Origin: Macrostomum hystrix | Lineage: Eukaryota; Animalia; Platyhelminthes | Assembly (NCBI GenBank): GCA_950097015.1 | Contig: CATNEN010000007.1 | Coordinates: forward strand, 4,402,001 to 4,466,000 | DNA length: 64,000 nucleotides | Direction: 5' to 3' | Shown: piece by piece, positions 1-64,000 of the stretch | How positions within the stretch are numbered: the first letter of the stretch is position 1 | How the letters are laid out: every line of letters starts with the position of its first letter | Position numbers and translations under genes: made by a program | Notes under the pieces: generated by a model | The model's input: only the letters and a program-made list of their open reading frames with translations | What the model was told of the DNA's origin: nothing | Databases searched by the model: none

Positions 1-790
1 GATAATTGTAAACATCGTCTGGGATTACTGTAAACATCGTCTGGGATAATTGTAAACATCGTCTGGGATTATTGTAAACATCGCCTGGGATTACCGTAAA
101 CATCGTCTGGGATAATTGTAAACATCGTCTGGGATTACTGTAAACATCGTCCGGGATAATTGTAAACATCGTCTGGGATTATTGTAAACATCGCCTGGGA
201 TTACCGTAAACATCGTCTGGGATAATTGTAAACATCGTCTGGGATTACTGTAAGCATCGTCCGGGATAATTGTAAACATCGTCTGGGATTACTGTAAACA
301 TCGTCTGGGATAATTGCAAACATCGTCTGGGATTATTGTAAACATCGCCTGGGATTACCGTAAACATCGTCTGGGATAATTGTAAACATCGTCTGGGGTA
401 ATTGTAAACATCACTTGGGATTACTGTAAACATTGTCTGGGACGATTGTAAACATAGTCTGGGATTATTGACAACATCGTCCGGGATTATTGTAAACATC
501 GTCTGGGATAATTGTAAAGATTGTCTGGGATTTTAGACAACCTGATCTGGGATTACTGTAATCATCGTCTGGGATTACTGCTAACATCGTCTGGGATTAT
601 TGTAAACATAGTCTGTGATTACTGTCGACATCGTCTGGGATAATTGTAAACATCACTTGGGATTACTGTAAACATTGTCTGGGATGATTGTAAACATGGT
701 CTGGGATTACAGTAAATCGTAACATGATGGGGATGATCGTAACATGCTCTGCGATTATTGTAAACATGCTGTAGGTTCATTGTAAACATG
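1..790. repeat. 22-bp minisatellite (GGGATAATTGTAAACATCGTCT), degenerating toward 790
   Basis: Direct tandem repeats; the ORFs over it have a 22-aa period (3 x 22 nt). Confidence 0.95.
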
Positions 791-1028
791 GGATTACAAT
801 AATATGATAGGAAGCTTGCTGTCTGCTTGGGGGAATGCTGACAGAGTGCTCCCCAGAGGGGACAGATTATGCAATTCTTTACAAAATTGAAAATTCAATT
901 TCGATTTTACGAAAATCGTTAGGACAATGCAGCCATTTTACGACAATTCTTGAGAGTTGAGATTTGGCTTTGAAAAGTGTTTAATCCTAGCTTTTTTGCC
1001 CGCCCCGAAGGGGGGCTCAGATTGCTAG
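1..1028 (+). mobile_element. 3' end of a non-autonomous Helitron carrying the 22-bp minisatellite
   Basis: GC hairpin GCCCGCCCC-GAA-GGGGGGC (998-1016), then CTAG (1025-1028) followed by T: the canonical Helitron 3' terminus. The 5' end lies outside the window. Confidence 0.6.
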
Positions 1029-1082
1029 TGTATTAGCTAATATCAATGGCTGATTCAACCAGTTTGATTCATATAAGTTTCG

Positions 1083-1212
1083 CAGCTGTGCCTAAATCAG
1101 CTGTGCCTAAATCAGCTGTGCCTAAATCAGCTGTGCCTAAATCAGCTGTGCCTAAATCAGCTGTGCCTAAATCAGCTGTGCCTAAATCAGTTTCGCAGCT
1201 GTGTCTAAATCA
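1083..1212. repeat. 15-bp tandem repeat CAGCTGTGCCTAAAT (about 7 copies)
   Basis: Direct tandem copies. Confidence 0.9.
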
Positions 1213-1594
1213 GTTTGTATGACCGATGACAGATCTGAATGACAGTATGACAGATTTGTATGATAGTTAGTTGACAGATACATTGACAGACTGCTAGACT
1301 GATAGACAGATTGATAGACATGTAGATAAATACATAAAAGAAACTTATATGTATACACACTCCACTGTGTGGACTTTTTATAATAACACATTTACATCCT
1401 GATGTCTGTTACTCTACTGTCAGTAGAAATATTCACACGTCAGAATTTTTTACGGTATTGGCTTTACTGAAACATGTGCCTCTTTTTCACAATTTATTTA
1501 CGTAAGGCTGTTAGGTAAGGCTGTTATCATTAATCATAGTAAATATTTCACAAAGCATAGCATAGTCAAACAAAATTGCACAACCTTAATGCCG

Positions 1595-1720
1595 TTATTA
1601 GTAAATCATAATGCAGTAATTAGTAAATCATAATGCAGTAATTAGTCAATCATAATGCAGTTATTGGTCAATCATAATGCAGTTATTGGTCAATCATAAT
1701 GCAGTTATTGGTCAATCATG
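1595..1720. repeat. 22-bp tandem repeat (GCAGTTATTGGTCAATCATAAT-like)
   Basis: About 5 direct copies. Confidence 0.85.
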
Positions 1721-2329
1721 TCTTCGCCATGCCGTGGCCCGCAGAGCTGAAATAGCGAAATAAATAAACTATAGACACAAAACATTTTAGCACAGATGAA
1801 TCACCATCTCATCAGAAAGTGCAGGCATCAATTCTGTTATTAAAAAGGGTTTGCTGGTTTGGCAGTTTCTTTCGCAAGCGGAACAGCATTATTGCATGAT
1901 TCATTAGAATCTTTCATGTCAATCCTACTGTCCGCAGCAAAATTATTCTGCCCTGCTTCACAGAGCGCATTCACTGGGGTATGCAATAAATATATAAATA
2001 GCAGCGAAATGTCCATTTCAAACATCTCTCTCGAGGCCCATTACTATGCAGCCAGCCTGCTATCTGCAATGACATCAAAGAATTCACCTGTTTGATTACT
2101 GAGGGAATCTGTGTCCCAGCTAGACACCTAAAACATAGGTCATCAAAAGCACATCGCTTATTCCACACATTTTACAGAAATATTCGCTTATACACCCATA
2201 GTTAGCCCAGTAAAAGGTTGTGGAATTCATATAGCATGCACTTTCCCAGGTCTTGGAGCCAGCTGCAAAAAGATGCCAGTTCTATCATACTGACTAATTT
2301 GCTCATATTTATTTCTGTCAGCAACAGCC

Positions 2330-2470
2330 ATACAATTCGGACAGCGCAGTTCTCATGAATGAGTCTGATGTGCCATTCAAATCATGCACAACCGGCATAC
2401 CCAACTTCCAACTTAAAAAGGTGCCCTGGAAAGTGCGGGGCATCCAACAGGTTCAGCATTTCTGATGATT
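2330..2470 (-). pseudogene. Old, degenerate Helitron PIF1-helicase remnant
   Basis: Minus-strand translation SSEMLNLLDAPHFPGHLFKLEVG/(frameshift)MPVV...LNGT aligns with PELLNQLDTPNFHAHLLKLKVGMPLV...NGT of the neighbouring RepHel. Confidence 0.6.
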
Positions 2471-3532
2471 CAATAATAATCACAAATAATCATCGATTAT
2501 CTATGCTAGTATGATTCCCACAGGGCAGCTTCACTTCGAGAAAGTTCACTTTCTCTGCTTGAACATTTTGGCAATAGAGTGCGAAAGCGATGAGAAGTAT
2601 CTTCTCATGGGAAGCGAAAGTGGTGAGCAGAATTGATTTCTCGACTCTGGCGCCCATGAAGACTTCTTAGTGTTTAATGGGGATTTCCCTTAGTTACATG
2701 CGCTATTATTCAATCGACCCATGGCTTTTCAGCAGGATAATCCTGCTTTGTTGGACAATCCACTCTGGCCTTTTTAGTATACTCATCGTCAAACGTGGCC
2801 GGTGATTTCGGCCAGCTGTGTGTGGACAGACAGGTGCGAATGTTCATTCTTAATCGCAAATCAATCGGTACTCTTAAACAGGCATTCTTCTGCAGCTGAC
2901 TCTAAAAATGGATAACTTGCTTTTGTATGCATTCACTGCATTTTGCCCGGCTTATAAATGTAAAATATAATACTCCTGTCAAATATGCAGACATAAGAAT
3001 ATACCTTTTCTGACTTTTGTTTCACGCCCTACTGTGAAACAAATTCCGCTACTCCTACTATATAATATCACTTTCTTTGATGTCACTGCAGCACAGCAGC
3101 ACAGCCACAGCACAGCTCAACATGCTTAGTCGGCCATCACAAGATTTAAGCAAGGACTACTAAACAACACAACACAACAAGTGTTGTTAAGCAGTCCTTG
3201 GATTTAAGGTCTGCGATTAGGCTGCTTCAGACCATGGCTGCATACCCTCCATTTTATCGTGGAAGAACCTCTGAATCGTGATAAGCAGCGAACACGTATT
3301 TCAACCACGTCTCTCAAGGCCCATTGATATGCAGTCAACCTGCTCCAAAATGAACAGGATTTACGCTGATGTGACTCATTGGGCCAATGGGCAGAGCTCA
3401 ACTATCATGCACCATTTACACATCAGGCGGCTCAACTTGTGATGGCGACTCACTGCAACATCTCACAGACTCACAAGTCACGGGAACTCGATTGAAGTTC
3501 GATAAACTCACGAATGTCCAGTGAACAATCTT

Positions 3533-4493
3533 CTAGTCTCCAGTGAGCACCTCTGGGTAGACAACGTTCCTGGTCGTGGTTCCAGACAACCGGACCCGGA
3601 CATTTGCTACATTTTCGCTCGAGACAGCGCAGTATATAACTGGCCGTGCGCAAAGCATCCAACCGCCAGGTCGATGCCGACTGTCTCCAGGCTCTGCCCC
3701 TGAGACTTGTGAATCGTCAGGCAAAAGCTGGGCTTCACCGGAAACTGCAGCCGCTTGAAGCAGACTGGTAGGTCAGCATTGTTGGGCTGTAGGGGAATCC
3801 GCGGCAGCAGGATTTCATCTCCAGTGAACTGGCCAGCAGCGACTTTGCAGCGCAGCACATTCTCGCCCAGCTCCAGGATGATCAGCCGGGTGCCGTTGCA
3901 CAGCCGTGGCGGGTTCAGATTCCGCAGCAGAACCAGCGGCATGCCCACCTTGAGCTTCAGAAGGTGGGCATGGAAATTCGGTGTATCCAGCTGATTCAGC
4001 AGCTCCGGAGGAAAGTGCGTGGCCGCATCCTCGTCAGCCACGCTGTCCACCGAGCGATACTCGCGCAGTTGGCATGGGAACATGGCCAGGCACTCGTTGT
4101 TGATCGCGTCAACCGCATCGTTGTAGGGCGCCAGGATGGCTCGGCTGGCAAAGTAGCTATCGCGCTCCTCTGACGCCTCGAACGAAGGGTACACGAACAG
4201 GATCAGCTCGGATAGCGGCGCCTCCGCCGAAATGACAATCTCGGCATGAAGGCGGACGGTGTCATCCGACTGATCAGCCAACCCAGAGCCGATCTGTGTG
4301 GAATGGGCAGGAAAATGCAAGAGAATCGCAGGCTACACAGGTGATCTACTCCTACAAGCAGCAATAGCAAAACTTACCTGCATGAGCAGCTGCATATAGC
4401 GATGGTACAGCTCAGCATCAGCACAACTCTGCAGTCGGATGTTCTTGGAAAGGCGGTGCCTCTGAAACAAAGATCACAGTGGGGACTTGCTAA
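3533..4493 (-). pseudogene. Helitron RepHel helicase 3' part (inverted near-identical copy of ~14847-15804)
   Basis: Motifs KLKVGMP..LRNL, NGTRL, TIHKSQGQSL and HGQLYTALSR. Shares the same intron as the right copy. 1-bp frameshift near 3610. Confidence 0.95.
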
Positions 4494-4739
4494 CCCGATG
4501 AATTTTGATAGCCGCCGTGGTGGGTTATTTACGGCTCATATGAGAAGCTTGACCAGTATTTGCGCAGTTTTTTTAGCAGTTTGGACCGTGTTTAAGAATT
4601 TTAGAGCCACCTGTGCGGGTGAAGTGTCTAAAGTGTGTAAAAAGTTGCGCAAAAGTTGCTTAACTTTTCAGCGGCTCTCGAGGCTAACGCGGCCTAAAAG
4701 TTGGTCATATGTTTTTGATGGCTCAAGCACGTTTAAAAA

Positions 4740-5420
4740 GTGGCTCAAGTGGCTCTAACCGCTCAATGGCTGGTCAAGTGTCTCAAGTGGTTCAAGCTGC
4801 TCAATGGCTGGTCAAGTGTCTCAAGTGGCTCAAGCTGCTCAATGGCTGGTCAAGTGTCTCAAGTGGCTCAAGCTGCTCAATGGCTGGTCAAGTGTCTCAA
4901 GTGGCTCAAGCTGCTCAATGGCTGGTCAAGTGTCTCAAGTGGCTCAAGCTGCTCAATGGCTGGTCAAGTGTCTCAAGTGGCTAAAGCTGCTCAATTGCTG
5001 GTCAAGTGTCTCAAGTGGCTCTAACCGCTCAATGGCTGGTCAAGCGTCTCAAGTGGTTCAAGCTGCTCAATGGCTGGTCAAGTGTCTCAAGTGGCTCAAG
5101 CTGCTCAATGGCTGGTCAAGCGTCTCAAGTGGCTCAAGCTGCTCAATGGCTGGTCAAGTGTCTCAAGTTGCTCTAACCGCTCAATGGCTGGTCAAGTGTC
5201 TCAAGTGGCTAAAGCTGCTCAATGGCTGGTCAAGTATCTCAAGTGGCTCAAGCTGCTCAATGGCTGGTCAAGTGTCTCAAGTGGCTCAAGCTGCTCAATG
5301 GCTGGTCAAGTGTCTTAAGTGGCTCTAACCGCTCATTGGCTGGTTAAGTGTCTTAAGTGGCTAAAGCTGCTCAATGGCTGGTCAAGTGTCTCAAGTGGCT
5401 CGCACTGCTCAATGGATGCA
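4740..5420. repeat. 38-bp subterminal satellite (CAAGTGGCTCAAGCTGCTCAATGGCTGGTCAAGTGTCT)
   Basis: About 17 tandem copies; 38-aa periodicity in the ORF track. Confidence 0.95.
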
Positions 5421-5482
5421 AAAGTGTCGCAAGTGAGTTTCTGTGAGCTAATATATTTTATTTTATATTTTATTTAGCTACC

Positions 5483-6346
5483 CCATGTGTATTCAACTGT
5501 ACTCGAAGCGATTCGAAACTATTCCAAGCTACCCATTGTATATTCAACTGCACTCGAAACTATTCCAAGCTACCCATTGTATATTCAACTGTACTTGAAA
5601 CTATTCCAAGCTACCCATTGTCTATTCAACTGTACTCGAAACTATTCCAAGCTACCCATTGTATATTCAACTGTACTCGAAACTATTCGAAACTATTCGA
5701 AGCTACCCAATGTGTATTCAACTGTACTCGAAACTATTCGGAGCTACCAACAAATGTGTATTCAACTGTACTCGAAACTATTCGGAGCTACCAACAAATG
5801 TGTATTCAACTGTACTCGAAACTATTCGGAGCTACCAACAAATGTGTATTCAACTGTACTCGAAACTATTCGGAGCTACCAAATGTGTATTCAACTGTAC
5901 TCGAAACTATTCGGAGCTACCAAATGTATATTCAACTGTACTCGAAACTATTCCAAGCTACCCATTGTATATTTAACTGTATTCGAAACTATTCGGAGCT
6001 ACCAAATGTGTATTCAACTGTACTCGAAACTATTCCAAGCTACCCATTGTATACTTAACTGTACTCGAAACTATTCGAAACTATTCGGAGCTACCAAATG
6101 TGTATTCAACTGTACTCGAAACTATTCGAAAGTATTCGGAGCTACCAAATGTATATTCAACTGTACTCGAAACTATTCCAAGCTACCCATGTGTATTCAT
6201 CTGTACTCGAAACTATTCCAAGCTACCCATGTGTATTCAACTGTACTCGAAACTATTCCAAGCTACCCATGTGTATTCAACTGTACTCGAAACTATTCCA
6301 AGCTACGCATGTGTATTCAACTGTACTCGAAACTATTCCAAGCTAC
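5483..6346. repeat. About 40-bp satellite (TGTATTCAACTGTACTCGAAACTATTCCAAGCTACCCAT)
   Basis: About 20 tandem copies with variants. Confidence 0.95.
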
Positions 6347-6902
6347 TGGAATCTGTTGCGAAACAAATAAAAGTGAGTGATGGACGCAGTTGTGCGTGTT
6401 GACTCTGAAGACAGCTGGAGTTTATTTTTTGGGTTGTATTATATACGTTAGATGTGTATAGGTCAGACAGAATTATTACTCGGATGTGATCCTAAATTAG
6501 GAAAATAATCCCACTCTATCTATCCCATCATGATTTTATCCTTTCCACTCTATCGGTGCGAAGTAAAGAAGAACAAAAAAATTTAATCTTTATTTTATCC
6601 TTTCCACTTTGTGATTGTCATTTTGAAATTGAACATTTTAAATCGAACACTTGAAATTTTTTGTAAGTAAACGTTTTCGCAAACCGATTTTATACCCGAA
6701 AAGTTGTCCAGCTTGGACGCTTTGAAGCACTGAGTGTGCTACTGTTTTAATCCTTTTAAGCCTTTGTTGTAAATCATTTTATTACTGGGCCGTTGATACG
6801 ACAGCATGCATGGTCGCATAGCTATTTGAGGTATTTTACATTCGAATGTGCTTGGTCTGACTCGAGCTGACAAGCTAGTAGCCTGTAACTACGCTAGTTT
6901 AC

Positions 6903-7201
6903 AGATGGCCCAAGGCAGTGACGGCAGTCCGATTGACTGGTCTGCATTGTTGGACCAGGTCATCATCGAGATGGCGCCGACCCGACCAGGGTCCCCAGCA
7001 GCATCGCCGCCTGGACGGGAGAGGACCGCTAGCGAGCTGGCCAGCCAGATCTTTTGGTCGGATGAGCCACTCGCAATTCGGCTTCCTTCTCCCCCTTCTC
7101 CCCCTCCTCCGGATGTAGTTGTGTCGGCGTCGCCGCACGACACGTCACCAGAACCGACATCCCCTGTCCCCTCTGTGCAGTCGGAGCCACCGGAGCGCTA
7201 A
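6903..7201 (+). CDS. Pro/Ser-rich hypothetical ORF inside the CMC-like element
   Basis: GC-rich ORF MAQGSDGSPIDWSALLDQ... preceded by an acceptor-like TTTACAG; no recognisable domain. Confidence 0.3.
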
Positions 7202-7535
7202 GGGGAGGTACAAAACATCTAGGAGAGTAGACAGCACAGAAGAATGATCAGGGAATTGTTGTCTAAATAAATACTTTACTTTTCTTAATTCATTCAACGA
7301 CATGGGGGCACACCTGAAAAGGCAGGAGCACGCCATCCGGGAACAACAGCGCGAATTGCTGCGTCAGCGACGCGAGCAGGCGCAGCGTCGACTTGATGCC
7401 GTGGTAGAGGGCAACGATTGACGGGAGCAGTACGCGGGAGAAAGAGGGAATTACAATGAGACGTGACGATATTGGGGCACATTCACCATCCAAAGTATAC
7501 TGTAGATTTCAGCAACTGCCTTTTCGACCCCCCTG

Positions 7536-7976
7536 ATGTCGAACTCGTTCAATCAACCCTCTTCTGCCAACGCCCGGCAGCTGGATGTTCAGGAGCAGCA
7601 ACGGCAGCGCGCTCTTGATATGGGCAGCTCCAACCAGCAACTCTGGAATCTCATGTATCCCGGTTTGGGGCATGAGGACAGGCGCAGCCTCGACGGCATG
7701 GAGGCCGATCTGCAGGACCAGAGGGAGGTCCTGGAGCGACAGCGCGCCATACTGCAGCAGCAGGAGCAGCTGCTAGAACAGCAGTTTTTACTCCTCCAAC
7801 AACGCCGTGAAGAGGAAAGGCTCCGCCGTGAGCGAGATGAGCAGCTGCTGGCGCAGGACGCCGAGCGGGAGCACCGCCGTGATGCCTCGGACTCCGATGA
7901 TGATGACTTATTCCGCATTCCGCTACGTCAACGTCCCCAGGGCCCTCTTGTTCCACCTCACTTGCGGGAGCTGTAG
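7536..7976 (+). CDS. 146-aa coiled-coil/acidic hypothetical protein inside the CMC-like element
   Basis: Clean ATG-to-stop ORF with a Q/E/R heptad segment and a DSDDDD acidic patch. Confidence 0.45.
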   Translation: MSNSFNQPSSANARQLDVQEQQRQRALDMGSSNQQLWNLMYPGLGHEDRRSLDGMEADLQDQREVLERQRAILQQQEQLLEQQFLLLQQRREEERLRRERDEQLLAQDAEREHRRDASDSDDDDLFRIPLRQRPQGPLVPPHLREL

Positions 7977-8148
7977 ATGGAGCTATATAGGGCCTTAATT
8001 CAGGGTTTAGGGATTTTGTGTTCGGATACCTTCTTTACATTTCGCACCGCACCCTAAACCGCTCTCCAGTGCCAGTATAAAGTTTATATAAATATATATA
8101 CTAGAATACATTCATTAATGGCCGATCGACGCGAGCCGATCGACGCCA

Positions 8149-8883
8149 ATCCTTTACTCGCGACGCGCACTTACCTACAATGCGCATATGGTCTGCGAGC
8201 ACATGGCTGACTTCGCGCTGCAATTTGGGCCAGTGCATCGCCTCTCAGCCAGTCTTTTCGAAGCGCAGCACTATAGGCTGCTGTCTAGGCTGCATGGCCG
8301 CAGACGCCTGGGTCCAGAGCTGCGCAACATCGTCGACGCAGACAGTGCCTGCCGCCGACTTCTGGGGTCCAGCCAACTGCCAGCTGGTCAGGAAGCTGCA
8401 GATGATCGCCGAATCGTCGAAGGGGTGATGCTTCAGTGCCCCATTCGACAGTCCCCAGGAAAATTCCGCCGCGCTGTTCTGCCCAACGGCTTTGCCCTGG
8501 AGGTGTTTCGGCCCAGTTTGGCGCACCTGCGCACGGTCTCCTGCTTTGTTGGAACCTTTGCGGACGTGGTCCCCGACGCTGCTGCTCTTGACTTCGCAAG
8601 AGTCGAGAGCATTTCCGAGTCAGCCGGCACTGTATTTGTCCGCCTACGACCATTGCGTGTCGCCGATGCACCAGCCGCACCACTTTTCCTGCTCACTGGA
8701 GCTGCAGGTGGGGAAGAAGCAGGCTGCACCTTCACCCACGCTCGGCGGCTAATGTGCGACCCCTTCGGCGAGCTTCCTAGCGACATGGACACCGTCCAGC
8801 ACTTTAGCTGCATCCTGGGGACCTGCGCCGTCAGCGACACGCACATCGCGTTAATGCCCCATGCCCAGGCTTCTTTCGCCTGA
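8149..8883 (+). pseudogene. C-terminal fragment of a CMC/EnSpm-like transposase
   Basis: In-frame LYSRRALTYNAHMVCEHMADFALQFGPVHRLSASLFEAQHYRL matches the Y...TYNxH..H..D....GP....S.F.FE motif of EnSpm-family (DUF4218-like) transposases. The catalytic N-terminal part is absent. Confidence 0.65.
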
Positions 8884-9120
8884 AGGTGAACCCCTATAAT
8901 ACTGGCACTGGCACGCGGGGTTTCCTAGAACTTTCAATTCATTTCCCTTTATCTATGACTGATATAATGGTTTCCCAGAACTTGTAACTGAACTTCCCAG
9001 AACAGTCCCTGAGTTCGATTCCGCCGCGAGACCACATTTATTTGGCCTCCTCTAGTACTAATTCCCCCCCTAATTGCAGCCAGCAGCTTGCTTGAGAATT
9101 TTTTTCTGCGAATTTGAGAA

Positions 9121-11019
9121 ATGGCACCCAAAAAAACAACATGCGATCTCTGCGGGGCTGCGCCACCTGCCCTTTCCTGCCGCACTTGCAAGAAGAAGTT
9201 ATGCGAGCCTTGTAGTGCTGTGACGCACCGCCATCCTGAAAGGCAGCGGCACAGGCCGCTCGCGATTGCCGATCGCGATGGCGATACAGTGCAGCCAACC
9301 GCCACCACCGTGCCGAAGGATGTGACATCGGCCAGACTGGCACGGGAGGCTTCGGCTTTGGACTCTGGCCCCTCCTTCGCGGCAGCCCCAGCTCCGCCTG
9401 TCCCCTCTGTGCCCGCCCAAGCCCCTCCGCCTGTCCCCTCTGTGCCCGCCCAAGCCCCTCCGCCTGTCCCGCCCGCCTTGTCTGCTCCCCAACCGCCAGC
9501 ATCGCCAGCGAAGAGGCGGCGTCAACTGCCAACGACGGCTGCGGCTTTCTCAATACCAGGTGGGTCAGAGCAGCAGTACTGGCTCGTGCAGTTTCTGCCC
9601 CAGCGCAGTTTCCGAGCTGTGCAATCCTATCGAATTGCAACAGCAGTTCCCCCCCGGGGGCTACAAGCGCTGGTCGGAGGTTGAAGTGTATTGCGCCCCA
9701 ACCATCAGCCCCACAACTATAAGTCACCGCGCAGTACTCTTTAATGGTCCCTTCGCATCCTACTCCATTGCCAAGACGCACGAGCAGCTGTGCCGTAACC
9801 TGCCTCCCGATCCGGTTTCAGTGCAGCCTACTTGCGTGCAGTGCAAGCTGCGAGACGCTCAGCTGCTGGAAGCTCGCAGTGCTGCCGCCTCACTGCGAGA
9901 TACGGTCAGCCGTACTGCAGCTGAAGCCAGTCAGCTGCGAGATGAGCTGGCAAAGTCTATTGCTGTACAGGATGAGCTGCGGGGCGAGATCGATCGCCTG
10001 CGCAGTGTCATCGACGAACTGCATTCGGAGCAGCAGCGCGACAGCGCACATTTGGCCAACGGACTGGCATCCGTGGCTGCGCTGGTGGAACAGCTCCGAG
10101 CTGTTCCTGCCGGGAAGCTCGGCAGCCGTGGCGCTTGCGCTGCAGATGATTCTCAGCCTGCCCAGCTGCCCAGCGACCTCTTCGACCTTGCGCTGACTCC
10201 GATCAGCCAGGGAGTCAGTGACTCCGGAGTGACTGCAGGATCCTGCAGTCAGAAGCCAGCTGCAGCCCGTTCTGCCACCAGCTGCACCCAGCGGCTCATG
10301 TCTGGCAGCTCGGTTTTGGTGAGGAGGCAAAAATATTTCGCCAGTATTAAAAGCCGTCCTTGTCACCACTCCTTGTCATCTGGGTCTTCTCGCAAAATAT
10401 CTCACAGGTTACCCCGGCAGGCTGGTCCCTTCTTGCAGCCGCTCTGGCCGAGTATAAGGCCAACAGGACAGATGCCACTCGCCGCCTTTTGATACGCAGA
10501 CTGCTGCAGGCCGTATTTTCCGAAGAGGAGATTCGGTCCTGCACGTACAAGGGCAAGAGCCGCGGAGGTGAAGGTCGTATGGCCGCACCATTCGACAAGC
10601 GGCAGGCCGTCTCCAGCTACCTGCTGAGCGAGGCTGGCTTGTCAAAGTGCGAGCGGGAGGTGCATGATATCTTCCGGCGCCTCACGGAGACTCACCGCCG
10701 TGCCCTCCGCCCGCCTACCAGCACTCCAAAAAAAGGCAAGGGTGCCGACGCAGGCGCAGTGGGAGCCGCTGACGCTGCAGCCGGAGCCGCTGCCGACGCA
10801 GCCGGAGCCGCTGCCGACGCCTCTGGAACCGCTGCCGACGCATCCGGGGCCGCAGCCGACGCAGCCGGAGCCGCTGCCGACGCCTCTGGAGCCGCTGCCG
10901 ACGCATCCGGGGCCGCAGCCGACGCAGCCGGAGCCGCTGCCGAAGCAGCCGGAGCAGCCGTTGTTGGTGATTTTGAAGAAGAAAGTGACGACGGGTCAGA
11001 TGAGGAGGCCATGGACTAA
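9121..11019 (+). CDS. B-box zinc finger + coiled coil + BEN-domain protein (one 1-bp frameshift; one intron)
   Basis: N-terminal CDLC..CRTC...LCEPC...HRH...H B-box. One extra C in the C7 run at ~9650 separates the two frames. Phase-0 GT-AG intron 10319-10407 fuses ...LMSGSSVL|VTPAGWSLL... to a BEN-like RLLIRRLLQAVFSEEEIRSCTYKG segment. Ala/Asp repeat and acidic tail. Confidence 0.65.
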
Positions 11020-11099
11020 CATGTAATGTTATTCCATGGAATGTTCCATGACATGGAATGGTGTGGTCTGCGCCGCCGCTCTTCCCCCAGGTCTTCCCC

Positions 11100-11139
11100 C
11101 AATTTTGACCCACAAAGGCGGTTCACTTTTTTTATCAGG
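11100..11139. repeat. Internal degenerate copy of the CMC right terminus
   Basis: TTTTGACCCACAAAGGCGGTTCACTTTTTTTATCAGG versus TTTTGACCCACAACGGCGGCTCACTTTTTTCATCGGG at 13313-13349. Confidence 0.7.
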
Positions 11140-11339
11140 TAGGTGTGGCTTGGGCTGTCGCTCTTCCCCAGGTCGGGTCGGATGAGGCGAACAGGTCGGG
11201 CCTGCCTTCAATTGCTTAGCTAGTCTTTATTAGGAAGCATAGAAATAGTAAGAAATGAAGCTCTCGCCTACACTCTAATTGGCTCCATCTGCACAGTCCC
11301 CACTTTCTTGCTTTCCTTTACTTACATTTTTTGTTCTTT

Positions 11340-12060
11340 TCTATATTGCTTATTGCCTATTGCCTATTGCTAACTTCTTATTGCCTATTGCCAATTTCTT
11401 ATTGCTTTATATTGCATATTTCCTTATTGCTTATTGCCTATTGCCAATGTCTTATTGCTTTATATTGCATATTTCCTTATTGCTTATTGCCTATTGCCAA
11501 TGTCTTATTGCTTTATATTGCATATTTCCTTATTGCTTATTGCCTATTGCCAATGTCTTATTGCTTTATATTGCATATTTCCTTATTGCTTATTGCCTAT
11601 TGCCAATTTCTTATTGCTCATTGCATATTTCCTTATTGCTTATTGCCTATTGCTAACTTCTTATTGCCTATTGCCAATTTCTTATTGCTTTATATTGCAT
11701 ATTTCCTTATTGCTTATTGCCTATTGCCAATGTCTTATTGCTTTATATTGCATATTTCCTTATTGCTTATTGCCTATTGCCAATGTCTTATTGCTTTATA
11801 TTGCATATTTCCTTATTGCTTATTGCCTATTGCCAATTTCTTATTGCTCATTGCATATTTCCTTATTGCTTATTGCCTATTGCTAACTTCTTATTGCCTA
11901 TTGCCAATTTCTTATTGCTTTATATTGCATATTTCCTTATTGCTTATTGCCTATTGCCAATGTCTTATTGCTTTATATTGCATATTTCCTTATTGCTTAT
12001 TGCCTATTGCCAATTTCTTATTGCTCATTGCATATTTCCTTCTTGCTTATTGCTTATTGG
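11340..12060. repeat. Satellite built from (T/C)TATTGC heptamers in ~46-bp higher-order units
   Basis: Direct tandem copies. Confidence 0.95.
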
Positions 12061-12099
12061 TGACGATTGCTTTATTCTGCATTGCTTTTTGCTTCTTGT

Positions 12100-12250
12100 T
12101 TATGTTCCTGTTTGCTTTGTTTTTCTCTGTTTGCTTTGCTTTTCTGTTTGCTTTTGTTTTTCTGTTTGCTTTTGTTTTTCTGTTTGCTTTTGTTTTCTGT
12201 TTGCTTTTGTTTTTCTGTTTGCTTTTGTTTTTCTGTTTGCTTTGTTTCCT
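12100..12250. repeat. 19-bp T-rich tandem repeat (TTTCTGTTTGCTTTTGTTT)
   Basis: Direct copies. Confidence 0.9.
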
Positions 12251-12289
12251 AATCAAACTTATAGGCCATTCAATTCAAATTGGGACTTC

Positions 12290-12492
12290 ATCCCAATGAA
12301 AAGAATAAACAGAATGGATTGCTAGTCCATCCCAATGGATAGAATAAAAAGATTGGATTGCTTTTCCAACCCAATGGATAGAATAAACAGAATGGATTGC
12401 TAGTCCATCCCAATGGATAGAATAAAAAGATTGGATTGCTTGTCCATCCCAATGGATAGAATAAACAGATTGGATTGCTAGTCCATCCCAAA
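12290..12492. repeat. 44-bp tandem repeat (..CATCCCAATGGATAGAATAAA..)
   Basis: 4-5 direct copies. Confidence 0.9.
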
Positions 12493-12714
12493 GGATCCCA
12501 GTTGATAGGCCGATTGTTTTTCGATGCTGTTTACATACGTATATACATATATATGCCTAAATAAACGCTACGCTTAATAAAACCAGCATGTTCTACATAC
12601 CAATAATAGCAAACAAATGCATAACTATTTGCGCGACATAACTCTTTCAAAATATTCTTTTCACTTAAATTAAAAGGAGCGTCAAGCACTACTAGCTGAA
12701 CTACTAGCAGCTGT

Positions 12715-12905
12715 TACGGACAAGCAACTTTTACGCAGTATTTGAGCCGGATAAGCAACTTTTAAGCACTTTTTGAGCCGCATGAGCAACTTTTAAGCAG
12801 TATTTGAGCCGGATAAGCAACTTTTAAGCACTTTTTGAGCCGCATGAGCAACTTTTACGCAGTATTTGAGCCGAATGCACAACTTTTAACCAGTACTTGA
12901 GCCTC
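12715..12905. repeat. 30-bp subterminal repeats (GAGCCGGATAAGCAACTTTTAAGCACTTTT)
   Basis: About 6 copies; the reverse complement resembles 4630-4700. Confidence 0.85.
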
Positions 12906-13349
12906 ATGGCCCACTTATTTGTACATTATCCATCCGGCCACGGCTGTCACGTGACTTTTTGCGGGAATCCACCAGTTGAGCCGCTTAACCATCATTTAAC
13001 CAACACTTTAGCCGCATTGACAACTTTTAAGCAACATTTGAGACGCCACAGCCATAATTGACCCGTTTTTAAGCCATCTATAACCCACATGACCAGCTGG
13101 GGTTTCCCTGCCACACCAACCCCAGTAATGTACGCACAACCATGCGCCAACCCCGGCCCCACGTACACCACCCCCCAACTGGCGGCTCAAGCGGCTCATA
13201 TGATCCGTTTTTAAGACGTTTTTGACCCGAAATCGCGGTCCGCGTTTGACATTTGGGGTTAAAAGTGGCTAAAGCGTCTCAACTCTTACCACTCTTAGCG
13301 GAGTTGAGACACTTTTGACCCACAACGGCGGCTCACTTTTTTCATCGGG

Positions 13350-15804
13350 CTATCCTGGCCTTTGAGGTAATTGCTCTGCTGTGATGTAGCTGTGATTTTA
13401 GCACTGCATTTAGTCTTGGCGGTCACTCCGATGCTCAAAAAATTTTCTCACTTTTGCCCAGGTGCACAACAGGTTTCCGGCGGTCATCCGACTTTGCGTG
13501 CACAAGGCGGAAGAGCAGCTTGTGTACTTCAACGAGCAGACCGCGGGCGCCAGAGCAAAGGTGCCACGAGACTCGACACTGACGGCCTTCTTCAAGCTGT
13601 GCCGCACTGACGAGTTTGCCCGCCTGCTGCTCTACACAGAGGTGCCCGGCTACTTCGTGTGGCACCCGAGTGCGAGAGAGTGGCGTCGAGCCAAGCAGGG
13701 CGCCAATGTCGAAGGACATCCCGGCGTGAAGCGCAACACCAACATTGCGCGGATGTACACGGTCAGTCCCAGGGCTGGTGACCTGTTCTACCTGCGGCTG
13801 TTGCTGCTGCATGTGCGAGGACCGACAAGCTTCGAGTCGCTGCAGACCGTGGCCGGCGTGCATTGTACCAGCGCCAAGGCCGCCTGCATGGCTCTCGGCT
13901 TGCTGCAGCACGATGATCACTGGCATCGCTGCATGATTGAGGCTGTCCAGAGCCGAATGCCGCGAGCTCTGAGGCACCTGCTGGCTGTCGCCCTCATCTG
14001 GGGCGAGCCAGACGACGGCGCTGATCTGTGGAGCAGCTTTGCAGAGGATCTCTGCGAAGACCTGCGCTTCCACCACCCGGACCTGAGCGCCGAGGAAGTC
14101 AGCGACCTGGCTCTGCGGGAGCTGCAGAGCATGCTGACGTCAATGGGTGGCCGCAGTCTGCAAGAGTACGGACTGCCTGCTGCCTCTGCAATGCCGCAAA
14201 TCGGGCCGCTGCAGTTTGACACGGTCGAACAGGCGGAGATCACCGAGATGCGCCTGCCAATGCTCACGGCCGAGCAGATGGCCACCTACGAGGCTGTGAC
14301 TGCGGATCTTGTCGCTGGCTCGGGCGGCCTGCATTTCCTTGACGCTCCGGCAGGCACTGGCAAGACCTTCCTGCTGGAGGTTTTGCTGGCGTTTGTGCGG
14401 AGTCGAGGGGAAGTCGCCCTGGCTGTTGCGTCGTCTGGAATCGCAGCCACCCTGCTGCCGGGTGGACAGACGGCACATTCAACGTGAGTTTTCTGGTGGA
14501 ACTCGAATGCCCTTTTCGTGTTCTACCCAGACCATTCAGCCCCCATTAATATTTTCGTTAGGTTCAAGATCCCAGTGCGGCTGGTTCGCTCTGACAAGGA
14601 CGTGTGTTCAATCCGAGCGCAGTCAAAACAGGCCGCAGTCTTTCGCACTGTACGGCTGATCGTCTGGGACGAGATCTCCATGACAAACCGCAAGGACCTG
14701 TAGGCTGTCGACCGCAGTCTGCGAGACCTGCGGAAGCAGGACTGCCCATTCGGCGGAATCGTCGTGGTGTGCTCTGGAGACTTTCGCCAGCTGCTGCCGG
14801 TGGTGAAAAATGGCACGCGCGCTAACAACATCCTGGCGTGTGTGAGCAAGTCCCCACTGTGGTCTTTGTTCCGGAGGCACCGCCTTTCCAAGAACATCCG
14901 ACTGCAGAGTTGTGCTGATGCTGAGCTGTACCATCGCTATATGCAGCTGCTCATGCAGGTAAGTTTTGCTATTGCTGCTTGTAGGAGTAGATCACCTGTG
15001 TAGCCTGCGATTCTCTTGCATTTTCCTGCCCATTCCACACAGATCGGCTCTGGGTTGGCTGATCAGTCGGATGACACCGTCCGCCTTCATGCCGAGATTG
15101 TCATTTCGGCGGAGGCGCCGCTATCCGAGCTGATCCTGTTCGTGTACCCTTCGTTCGAGGCGTCAGAGGAGCGCGATAGCTACTTTGCCAGCCGAGCCAT
15201 CCTGGCGCCCTACAACGATGCGGTTGACGCGATCAACAACGAGTGCCTGGCCATGTTCCCATGCCAACTGCGCGAGTATCGCTCGGTGGACAGCGTGGCT
15301 GACGAGGATGCGGCCACGCACTTTCCTCCGGAGCTGCTGAATCAGCTGGATACACCGAATTTCCATGCCCACCTTCTGAAGCTCAAGGTGGGCATGCCGC
15401 TGGTTCTGCTGCGGAATCTGAACCCGCCACGGCTGTGCAACGGCACCCGGCTGATCATCCTGGAGCTGGGCGAGAATGTGCTGCGCTGCAAAGTCGCTGC
15501 TGGCCAGTTCACTGGAGATTAAATCCTGCTGCCGCGGATTCCCCTACAGCCCAACAATGCTGACCTACCAGTCTGCTTCAAGCGGCTGCAGTTTCCGGTG
15601 AAGCCCAGCTTTTGCCTGACGATTCACAAGTCTCAGGGGCAGAGCCTGGAGACAGTCGGCATCGACCTGGCGGTTGGATGCTTTGCGCACGGCCAGTTAT
15701 ATACTGCGCTGTCTCGAGCGAAAAATGTAGCAAATGTCCGGGTCCGGTTGTCTGGAACCACGACCAGGAACGTTGTCTACCCAGAGGTGCTCACAGGAGA
15801 ATAA
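13350..15804 (+). pseudogene. Helitron RepHel, 5'-truncated (end of Rep domain + PIF1 helicase), spliced
   Basis: Exons 13350-13366, 13462-14483, 14562-14958, 15043-15804 with frame-preserving GT-AG introns. Motifs RMYTVSP..GDLFYLRLLL, LDAPAGTGKT, VWDEISM, GDFRQLLPV and HKSQGQSL. Premature stops at 14701 (TAG) and 15520 (TAA). Confidence 0.95.
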
Positions 15805-16554
15805 ATTCGGTTTGAATCTTAATGACATTTTTATTGCACGAAGGACCGAAAAGAACTTTTTGAATGCACCTCGTATTATTAAAGTCACATGGAGTCTCAG
15901 TAAAGTATTTTTGCCGGGAGGATTCACTGAGTAAATCCTACTATTTAAGGGTAGGTCGCTGCAAATCAGATTATGTGCTGACAGAGAGTCTGTGAACTGT
16001 ACATATCAGCTGCTTTATGTACTGCTGGAGGTTCCAAACTCTGATAAATGGGATTTGCAGCTGGCGAGCTCTGAAGCAACTATTATGCAGAGCTGGTGAA
16101 AGTGATTTTGTGTGTAATGGTGGCCGCATGAATGTCCCATTGCTTATATCCAATGCATGCAACTATCGCAGTGAAGCGAGTCAGGCAGTAGTCAGAATGA
16201 CTTGAGTTATCAGTGCCTCTGTTGCACCAGTCTCTGGCTACTGCTTGATGGTTTTACCTGCTTAATCGACAGTTCCTACTGCCCCATAACTGCTTTTTTA
16301 GTGCAATTATTACATGTTACTTTTTAAAAAAATATATAATTGATTATAGTGCAAGGTAGCTATAATAACATTTTATTTACAGTCTAAGCAAGTGCCTGAG
16401 ATAAAAGTACATTGATTAAATTAACCCACAAACTGAGTTAAGCGTACAATGAGACTATAGACCATTCAAATAGTGCCTATTCACTTCACGACTGGCTGTC
16501 TCTCCGTGCGTGTGGCGTGTCGCCATTGCGGCGGGGGGTTGAGGGCCAGTTTTA

Positions 16555-16715
16555 GCCGGCAGCCAATAGAAACGAGGGCGTTTAGTTGTAATTGGCTGTG
16601 CTGGTTTGGAATGGTAGAATAAGCAAAACGGAATATATCTGGAAAATTCCACAAACCAGTAAGCCCCTTAAAACCCGTGAGTCTAGCGCAGACATGCTGG
16701 ACTGGTATTTAAAGT
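16555..16715 (+). promoter_or_regulatory. CCAAT/TATA-like promoter of an RG-knuckle gene (duplicated at 30730-30895)
   Basis: GCCAATAG, reverse ATTGGC and TATTTAAAG upstream of ATG 16830. Confidence 0.4.
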
Positions 16716-16829
16716 TATAAGTTTCATACCCAATACCCAAGACTAGAGGGACAGAAGTTAAGCTCAGACGATAGACCCTTCGTATCAGACGAGACGATCA
16801 ACAACATATCAACATATCAACAACTATTG

Positions 16830-16965
16830 ATGCATTTCAACAACTATTTCACGAGCGGCGGGCCAGGGCGAGGCGGTCGACGTCGCACCGGACCCCGGGG
16901 CGGTCCATCCGCAGGATGCTATTTCTGCGGCCGACCGTATGAGGGCCACAGCCCAGGCCCTCCAG

Positions 16966-17001
<36 letters not shown>

Positions 17002-17080
17002 AACTTAGCAGCAGCAGTAGCCCGGATGGGCCTGGCGGCCGTTGTGCCGCCGCCTCCACCGCCGCCGCCGGCTGCCGCCA
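16830..17080 (+). pseudogene. RG-rich/CCHC-knuckle/polyQ gene, copy with a deleted knuckle
   Basis: MHFNNYFTSGGPGRGGRRRTGPRGGPSAGCYFCG, then a deletion relative to the 30945 copy that shifts the CAG tract out of frame. Confidence 0.7.
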
Positions 17081-17187
17081 TATTTTATATTTTATAAATA
17101 TTTTATTTATATTTTATAATATATAATGTGTCATAATTTATAATGTGATACATTGATTGTACAATCAATACATTGATTGATTAATTG

Positions 17188-17708
17188 ATTGGAAACAAGA
17201 ATTTATTGTCGTTTCTTATTTCTGCCGCTTTGTTTAAAGATTCGTTCAGATCGACATTACGTATAAGTAGTACTTGCTCTCCTCCGTGTCTAGATTTAAT
17301 TCGGTTTAAGAGACCTCTTGAGACAACTCAATGAGAATTATTGTACGTTGTTTTCAAGGCGAAATTTTAACAGAGAAATTCAATAGGAGAAAGCATTAAA
17401 ACTGTACTGTTGAGCACTGCAAGTTTAGTGTGTGTTGCTTCTCGGTCTGATGTATCACTCTTTTTTTTTATCGTAAGTCCAAGCTGTAGTCTTCTGTAGT
17501 AGTCTAGCAGTTTATTCGCAGTGTCGATGGCATGAAGGCAATAACTAAGTATGACTATCAACTCTTTCAAGTAAGGCAATGATCTATAACTATTCTAGAT
17601 CGGAAACTACTGCGATCAGAGTTTAAGTCAGGAACTAACGTGGAAAACAATGTCTTATGGATTAAAGTGCAATACTAACGGGGCTCGAGTCTTAGCTCTC
17701 GAGTCTTC
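17188..17708. repeat. Segmental duplicate of 35021-35537
   Basis: Near-identical ~520-bp block. Confidence 0.95.
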
Positions 17709-18028
17709 CATTTGGCCTGACTTTTCGCCAAACGTAAGCCGACTGAATACCCTGCGGCCGGACCAGTCCGAAGGAAAGGGATTACAGCCATTGCAAAATT
17801 GGTTTTGAATTGAATTGCAGTTCAGTAAACGTGATTCAGCAGTCTGACCAAATTTTTCAACCAATCAGAATTAGGTGACACAAATCGACCCTGTTAGTGC
17901 CAGTGAATATAATTCACAACGCAGGCTTTCATACGGGAACTCTTAACTACTCAGCTAGACTCAACGTAAGTTTAACTTACCTTATTTACATTTGTACTTT
18001 GATATTGTCGCTAATTTTTCCTTCTCTC

Positions 18029-18217
18029 TCACTTACCATGGCTTCCTACAACGGCAACAACGAGCACAAGCGGCACTTGGCCTGGTCCTCTTTTGCCTTC
18101 GAAGTCCGTGATTTTGGACAGCCTCATTACCAGGCCAACGATCGCAGCGTGCATCAGGCCCGGAAGCAGAGCAGAGATACACACTTTGCTTTTCTTGGCT
18201 CCTTCAGATGACTCCAT
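18029..18217 (-). pseudogene. RPA70-like OB-fold gene, N-terminal exon/fragment
   Basis: MESSEGAKKSKVCISALLPGL....VGLV..L..I.DF..K.GPGQV is clearly paralogous to the 37037 RPA-like ORF. Confidence 0.7.
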
Positions 18218-19069
18218 ATTGCTCAATTGTTGATTGTCAAAAATATAGATTATAAATTTCACTGATAAGGCTTGTGGTTTGATAGTTTCAGCACCAAGGC
18301 CAATTGTGCAAGTTTTTATTGCAGCATTTCGGACAACCCTAACTCTGATGACTCATACCAATTGCATGATTCGGTGCTAATTGAGAATACCATCAATAAA
18401 AGATCAATAATAAGATCTGGCTAACCAATCAGAGAGAGTTTTGTTCTGAAATTTTCTAATCCACCCACTGGGCTACTTGTTGTGGATTGGCTGGTGATTG
18501 TCTTAGCTTTTACATTGTTATTTTATGTACAGTGTGGGGTGTCAGAGTCGATTATGGTGCGACTTGTTATGCAATCTGTTTTCGACACTTTAATAATAGG
18601 ACACCAGAACAATCTTATATGTACAGTGTAATTGGGGCGCCAGTGCAGTGTGTGGCTAATGTTTCAAGAGGGTTTCAAGTCAGCCAATAGCAGTTAGCTG
18701 CATTCAATTAAAGTGCTTTCATTAAAGTGCCCGTGCCAGTCCCAACCAAGTGAGACGGTTCAGTCATCACCAACAGCTAAAGCCACATGAAGCTCACCAA
18801 TGAAGCCTCACCCGATTTTAACTGGGGTTGGGGTGGCCCTAAGCTGGAATTCCTTTTTGACCAATAAGAAACGGGCTTTAATAAAAACGAAATAAGTTTC
18901 GTTTGGTTTGCAAGGCTTTCAAACCAATCTAGCTAATCCTTGCTTCGCATGAGTGAGCGTATATAAACCAGAGCCTAAAATCTACTCTTCAATCATCCAA
19001 GCACTTGAACTTGAAAGCATCAAACAGTTTACGCTGTCAAAGTTTACAATCAATCTACAATTTATCATC

Positions 19070-19318
19070 ATGAAGTTTACACAGAACGTATCCTCCGGCG
19101 GCGACAGGCGGCGAGGCCGAGGTGGAGGCCAGCGCAGACCTAGTATGTCCTATTTCTAAGTCTCATTATTGTAGTTACGTCTTTTGAAACCACCTGTTAA
19201 GTAAAATTGCACTTTCCAAACTTAAGTGGCCTGTTATCTCTGTGCGGGTCCTCACCCTGTGGCCCGCTGTCCTGTTGTCGCCGGAGTGCGGCAGCAGCAG
19301 CAGCACTACCAGCCTAAT

Positions 19319-19358
<40 letters not shown>

Positions 19359-19408
19359 TGCAGCCTCGGGTTCTTGACCCCCGGCCCGCGTGGGGGCGTG
19401 GAGTGTAA
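19070..19408 (+). CDS. 84-aa RG-rich / CX2CX3HX4C zinc-knuckle / polyQ protein (2 exons)
   Basis: Exon 1 19070-19142, phase-1 GT-AG intron, exon 2 19227-19408; gives MKFTQNVSSGGDRRRGRGGGQRRPMACYLCAGPHPVARCPVV..Qn..RGV*. Confidence 0.75.
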
Positions 19409-19440
19409 AAACATTGTAAAAACAATGTTGTATAAACATC

Positions 19441-20368
19441 TGTTGTGAGCTGCGTCTCATAACGACCTTGCCCCGGCCCCTGCGTCTCCAGCCCTCACCC
19501 CAGCGCGCTCAATCCGGTTCTGCCCGGCCCGCTTAGGCCACCCTCCGTTGGCGTGGTTGTCGTTGTCATTCGCCCATTGGCTGTCCCCTGTGTGCCGTCC
19601 TCGGCTAGTCCAATCAGGCCTCTCGCCAAGGAGGCTTCTGATTGAGCCGCCGGTCTCCTTCTCCCTCTCTCTCGGCTGCAGCCGACCCCAGCCCATGCCC
19701 TGTTTTGCTACCACCCCCAGCCCCTGCGTGGCTTAGCCCTACCCCGTCCAGCCCCTATGCCCCTCGCCCCCACCCCACGCGGTTATTTATTTGCGCGCTG
19801 CTGCCCGTGGCCAGCCCGCGCGCAGCTCGGCCCAAGAGTACTGCCTTTGAGAACGCTGTCTTGAATTAGGAGCAATAGCTTAAATAGGAGGTTAGGCGCG
19901 AACGATTGTTATAGAATACATTACGCAGCCTGAGGACACTTCGATGATATGAGTTCAGCGTTCAACCCCTCCCGGTAAGAAAAGCATTCACGCCGTTATT
20001 TATTTTCTTATTATCGACTCTTGTTCCTCTGCCCAACCTCGGCTGCTGCCAAAAACTCACCCATCATCTTCTCCTCCAGAGTCTTCCTCGAGGTCTGCGA
20101 AGTGTCGGTACGCTTCCAGACCATCATCTACCTCTCTCTTGGGCTGTCGAGTGGCTACCCGCTCGCAGTCAAAACCTTCAGTCAGGGCTTAGCGGAAGTG
20201 TCGGTACGCTCCAAGTCCACCCCGTCTCCTCCTCGGAGTGTCTGGACGGCCTCGAGGGTTCGCTGCTTCCCCCCCCTCTTACCCCCGGCAAGCTTTGGGC
20301 GGTCCGGCTACCAGAACCCCCCACTACCGCGTCTGGCGAACTGCCGACAATACGAAAGAATTACAACA
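19441..20368 (+). repeat. 5' LTR (928 bp)
   Basis: TGTTGTGAGC...TTACAACA; matches 29084-29989. Confidence 0.97.
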
Positions 20369-20369
20369 T

Positions 20370-20387
20370 TGGCGCCCGAACGGGGAC
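20370..20387 (+). promoter_or_regulatory. Primer-binding site for tRNA-Lys(UUU)
   Basis: TGGCGCCCGAACGGGGAC; 17/18 identical to the classical tRNA-Lys3 PBS TGGCGCCCGAACAGGGAC. Confidence 0.85.
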
Positions 20388-20415
20388 CGACTTAAACTTA
20401 GGCTTGGCAAACTTC

Positions 20416-21454
20416 ATGGCGAATGTAGACGAGGTTGATCGGATTGCTGGCAGAGCGGCTGCGTGCCGATGGACCAGCTCAGAATCCGAGACTGCCGAAG
20501 CCAGTAAAGTACACGCCGAATTTGAACTTCCGACTATGGCTGCGATCCTTCAATGCGTACTGCGACTCGGCTGGGATCGATGAAGCACATCGACGGGATC
20601 ACCTTCTAAGCATGCTCGATCTGTCTACCGCGTACGCCGCTGTCGATAATCTGAACCTGCCTGGTCCCGGCCGACGGACAATCCGCTGACCTACGAGGAG
20701 TTTACTGACCGACTGACAGCTCGCTTCTCGCGCTACCGGACCGACCAAGACAGCAAGGTCGAGCTGAAGACCCGGGACCAGAAGGATGGCGAATCGCTGG
20801 AGTCCTACGCGGACGCCCTGCTGGAATTAGTGCGCTGCGCCTACCGACGGCCACCGCCGAGCTACAGGACGGACCTCGCCAAGGACCGCTTCATGCAAGG
20901 GGTGAGGCTCTCGGACCCTCAGCATGAGAAACTGTACCTGGAGCAGCCTAATGACCTCGTAGAGGCGCAACGGGTGGTCCGACAACTCGAGGCGGCCTCC
21001 AAGGCAGCGAAAGGACCGCGGCCAGCCGGAGCGATTGGAGGTGGGCACCGAGGAGTCTTTGTTGTCAGCGACGCCAATAGTTCAGCGCACCAAACTGGCG
21101 GAGCCTGCTACAGAGATCGCGACAAGGACAAAGAGCTGGAGGAACTTCGGAATCAGCTGAAGCAGCTTCAAGGCAAAGTAGTGCCAACTGGAATCGCAAA
21201 GGAGCACGCCAAACCTAGAGACATCATACCGACCTACGGCGCAATCATTGGAACCTACTCAAAAGGGGACAGCTGGAGCTGGCAGCGGCCGGGAGCAGCA
21301 GCGCAACGTCCATGAGCCAGCGCCGAGCACCGGGATCCGCTGCTTCCTCTGCAAGCGCCCAGGACACATTGCTGCCAACTGCCCAAGCCGAGGACAGTCG
21401 GGAAACGCCAAGTGGGACTTCCGCAGGGGCCAGGATGTCCCACCACGCCAGTAG
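20416..21454 (+). CDS. gag: Gypsy gag (frameshifted)
   Basis: LWLRSFNAYC...; KDRFMQGV; zinc knuckle CFLCKRPGHIAANC; several 1-bp frameshifts. Confidence 0.85.
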
Positions 21455-21499
21455 CAGCCCCGCAATGTGGACAAGCAGCTTCTGAACACTATCCGTCAT

Positions 21500-24400
21500 C
21501 AAAACAACAAAGAAGCTGCCGACCGAGAGTAGAACCACCTGCGAGAATATTCCATCCTGTATCTGTCTACGTGTCTGTCAAGATTGCTGAAAAAGAACTA
21601 CCGGGTCTACTGGATTCCGGTTCTGTGATGTCCTTAATCAATGAGAAGACCTGGCTACAATTGAACAAGTCGGTAAAATTAGAGCTCAGCCCGCTGGACA
21701 CCGACCTTGTCTCTGCTAATGGGACACCAATGAAAGTTCTGGGATGCGTCTCGCTGCCTCTACAGATGGGTCATGAGGTGCTGCACACTCCCATAGCTGT
21801 TGTCCAAGGAGTCGGTTACGAGCTGCTGCTGGGCACCGACTTTCTGCGTCGCCATGGATGCCTAATTAACTTCGCCGAAGGAGTCTTCATCGTCAATGGC
21901 TCAAAAATTCCGATTCGCGAGACCAAACACAAACCCGTGGTGTGTCGGCTGTATCTAAACGAGAATATCGTCATACCGGCTAACCACGAGATGACGGTCT
22001 CAGCCAAGATTCGCAGACGGCTACTCAGAATTCGGGAGTGCTAGGATTAGCTGAACCCGACAATCGAACGAGAAGCGAAGAACAGCCTCTGATGGCCAGA
22101 AGCATGTGCATAATTCAAGCTGGCAACACCCTGCCGGTGCGCTTCGCTAACGTCACCGACACGGAACTGCGTCTGCCCAAGGGCTCTACCATCGGCTGGT
22201 TCCGTCCGGCAGAACCGACTCAAGAGGTGCTGGCTGTCAGCGTTGATGAAGGAGTTCCAGTCGCAGAAGCTAAAGTTAAAAGTAGCGACCGATGGGATCC
22301 GGAAGCAGCACTGAACGAGCACGGATCCAAGCACTTAACTGACGTCGACCAAGTCCAGATTCCTAAAGCTCGTTAGCGAATTCTCTGATGTCTTTGTGGA
22401 GAGCACGCGCAGCTTCGCACAACCGAAGTAGTTCAACACGAAATCGAAACGAAAGGAGACCCCGTCAAACAAGGCTCCAAGGACGGCTCCCACCCCACTG
22501 GCGAGGGGAGGTGGATCGGCAGATCGACGAACTGCTTGCGACGGACAAGATCGAACCGACACAGTCACCATGGAGTTCACCCATCGTGTGCGTCAGAAAG
22601 AAGGATGGTGAACTCCGCCTGTGTGTTGACTACCGAGAATTAAACGATCGTACAGTCAAGGATGCGATTGCCATTCCGCGCGTTGACGACGCTCTAGAAG
22701 CACTGAAGGGCGCTGTGGTATTCTCGACGCTAGACCTTTTTTCTGGCTACTGGCAGGTCGCAGTTAAGAAAGAAGACCAACACAAGACAGCATTCGTCAT
22801 TCCGCACCGAGGTCAGTTCGCTTTTAAGGTTCTTCCATTTGGCCTGACTAATGCACCGGCAACATTCACCAGACTGATGAGCATGGTGCTGCACGACTTC
22901 CTCTGGAAAACAGCGCTAGTGTACATCGACGACATCATAATCTGGTCGAGGACAGTCGACGAGCACTTCAACCACCTGGAGGCAGTCCTGCATCGACTAA
23001 GAGCAGCCAATTTAAAGCTGAAGCCATCTAAGTGTAGATTTTTGGCAGATCAAGTTAAATTCTTGGGACACGTAGTGTCAGCGGCGGGTATCAACACCGA
23101 CCCAGAAAAAATTGAGGAAGTAGAGAAATGGAGCACGCCAAGAAACATCAAGGAGCTCCAATCCTTCCTAGGCCTCGCTGGCTACTACAGGAACTTCATA
23201 CCGCAATTCTCGTTGATCGCAGCACCACTGTTCGACCTCACAAAAAAGGACAAAATGTTCATCTGGGGCCAGGAGCACGATGGAGCATTCGAGCGTCTAA
23301 AGAGCGAGCTTGTCGGATGTCGCGTCATGGCCTACCCAAACTTCGACGCCGATGCTGGAGAGTTCATTTTGGATACGGATGGAAGCACCCGTCAAGGGCT
23401 TGGCGCTGTCCTGTCTCAAGTGCAGAAGGACGGTACCGAACGAGTTATCGCCTATGGCAGCCGACGTTTGCACGGTGCTGAGTTTAACTACTGTACTACT
23501 CGCATAGAGCTGCTCGCACTAGTGACTTTCGTAGAAAAGTTCCGGTATTACCTCCTAGGCCGACGATTTCGCGTCAGAACCGACCACTCCAGCCTACAAT
23601 GGATTAGAACTATGAAGCAACCTGAAGGGCAGCTAGCTCGATGGATGGAGAGACTGGCGCCATTCGACTTCTCAGTGGAACACCGAGCAGGAGCCCGCCA
23701 TCAGAATGCCGACTCATTGTCACGCAAACCGACGCGGAAGCATCAGGAGATAGAAAGCTGCCCATCGTGCAAGCCGCCAAAACCGCTAGAAGTTCGGGCC
23801 ACTACCCTGTTGGGAGTCGTTAACAAGGAGGATCTCGAAGCAGCGCAACAGGCAGACGACGATATCGAGCCGGTACTCAGCGCTTTCCGGAGAGGAATTG
23901 TACCGGACCAGGTGCCGCAAGGGACCTCACCGAAAACTAGAGCCATCTGGGCACAAAAGTCTCAGTTGGAGCTGCGAGACGGCGTGCTCGTCATGCGAGA
24001 ACTCGGTCGACATCCCGCACGACCAGTACTGCCGAAAAGTCTAGCCGTCGAAGTTCTGAAAGCACTGCACGCTGGACCTGAAGGAGGACACTTTGGGACT
24101 GCCAAGACCTTAGATAAGATCAAGAGTCGGTTTTGGAAGCCCGGACTCAAGAGAGAATTCGAGGAGTACATTCGTCGATGCGACGACTGTAATCGAAGCA
24201 AGCCGCGGATGCGTCGAAAAGCTCCCCTAACACCGATTCCGAGCAGCCAGGTATTCGAGAAGGTCATGGTAGACGTAGTTGGACCGCTCCCGACAAGCAG
24301 AAGAGGCAAAAAGTACATCCTGACGATGCAAGATGCCTACAGTAAATGGCCTGTCGCGATTCCAATCCCGGATCAGTTGGCTAGCACCTGCGCGAAAGCG

Positions 24401-25381
24401 ATGTTCGATGAGTGGGTTTGTCACTACGGAGCTCCAGGAACGATTCATTCCGACCAAGGAGCCAACTTTGAGTCACAACTGATCAGCCATCTTTGTGCTA
24501 GTTTAAACATTAGGAAGACTCGCACGACCGCCTATCACCCTTCGGGAAACGGCCAAGTGGAAAGCTTCAACAAGACGCTGGCAACGGTAATTCGAGCTAA
24601 CCTAGCCAATGAACCGGATCAGAGCCGATGGGATGATTTCGTCGCACCGACACTCCTGGCGTACCGCTCCAGTGTACATCGAGGCACCGGATACACACCG
24701 TTTTTCCTGCTGCATGGGCGGGAGATGAGTTTACCTGTGGACCTTGGTGCGACGCGGCCGCCTGACGTCGAACCGTACTGTGAAGAAGTGCAACGCCTGC
24801 GGGAGACTCTAGAAGCAGCCCATCAAGAAGTGCGGGAAAGGGCAAAGTCGTACCAACGAGTGCAAAAGGATTGGCATGACCGCCAGGTTAGAGGACGCGA
24901 ATTGGAGATAGGCGATGAGGTCTATGTCTATGACCCAGTCCTGAAACCAGGAGCCAAGTCCAAGCTTCACTCCCCCTGGACGGGACCATGTGTTATTCTG
25001 GACAGGCTGACGGAGACGCGTTACCGAATTCGCCAGGAGGGAAGAAGGAAGCCCACTAAAGTCGTGCACTTTAACAATTTGTTGCCGAAGTACAAGAAGG
25101 AGTCCAAAGACAACGCTGGACGGAAGCAGCGTGCTCGACGCGGACCGCAACCGGAGGAGGAGGCTGGGCAGGTAGACGAGAATCGAGACGAGCAAGACGA
25201 GGAAGAGCAAGAAGAGCTGATGGAAACTGGATATCAGTGGCGGCGCCGAGAACCAGTGCAAGCCGAGGAGCCGGAGGATGTGCAACCGGATGCCCCGGAC
25301 CTGGAGCCTGGTCCAGCCAGGGAGCGACCACGGCGACACTGCCAAGCCCCCCAACGCTACGGAGCGCCCGTCTACTACTAA
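21500..25381 (+). CDS. pol: Gypsy pol (protease, RT, RNase H, integrase) with frameshifts in the 5' part
   Basis: LLDSGS protease; PWSSP..VRKKDGELRLCVDYRELN; YIDD; DTDGS RNase H; H..GHFG..C..C and DDE integrase; PWTGP (GPY/F). 997-aa open stretch at 22388-25381. Confidence 0.95.
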
Positions 25382-25444
25382 GCCGATTAACACTAAGGCT
25401 CGGCCGACGGAAGCCGATGCTGAGTTATGAAGAAACCAACATTA

Positions 25445-25645
25445 ATGCACCACCAATGCGTCACCAATTCACCACGAACGCGTCATCAATTCATCACGAA
25501 TGCGTCATCAATGCACCACCAATGCGTCATCAATTCATCACGAATGCGTCATCAATGCACCACCAATGCGTCATCAATTCATCACCAAGGCATCCACAAT
25601 GCATCATCATGTGGCCGCTACCATCATTTGCGTCATCAATCTCCC
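25445..25645 (+). repeat. About 22-bp tandem repeat containing TGCGTCA, between pol and ORF3
   Basis: AATGCGTCATCAAT(TCATCACG/GCACCACC) repeated about 6-7 times. Confidence 0.85.
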
Positions 25646-25737
25646 GACTAGCCTAACGGGTACCCCTATCGCCAGCTATTCTATCAGTGCGGTCGCCTAC
25701 CAGATAGCGTCCCTACGATTAGCGGTCCAAGCCCCAA

Positions 25738-28560
25738 ATGCACCCACCCGACGAAAATGCGACCTGCGACCCAGGGTTCAGCGACCTCGAGGCTGCAGAA
25801 CGATCCTATCCAAAGGTTTATATAGGGGGCCGGTGCCGTTTCAGGCATTGCTTTCCCGGGCTGGACCTCTATGGCGAGTTCGGAGTTTCCCCGTTCGCGA
25901 CTGCGGATGAGTTGCGTCGTGCGTACCGGCGGGAGAGTCTGCGCCGACACCCGGACAAGTGCGGACCGCAGGGCACTGAGAGTTTCCAGAAACTCCAACA
26001 TGCGAGTGCTATTTTGCTATGTCCATTTCGGCGAGCGCTGTATGACCGGTTCGGCCAGGAGGCGGTCTCGGACCCAATGACGTGTGCGAAATACTTTGTT
26101 TCTCCGGACGGGATGCAGGTCCCAGAAGAGTTCGTCATCAATGTCGACTCACAGTCTGCGAGTTCTAATGAGGATGGCGAAGGCTTCTCGGAGGACCGGA
26201 GCAGCGAGCTCGATGAAGATTTGCCAGACTACGAGGCCAGGCGCGCCTATGATTGGACGCAGCCGGAAGACAGCGAGCTCGGTGAAGATTTGCCAGACTA
26301 CGAGACCAGGCGCACCTATGACTGGACGCAGTCGGAAGAGGACGAACTCCTAGACGACTCGACGGAGGACGCTGAGATGGTACCCGACGAGCCGCCGGGA
26401 ACATCTGAAGTCGGACCGGCAGTGGTTTCAGCTGTGGCCTGCGCGACTGACTCCAGCAGGTCGGAAGAAGAGCCTTGGGTTGGCGATGCAGCTCGGGAGA
26501 GGCTGCGTTTAAGAAAGCGAACCCAGCGCAACATCCTACAAGGAAGTTCAGCCGCCACGTTCCGCACGCTGGTAAAAATAGCCGCGCTGTGCCACTTGGA
26601 GCGGCGGGATCATCGGACAGAAATCACGATGCTCCTGACCCAGGTCCTGATGTTTATCAGTCGAGACGTCAGCAAAAAGTACCGCGGGCACGCCAAGCGA
26701 ACCTGGCAGCGGCAGGCCTTCGAACGCAGCGCCAAGTTCATCGCAAGTGTCGCGATCCCGACGTTTGAGCTGCGCAATGGAGGACGTCTTTCTTTCTTTC
26801 TTTCGTTTCCAGGGCGCGCCCGATCCGGAGTACCGATAAGGGCGGGGGCGCTAGAGGCGCCCCATACTGCGCAGGAGCTCGACGACCGCGGCCGGGTTCT
26901 CCATCAAGTTCTCGGCCGGGATTCCGCGTAGGGCTCGGTGGCGGTCGCCTCTTGGACAGTGGAGGACGACGTGGTCGACACTGTCCACCTCGCCGCAATC
27001 GGGACACAGCGGGGACGCGTCGACACCGAGACGGTAGCGGGTCTTTCTATCGACCATGCTGGCGCCCGCGCGAAGTTGGTTGACCAGGACCTGTTGCTTC
27101 CGCGGCAGACCCTGGGGCGGGCTCCAGAAAGGGCCGACTGCTATGATATCCAGGGCGCGCCGGCAGCGTCGGGTGGCTGCTCTGGCGGCGTCCAACTGGA
27201 TCGGGACCTGACTTTGGTCTAGTTTTGCCGCCCTGGCCGCCGCCTGATCGGCGGCCTCGTTGCCGGTAATACCGCAGTGGGCCGGAACCCAGCAGAAGCC
27301 AATCTTGGTGCCTAGCTCGATCAGGTCCAGAATGAGCTGCCAGCAGTCGGCTGCTACTGAGTCCCTCTGCCTAAGTGGCCCGGCGCTCAGGGTCGTGATG
27401 GCGCTCAGGCTGTCGGTGGCGATGGTGATGTCCGGGGGTCTGTCTGCCGCGGTGTTGCAGAGGCGGAGGCCCTCTCGGATAGCGGTGAGTTCGGCCGTGA
27501 AGCTGCTGCATAGGGCGCCCGCCGCAGACATGCGGGCTGCCTCTGGTGGAAGCCATTGTGCGACTGCTGCTCCCCCGCCGTTTCTGCAACCGTCCTGTAC
27601 CGAGCCGTCGGTCCAGATGACGTGCTCCGTGAGACGGGACACGGTTGGTTCGGCGAGGGCGGCGCGAAGTTCTGCTGGCATTTGTCGGGTTGCTTCTTTG
27701 GCGGCCGATGTGTCGAAGCGGACTTCTAGGCTTCTGCTGATGGTCCACGGTGCTGGGCCGATTGCCGTTGGTGCTCTTGGGTGGGCCTCAAGCGTGTGCT
27801 GCATTCCAGCTCTTGCGCGATGCGGCGCCAGCAGGCGCGGTACGGGCGGTTGGCATCCGAGAGCGCGTCCGGGATGCGTTCCCCGCGCTGGCCGTCGTTG
27901 GCCCGGTTCTTCATTGCGGCTTCGTAGGTCCGGTTTTTGAGTCTTGGTCGCTCGTTCGCGGTTGCTGCTTGGTGCGCTGGGATGTCGGCCGGTAGTCTGG
28001 CCATCCTCTCGCGGAGGTTGCTAGCTCTTTCCGCGGCGATGTGGTGGAGGGGCGGCAGGTTGGCGACGGCCAGCAGTTTGTCCGTCCGAGAGGGCATCAC
28101 GCAGCCGGTGATTAGGCGTGCACACGCGTTCTGCTGCCTCTCCACAAGTGCCCGGTTGCTTGGTGCTGCGCTCGTTAACCAAATGGCACTGCTGTAGTCC
28201 GCAATGGAGCGGCAGGTTGCGATGTAGGCTGCGCGCAGTGTTTTCTGGTCGGCGCCTGTTTGTCTGTCTGCGAGCATCTGGATCGGTCGGCGTCTAGCTG
28301 CCATTTTTCGTCTGACATCCTTGGCATGCTCTCCGAAACCGAGGTGGTCGTCGAATTTGACCCCTAGGAAGGTCGGGTTCGCCTCGAACCGCAGTGGGTC
28401 TCCGTTGATGTTGAGGTCGAGTCTTATCTTGCCTCTGTTTTCGGCCGGGGATAAAGTGAAGGTGCTGTAACTGCACTTCGCGGTGCTGAGCTCGACTTTC
28501 CATCTCTTTGGAGGACGTCTGCTAGGGCTGCTGCGTAGCGTGGCTTGGGCGGCCGTGTAG
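25738..28560 (+). CDS. ORF3: intronless DnaJ J-domain protein (363 aa once the LINE insertion is removed)
   Basis: DLYGEFGVSPFATADELRRAYRRESLRRHPDK...FQKLQHASAILLCPFRRALYDRFG is a J domain with an intact HPD motif. Joining 25738-26789 to 28521-28560 restores the frame to a TAG stop. Confidence 0.85.
26790..28508 (-). mobile_element. 5'-truncated non-LTR retrotransposon with RNase H (Ingi/I-group-like)
   Basis: RT thumb (AYIATCRSIADYSS), RNase H (WTDGS..AEL..TDSLS..WVPAHCGITGNEAAD), C-terminal CPDC..H..HC, (GAAA)n tail, 12-bp TSD TGGAGGACGTCT at 26778-26789 and 28509-28520. Confidence 0.93.
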
Positions 28561-28759
28561 CGGGGTGACGGGACGGATATCTCGGCTTGCCGTGGGCCCT
28601 TCTTCCATCACACCTCTCCTTATCATCATTAATTAATTTTTTCGTTTCGTTCGTTTTTTTTCGTTGTCCAATACCATATGATTACCGGGAATGACCCCAA
28701 AGAGAAAAAATTTGTGCGGCAGCAAAAGTGCCGTCGGCGAAGTGCCGGATGATGATTTC

Positions 28760-28860
28760 AACCTGGTAACGACCGGCCTGGTGCGGACCTCGACCTGGTA
28801 ATGACTGGCCTGGTGCGGACCTCGACCTGGTAATGACTGGCCTGGTGACCTGGTGATGCC
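28760..28860. repeat. 32-bp tandem repeat in the Gypsy 3' region
   Basis: ACCTGGTAATGACTGGCCTGGTGCGGACCTCG, about 3 copies. Confidence 0.85.
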
Positions 28861-29083
28861 ATAGTGAGACCAGTTGATGATCCTATTTGGCGGGCACATC
28901 AAGCACATCGAGACACCTCCTGTCGGACGACCTAGATCCATTATGTACTGTATGCGGCTAGCTATTACATGCTGTGGAATTGCCATGGCATACCATTTTT
29001 TTGACAATTTTCCATTACCTACTGACAATAATCATTGCTATCGTGTTTTTATGGTGCTACGGTCATTTTTTTGAGGGGAAGAG

Positions 29084-29989
29084 TGTTGTGAGCTGCGTCT
29101 CATAACGACCTTGCCCCGGCCCCTGCGTCTCCAGCCCTTCCACCCCAGCCGCCTGCTCAATCCGGTTCTGCCCGGCCCCGGCTTAGGCCACCCTCCGTTG
29201 GCGTGGTTGTCGTTGTCATTCGCCCATTGGCTGTCCCCTGTGCCGTCCTCGCTAGTCCAATCAGGCCTCTCGCCAAGGAGGCTTCTGATTGGCTAGCCGG
29301 TCTCCTTCTCTCTCTCTCTCGGCTTGCAGCCGACCCCAGCCCAGCCCTGTTTGCTACCACCCCAGCCCTGCGTGGCTTAGCCCTACCCCGTCCAGCCCTA
29401 TGCCCTCGCCCCACCCCACGCGGTTATTTATTTGCGCGCGCTGCCCGTGGCCAGCCCGCGCGCAGCTCGGCCCAAGTACTGCCTTGAGAACGCTGTCTTG
29501 AATTAGAGCAATAGCTTAAATAGGAGGTTAGGCGCGAACGATTGTTATAGAATACATTACGCAGCCTGACACTTCGATTGATATGAGTTCAGCGTTCAAC
29601 CCCTCCCGGTAAGAAAAGTATTCACGCGTTATTTATTTCTTTATTATCGACTCTTGTTCCTCTGCCCAACCTCGGCTGCTGCCAAAAACTCACCATCATC
29701 CTTCTCCTCCAGAGTCTTCCTCGAGTCTGCGAAGTGTCGGTACGCTTCCAGACCATCATCTACCTCTCTCTTGGGCTGTCGAGTGGCTACCCGCTCGCAG
29801 TCAAAACCTTCAGTCAGGGCTTAGCGAGTGTCGGTACGCTCCAAGTCCATCCCGTCTCTCCTCGGAGTGTCTGGACGCCTCGAGGGTCGCTGCTTCCCCC
29901 CCTCTACCCCCGGCAAGCTTTGGGCGGTCCGTACCCGAACCCCCACTACCGCGTTGGCGAACTGCCGACAATACGAAAGAATTACAACA
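29084..29989 (+). repeat. 3' LTR (906 bp)
   Basis: Matches the 5' LTR with many small deletions. Confidence 0.97.
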
Positions 29990-30294
29990 CATCGACATCA
30001 CAGTATGCAAAATAGCACGTTATCAATTAATGGAATTTAATGACAACTAATGAGTTTAATAATTGCTTTGTAAATACTTATTTTCAAAAACAGGAAAGAT
30101 GATGGATTTGCAGAAGGCTCCGCCAACAAGACAGTATCATTGCACAGTTCATTGCATTTGACTGCAAGAATAATGGTTTCAATCCTACTTCTTGTTGGCT
30201 TGATTTACTCTGCACTGCTGGTCAGAGGCATTCACTGGGGCAAGTTAAGTTCACGCACTAAACGTCACACAAAAAGATTAGCTATCACCAGGTG

Positions 30295-30910
30295 AAAGTG
30301 ACTTTGTCTGTAATGGTGGCCGCATGAATGTCCCATTGCTTATACCCAATGCATGCAACTATCGCAGTGAAGCGAGTCAGGCAGTAGTCAGAATGACTTG
30401 AGTTATCAGTGCCTCAGTTGCACCAGTCTCTGGCTACTGCTTGATGGTTTTACCTGCTTAATCGACAGTTTCTACTGCCCCTAAACTGCCTTTTTAGTGC
30501 AATTATTACATGTTACTTTTTAAATAAAAAATATAGCTATAATAACATTTTATTTACAGTCTAAGCAAGTGCCTGAGATAAAAGTACATTGATTAAATTA
30601 ACCCACAAACTGAGTTAAGCGTACAATGAGACTATAGACCATTCAAATAGTGCCTATTCACTTCACGACTGGCTGTCTCTCCGTGCGTGTGGCGTGTCGC
30701 CATTGCGGCGGGGGGTTGAGGGCCAGTTTTAGCCGGCAGCCAATAGAAACGAGGGCGTTTAGTTGTAATTGGCTGTGCTGGTTTGGAATGGTAGAATAAG
30801 CAAAACGGAATATATCTGGAAAATTCCACAAACCAGTAAGCCCCTTAAAACCCGTGAGTCTAGCGCAGACATGCTGGACTGGTATTTAAAGTTATAAGTT
30901 TCATACTCAA
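30295..30910. repeat. Segmental duplicate of ~16100-16750
   Basis: Near-identical block upstream of RG-knuckle genes. Confidence 0.95.
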
Positions 30911-30944
30911 GACTAGAGATACAGACGATCAACAACAACTACAT

Positions 30945-31305
30945 ATGCATATCAACAACTATTTCACGAGCGGCGGGCCAGGACGAGGCAGTCGATGTCG
31001 CACCGGACCCCGGGGGAGGTCCATCCGCAGGATGTTACTTCTGCGGTGGGCCGCACTGGGTCATCCGATGCGACCGTATCAGGGCGGTCGTCCTGGCCCA
31101 CCAGCAGCAGGTGCAGCAGCAGCAGCCGCCACCGCAGCAGCAGCAGCAGCAGCAGCAGCCGCCGCCACCGCAGCGGCAGCAGCAGGCGCAGAACTTAACA
31201 GCAGCAGTTGCCCGAAAGGGTCTGACGGCTGCAGTTCCGCCGCCGCCTCCACCGCCGCCTCCACCGCCGCCGCCGGCTGACGCCGCGGCCGGAAAGAAGA
31301 AATGA
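30945..31305 (+). CDS. RG-rich / CX2CX3HX4C knuckle / polyQ-polyP protein (~120 aa; one extra G at ~31013)
   Basis: MHINNYFTSGGPGRG..TGPRG/GPSAGCYFCGGPHWVIRC..Qn..AQNLTAAVAR..Pn..KKK*; a single homopolymer insertion breaks the frame. Confidence 0.7.
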
Positions 31306-31416
31306 GTGGATATACAATATAAATACAAATACAATGTATACAAATATATTTATTGGTTGATTAATTGGAAACAAGGATTTATTGTCGTTTCTTATTTTTG
31401 CCGCTTTGTTTAAAGG

Positions 31417-31953
31417 GAAGTCACGAAGCGAGACGGATCTACGGTTACCCTCACGAATGTAAAGCTGGTAGACGCTTCGAAGTCAACGGTGGAATGCGCC
31501 TTTTAGGGAGCCTCGACCTCCCAGGTGACCGACTGGTCGGTTGGCGACGTTCTAGAAGTGCAGAGAGCAACGGCCCAGCAGTTTTCTGGACTTGTCAACC
31601 CGAGTTGCAAGGAAGCCAAGAAATGTGATGCCGCATCATGGCCAGAACTGCGGAGCCTGGTTGATTCGTCGGACTCAACCCAGGAGGATTTCTGTCCCGT
31701 GATGGCATCACAGCCGGCAAATTCTGAGCGGCTCCAGCTGACACCGCAGCAGTCGAGGTCGGAAATCGTCATGGAATATCCCCGGAATTTCTACGAAGCG
31801 TACAGCAGTGTGCAGCAGCTCCGGCTTCGCTTTGAGGGCTTGGAGATAGTTTATACGCAGAGCAACCAGGAGCAGGCACATGTACAACTGCAGACTAGCA
31901 CGCCAGAACCAAGCTTCCAGACTCGTGATGCTGATGAGAATTCAAATGAGTGA
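31417..31953 (+). pseudogene. RPA70-like OB-fold (DBD-B-like) fragment
   Basis: EVTKRDGSTVTLTNVKLVDASKSTVECAF*GASTSQVTDWSVGDVLEVQRA aligns with the 36412 ORF; TAG stands where Trp is expected. Confidence 0.75.
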
Positions 31954-31996
31954 GTAAATCGGAACAGACTTAAAATTTAATTTTGTTGTTGATTGT

Positions 31997-32165
31997 GTTA
32001 TTAAAGTCACATTGAGTCTCAGTAAAGTATTTTTGCCCAGATGATTCACTGAGCAAATCCTAGAATTTTGGGTAGGTCTCTGCAAATCAGATTATGGGCT
32101 GACAGAGAGTCTGTGAACTGTACATATCAGCTGCATTATGTACTGCTGGATGTTCCAAACTCTGA
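31997..32165. repeat. Duplicate of 15875-16045
   Basis: Near-identical block that, in the other copy, lies just downstream of the RepHel stop. Confidence 0.9.
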
Positions 32166-32478
32166 GGCCGTCGACGTCGACGATGGACCCGGGGCGGTCC
32201 ATCCGCAGGATGCTATTTCTGCGGTGGGCCGCACTGGGTCATCCGATGCGACCGTATCAGGGCCGTCGCCCTGGCCCACCAGCAGCAGGTGCAGTAGCAG
32301 CAGCCGCCACCGCAGCAGCAGCAGCAGGTGCAGCAGCAGCAGCCGCCACCGCAGCAGCAGCAGCAGCTGCAGCAGCAGCAGCTGCAGCAGCAGCAGCCAC
32401 CGCAGCGGCTGCAGCAGGCGCAGAACTTAACAGCAGCAGTTGCCCGAATGGGTCTGACGGCTGCAGTTCCGCCGCCGC
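32166..32478 (+). pseudogene. RG-knuckle-polyQ gene copy, 5'-deleted
   Basis: GPSAGCYFCGGPHWVIRC intact, but no ATG and one CAG>TAG stop. Confidence 0.75.
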
Positions 32479-34690
32479 GCGCTCTGGACCCCGGGGACGA
32501 GAGCTGCTGTCCCTTCTCCGAGCGCGAACTCGAGGCGGCGCTGGCGCAACAACGCCCATACGGAGCTGCCGGACCGGACGACATCTCGCCGAGGTTCCTG
32601 AAGGCGCTCGGCCCGAAAGCCCGCACGGAGCTGCTTGATGTTTTCAACCAATCCTGGAGCCAAGGCCTCTGCGCCCAAGCGTGGCGCAACGCCAACATAA
32701 TCCCGCTGCTAAAAAAGGGCAAATCAGCCGGTGACTTGGCTTCCTTCCGGCCAGTCAGCTTGACGTCGTGTATGGTCAAGATTCTCGAACGCCTCATTGT
32801 CACCCGCCTCAGTCACCTGGTGGAGTCGCGAGGCTGGATCTCGCCGCAGCAGGCTGGTTTCCGCAGGCTGCGCAGCTGCGAGGAACTCATTCTTGCGGCG
32901 GTGCAGCACATTAGCGATGGCTTTCAGCACCAACCCATGCTGAGGACTTTGATGGCCCTCCTAGATTTCAGCAAGGCTTATGACTAAGTCTGGATTCAAC
33001 GGCTTCTCGCCACTCTTCTCAACAAAGGCGTCCCGGGACCATTCGTTCGCTGGGTCAACGCTTTCCTTTCTAACCGTCAGGCTAGAGTGTGCATTAACGG
33101 CGTCCACAGTCGCTTTCACCGTATGCGCCAAGGCCTACCGCAGGGTTCTGTCATCGCGCCTCTTCTGATCGTCCTTTTTCTGGACCCAGTGGTGTGCACC
33201 ATTCCGGCCGAGGTGAGCCCGTTGCTTTACGCGGATGACATCGCTCTCCAATGCCAGCATCGCTGCGCGGCCACCGCTCTTGCGCACCTTCAGTATGCCG
33301 TGGACAAGGTGGCTGACTGGATCAAGGCCAACAAGATGACGCTGAACCCGCTAAAGAGCGAGTGCGCTTTTTTCTCGACTAATACCCACGAGGCGTCCTT
33401 CAAACCCTTTAAATTCTTCAAAAATTCAGCTGTGTGGCAGCATGATCCCGTTTAACGATAGCCCGCGGTTCCTGGGAGTCTACCTCGACCGCACCCTCGC
33501 CTTCACCTCGCCTTCACCTCACGGGATCAACTCTGCCTCATTGCTTACGAAAAAGCGCTGCGCCTGCCGCATGATCACCCGCGCTACCTGGCCGCGTCCG
33601 CTCAGGTGCCGCACCGATCCGTAAGGAGCAGCTGGCGCCACAGAGCGCAGCAGCTTCTGGCAAGTACGTTGGGCCTCCTGGCAATCCGCGATCCTCTTCC
33701 CCCTGTGCCGCAGTGCCCGTGGAGCGACAGCAGCGCCCTAGCGCCCATCACCTCGAGCTCTCGCGGCCCCCTCCCAACGAGCCCGAGGGGTCGGACCCCG
33801 GCAATGACACGCAGCTTCGTTTGGCGGCCGAGGACACGGTCCGCAGCGCAGCCGCGGCGCTAGTGATGTTTACTGATGGCTCAGCGGGCGGCGGCGTCAG
33901 CAACGGCGGAGCAGCTTGCGTGGTCACCCGGGGCGACCCTGCCGCTCCGGAGGTCCTGGAGGTCCTCTCCAGCAGAGGAGCGGCGGCGACCTGCAGCTTC
34001 GACGAGGAGCGCCGCGCCCTCGGCCTGGCCTTTGCCTGGCTAGCCGGGCGGCCAGTTAATGGCCCCATTCTCATTTGCACCGACAGCCGTGCACTGCTTG
34101 CCGCCCTCTCCAACTCCAGGCCGTCCGGCGGTCTTCCGAAGACGCCCGCCGGCCGACGATCGAACTGCAGTGGGTCCCGGCACACTGCGGCCTTCGCGGC
34201 AACGAGTTGGCGGACGCAGCTGTCAAGCTGGCGGCGTGCTCCGGCGCGGTCTCTGCGGCGGTGTCGCTGGCCAGCGCAGCGGCGTTTATCCGGCGAACTA
34301 TTTGCGATCCGCACATCGGCCGCACCACCACCTCGGATGTCTACAGAGGCCTCAACCGGGAGCGGGACAGCGCCGAAATCACCAGTCGGCAGGATGCTGT
34401 GCTGCTTGCCCAGCTGCGCTCCGGCCATTGCAGCAGGTTGCACGCTTATGGCTGCATAGTCAATCCGTTGGCGGACCCGACCTGCCCGCATTGCCAGGAC
34501 GAGCCGCAGGACTTGCAGCACTGGCTGCATTGTCCGGCTCTTCGCCCGGCTCGCACAGACATTTTCGACGGAGAAGACAACATTCCTCTGGAGACCCTGA
34601 CCGTCGCCCCGGCGAGGTCGTTGGCGCTGGCGAGGAGGAGCCTCTTCTGAGGGCCTCTTCGGCGCCCGTGCCCACCAACAACAACAACAG
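32479..34690 (+). mobile_element. 5'-truncated Ingi/I-group-like non-LTR retrotransposon (RT + RNase H + CCHC), decayed
   Basis: AGPD; SFRPVSLTSC..K..ER; QAGFR; LDFSKAYD; GLPQGS; YADD; RNase H FTDGS and WVPAHCGLRGNELAD; CPHC..H..HC; (CAA)n tail; stops and frameshifts. Confidence 0.9.
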
Positions 34691-34966
34691 CAGCAGCAGC
34701 AGCATTAGCAGCAGCAGAAGCAGCAGCAGCATCAGCAGCAGCAGTCGCCACCGCAGCAGCAGCAGCAGCAGCAGCCGCCATATCAGCAGCAGTAGCAGAA
34801 GCTGCCACCGCAGCAGCAGCAGCAGCAGCAGCAGCAGCCGCCATATCAGCTGCAGTAGCAGAAGCTGCCACCGCAGTAGCAGGCGCAATTAGCGGCTGCT
34901 GTAGCCCGGATATGCATTGTGTCGCGTCCCCCACCGCTGCCACCGGCTGCCGCGAAGAAGAAATAA
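34690..34966 (+). pseudogene. 3' remnant of another RG-knuckle-polyQ paralog
   Basis: CAG tract followed by AQLAAAVAR...PPPLPPAAAKKK*, the same ending style and 3' flank as the 30945 copy. Confidence 0.6.
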
Positions 34967-35889
34967 ATTTGAATTTGAACAGTTTCTTTCCATAAATATA
35001 TTTGATTGAGTGATTTATTTATTGGAAACAAGAATTTATTGTCGTTTATTTTTGCCGCTTTGTTTAAAGATTCGTTCAGATCGACATTACGTATAAGTAG
35101 TACTTGCTCTCCTCCGTGTCTAGATTTAATTCGGTTTAAGAGACCTCTTGAGACAACTCAATGAGAATTATTGTACGTTGTTTTCAAGGCGAAATTTTAA
35201 CAGAGAAATTCAATAGGAGAAAGCATTAAACTGTACTGTTGAGCACTGCAAGTTTAGTGTGTGTTGCTTCTCGGTCTGATGTATCACTCTTTTTTTTGAT
35301 CGTAAGTCCAAGCTGTAGTCTTCTGTAGTAGTCTAGCAGTTTATTCGCAGTGTCGATGGCATGAAGGCAATAACTAAGTATGACTATCAACTCTTTCAAG
35401 TAAGGCAATGATCTATAACTATTCTAGATCGGAAACTACTGCGATCAGAGTTTAAGTCAGGAACTAACGTGGAAAACAATGTCTTATGGATTAAAGTGCA
35501 ATACTAACGGGGCTCGAGTCTTAGCTCTCGAGTCTTAGCTACCGGGCAGCTCCCGCGCCCCGCTCCATCTTATATAATGTGCTCAAACCCCTCTTTTCCG
35601 AGGGGATGGAAAAGCCTTAGCAACAGAGCGCAAGAGAATTTGTGATGAGTGGGGTCGCAGCCCCGAGATTAGTACACGGTTTCTCGGTTGGCAGGCTCAC
35701 CAACCCCGGTCCTAAGGAGGGTGGGGCAAAGGCCTAAAAACTCATCTCCAGATAGAGTCCGGGCCCGCTCCGCCTCCTCCCGTGGTTACCTCTAACCTCT
35801 CTGCTTTCAGTTGCTTCGCCATTAAGCTATTGCTATTTTCAGCCTACCTCCTAGAGCTCTCTTGAGTTCCTTTCAGATTTCTAAGTCTT

Positions 35890-35905
35890 ATACAGACAGA
35901 CAGAA

Positions 35906-35936
<31 letters not shown>

Positions 35937-36112
35937 GAGACGGACAGACAGATGGACAGACAGACAGACATTCAGATCGACAGACAGACAGACTGACAGA
36001 CAGACAGGCAGACAGACAGACAGACAGACAGAGAGACGGACAGACAGACAGCCAGACAGACAGATGGACAGACGGATAGAAAGACAGACAGAGAGACGGA
36101 CAGACAGATAGA
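35890..36112. repeat. (GACA)n-type microsatellite
   Basis: Direct. Confidence 0.95.
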
Positions 36113-36114
36113 CA

Positions 36115-37037
36115 TGCGCACTGCCTCGAAGCACTGTTGGCTAGTCACAGCCTGTCTGTACCAGTCGGAAACATTAGAGACTTCGGCAGAGTCTTCTGGC
36201 CAATGCTGCACTTCCGCTTTCGAACAACCGAGACTAACCGCTTCGGCGAACTCCTGGACTTGCGCACCTCGAATGGCCAGAACGTCGCCCACGGACCAGT
36301 TAGTCACCTTAGTGGTAGAGGTAGCCCAGAAGGTACACGATACTTGGCACCCAGACTGATCCACGAGCGTCACTTTCGCTAGGTTGACCAGCTTTCCGGC
36401 ACCGGTTTTCACTTCCTGCGGTTTCTCGACGGCAGAGATTGTTCCACGAACGTCGACATTCCTGCGTTGTATGGAAATGGAAAACGAATGACTAAAAGCG
36501 ACTGCACGAAAGCTGCCAAGCTTGTAGTATCTATAAACTGCAGTCTAATAAGCCACAAAGATCCCAGAGTAAAGCGACTATAATACCCTGTCAACAATAT
36601 TACTCACGTGTTTGGCTTCCGGAAATCTCATTAATTTTCCTGTACATAGCTGCACGTCGAGAAACCGTCTCGTTTGTCTTCACAATAACACCAGATTTGT
36701 CAACAGATTTGTCAACGGTCATCTCGTATTGGTTACCCGTACGGTTGTACGCCGAATTTGCCTTCTTCAACCAACCTCCGGTTATGCGCACGGCCTCGTC
36801 GGCTTGGCAGACGTCCAGAAGTGGCCTCAGATCTGTGCCAAACACGCTCACTCGAATGTCCCCCGTGTCATCACTTAAGACGAAGGAGAACACTTGGCCC
36901 GGTCCGTCCTTGCTGACAAAGTCCTTGATGGTCGTCAGCATCGTCAACAGGCCGACGACAGCAACCTCCATCAGGCCCGGAAGTAGAGCAGATACGCACA
37001 TTTTGCTCTTCTTGTCTTGTCCGGCAGGCGACTGCAT
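36115..37037 (-). CDS. RPA70-like ssDNA-binding protein (two OB folds), probably 2+ exons
   Basis: Exon 37037-36608: ..GQVFSFVLSDDTGDIRVSVFG..RITGGWLKKANSAYN..YEMT (DBD-A-like). Downstream exon: VDVRG.I..V..P.EV......LAKVTLVDQSGCQVSCTFW (DBD-B-like). The obvious splice sites are out of frame by 1 nt, so the gene may be damaged. Confidence 0.8.
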
Positions 37038-37647
37038 CGTTCGTTTGCTATTAAGTATACAGAAAAGTAAAAGAAATGACAAAACAAAAAATTTGCACTT
37101 AGATAGGGCTGTTTACTTTGATATAAAAGTCGGTGGAAAACAAACGCTGTCGCTTATATCTCTATTCATTTCAAAACAACCCACCGTGCACTTGAAAGTG
37201 CGATGACTCACGCCACTTTCAATTGGGTGTGGCAACCTCCTCTGGCTTCCAGACCCCTCAAATCCACCACCCCCAATAACATAAGTGAGGAGTGGGCCCA
37301 AAAGCTGCTGACCAATCAGAAACAGCTTTGATATTAACCATGGTACAATTCCAAACCCTAATGAGCTGATAAAGCTAAGCCAGTCAAAATGGCAGAACAC
37401 CACCCACTGTATACACCAATCTCAAATAACACAGCATTAAGCTGTCCTACCTCAACTACAACGCAACGTCTAGACGATACAAAAAACTTCTAGACGCAAA
37501 CTGGCTGAGACAACTTTGGACTGCCTAACAGCTCTAAGCCAATCAGAATAGACCAGCTAATCTGCAGGGTTTTGAGCACTGGTTGAAATCCAGCCCTTAC
37601 GGCGGAGTGTATTTATATGACGTACAACATTGAATAGCCCCACAACC

Positions 37648-38243
37648 ATGAAAATCAACCACAACTACTACGCCGGCGGCGGCGGGCGTCGCGGTCGAGG
37701 AGGCCACCGCAGAGGACCCAGTGAGTAACATTGTGTCTGCCTATAATTCTATACATCTGCCTTACTTGGTCATTTATTTTCACGAAGTCCTTCCGTCAGG
37801 CATTCAGTTAGACATTGAACTTGGTACAATTCTAACACTCATTGCAACATTCTTAACACTCAATTCAAACAGTCTCGTGTTACCTCTGCGGTGGACCTCA
37901 CCGGGTCGCTCGCTGCCCCACCGTCGCCGAGCGCCGGCGGCAGCAGGAACAACAGAAGCGAAAGGAGGCAGAGGATCGAAGGCTCGAGGAGCAGATCCAA
38001 CGATTACGCCTGCAGCAGGAGCAGCAGGAGCAGCAGCAGCAGCAGGGGCAGCAGCAGCAGGGGCAGCAGCAGCAGGGGCAGCAGCAGCAGGGGCAGCAGC
38101 AGGGGCAGCAGCCGTCGCCGAGCACCGGCAGCAGGAGCAACAAAAACAGCAGCAAGAATAAGAGCAACACAAACGGCTTCAAGAACAGCTTCGAAATTTG
38201 CGCATGCAGCAGCAGAAGCAACAGGAGGAGCAGCAGCAGCAGA

Positions 38244-38274
<31 letters not shown>

Positions 38275-38286
38275 GCAGCAGGAGTA
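37648..38286 (+). CDS. RG-rich / CX2CX3HX4C knuckle / coiled-coil-polyQ protein (2 exons)
   Basis: Exon 1 37648-37720 (73 nt, phase 1), exon 2 from 37873: MKINHNYYAGGGGRRGRGGHRRGPISCYLCGGPHRVARCPTVAERRRQQE...(QQQQG)n. A degenerate internal duplication at the 3' end makes the C-terminus uncertain. Confidence 0.7.
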
Positions 38287-38755
38287 GCCGTAATAAAGTA
38301 GTAAAGAAGTAATAAATAAATAATGATCATTTTCAGTGATGAGTGATGAGTGATAAGTGATGATCATTTTAACATTATTATGATTCTTATGTGCTTACAT
38401 TTACGATTACTACAGACTCATTTTTTCGCTTGGATTAACACGGTATTATAATCAAAGTGCAGGAAGGGAAAATTGATTTATGCCAGGGGAACCATTTCGT
38501 TGCAAACTTTCAATTGAAACTAACAATTGTCAAGCAGTTTGCATATGTAAGAGGAATAAAATGGTTCTATTTAGTATAAGTGATTATTTACTTTCAGAAC
38601 ATTACATGTATAAAGGGGAAAGGTTGCGCGCAAAAACGGGAATATTAACGTGCTTATTTAGTGTGGCACGGCAAAGACGCGACAATTTGAAACATAAGCA
38701 TACAAAATACATCAGTGTCTGATATTCAGTCGTCAAAAAGATTTTTAAAATAATA

Positions 38756-40139
38756 TACTCAGCAACAGCTAAACCCCCCCAACTTACGCTGTCACACGGC
38801 CTAAAAGTTTTGTATGCCATCGGTGACTCAGAAATGTGTGAAGGCTGCCGCCGCCAGACGCGAGCGCAAAGTGCGGCATGGGGGATTTGGGAAGGGGGTG
38901 GCGCAACTCAACCCACTGGTGGCTGCATTGCGCAATGGTAAACCATGAGTAGTTAAAGAGGAGGGTGCAAATCAATATTACTTGAATTTGGCACAACAGC
39001 ACACACCACAGTGAAAACCTGCAGCGCATGCAGACCATCAAAGCCATGGTGAGACAAATGTCTGAAGGAGAGAAGTGGCGAGCCATTGGAATGGCAGAAG
39101 CCGGCAGCTCGTGCAAAGCGATTGCACATGCCTTTGGCTGAGCGCCGAAAACAATTCGCACGCTTCTAACAAAGTGGCGCATGAGTGGCAGTGTTGCTCA
39201 TGGACACCGCCGTCGAGTGCGTTGTCAAAAGACTCCCAGGGCGGACAGACAGTTGATTTGACTAGTGCGAGCAAATCGAACTCTGCCGGCAACATTGTTG
39301 CGACAGCTGTGGCATGAAAGAGGTGAACGAAGGCAATTGCTGAGCTCCGAGACTGTCAGGCGCAGAATCAAGGAGACACCGCTGCGTTCTAGGAAGATGA
39401 GAAAGCGACCGCGATTGTCTGCTGCTCACGTGACAGCAAGAGAGCGTTGGGCAATGCAACGTGCACATTGGCGCCTGCAGCAATGGCGGAGGGTGATCTT
39501 CACTGATAAGACAAGGTTTCACCTGTTCTGCAGCGACGGCCGTATGCGAGTTTGGCGTCAGCCACAGGAGGAGTTCCTGCCCGACTTAGTGCAGCCGGCC
39601 GACTCACAAGGTGCACGCCTGGGCTGGCATCGCACTGAATGGCAAAACAGAGCTTGTCATTCTGGAGCAGAATGTAACTGGGCAGACCTATGCAGAGCTG
39701 CTACAGCAGCAGTTTCGGCTATTTGCTACGACAACCTTTGGCGGCCCGCAGAACTGCATGCTTTAAGACGACAACGCTGCGCCACATCGAGCAGCACACG
39801 TGCAGCTGCTGAAGGAGACGCTTGGCATTCGCACATTGAACTGGCCGTCAAAGTCTCCAGACATGAACCCCATCGAGCATGTCTGGGACTTTGTAAAGCG
39901 AAGAGTTCAGCAGGATGCCTCACAGAATACTGAACAGTTGCGACTAGCGGTGCTGAATGCCTGGCAGCAGCTGCCTCAAGAGTTTATTAACCGGCTGGTG
40001 ATCAGGATGCCACGACGAGTCACGGCACTTTCGCATGCTCGTGGTTCCTATACACGATACTGAGACTAGAATTAAAGACATTGCTTAACTTTTGTGCCCG
40101 TGTGACAGCGGAGTTGGGGGGTTTAGCTGTTGCTGAGTA
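38756..40139 (+). mobile_element. Tc1/mariner (DD34E) DNA transposon, defective
   Basis: About 53-bp TIRs TACTCAGCAACAGCTAAACCCCCCAACT..., TA TSDs. Transposase 39046-40063 with IFTD, DDNAAPH and WPSKSPDMNPIE (34 residues between D and E); 3 stops and a frameshift. Confidence 0.95.
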
Positions 40140-40512
40140 TATCTGAACATATAAGCTTTAATAAAGCATTTTCCATTAGCTACACAGTAATCATATGATG
40201 ATTAAATTATTGAGTTTTAAGATGTTATACATACAGCAGATTATGTTATATAGAAAGAAGCATAGACTATAATTGAGAATAAAAACGTGTTGGGCATAAG
40301 GTCAACAATTTCTGGTCTAGAGTATAGCTGAAACGATCATACAGCAAGAGTTGCTTTAAATTGACAATTTCACTTGTCAAGTAGGCAGAAATAAAGCCAA
40401 GCAATTCATGTTCTTTATTGATTCGCTTATGGCCTTATGCTCATAATTACGAGTCAGCTCCTGTAACTGTAGCACAAAATTTCTTAAGTACGTGCATATA
40501 AAGACAGCTCTT

Positions 40513-41640
40513 TTATCTTTCATTATACTGACTAGATGTATTAACATAGCTTTCCTTCTGAGTAACTCGCGGCTGCTTCTGACTGCGGCTCTGATCGTTG
40601 TTGCTGTTGTTGTTCTTCTTCCTCTGAGCCGTCTTTTTCTTTGGTCGCTCGTACCGCTTTTTCGACTGAGATTTCCATACCTGCGGACCTTCAGTTGGTG
40701 TTCCCTGTTGACCTCCTGTTCCTCCGGGGCTTCCCTGGTTGCGTCCTCGACCGTCTCTGATCCTACAGTCTCTCTGGGTGTGCCCTCTCATATCACATAC
40801 TGTGCAGTATGGCGCATTTCGGCATTCCTTCGCGATGTGTCCCTTCCGATCACATCTATAACACTTTACCTCGGTGTTATTGAATTCCCTCACGCTTCTC
40901 CTCTCTGCTGAGGCTCGTTGCGCTGATAACAGGACCGTGCCTTGTGTCCTCGCTTCCCACAGATCTGACAGATTATCGGCTTCATTCCTTGTCCGGTCCG
41001 TCGATCCAATCCAGTCCTTCCAATTTCCTTGGCCTTGCTGTCTATAATGGCCCTGTGGGTTCCACGGTCCTTGTTGCTGTGTCGTTACCGCAGCTATCTG
41101 GCTCGGTTGCTGTTGAGGTGTCTCCAACTTGGCCTGAAGCTGTGCGATGAGGTGCGTCAGCTTTTTCGTTAGATCAGTCTCCTTATCTGCGGCCTGCAGT
41201 GCCTGCCATTTGATGGCCTCGCGCACTATCTCCGGCACTGTATTAAACCGGGCTCTAGCGAGGAATGATTTTAGGGACGGTACTGCGTTCTGCTGCGCGT
41301 ACATCATCACTGCGTCTTGGATTATCCTCCTGTTCGTCTCCATTCTCTGGTTTCTGGCCTCCTCTTGTTCTCCTTGGACCGCTGGCTGCTGATATACAGC
41401 ATTCTCTACCAGTCGCTGTATATCAGCGATGAATCTATTGATGCCCTCTTCTGGGCGCATCTTTCTCATGGCGAGCTGCAGGTTCGCCGCTCCCCTATTA
41501 TAGACGCGGACATCAAACAGGTTTCTCAGCGCTTGTATTAAGCGGGTGTAGTCATCCCTCACTGCCTGTTCTAAGCTGCTGTACTGGTTCCGGGCGTTGT
41601 CTCTCAGCAGCAGGGGTAGTATTCTGGCTTTTTCTGGGTT
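40513..41640 (-). mobile_element. gag: Orphan LTR-retrotransposon gag fragment with two CCHC knuckles
   Basis: EKARILPLLLRDNARNQYSSL..DDY..L..AL; CYRCDRKGHIAKEC and CTVCDMRGHTQRDC; truncated at both ends. Confidence 0.8.
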
Positions 41641-42007
41641 ATACAAATAAATAAATTTGTATTTATTTTTACTCTGGAAAATGTATGTTATGCTACAACA
41701 GGTAATTTATGCGCATTTTGTTGATGTATTCATGCACATGTATTCTACGAGACTCCAGCTCGTGGTGGGACTTTCCACTATGGCCAAAGTTATAATATAG
41801 CCAAGTGCACGTTACATTCGCACTGAAGCCATGAAAATATTGAACTTGAAGTGGAAAGTCCTGAATGATGTCTTTCGTCTTTTTATTTCACTAACGCTAA
41901 CAATGTTAACAGTACAGTAGTGATTAAAATTAACTGTCTTAATAATCTTGACAAAGTGGGAAGCCTTTAATTTCAAGTGAGTATTTAACTGGGTAGGAAA
42001 TTACTTA

Positions 42008-42480
42008 CTAGCTCACGCTAGTGGGTGGCGCATTATAAGAATTCTATGGATGGGGACTTTTTAGATGGGGGATATTTTTTAGGTATTTTTTGATTGGTAA
42101 TTTTTTGATTGGTTACTCTATGGGTGGGAGATAATCTTGATTGGGATTTCTTCGGATGGGATATTCATTTGATAGAGGATTATTTGAATGGGGGGAGACA
42201 TCAGATTAGAGGATTCGTTAACTAGAGGACCTCTAGAGGTCACGCTAGCTCACGCTAGTGGGTGGCGCATTATAAGAATTCTATGGATGGGGACTTTTTA
42301 GATGGGGGATATTTTTTAGGTATTTTTTGATTGGTAATTTTTTGATTGGTTACTCTATGGGTGGGAGATAATCTTGATTGGGATTTCTTCGGATGGGATA
42401 TTCATTTGATAGAGGATTATTTGAATGGGGGGAGACATCAGATTAGAGGATTCGTTAACTAGAGGACCTCTAGAGGTCCT
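42008..42480. repeat. 237-bp tandem duplication
   Basis: Two essentially identical units starting at 42008 and 42245. Confidence 0.95.
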
Positions 42481-42494
42481 CTAGAGGATTAGAG

Positions 42495-43202
42495 GATAGT
42501 AATAGATACCGGGACAGGTAAACCGGTCCAACTAGCTAGTCGAAGAAAACCTTACACTCAATCCCACGTCAGTAAGTAGCTTGCGCTGAGCTCGGTACGT
42601 CTGGCCAACTGCTGACGGTGTTAGAAAGGGATTGGCAAGCACGGAAGTACTCTCCATATCGCCGACAATCATCGGTGGGACGCCGTCGAATTGACATTAG
42701 GTGTGGCACGATAGAACTATCGTTGTGCCATAGTGCGGAAGTGCTTGCTGGTCGCCTCGCTTTTAGACTAGGGACTTTGGGTTAGGTTTCGTGTTATTTG
42801 TCTTGTTTTGTCATAGGGACTATCTGTTTTGTCTAGGAGTTATTTGTGTTAATTGTCGTGTTATTTTCGTGAGTTCTTGTTATTGTCCAGAGCATTATCG
42901 AGTAGAGTTCGTGTTGTTCTTGTGTTGAGGTTATTGAGATTTTGTTAACAAATTACCAGTGCGAATTGTGAATTTAATAATATTGAATTAAGTACAGTAC
43001 CTGGCAGGGGACGGAAAGAGCGCTGCCAGGGGAACTAATCACTCATAGCCTTCTCTTATTATCAGCTGTTTAGCTTGGACTTTTGAATCGTCTTGTCTTC
43101 GTTATTTTCGAGTTACGGCAATAGAATCTCTCGCAAGGTGTAGGACACCCGACCTCATTTAGGGATCTTAACGCAAAGAGAGACCTAAGTCAAACTATCA
43201 CA
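42495..43202 (+). mobile_element. Possible solo LTR / LTR-like segment
   Basis: Ends ...ACTATCACA, is preceded by a purine tract and has a GT-rich body; the 5' end is not a clean TG. Confidence 0.3.
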
Positions 43203-45588
43203 CCTGTTAAAGCTTGTTAATTATCGCTTCAAATATCTGTAGTGTAGGATTCTAAATGTTGCAAAACACACGACAGGCTAATATTGTCACTCAAAGTTCT
43301 CGTAGAACTTCAATTTCGAATAAGGTAACTCGAGATCAATCTGATGAGTTTCATTTTTATGTTGTTAAGAGCTAGTTCATTCAATAACATAGCACGTACA
43401 TAATAATTTTTTGTGAACAATGGAAATAGTGATAAGTTTCGGGCTTATGGCTCGTATAATCAAGAAAAGAATTCGCTAAATGAGCTTAATAAAACTTAAA
43501 AAAGCGAAATTAACTCCAAATCGATCATATAAATTTCTTGTCCGAAGACAAGCGACTTCGCAATTTTTCTTTCTAAACCATGGTAAAAATGGATTAGATG
43601 CTCGTACTTTTGTCCTGCTTTTGTACGATTACGTAGCTAATATTTCATTGTGAAGCCATAAAATTTATCAAAGCCTAACAAATAGCTTTTCCTACATTAT
43701 AGCTTCTGGAAAAGCTATAATTTGATTAGACAAAATAGGACAAAAATAACAATCTAAAATCAAACGAAGCTTACCATTCAAACCATTAGTAGGAACAAAG
43801 GGGAAAAATACTGCTCTTCAGATTCGTTCCAGATATGCCTTTAATTTAACAATAATTGCTAAGGAAAATATTTCTTGTCTACAGCTACGGATGGTCATGA
43901 GCTAGCAGCGCGGCACACAGCTCCAAACCTTTTTATCTTTATTAAGCGACTGGAGCTAGACGTTTTATTTAACAGCGCCCACCCCACCAAAACACAAAGC
44001 GGGGTCGTAATCGTGTGAGATAAGACGATCGATATGGGCGGAGAGGGGAGGGTTTAGACAGAGCAGCAAGAATCGGCTGGAGCCCAGGGTGTTGTTATCG
44101 GCGCCCGACGAGCCCCAGCCAATCAGATGCGAAAGGGCAGAGGGCGGACAAGATAAAGCAAGACAGGGTTTGGGATTGGAAGTATCGATCGATATAGTGA
44201 GAGGACAAGCACTTGCAGGCAGCCAGGCTCAACACAAAACATGTCCATGCCTTTGCAAAGTACATTTAATCTGTTTGGCCTTGAAACGCTTGTTTTGGCA
44301 CTTCAATTGAGTTCATTAAAAACACCTGCGCCCAAAAATATTGATATTGATAAGCAAGTAGAACCGGAATGGGCCAGCTAATAAACAATTTTTATGTACT
44401 ATCGAATCTAAATGATCCGAATCAAAATAGTTAAGTTCACGTTTCATCACCTTGTTATTGTTACTCATACATCGCATAATATATAATCTATATGCATAAC
44501 TGTACATATAGAGCTCGTAATTGCTCATAATATACTTCAAATTTCAAAGCCTCAAAATGAGCACAAACCTTTTTAATGAGAACAGCCTATTCGGTGCTAC
44601 TAAAACGGAGATAGGTCAGACCGCTCCATCAAAGGTTAGTTTATTTATTGCATCATTACTAGCCAGTGCAAAGAAAAAAACCAACATAACATTAGTAGTT
44701 AGCAAGTGAAAAACTGAATCTAACTATTTGTTAGGCAAATGTTATAAAAGGTTCTCAACTGCAAAAATCATTGAATGAGTAATAGAATGAGTAAAAGCAT
44801 CCCAAATATGGCTACAATAGTAAAAAGGTATAATAGTAGAATATTACACAGCAAACAAAGAATGCAATCTGACTATAGAAGGCACAAGAGTAGCAAAACA
44901 GATTGATACACAGCTATTGCAGCTAAAATCTAACACGTATTGCTAGCAATGCCAGACAATACAAGAGATTGCACCGGAACCAGCAGTACGTAAGGAAAAA
45001 CAGAAAAGGAAAAGTTGATATCAGGTGGCCGTGCATTTAGTGAGGCCGCAGCTTTTGATTATAAAAAAATCGGCATCTGCAGTCCAAAATGTGCATAAGA
45101 AAAGCAGAAGTGGATGATAATAAATATCAGTAAAATTGTGGCTAAAAACCGATTTAAACAAAAAGTAAAACTAAATAAGGTAAAACTAAATCACATTTGA
45201 CTTTGTAAAAATGAAGTGATTAATCACATTAATCACCTGAAGACGATGCGATCCTCGGTAAAAAGCATACAGAGTGGAATGTAAAGACTAATGAATGATA
45301 ACCAAGTTTGATGAGAACTGAAGCCTATGCCTATAAAGTGCACAATCACAATAATCATTTGATGCACTTTTCGAAAAGGTGAAAAGCATTGCTTCCATAG
45401 TTCTCATGCTTCTCAACAAAAGCGAACACTATAGTACTCATAGATATCTGGATATTATTTGAGATTCAAATTCGCCGAATTCCTGATTCGCCGTACTTGA
45501 CCAAATATAGTTCCAATATTTGACCAACACTCAAAGAGGGCAATGGTTATGTGGTTTAATTTTAATTTATGATAAAGTAAGATGTATT

Positions 45589-45777
45589 GAATCAGGATTC
45601 GGCGAATCAGGATTCGAGTCAGGAATTTCTGCGAATCGGTAATTCGGCGAGTCAGGAATTTCGGCAAATCGGGATTCGGCGAAGCGGGAATTTCGGCGAA
45701 TCGGGATTCGGCGAAGCGGGTATTTCGGCGAATCGGGATTCGGCGAATCGGGAATCGAGATTCGGCGAATCGGGAGT
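45589..45777. repeat. 10/20-bp GATTCGGCGAATCG-type repeats, with an inverted copy at 45471-45493 (MITE-like)
   Basis: Direct and inverted TTCGCCGAA motifs. Confidence 0.75.
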
Positions 45778-45784
45778 AAACCCC

Positions 45785-46372
45785 TTGGATGGGGCTAGCA
45801 GTCCCTGTCCCTCATAGGATGGGGCTAGCAGTCCCTGTCCCTCATAGGAGGGGGCTAGCAGTCCCTGTCCCTCATAGGATGGGGCTAGCAGTCCCTGTCC
45901 CTCATAGGATGGGGCTAGCAGTCCCTGTCCCTCATAGGATGGGGCTAGCAGTCCCTGTCCCTTATTGGATGGGGCTAGCAGTCCCTGTCCATTATTGGAT
46001 GGGGCTAGCTGTTCCTGTCCATTATTGGATGGGGCTAGCAGTCCCTGTCCCTCATAGGATGGGACTATAGCAGTCCCTGTCCCTTATTGGATGGGGCTAG
46101 CTGTTCCTGTCCATTATTGGATGGGGCTAGCAGTCCCTGTCCCTTATTGGATGGGGCTAGCAGTCCCTGTCCCTCATAGGATGGGGCTAGCAGTCCCTGT
46201 CCCTCATAGGATGGGGCTAGCAACCCCATGTCCCTCATTTGATGCGGATAGCAACCCCATGTCCCTCATTTGATGCGGATAGCCACCCCATGTCCCTCAT
46301 TTGATGGGGATAGCAACACCATGTCCCTCATTTGATGGGGCCAGCAACCCCATGTCCCTTATTGGATGGGGT
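45785..46372. repeat. 30-bp minisatellite (GGATGGGGCTAGCAGTCCCTGTCCCTCATA)
   Basis: About 19 copies, immediately 3' of the TACC stop. Confidence 0.95.
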
Positions 46373-46428
46373 CTGTCGGGCAACCTGTCCCAAAGCATAT
46401 GAATCTCACTAAATCTTCAGCAATCTGG

Positions 46429-48182
46429 TCAGGTGCTGCCACCCTGGCCCACCTTACGAATGAGCTCGTCGCAGATGCTAGTGAGCTCGGCATTCTCCCG
46501 AGTCCGCTGGTCCAGCTCTGCCTGCAGCTGCTGGGTGCGCAGCTCCGCCTTGCGAAGCACTGCCTGCAGCCTGGCCAGGTCGGCGTCGGCGGCGCGCCGC
46601 TGATCCGCCTGGAAGCAGCTGGCCGCCTCCAGCTTAGCCTCGGCCTGCGCTTTCAGAGCTTGGTAGCGCTGCTCGTTTCTCTGCAGTCGAACCTGCGGGC
46701 CGCAGATTGCAGGAGTAGGAAAATATTCTTGCACATTCGTTGCAATGAGGCAAGGTCAGTGGCTTTTGCAGAGAAGGCAAGAGTTTCACGGTTAGTCTTG
46801 TATTAGAGCTTCCTTAAAATGGGGCTTTCTCACTTGGCACTCCTGCGCGCAGCGTGTGAGCACAGTCTCATTAGCCCGCAGAGACTCCGCTATCTGTTTA
46901 GACTTTTCAAAGCGCCTGTGCAGCTCGGCGAATGCCGCCTCAGAGGTGCGAAGATCGTTGTGAGCCTGAGCGGCGGTAGGCGGGCGTTTTCAAACAAAGT
47001 ATTATGTTGGTTTTTCAATCTAACAGCTTGGAATCCGAAGCCGAATTTACCCGCTCCCGGTCCTGCGCGATGCTGGCCACCTGCCGATCGCCGTCTCGCT
47101 TGTGCCCGGCTAGCGCTCTCAGGCAGCGGTCGAATTCGCTGAACACCAGCTGGCAGCAGTCAAGGTCGAAGCGCAGCCGCGCGTTCTCTTCTACCAGGTG
47201 ACCAGCCTGGGCTTCGGCTTCGAGCAGTCGCTGGCTCAGCTCCGGATCGCAGTCGGCCCTATCATCGGCCTGCGCGACAGCTGTTGGTTTGCTGGCGCCA
47301 GCCTTTATCGGGTACTGATTAGAAATAGCGCCTTCAGCCTCTGACTTTATCACAACTTTCGGCACACTGGAAACTTCAGGTTCAGGCACTGCTGGCAGTT
47401 CTGGAACAGCTAGTGTCTTTTCTGATGTACTTTCTGGTTCTGGTACAATATTTGGTTCTGATGCAACTTCCGGTTCTAGTACAGCCTCTACTTGACCAAC
47501 AACTTCCGGTTCTGGTACAGCCTCCACTTCCGGTTCTGGTACAGCCTCCACGTCCGGTTCTGGTACAGCCTCCACTTCCGGTTCTGGTACAGCCTCCACT
47601 TCCGGTTCTGGTACAGCCTCCACTTCCGGTTCTGGTACAGCCTCCACTTCCGGTTCTGGTACAGCCTCCACTTCCGGTTCTGGTACAGCCTCCACTTGAC
47701 CAACATCGTCCGGTTCTGGTACAGTTTTTAACTGACGTGCGACATCGGTCTTAACTGCATGTATAACATCTGGCTCCGATAGTTCCGGTTCTGCTGCTAT
47801 TTCGATGGCCCGTCTAACTTGTGGTTGAGCTTCCGATTTTGTTTCCGGTCCGGAGTCGTTCGCCTCCGATTCGAAGTCATCTGTCGCAGCTTCCGCCTCG
47901 GGTCTTGTAACTGTCACTTTTGGAGCCTGTATTAAGAATTAAAAGAATTCCTATAAGTTCTAGGCACACTAAACAAAAGTAAAAAACAGTGACAATTTCT
48001 AAACAATTTACAGCCTGAGCTGGTCTATTGGACCCAGCGTCAATGCTGATGAATTCGGAAAGCTGGCTTTGCTGCAAACTTGGACTCTGAGGTGTCGTGG
48101 CTACCTCTGCAGCAGCAGGTGGCGGACTTCGGGCCAAACGCCGAGAGGGCACAAACGGATTGCGAAACACGTCTCCATTCAT
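46429..48182 (-). CDS. TACC: TACC-family (transforming acidic coiled-coil) protein
   Basis: Exons 48182-48012, 47926-47051, 46965-46834 and 46692-46429, all phase-0 GT-AG. C-terminal TACC domain: AHNDLRTSEAAFAELHRRFEK..NE..L..C..QRYQALK..ENAELTSICDELI. An additional upstream exon is possible. Confidence 0.9.
47490..47725 (-). repeat. 27-bp coding repeat (EPEVEAVPE) in TACC
   Basis: About 8 in-frame copies. Confidence 0.9.
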
Positions 48183-48237
48183 TCATGAGCGGGAAGCCTG
48201 AAACGAATCGCAAGATGTGCGTCTGAGGGTGAAATGA

Positions 48238-48545
48238 GGTCACAATCTGAGGATCTGGGAGACTTCAAACCACAGCCTGAGGATCTGGGAGACTTCAAAC
48301 AACTGTCTGAGGATCTGGGAGACTTCAAAAAACTGTCTGAGGATCTGGGAGACTTCAAACCACAGCCTGAGGATCTGGGAGACTTCAAACAACTGTCTGA
48401 GGATCTGGGAGACTTCAAACCACAGTCTGAGGATCTGGGAGACTTCAAACAACTGTCTGAGGATCTGGGAGACTTCAAAAAACTGTCTGAGGATCTGGGA
48501 GACTTCAAACCACAATCTGAGGATCAGGGAGACTTAATTCCTCAA
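48238..48545. repeat. 30-bp minisatellite (TCTGAGGATCTGGGAGACTTCAAACAACTG) just upstream of TACC
   Basis: About 10 copies. Confidence 0.95.
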
Positions 48546-49297
48546 ACAACAGCCTGAGGAATTCATCCTCAGGACTTAATCAGAGGATTTAAAAAATATT
48601 GACAAGCCAATGCAGTACTCTTTCAAAAGCCTGAAGTCAAGTTCATTATCATTTTGTCCCACTATAATAAAATGTCGATCAATATTTTACAGCGAATTTT
48701 CCTAGAAATCAGTTAAACAGATCATTTCATACAAGAGACTGGAACGCGTGTATGAAAAAGTAATGATTAGACTAAGCAGTTAAGTTGGGTGAGCCGGTGC
48801 GTAAATGTTTACTACGAATGCTCAACTATACTTAATAGATTGCAGCAGGAACTTCTCAAGCATGGAACTTTAACTAGCTGTCATAGTTACATAAACTAGT
48901 TAGTTGTTCAGTACAACACCGTTTTTTAGAATAAAGAAACATAGGCTGCTTTTTGGACAGCAAACCTAAGATAGCAAGCAAGCAAACGCAAAAGCTGTAT
49001 TAAAAAACACGCATGAGCATACTCAGCAAATTTGCAGGTGAGCAGACCAGCATATATACTATTTTATATTTCTAATTAACAACGTCCCCAAAAAATGAAG
49101 AAGAAATAATTTAAAGCCAGGGAAGGGAGAGGTGAGAGAACTGATAGTTCGTAATCACGAAAAGTCACACGGGACCAAACTCAGCAATATAATCATAGAA
49201 GGAATAGCATAAGCAGTATTGATCAGATGAAACGAAAATGTAGTTTAAGAAACAGAGTCGAACAACGGCAGGCTGCACCCCCAGCGCAGCGAATCAA

Positions 49298-52200
49298 TCA
49301 CTTCCGCTTGCCCGGCTCGCTGGCTGTAGGCGGAGGAGGCGGCCCCTTGGCCTCGCACTCGCGCAGGTAGTCCAGGATGATGCGGTCTCGGTGGCCAGCC
49401 AGCGGCTCAAACACCAGGTAGCGCCGGTCCTTGGAAAGCGCCGAGATCAGGTCGCGCCGCGCCGCCTCGCTCTCCTCGTAGCGGCGGCCGGTCTCGTGCG
49501 TGACGAATTTGCACTCCTCCAGCAGGCGGCGCAGGTCCTGCCTGGCGCGGTCCAGGCGCACCTCGAGCCAGGCGTTGAATTCCCGCTCGCGCTTCCTGTC
49601 GTGGCTAGAGAATTTCTCGTAGCGCGGATCGTCGCGAATCAGACGGCGCACCTGGCGCCAGTTGGCATCCAGCCCGATGCCGTCAGTGTCGTCCAGGAGT
49701 TTGTGGAACATCTCTTTGCTCTTGGCCACCAGCACCTTCAGATGGTCGTCGAAGATGGCGGTTTTCTCGTCGCGGCTGAGCGCTTCGCAGGCCTGCCAGC
49801 GCGCGTCGCGTCTGAGCGCCTTTTTAACGTCGCGCCAGGTGGCATCCGGGTGGCGGACCATGTCAGACAGGAGGGCGCGGAACATGTCGGCCGCTTCGCT
49901 GTGCTTGTGGGCGTCGCGCTCCTGCAGTCACGGATGGAATCAGCAAATATATATGATTTTTTTGCACGCTTAGCCGCAGCCATTGTGCGGCTCTCTGTAC
50001 ATCTGTTTAGTCCGTGGACTGGGGAAGACGGTAAACGCAGCCAAATTTCAACTGCTGCTGCTATTGCTCGTACCCATAGCTGGGTGAACTGAAGCAAAGG
50101 GGAATTAAGTGTCTCGCTCAAGAAAAAAATTTCTATCGTGGGTTGAGAGTCGAACTCCCGACCTCCCGTACTTCAGAAGTCCAAAGCACTAACCCATAGG
50201 ACTAAAAGTTCCTTATAAGTAATTATTGGTCCTAAATTTAGGCGGTGTGAGTGGCAGAGCGGTTGACGCGTTTGCCTCTCGCACCAAGGTTCCGGAGCTC
50301 GATTCGACGGCGAGGCCACATTTATTTGGGGCGCAGCCGCGGAGAGGAGGCTTGGGGGCTTGTCGTGCAATTTAAGCTCTGGACGGCCAACTTCCAAGGT
50401 ACAGTGAGTGTACACTGCCTGACGATGTGAGCGTATGCCTGCATCTGTGTGCGTGTGTGCTCAGGAGTAAGCGAAATGGGCAGAATTGCCTCCACGCTGG
50501 TTGCAGGTCTTGTGTCACCAAATGATGTGCCATTGCCCACAGCCCTCCTGCAATTATTACTATATTTTATAGTCAGAAATGTGATGCAGAATATCAGGAA
50601 ACTTTTCTGCCTAACCTTGTCGCGCTCGCGCAGAATAGAGGCCATCTCCTCCTTGACAGCCTTCTCTCTCTCCCGGATGCTAGCCTCCTGACGCTCGCGA
50701 CGCTCTCTATTGCGACGCGTCTCCTCATCCTCGACGGCATCGTCATCTTCATCGGAGGCGGCTGCCGAATTTGCCGCAGCCGTGGCGGAAGGAGCAGAGC
50801 CAGCACCGGCAGCGTCGGCGCCATCGCCAGCGCCAGATTTTTCGGCGCCGCGATGGGAGTGATGCCGATCGCCCCTCTGTCATTGGCGGGGCGGCGTCGG
50901 TTTTGTAAATGAATGGGAGAAAGTGCACTTCACAAACATATCATACAATTCGCGTCGGCTTACACTATCCAAGCCCTTGACGTATTCCTTGAAGTAATCC
51001 TCCCTGCGCGAGCTGCTCTCCACTGCTCTGTAGCGCGAGTCGGATTCGATCGACTTTCTGACTTCGCTCCAGCGGGACGAACGACTCAGGCCCGACTGCT
51101 CCTTCAGCAGCTTCAGGAAGTCCGACTTGGCCTAAAATGGGCGCGGAAAGCGCAGAGGGGCGGGCGGCCCCATGGGGGAAGGCGTGTTAGACCACTCTTG
51201 AGAAAGAACAATAAAAGTACAATTTGTAAAGTCGAAACAAAAAGCAAAGCTGGCAATTCTGGAGAAGTGTGGGGATCAGAAATATAGTAATTTTTCTGAA
51301 TGAAGCCTAGAATTCACAATTTAATGATCGAAACGACACTAAATGCAACATTTTAATGCATTTTTCATAAGCTTTCGTACAACTCAATACAGAATCAACA
51401 GTTTCTTTGAGTATAGCTCATGTTTTTAAGTATGACAATAAATTATAAACTTACAGAACGTAAGTGTGTTTGGTCTGTAATTTTGCGAGAGACTGTTTAA
51501 TATATCACTGCAGGGTTCAGCTTGTTACTCTTAGCAATAAATGAGAAGACTTAGAAAATAAAATAGGTTAGGGAACTTCAAAATCAATTTTATATAAATC
51601 GCCTTTATAATTGATCATATCCTGGACTAGATGAAAAAGAACGCGAAAAACAAACACTAAAAAAACTGCGTCAGTCAACTTGTTAGGTTAGAGTTAAATA
51701 AAATAAACGCAATAACAGTATCACAAAATGATAAGTTTATGCACATAGAAATGCTTGTCAGTGATTTGGTACATTAAATGCCAGGGCCAAACGGAACGGG
51801 ATGCTGCTGTACTTCTGTGAGGTGAAAACCAGCCCTTCTAATAATGACTGGTCAAGTAGGACCCAAGTTAAGCTATTTATAGAATCTTTTTGGGGAACCC
51901 CGGAGAACTTATCGAAATGGGCACGCGACTTGGCCACCTATTTGGAGCGTTGCGTCATTGAATTTAAATAGGTAAAGAAGAATCTGAGAAATAATGGCAG
52001 TTTTAAACACACCGGAGAGAAAAAAATCTTTTTTTTAATTTTAACAAATCGCGGCAGAGGTGAGACGGCAGGAGCGCGGGGGCTTAAAGCGAGCCGGGGC
52101 TGCCAGCCACCCCACGCCCCCCCCGCCTCCAGAGTACACGCACGCACGCACAAAGCACCACCCGGTGTGTCTAACACACCTTACTCAGAGAGTAACGAAC

Positions 52201-55200
52201 GCATTATGCCATCGTAGTGCGTATACAATTTAGTCATATGCTAGAAACTTTGCCCTATTCATTGATACAGAAGTTAATGCTTCTTCACCATAAAATAATG
52301 TGCATGCAAATAAGTTGGTAAACAATAAAATAGTTCAACCTGTTGGGTAAACCCGAGATTTCCTAATTTTTATAAAAGTACAATTCAAATGAGTGAGTGC
52401 CTAGCAGGTGGAATCAATAAAAAAGAGCAATGAATTTCTATTGCTTTATGTCCAAGCGCGTTTTTACAATGTTAACTTATTTTTTCACCCACAAAATTTA
52501 GTCTTTCAACAAGAAACACAACGAGATCAGCACTTGCCACACAAATATTACTAGCATTCACTTTCTGTAAGTAGTTTTATAAATTTCTTAGATTACGTCT
52601 GCAGGCTAGTGTGAACACCTTCAGGCTGCCATGTAGCGGAATTAAAGGTGAGAAGAAAGTTAAGAACAATGTGCAAAACAAAAATGACTGCTTAAATGAG
52701 CATAACTTCATTAAATGTGTTTGAGAGGCCCGGGGTAAAAGTTCATTTTAAACAGACCAGCTGCTTGGACTAATTGTTTTGATTAGCGGTTTAGTAAATA
52801 AATTAGCAAAGAATCAAACTAATACTTAAAAAGATTAGCACAGGCGCCTTTCCTTGCGAGAAAATCGGCGTAAAATTGACGACTCTGTTAAACTACTTTT
52901 AGTAGTAATATAAATTAGACAATATTTATGCTGCTCTAGTAGTTGGTCAAAATATTCAGTAGTAAATAAGTGATAAATTAGCCGAGTGCCTGATTGGTGC
53001 AGGTATGGATGATGTGCGCGGTGCTCTGAGAGCAAGAGATTGGGAAGACAGAGCAGTGCGCTAATCAGTCCTTAGGCTCAATGTGCACCGATTGATCAGG
53101 TGAAGGGCACAACAAATGGCGCAAGATTTTAGAGAAACCCGCACACAAACAAAACGCAAGCCAGCTGGCCAGGTTAGTATTTGTATATTATTCGTTACAG
53201 ATTAATTAACAACAAGGTAACAAAAGGTTGTAGCGAATATCAACTGACACAAAAAACTGCGTTTAGGTGGTTTTAAATGTCTAGTCATAGTTTTTTATTT
53301 ACAAAAAAGCGGAAGGAAATAATTGCGTACTCGGTTGTAGGCAAGTATTTCGTCTATTAAATAAATAATAAAATAATAAACCGTGCACTATTAAACTGAG
53401 AATAATGTGGCATAGAGTACAGGCGGAACTAAATAGTTTAAAGAAATGTTCCACTAGCTACAGGAGCACAGAGCATAATGAATTGCAAGCAGAAATTATC
53501 GTGCTACTTTATTGATTAATTACGAATGCAAAACGAACCGTATTTCGCATAATAGTTACATGCACTTTTATTAAGACAGTTCACACTACAGCAGCTGATG
53601 TTAAAGTATTCTATTTCCAATATGTATTTGATTCAATTCAATTTCATTACTATATGGCAATGGTGGATTGTGAAGCAGTATGTCGTCCTAGCCCTGAATA
53701 ATGATCGCCGCCACGACACACGCACTATTCAATGGCCTAAACGAGTCCCGGAATTACATCTCTCTTGTGCTCATACCAAACACAAAAAATTGTCTATGGC
53801 CAATCTTAGAAGATTGAGTGCAAAAATCTGAAAATTTCAGGGACTGGCTATCTTTACTCTATGGACCATAGACTATGCAAGACAAGACTAAATAATGCCT
53901 TGTCCATGGTTTTACACTGCAATAAGTTTGCCTTATTTGCCTAGGCTTGTACAGACAATTACGAGTAAATGTACAGCAGCTAGCTAAAGTACAATAGGTA
54001 TGTTAGTTTTAGGCAAGCCAAAGCGCGCACAGCCAGTGGTAGATTTATGCTAGGCTTCCGAGTGCGTAAATAGACTTGGCACGCGTGCGCGCAGCGCACG
54101 AGTGCCATAGACTATTTACGCACTAGGAAGCCTAGCATAAGTGCATTGATTTATGACCAAGTGTGTGTGCGCAAGACCAGCTCCTTCGGCCCATAGACAA
54201 TACCCGTCTGGGATTTACTGCATAGTAGCTGCAGGTCTACTACTACCGCATAGTCATGTCATTTACCGCACAGTTGCGGAATTTACTGCACACTTCAATC
54301 TATTTCTTTGATGGCCTTTGGGCCATAAACTATACACGAGCTTGAGACGTTTACGCACACTTGGTTATATGTCAATGGATGATTAACATAGATTTTACTT
54401 AATCAGAAACTAGGAAAAACCAAAAACTTCCCAAAGTAAAAAATAGCACAGAAGTTAAATATTGTGAGACAAGTATTGTGAAGCAAGTTGAAAATAATAA
54501 CGGGCTCAATACCAAAAGATCTAATCAAGTAATTTCACTAATGCTATAATGAACCATAAAGTATATCAATAAATAAAAAACGAATTTATATTATAAAGAG
54601 AAAATGTAGGTAGAACGGAAACAGTTAAACAATCTGGTCAAAAGGAAATGCAAATTATACAAGTACCATTCGGTACATCTGATTGTATTGGCTTCTATGA
54701 CCTTGTCCTCGATCCTAAATTCTTACACCTAATGCACATAATCATTTCATATTTAGTATTCATACGAGTAAACACTTAAAAGTTGCTGCAAAAATGCAAA
54801 ACAAACTAGACTGTTAAAATGGTATGACACCAGATCAGACTGGGGGTTGGTGGTACAACCTGAGACTGATGGGTTGGTGGTATAACCTGAGACTGAGGGG
54901 TTGGTTGTACAACCTGAGACTGAGGGGTTGGTGGTACAACATGAGACTGAGGGGTTGGTGGTACAACCTGAGACTGAGGGGTTGGTGGTACAACCTGAGA
55001 CTGAGGGGTTGGTGGTACAACCTGAGACTGAGGGGTTGGTTGTACAACCTGAGACTGAGGGGTTGGTGGTACAACATGAGACTGAGGGGTTGGTGGTACA
55101 ACCTGAGACTGAGGGGTTGGTGGTACAACCTGAGACTGAGGGGTTGGTACAACCTGAGACTGAGGGGTTGGTGGTACAACCTGAGACTGAGGGGTTGGTT

Positions 55201-58200
55201 GTACAACCTGAGACTGAGGGGTTGGTGGTACAACCTGAGACTGAGGGGTTGGTGGTACAACCTGAGACTGAGGGGTTGGTGGTACAACCTGAGACTGAGG
55301 GGTTGGTACAACCTGAGACTGAGGGGTTGGTTGTACAACATGAGACTGAAGGGTTGGTGGTACAACCTGAGACTGAGGAGTTGGTGGTACAGTCTATACA
55401 ATGATAGATCTCAAACGCGCAATGATTTGAAGTCTTCAAAAAATTAATTGAAAGTAGCTAGAAAACATTTTACAAACAAGCATCTTGAACCCTTATTGAT
55501 GTAAGCACAAATAATAATTGCGTTATTGAATTCTGCACTTCAAGTCAAGTGACTATATAAAATACGAAAAATCTAATTTAGTTTATCCTATTCATGTTAT
55601 GTTTCAGTTCATGTTATTACTGGCGATCATGCTTTAATAGCGAGTGTTCACAATTTAACATTCGAAACAGTTTAGAAAACAATTTTTCGATCCACCTACA
55701 AAAAATGAATGCTTGCCGCTGGAAAAGCATTTATTCAATCTGAATTGAAACGGGTTTGAATTTTTTTAATAACGTCTCTTTTATAAATATATCAAGGGCT
55801 TGGTAACGAAGGAGCTAAATTGCTTCTTAATCCGTCATTGAGTCAGCTAGCCTTGGAACTGCAACAAACTGCAACAGCAAAACGGAAAAACTTAAAAAAC
55901 TTTTCACAACGCACAAAAACACTTGCGGAATGTTACAAGCCCCAGTAGAAAATGTGCGAGACAGATTAAAATCACGGCTTTGCTAAAGTTGATTTCACGG
56001 CCAAAAATATTCTACAGAAAAGGCATGCTTTGCACTTACTCACAAGCTAGCACGACCGCTCAGATATTTAAGGATATTTGGTACACCTTAGCCCATTGTC
56101 TAGGATTGGGCTCTTTGTTTTTCAAAAAGTACGTGTTTTACTTTATTGATTAATTTTAAGTAGGTAATTAGCTTTTCATTATTTTCCTTTGAAACAGTAC
56201 ACCATAAAATGCACTTTTAACAAGTTATAAAAGTACAACGCATTTAACTTATGCGTTCGCAACATCGAGAGAAGCCACTCGGATAACACCTGGAAATGAG
56301 CCTGACAAATACCTGTCCCTCTTGTTCAGTCGAGGGCAGTCACAGAGCCTCCGTCGCGCTGTAAGCTGCACCAAATTACCCAAAAAGTGCAAAGCAGTGC
56401 TTGATGTCCAGCCGCAGTTCACAAACCTTTTTTGATTCCGCGGCAAATTCTCAGCGCAGCTGCCGGCGCTCGGTAAGCTCTTCGGCCTCAGCAATTAAGA
56501 CACAGCCAAGATGAGACTACATAGACAGCGAGCGGACAGTCACAATGTGTGAGAGAGACAGGGCGGACGAAACGATGTTTGAGATGCGGCTGCGTGCAAG
56601 AGTTGCCTGTACTTTTAAAAGGCTACCGCTATGGCATAACAATGGGAGCATGGCCGGATATGATACGCTTACTACTAGGCTCAAAAGCAAAATAAAAGTA
56701 TATTGTATATGAAAGAGAAAAACTTTTAAGCGCAAAATGTGATTTAATACAAGAAGCTGAGCAACATCAAGAATAGGCACACAAATAACCGAATCATTTG
56801 CTCTCATTGTTTCTCTACTCAAACTTGACTGATCTCTGATCACAATACTGAACACCTATCCTATCTATAAGCTATCATAACCTGAGCAAAATGAATATCT
56901 ATGCAGCATACATGTCTATTTTATAAAATGATTATTTTAATAAGTCATGGCGACCACTTTTAATATAGTAGCGGAATGTATTAGTTACAATTCTGGAGAG
57001 TGCAATATGCTTTAGTTATTTTCAATAGCTCGTATAACATCAACATTCTGAATATTATTCACTGTAAAAACTACCTAACGGTGTGCTAACAATGCTACTA
57101 TTGTTAATTAATAATGGTGAAACACAGAAGCCCTACTTATTACAAATATATATATATTATTCTTAAACAAATCTATTGATTAAGATGAATTAACTGTTGT
57201 TTGACAAAATAATCTATAAAAAGTTAGCGAGTACTCATTAAAGCTAGACCTGTCTGCTAGAAGTACTTTTAATGTCGAAATCGAAACTAAGCATGTGGCA
57301 ACAGATATGAAATATGTAACTCGGATACAATACCTAATCATTCGAATGGATGATCCCGCAATCTTAGACTGTATGATTAATCGTTTTTTAATGGGCGAAA
57401 TTATCTTTCTGCTAATAACTCAGACTTTAAATCTGGTACCGAATTGCGAGGCTGCGTAAAGAAATAATTCAGAAATTCAGACTGGGGTTAGTGCAGAGCT
57501 TTATGAAATCGCACTAAAAGTACAACACGCACAGGATGGATTGTAAAACAGAATTCACCGGTGGAGAGTACAAAGTTCTGTTTTATGTCGACAAGTCAAA
57601 GAATATCTTTTCGAATAGAAAGAGAGTCAATTTGTGCATTTGTATAGTGACACTTGTGTATAAAACTATTTTTCCCATGCAATCAAAGTTCTTGCATCTT
57701 ATAAATACTAGTACAAACTTTTAGGTCTTGCTTGCAACCAGCATAATTTATTTTATCTTATTAGTCATTTTTCTATGTTTAATAATCACCATCAAGAGAG
57801 TATGACTGATATAAAGCAATTGAACATTAGTTTAAAAGATAGGCTACGCTTATATGTTTGCGAATTGATTTAGATTACAACAGCATGAAACCCTAATCAC
57901 TAAGGCTTGCACCCACCCCACTCCCATCAAGATCAGGCGTGCATCCACCCCACTCCTATCCGGATCAGGCTTGCATCCACCCCACTCCTATCCGGATCAG
58001 TCTTGCATCCACCCCACTCCTATCCGGATCAGGCTTGCACCCACGCCAGTCCCATCCAGATCAGGCTTGCACCGACCCCACTCCCATCCAGATCAGGCTT
58101 GCACCCACCCAACCCCACTCCCATCTGGATCAGGCTTGCATCCACCCCACTCCCATCCAGATCAGGCTTGCACCGACCCCACTCCCATCCAGATCAGGCT

Positions 58201-61200
58201 TGCACCCACCCAACCCCACTCCCATCCGGATCAGGCTTGCATCCACCCCACTCCTATCCGGATCAGGCTTGCACCCACGCCAGTCCCATCCAGATCAGGC
58301 TTGCACCGACCCCACTCCCATCCAGATCAGGCTTGCACCCACCCAACCCCACTCCCATCCGGATCAGGCTTGCACCCACCCCACTCCCACCAAGTTCAGG
58401 CTTGCACCAACCCCACTCCCATCCGGATCAGGCTTGCACCGACCCAACTGCCATACAGATCAGGCTTGCACCCACCCAACCCCACTCCTATCCGGATCAG
58501 GATTGCACCAACCCCACTCCTATCCGGATCAGGATTGCACCGACCCCACTCCTATTCAGATCAGGCTTGCACCCACCCAACCCCACTCCCATCCGGATCA
58601 GGCTTGCAACCACCCCACTTCCATCCGGATCAGGCTTGCAGCAACCCCACCCCACTCCCATCCGGATCAGGCTTAAACCCACACCACCCCACTCCCATCC
58701 GGATCAGGCTTGAACCCACCCCACCACACTCCCAACCAGATCAGGCTTGCATCCACCCCACTCCTATCCGGATCAGGCTTGCACCCAACCCCACTCCCAT
58801 CCGGATCAGGCTTGAACCCACCCCACCCCACTCCCATCCTGTTCAAGCTTGCACCAACCCCACTCCAATCCAGATCAGGCTTGCAACCACCAAATTCCAA
58901 TCCAGGCCAGGCTTGCGCACCACCACTCCGATCCAGTGCAAGATCAATATGCGACCCGTCCGCTGCAGAGTGCAGAATACAGTCAATTTATACCATGCTT
59001 CAGAGCAGCTGAAATCCTGCTGCAAAGTCCAATGCACCTAGCTACTTGTCACAATAACTTCCACAATGCTTGAATATACTACTGTTCTAGAAATTGATTG
59101 CTGAAACAGCAGTTCCTAAGCGAATATACTAACCCAGAAACCTAAAACTCTGGCACACGAAAAAAGGCAAAACTGCTTGCTTACCTTCTCCTTCTCGCGC
59201 TGCCTCTCCTCCCTCTCTTGTTTCTTCAGCTCTTCGGTGATGAAATCGTGGAACAAAAGTTCGCGTTCGCGAGCCTTCTCGATGCCCTTAAAGCGCTCGT
59301 CCTTGCCCCATTTGGTGGAGAAGTCCTGGAAGGTTGTCCTGTATGCGGAAAACAATTACTAATTTGTAGCACAGTAACAAGACCATTCTGAACTCATCGA
59401 CCAAGCATATTTGAATTATTCAAAGACTTTTTGTTAGACAACTTTTTAGGCTCGAAACTTACTTGGCGCTAACTTTAGCCTCCTCCAGCAGCGCCTTGTA
59501 GGCCTCCTTCTTCTCCCTGAGCTTCCGGTTCTTCTCTAGCCGCTCCTCCTCGGCGCGCTCCTTCATGTACTGATCGAACACCTGCTTCCGCTCTTTGCTA
59601 GGCAGCAGCAGGTAGCGGGGATCGAAAACAATCTTGTGCAGCTCCTTGTCCCAGGTGCTGAAGGCTGACACCTGCTTTTCTGCCAGCATCTCGCGGAACT
59701 GCTGCATGCGGGCGTCCAGCGGCAGGCTGGCCCGCTCCCTGGCCGCCTGCACCTCCGCTTCGAACGCGTTTGCCTTGCCTGGCTCAATCTTCTCCCGCTC
59801 CAGCAGCGGCTTGTCGCCGCCGCCCTCCTCGTCTTCGTCGGCCTCTTCTCTCTCTTTGTCTTCGTCGTCTTCTTCGTCTTCGTCGTTATCGTCCTCTTCG
59901 TCGTCCTTGTCGGAGCCGCTACTGCCACTTCCATGGCGTCGCTTCTTCTTCTGCTGCAACTTCTTGCCGGCTGGCTGACGGCGCCGCTTCTTGGCCTTCC
60001 TTCGCCCAGAATCTTCATCATCGTCGTCTTCATCGTTGTCTTCATTAGATTCGTCAACTTCGTCGTCATCGGAGCCCGAGTCCTCCTCTTCATCACCGTC
60101 TTCGTCTTCATCGTCCTCATCGTCGTCGTCCTCTGAGCCGCTGCGCTTTCGCTTGCCGGCAGACAGCTTCTTTTTCTGGCTGTCCGCTTTCTTTTTCTTT
60201 GTCTCCTTAGCCGCCTTTTTCTTCTTGGCGGCGGAGGCGCCCGTAGCCGCCTTGCCGGCTGAGCGCTTCTCGGCGGCCCCATTGCCTAGAATTCTATCGA
60301 CCTCTTTCATACCCACGAGCTCCTCCGGCCTATCCCATAGCGACAGCCGCTTGGATGGGTTAAAGAAGAAGACTCGCTCGTCGCCAGTCCAGACGACGCA
60401 CCAAGGAGTGCCAGGCACTGGCTGGCTCTTAACTGGGCGCGACTTGTCCTGCTGCTGCTGCTGCTGCTGTGGTGGTGCAGTCCGCGCCTGCTGATGCTGT
60501 TTATCGGTCTCGGATTGGCCGCCAGATACTGCGCCGGCAGCAGCAGAGACTGCAAGCTCCCTGGCTGCCAGGCTTGGCGCAGCAAGAGCCGGCTCCTTGG
60601 CAGACAGCGGCGCAACAGTGGGCGCCGGCGGCTTGCCGCCAGCCTCCCAGGCTAGCAGGGGCGCAGGCTTCTCCCAGACAGTCTCACTAGTGCGAAGGTT
60701 GTGATAATACGGACGGCCATCGTCGGCGCGGTACTCAGCCCATTCAGCCACCTCCGGAGGCTTCGCGGGTCCATTCGGCGGTGGCGGCTGTTGCTGCATT
60801 GACGCATGCTGCTGCTGCTGTTGCTGAATCAAAGCTTGGACGCCAAACGGTTGCGCAGCTGTTGGCATTCCCTGACGGACAGACGCAGCACCGGCCAATT
60901 GTCCGGGGCCACCGCCGACACTGGCGGCGCCTTCGGCTACTGCGTCTACTTCGGCCTGTAGTGAAGGCAAAAAGGCTAAAACATGACGGACACCTGCATA
61001 CAGAAAGCCAAGAGCTTAATAAAATGCTTAATAAAAAAAAACTTTCCAATACCTGAGTCATGATTCTGGCTCCTTCCGGGCGTTCCCAGCGCGTCTCCCG
61101 GCTGCGCAGGTGATAAAAGTAGGCCTTGCCGTCTGGCGTGCAATTCTCCACCCAGACATTATCCGGCGGTGGCGGCGGAGGAGGCGGTGGCGGTGCCGAG

Positions 61201-63145
61201 CCCATCATTGAATTTGGCGGGCCGCCCATTAGGTGCGGCGGCATCGGACCGCCAAAGGCAGGCGGAGGAACACCGTACCCGGGCGGACCAAGATGCTGCT
61301 GATGAGGCGGCGGGCCCTGCGGATGCGGCTGCTGCTGAGGCGGCGGCGGGCCGCCGAGCATATGCGGGGGCCGCATCATGCCAGAGTTGGCCGACATCAT
61401 GTGCGGCGGCGGCACCTGCTGCCGATGCGGCGGCATGCCAGGCGGCGGCGCGCCACGCAGCGACATCGGCGGGCCCATATGAGGCGGCGGCGGTCCGCCA
61501 GGAATATGTTGCATTTGATGCTGCTGCGGTGGGCCACCGCCAGCGATGGAGACGGACGATGGCGGCGGGCCAGCCGGCAGGAAGCCGGGAGGTGGCGGCA
61601 TGCCGGGGCGGTCGGTGGGCATGCCAGGTGGCGGCATGCTGAGGTTGGGCGGCGCGCCCGGGGGCATGCCTGTTGGGCCCTGCTGCTGTTGCCCAGGCCC
61701 GCCAGGAGGTCCTGTTGGAGGCCCGCCCTGAACTGACATTTGCGGTCGCTGAGGCGGCTGCTGCTGCGGCGGCGGCGGTCCAGCACCGCCTGGCGGCATC
61801 GGCCGCGGCCCGCCCATGCCACCTAGCGGAGGCATGCCGCGCTGTTGCTGCTGCTGCTGCTGTAGTTGCTGCTGTGGTAGGGGGCCGCTCATTGGCGGGC
61901 GCCAACCTGGAGGAGGCTGGCCCCGCAGCATCGGCGGCAGTCCAGCGCCTCCGCCACCTCCAGCACCGCCTCCAGCGCTGCTTCCGCCGTTGCCTCTGAT
62001 GCCCGCGTTGGGTGGTGGCGGACCGCGCGGCGGAGGGCCTCGAGGAGGCGGACCGCGAAAGCTCTGCTGCATCGGCGGGCGCAGTGGAGGAGGACCAAAC
62101 TGACCACCAGGTCCACCTAGTGGTGGCCTAAAGAAGTCGATGTGGTGATTATTTAAATTAATTCTTAGATAGTAACCTTAGTCTATAAAGTCACACTCTA
62201 AACCAGGGGTCGACAAAATTATTAGCTAGCGGGCCAAAGAGAGAACCTAAAAGACGACAGCAGGCCGCATTAATTGTAGAAATATGAGATAGTGGAGAGA
62301 TGAGATGGGAGAGACGAGACACAGAAGAGACGAGACACTCGATTGATAAGACATGGGATAGATGAGACATGGGAGAGACGAGATACAGGAGAGATAAGAC
62401 ACTGGAGAGATAAGATGCAGAAGAGATGAGATAGGGGAAGAAAGAATCTGGATAATGTAGGTGTTGGAAGGGGCAAACTGGCTGGATTTGGGTCCTTGGG
62501 AGTTTTTTGGATGCAATTGGCTGACAGGCCAGAGTTTGCCTACCCCCTGCTTTAACCTATGATTTCTACTTATTTTTATCTCTGAACAGGTGGTAATGTC
62601 AGTCTGACTTAAAAGTTTTTCTATATTCATTCCAGAGCATCAATAAGCCTATTAGCACAACTAATTATATAGTGAAGCAATTATAATAAATATGATCACA
62701 AAATAGTTCTTTGGCTTCAACTATCTACTACATTTTAGCTTCATATCATACATGTCTTTCATGATTGTTATTCCTAGACATTAGAATAAATGTTAAATTT
62801 AGAGTTCTGCTGGGACAAACAGTTTCTAGTATCTATATATCCATATCTATACCCTCAAAATGTTCCTATAGCCTATCCATACCTGTATCCTTAACTTAAA
62901 AAATCCAGTAAGTTCCTATAACCTCTGTAGCATTTATAAAAGCATGTGCTTTACTCTTAGATGGACACATGTAACTCAGAGAAAGACAGTAAGATATGTT
63001 CCAATCTAGCCAGATATAACATATATTTTACTTATAGTGGTATATATTAGCTTCAAACAATGAAAATTATCCTCATAGTTGCACAAAATTGTTTCATAAT
63101 TTTTTTCTTCAAGGAAGAACTGCTGCTTAAAAAATAGAAGCATTA

Positions 63146-63178
<33 letters not shown>

Positions 63179-63836
63179 GAGGCGCGCACGCAGATTGGGT
63201 GCTGATTTTTTTGTTTATTTTATTTTTGAGGTTAAACAAATCAATTTTTGAAAGAGAAGGCGATAGGAAAACAGATTAATACATTTAACATTTAACTAGC
63301 TGCCTTATTGCATTATTAGTATATTAGGCAGTTTTTCAATAGGGCATTATAAAAAAATATTTGTTAGCTATTTGAAGCACAAATGAATTTCTTTATTAAT
63401 TAAAATGCCTTAGCGATGCCAGCTAAAATAAGCCAGATAACTTAGAGTGAACAAATACAACTTTTTTTCTAAAGCTTTTTAAAATTATGCAATAAAGTAA
63501 ATAATAGTTCAATTGAGTTGTGGACCAGGGTACAGTCCAGCTAGTTAGTTAACATAATAAAAATTATATATTAGCTATATATATATAGCTAAATAAATGG
63601 AAATAAACTGCTTTAAACCTAGAACTTTTCGTGAAGTTAAGAAGAAACACTTCACTGAAGTACTGTGAAGACTTTTTACTTATATATTAGCGACGTGAGC
63701 GGCCTAGGCCCAACTCTTACCTTAATTGTCCGCGAATAGTTGGACGGGCCTGAGAATGTTTTGGTCCAGCAGGATACCGATTTATGACGATGTCATTGTC
63801 ATCGGACTTTCCATTGTTTCCTTCGTTTTCTTCCAT
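49298..63836 (-). CDS. TCERG1: Transcription elongation regulator 1 (CA150) ortholog, about 1296 aa, 7 exons
   Basis: Exons 63836-63721, 62127-61053, 60955-59463, 59338-59185, 51131-50964, 50876-50616 and 49921-49298; all GT-AG with matching phases. Pro-rich N-terminus, three WW domains (WVEN..[46 protein letters not shown]), FF repeats, C-terminal PPPPTASEP. Confidence 0.95.
50125..50205 (-). pseudogene. tRNA-Arg(TCT)-like pseudogene or SINE head
   Basis: A-box-like TATGGGTTAG, anticodon loop CTTCTGA, B-box GTTCGACTC, T-run; the 5' acceptor strand does not pair. Confidence 0.45.
50241..50572 (+). mobile_element. tRNA-derived SINE in a TCERG1 intron
   Basis: Head with A-box TGGCAGAGCGG and B-box-like GCTCGATTC, unrelated body, (ATT)n tail. 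Confidence 0.6.
54045..54140. repeat. Near-perfect 46-bp-arm hairpin (MITE-like)
   Basis: TTATGCTAGGCTTCCGAGTGCGTAAATAGACTTGGCACGCGTGCGC, a GCA loop, then its inverted copy. Confidence 0.85.
54830..55395. repeat. 27-bp intronic minisatellite (GTACAACCTGAGACTGAGGGGTTGGTG)
   Basis: About 21 copies. Confidence 0.95.
57903..58935. repeat. About 32-37-bp intronic minisatellite (GATCAGGCTTGCATCCACCCCACTCCTATCCG)
   Basis: About 30 variant copies. Confidence 0.95.
63144..63178. repeat. (TAT)n microsatellite
   Basis: Direct. Confidence 0.9.
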
Positions 63837-64000
63837 TTTGTATATATTTATATAGAAACTGGAAGTAGCTCTATAAGACGTCGATAGCTACAGCGAGAAC
63901 AAAAAACTACCTTTTCGGAACAGTTTTCTAGTTTGTGGTTTCGGAAAAAAGAACCGATATTTGTTAGCTAAAAATAACATAAACTAGACGAATATTTCAG

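What the first reader, a model, noticed from the sequence alone, without database searches (positions are those of the whole stretch)
25738..28560. Gypsy LTR retrotransposon carries a DnaJ J-domain gene in the env position
Seen: an intronless ATG-initiated ORF lies between the integrase stop (25381) and the PPT/3' LTR, inside an element bounded by two LTRs and a CATC TSD. It encodes a J domain with an intact HPD motif, a duplicated acidic unit (SELxEDLPDYExRRxYDWTQ, twice), a basic NLS-like RERLRLRKRTQR and an unrecognised helical C-terminal region. Removing the LINE insertion restores a 363-aa ORF. Established: J domains recruit Hsp70; polyomavirus T antigens use N-terminal J domains; the Hsp70/Hsp90 chaperone system acts in RISC/piRNA loading. 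Inference: this may be a retrotransposon-encoded Hsp70 co-chaperone for particle assembly or RT folding, or a counter-defence factor. I know of no described LTR family with such an ORF, but I cannot search the literature.
Basis: partly seen in the sequence, partly recalled or inferred. Interest (0 to 1): 0.9.

Follow-up and report, generated by a model that had tools for sequence, protein, structure and literature searches.

The report
Flatworm retrotransposon's own chaperone-recruiting gene
A jumping gene, likely from a flatworm, carries a third gene with a DnaJ-type domain that distantly related elements share, so these elements likely steer the host's Hsp70 chaperone to a still unknown, probably nuclear, target; this copy is cut near its end by another insertion.

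Summary
Real, and not a one-off capture. The element is a genuine Ty3/Gypsy insertion (LTRs, CATC duplication, PBS, PPT). ORF3 has a Pfam DnaJ domain with HPD. The LINE is absent from contigs of other runs, and the 12 codons behind it match the last helix of relatives. Four proteins 31-34% identical share the whole layout: J domain, acidic linker, basic helical C-terminal domain of no known family. Two Macrostomum lignano gene models place such a J domain directly after an integrase; one relative adds a chromodomain. The closest pol is from M. lignano (79%). One correction: ATG 25738 is probably not the start. Other copies differ by two bases at 25817, and the codon matching the relatives' Met is CTG; a spliced message from an LTR donor is predicted, not seen. 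Best reading: an element-encoded Hsp70 co-chaperone acting in the nucleus on chromatin or the element's RNA; no function is shown. Seven paper searches found no description. This scan noted the same kind of gene earlier in other flatworm genomes.

The parts
19437..19440 (.). 4-bp target-site duplication, left copy (CATC)
19441..20368 (+). 5' LTR (TG...CA); no canonical heat-shock element
19949..19980 (+). Short ATG-led frame in the LTR ending at the best-scoring splice donor of the element (GT at 19975, phase 2); predicted first exon of the ORF3 message, same in both LTRs
   Evidence: prediction only
20370..20387 (+). Primer-binding site; tRNA-Lys type by recall
   Evidence: tRNA identity recalled
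20416..22044 (+). gag and aspartic protease region, frame broken several times in this assembly
   Evidence: (Retrotrans_gag below cut-off; gag-asp_proteas above)
22367..25381 (+). pol: RT, RNase H, integrase (H2C2, core, p58 C-terminal), Ty3/Gypsy order
25418..25631 (+). Tandem repeats (11-base unit) in the pol-ORF3 spacer, variable in length between copies
25832..25845 (+). Best-scoring splice acceptor between pol and the J domain (AG ends at 25844, phase 2)
   Evidence: prediction; score not above shuffles
25861..26046 (+). ORF3 J domain with HPD and the family signature LxCP[FY]RR; begins with CTG where relatives have Met
26047..26484 (+). Two predicted short helices, then an acidic, predicted disordered linker holding the 23-residue duplication (26203-26262, 26272-26331)
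26485..26789 (+). Basic helical C-terminal domain up to the break, no Pfam family
26778..26789 (.). 12-bp target duplication of the LINE, left copy
26790..28508 (-). 5'-truncated LINE fragment (RT tail, RNase H, GAAA-repeat tail) interrupting ORF3 in this copy
28509..28520 (.). 12-bp target duplication of the LINE, right copy
28522..28560 (+). Last 12 codons and stop of ORF3, matching the final helix of the relatives
29073..29083 (+). Polypurine tract
29084..29989 (+). 3' LTR
29990..29993 (.). 4-bp target-site duplication, right copy (CATC)

Best explanation
This Gypsy element carries a third gene, shared with distantly related elements, whose J domain likely recruits the host's Hsp70 while its basic helical end likely docks it on chromatin or on the element's own RNA in the nucleus, where the chaperone would loosen host silencing or help the RNA through. 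Shown: the gene, its J domain with HPD, relatives of the same layout, and the link to integrase in two M. lignano models. Inferred: production from a spliced message that joins a short LTR exon to an acceptor just before the J domain; Hsp70 binding; nuclear site; the benefit to the element. In this copy a LINE has cut off the last helix, so the copy is probably defective and LINE-free copies would supply the protein.
For: Family: 3 of the 150 best hits (of 6090 at E<=0.001) align over the whole query: P0148, P0149, P0152. P0153 joins by its C-terminal domain. A profile of that domain built from these four alone scores the window frame at 62 bits, E 7.8e-18. HPDK and the unusual CP after helix III are invariant in 6 of 6 aligned members. 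Mean identity is 52% in the J domain, 33% in the C-terminal domain, 26% in the linker, while the pols are about 50% identical. Element link: P0149 and P0151 (M. lignano models) carry integrase parts directly before the J domain; the start of P0149 is 93% identical to a multi-copy M. lignano pol family. Within the family here: a contig of X2 runs from the pol end through ORF3 to the 3' LTR without the LINE; against the window it has 7 silent and 6 replacement changes, none in the J domain, pN/pS 0.26-0.35, P 0.017-0.05. Nuclear hints: the C-terminal domain has 23-25 K/R against 8-14 D/E in 5 of 5 members and is predicted as five helices at pLDDT about 80-90 in the relative P0152; P0296 has a Pfam chromodomain (48.7 bits) between J domain and a weakly matching C-terminal domain. 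Splice: best of 339 GT sites and best of 21 AG sites agree in phase with an LTR ATG. Precedents: nuclear J proteins act on histones (PMC11775587, abstract) and in transposon silencing (PMC8616336, passages); a spliced accessory protein exports Cer1 RNA (PMC10309623, abstract).
Against: No function, binding partner, transcript or localisation was observed. The C-terminal fold has no named match: the Foldseek rows shown were nearly all J domains and the wide structural search never ran. The selection test rests on one pair and 13 changes, some of which may be assembly errors, and the mirrored antisense frame gives the same 7/6. The splice sites do not beat shuffles (acceptor 1575 of 2000, donor 236 of 2000), phase agreement is one in three by chance, and ATG 25757 is an unspliced alternative in the shorter copies. 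This element has no chromodomain, and the genomic context of P0148, P0152 and P0296 was not seen. That P0153 shares a contig with pol P0005 rests only on the same source and the same length, 7008 bases. SUMO-binding-like motifs in the linkers are no more frequent than in shuffles. X1 holds a diverged variant, depth 99, that skips 25655-26399, so the J domain can be lost. Helix II has two unusual residues (RRESLRRHPD), though RAYRR matches human Hsp40.
Confidence: 0.55

Rival explanations
1. The protein is a cytoplasmic co-chaperone that brings Hsp70 to Gag, RT or integrase to fold, assemble or uncoat the particle or to handle the integration complex.
For: Viruses recruit Hsp70 for folding and assembly, and SV40 T antigen uses its J domain in capsid morphogenesis (PMC3486835, passages). 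A basic C-terminal domain could bind packaged RNA. A chromodomain supplied in trans could steer integrase (inference from P0296).
Against: No class A/B substrate-binding domain or G/F region. Most Gypsy elements replicate with host chaperones alone (established knowledge). The chromodomain variant fits a nuclear site better than folding.
Confidence: 0.22
2. The protein is a decoy or mis-router that draws Hsp70 away from PIWI loading or hands PIWI-pathway proteins to degradation, weakening piRNA defence for all elements.
For: Planarian DNAJA1 binds and stabilises SMEDWI-2 (PMC11663942, passages citing Wang 2019). Hsp70 displaces piRNA factors to lysosomes in flies (10.1101/423210, abstract). 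Macpiwi1 silences transposons in M. lignano (PMC4604429, passages).
Against: A general suppressor helps competing elements and harms the host (inference). A later fly study attributes heat-induced transposon RNA to transcription from neighbouring hsp70 genes rather than lost piRNA silencing (PMC12908455, passages). A mere sponge would not need a conserved C-terminal domain or a chromodomain.
Confidence: 0.15
3. ORF3 is a captured host DnaJ fragment carried as a passenger, without function.
For: This copy is interrupted; a variant lacking the J domain exists; the within-family selection signal is weak.
Against: Open frames, invariant HPDK and a conserved second domain persist across relatives only 31-34% identical. 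No host J protein among 149 others falls inside the clade of the five full-layout members.
Confidence: 0.04
4. The J domain has lost Hsp70 activity and now serves as a fold for some other binding task.
For: Two unusual residues in helix II here. Earlier scan notes report a relative with a degenerate J domain (e1-8578028; not checked here).
Against: HPDK is kept in 6 of 6 aligned members and in P0151; the modelled J domain of P0152 overlays solved ones at 1.0-2.5 A in most listed rows.
Confidence: 0.04

Closest known systems
Non-env ORF3s of bdelloid rotifer LTR retrotransposons (GDSL esterase, DEDDy exonuclease; PMC5408684, passages)
   Same: A captured cellular-type gene between pol and the 3' LTR, shared by a branch of elements; the paper says ORF3s are typically expressed from spliced messages.
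   Different: The cargo is a J-domain co-chaperone with an unnamed helical domain; 'DnaJ' and 'chaperone' occur 0 times in that paper's main text.
Virus-encoded class C J-domain proteins: SV40 T antigen, phage RB43 Rki (PMC3486835, passages), giant-virus DnaJ proteins
   Same: N-terminal J domain with HPD on an unrelated C-terminal part, encoded by a selfish element.
   Different: Encoded by an LTR retrotransposon; likeness is limited to the J domain; Hsp70 binding is not shown here.
CERV of C. elegans Cer1 (PMC10309623, abstract)
   Same: Accessory protein of an animal LTR retrotransposon made from a spliced message, acting in the nucleus on the element's RNA; a model for what ORF3 may do.
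   Different: No J domain is mentioned in the abstract; no sequence comparison was made.
Nuclear host J proteins DNAJC9/Djc9 (PMC11775587, abstract) and SILENZIO (PMC8616336, passages)
   Same: A J domain couples Hsp70 to histones or to methylated-DNA silencing complexes.
   Different: Host genes; no likeness outside the J domain was found in solved structures; SILENZIO promotes silencing.
Ty3/Mdg4 families of Macrostomum lignano (PMC12801592, parts 1-3 of 6, supplement 1)
   Same: Closest pols are M. lignano proteins (79%, 54%, 51%).
   Different: That paper covers heat-shock elements in LTRs; its text has 0 occurrences of DnaJ, and these LTRs have no canonical heat-shock element.

Membership tests
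Ty3/Gypsy LTR retrotransposon | PR-RT-RNase H-integrase order | tested here: met
Ty3/Gypsy LTR retrotransposon | Paired TG...CA LTRs, target duplication, PBS, PPT | tested here: met
Gmr1/Osvaldo cluster | RT groups with GyDB reference elements of the cluster | not testable with these tools
   No reference set at hand; the tree only places it with M. lignano and two JGI pols. Lys-type PBS and 4-bp duplication fit Osvaldo by recall.
Env-carrying errantivirus | ORF3 is a fusion glycoprotein | tested here: not met
   Pfam finds only DnaJ; predicted all-helical with an acidic disordered linker
J-domain protein (Hsp70 co-chaperone) | J domain above the Pfam cut-off with HPD | tested here: met
J-domain protein (Hsp70 co-chaperone) | J-domain fold | tested here: met
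   Model of relative P0152, pLDDT 83-90 over the J domain, overlays solved J domains; the window's single-sequence model was low in confidence
J-domain protein (Hsp70 co-chaperone) | HPD-dependent stimulation of Hsp70 ATPase | not testable with these tools
   needs an assay
Class A/B Hsp40 | G/F region, zinc finger, DnaJ_C domain | tested here: not met
   only PF00226 matches; hence class C by layout
DNAJC9 histone chaperone | Histone-binding domain after the J domain | tested here: inconclusive
   No match of the region after the J domain in solved structures; the wide fold search did not run
Heat-shock-element LTR families of M. lignano | Canonical HSE in the LTR | tested here: not met
   0 sites in either LTR, even with one mismatch
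Chromodomain-bearing ORF3 variant | Chromodomain between J and C-terminal domain | tested here: not met
   absent here, present in P0296
Env-style spliced subgenomic message | Donor and acceptor joined in RNA | tested here: inconclusive
   in-phase prediction only

The most novel reading that the evidence does not exclude
A branch of flatworm Gypsy elements encodes a modular anti-silencing machine: a J domain that calls in Hsp70, a new basic helical domain that recognises the element's own locus or RNA, and swappable add-ons such as a chromodomain, so that the host chaperone strips silencing complexes or nucleosomes from the element itself. It would be the first animal retrotransposon counter-defence built on a chaperone.
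Probability: 0.3. Interest if true: 0.9.

Novelty: new variant of a known kind. Interest (0 to 1): 0.68.

Why it matters
Transposon-encoded counter-defence proteins are known from plants (VANC21, Evade; PMC8616336, passages) but are rare in animals, and hosts use Hsp70 and J proteins in transposon silencing, including PIWI stabilisation in planarians (PMC11663942, passages). An element-borne J protein kept over long divergence would show transposons turning that chaperone system to their own use. Relatives occur in M. lignano, where transgenesis and RNAi work (PMC12801592, PMC4604429), so the idea can be tested directly. The C-terminal domain is also an unnamed, apparently well-folded protein family.

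Full report
The element. Self-comparison finds one LTR pair, 19441-20368 and 29084-29989. Both begin TG and end CA, CATC flanks both ends, a primer-binding site follows the 5' LTR and a purine tract precedes the 3' LTR. The LTRs differ by 7 substitutions in 893 aligned bases (0.8%) and 44 indel bases, 32 of them next to the same base, which looks like long-read error; the insertion is therefore young. Protease, RT, RNase H and integrase lie in Ty3/Gypsy order. The gag and protease region has several single-base length differences from short-read contigs. No whole genome was held. The closest pol is a Macrostomum lignano protein at 79% over 64% of the searched region; two other M. lignano pols are at 54% and 51%. 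In a tree of 58 RT-RNase H sequences (the window and hits P0003-P0060 with over 330 aligned residues; the other 62 listed hits were left out) the window sits in a clade of six, support 0.99, with three M. lignano and two JGI proteins. A Macrostomum-like flatworm host is thus inferred, not shown.

The observation. ORF3 has a DnaJ domain above the Pfam cut-off with HPD; the duplication and the basic stretch are as described. A 1719-base 5'-truncated LINE fragment with a GAAA tail and a 12-base duplication interrupts the frame. Of 4 runs laid, X2 and X3 skip the LINE, X1 shows loose ends that run on into the sequence behind it, and X5 does not reach the place. One X2 contig runs from the pol end through ORF3 to the 3' LTR. 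The 12 codons behind the insertion find their best ungapped place in the last helix in 4 of 4 relatives. So the LINE hit the coding sequence of this copy, which loses its last helix and reads on for about 47 unrelated codons. X1 may be the source of the assembly and X1-X3 are one study, so they are not independent.

The start. All 3 of 3 runs covering 25817 are two bases shorter there, so ATG 25738 leads into the J domain only in this assembly; in those copies ATG 25757 is open into it (frame arithmetic). Most relatives begin with Met directly before the J domain (P0148 has 14 more residues in front), where this element has CTG. The best of 339 GT sites lies in the LTR at 19975, 26 bases after an ATG, in both LTRs; the best of 21 AG sites between pol and the J domain ends at 25844; both are phase 2, so the join would be in frame, and the two-base difference would fall in the intron. 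Against this, neither site beats shuffles (1575 and 236 of 2000) and phase agreement is one in three. Macrostomum also uses spliced-leader trans-splicing (recalled). No RNA holder was listed.

The family. A full HMMER search of 1.84 billion representatives gave 6090 hits; 3 of the best 150 cover the whole query: P0148, P0149, P0152. P0153 has the same layout, P0151 the front half, and P0296 adds a chromodomain. A C-terminal profile from four relatives alone finds the window frame at E 7.8e-18; a five-member profile matches P0296 weakly, E 6e-4 among 335 proteins. P0149 and P0151 are M. lignano gene models in which integrase sequence runs directly into the J domain; the front of P0149 is 93% identical to a multi-copy pol family about 50% identical to the window's pol. 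P0153 and pol P0005 are both JGI proteins on contigs of 7008 bases, probably the same contig. The context of P0148, P0152 and P0296 was not seen. The five full-layout J domains form one clade (0.88) among 155 J domains; P0151 and P0296 fall outside it in a weakly supported wider group. No host donor was resolved.

Selection. Across relatives identity is 52% (J), 30% (following helices), 26% (linker), 33% (C-terminal domain), with HPDK invariant. Within the family, the complete list of X2 differences downstream of 25817 is 7 silent and 6 replacement changes, none in the J domain; pN/pS 0.26-0.35, P 0.017-0.05 by transition bias. Twelve listed pol differences, a subset chosen by the tool, give 8 and 4. 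This is one small comparison; the long-range conservation carries the weight.

Structure. With five sequences AlphaFold2 models P0152 as a J domain, two further helices, a disordered acidic linker and five C-terminal helices at pLDDT about 80-90, pTM 0.42. The Foldseek rows shown are nearly all J-domain proteins. The C-terminal domain is basic in 5 of 5 members and matches no Pfam, NCBIfam, PHROG or PDB sequence.

Mechanism. J domains deliver Hsp70 to whatever the rest of the protein binds, and viruses encode such class C proteins (PMC3486835, passages). The target is therefore set by the C-terminal domain. Its charge, and the chromodomain inserted before it in P0296, make chromatin or nuclear RNA the likeliest site. 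Host J proteins act on histones (PMC11775587, abstract) and in transposon silencing (PMC8616336, passages), and Cer1 uses a spliced nuclear protein for RNA export (PMC10309623, abstract). I put 0.55 on this reading, 0.22 on particle, RT or integrase chaperoning, 0.15 on interference with PIWI chaperoning (PMC11663942 passages; 10.1101/423210 abstract; PMC4604429 passages; against: PMC12908455 passages), and 0.08 on passenger or Hsp70-independent roles. About 0.9 goes to the narrower claim that the gene is real, old and kept by selection.

Novelty. Paper searches listed no J-domain ORF in an LTR retrotransposon (listings only; the four-term search gave 0 papers). DnaJ does not occur in the main text of the M. 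lignano LTR paper (PMC12801592; parts 1-3 of 6 read, supplement 1 whole, five supplements searched by term), the rotifer ORF3 paper (PMC5408684, passages) or the env survey (PMC13524379, passages). PMC6338049 (part 1 of 4) names other accessory domains. The library lacks most subscription papers, and neither Repbase entries nor the earlier M. lignano LTR classification cited by PMC12801592 were seen; bioRxiv supplements were closed. Earlier notes of this scan report the same kind of gene in other flatworm genomes; they are unchecked AI notes. I confirmed here, on my own hits, the family, the chromodomain variant and a compatible splice layout, not the nuclease-like variant. Captured non-env third genes are a known kind; a chaperone-recruiting one is a new variant of it.

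Noticed in passing
window 25655-26399 (run X1): A diverged variant (about 90% alike, depth 99) skips the J domain and most of the linker but resumes before the C-terminal domain; it may be a J-less subfamily.
   Followed up: no
window 28609 (run X3): A contig leaves the 3' untranslated region at 28609 and goes on in LTR-like sequence: a deletion variant of the element.
   Followed up: no
protein P0296 (Logan): J domain plus chromodomain plus weakly matching C-terminal domain; the chromodomain seems to keep two of three aromatic cage residues (HP1 positions recalled).
   Followed up: partly
proteins P0148, P0152, P0149: Each linker has YI-x-I followed by acidic or serine residues, like a SUMO-binding motif; P0148, P0152 and the window share [DE]LPD with a Trp after it. 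Not above shuffles.
   Followed up: partly
window 3534-4494 and 14842-15803: 883-base inverted repeat, 99% complementary, with PIF1 helicase coding on both arms and at 13414-14484: Helitron-like pieces in inverted arrangement.
   Followed up: no
window 59462-61015, minus strand: Long exon of a TCERG1-like host gene (WW and FF domains).
   Followed up: no
window 32298-34650: A second LINE with RT and RNase H, only about 32% identical to the inserted one, broken by CAG-rich repeats.
   Followed up: partly
window 39262-39930 and 40516-41706: Tc1-like transposase fragment and a zinc-knuckle (gag-like) ORF.
   Followed up: no
window 17172-17707 and 35005-35536: 536-base direct repeat, 98% identical, on either side of the Gypsy element at a distance; nature not examined.
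   Followed up: no
window 9326-10489: 388-codon open frame with only weak coiled-coil-type Pfam matches.
   Followed up: no
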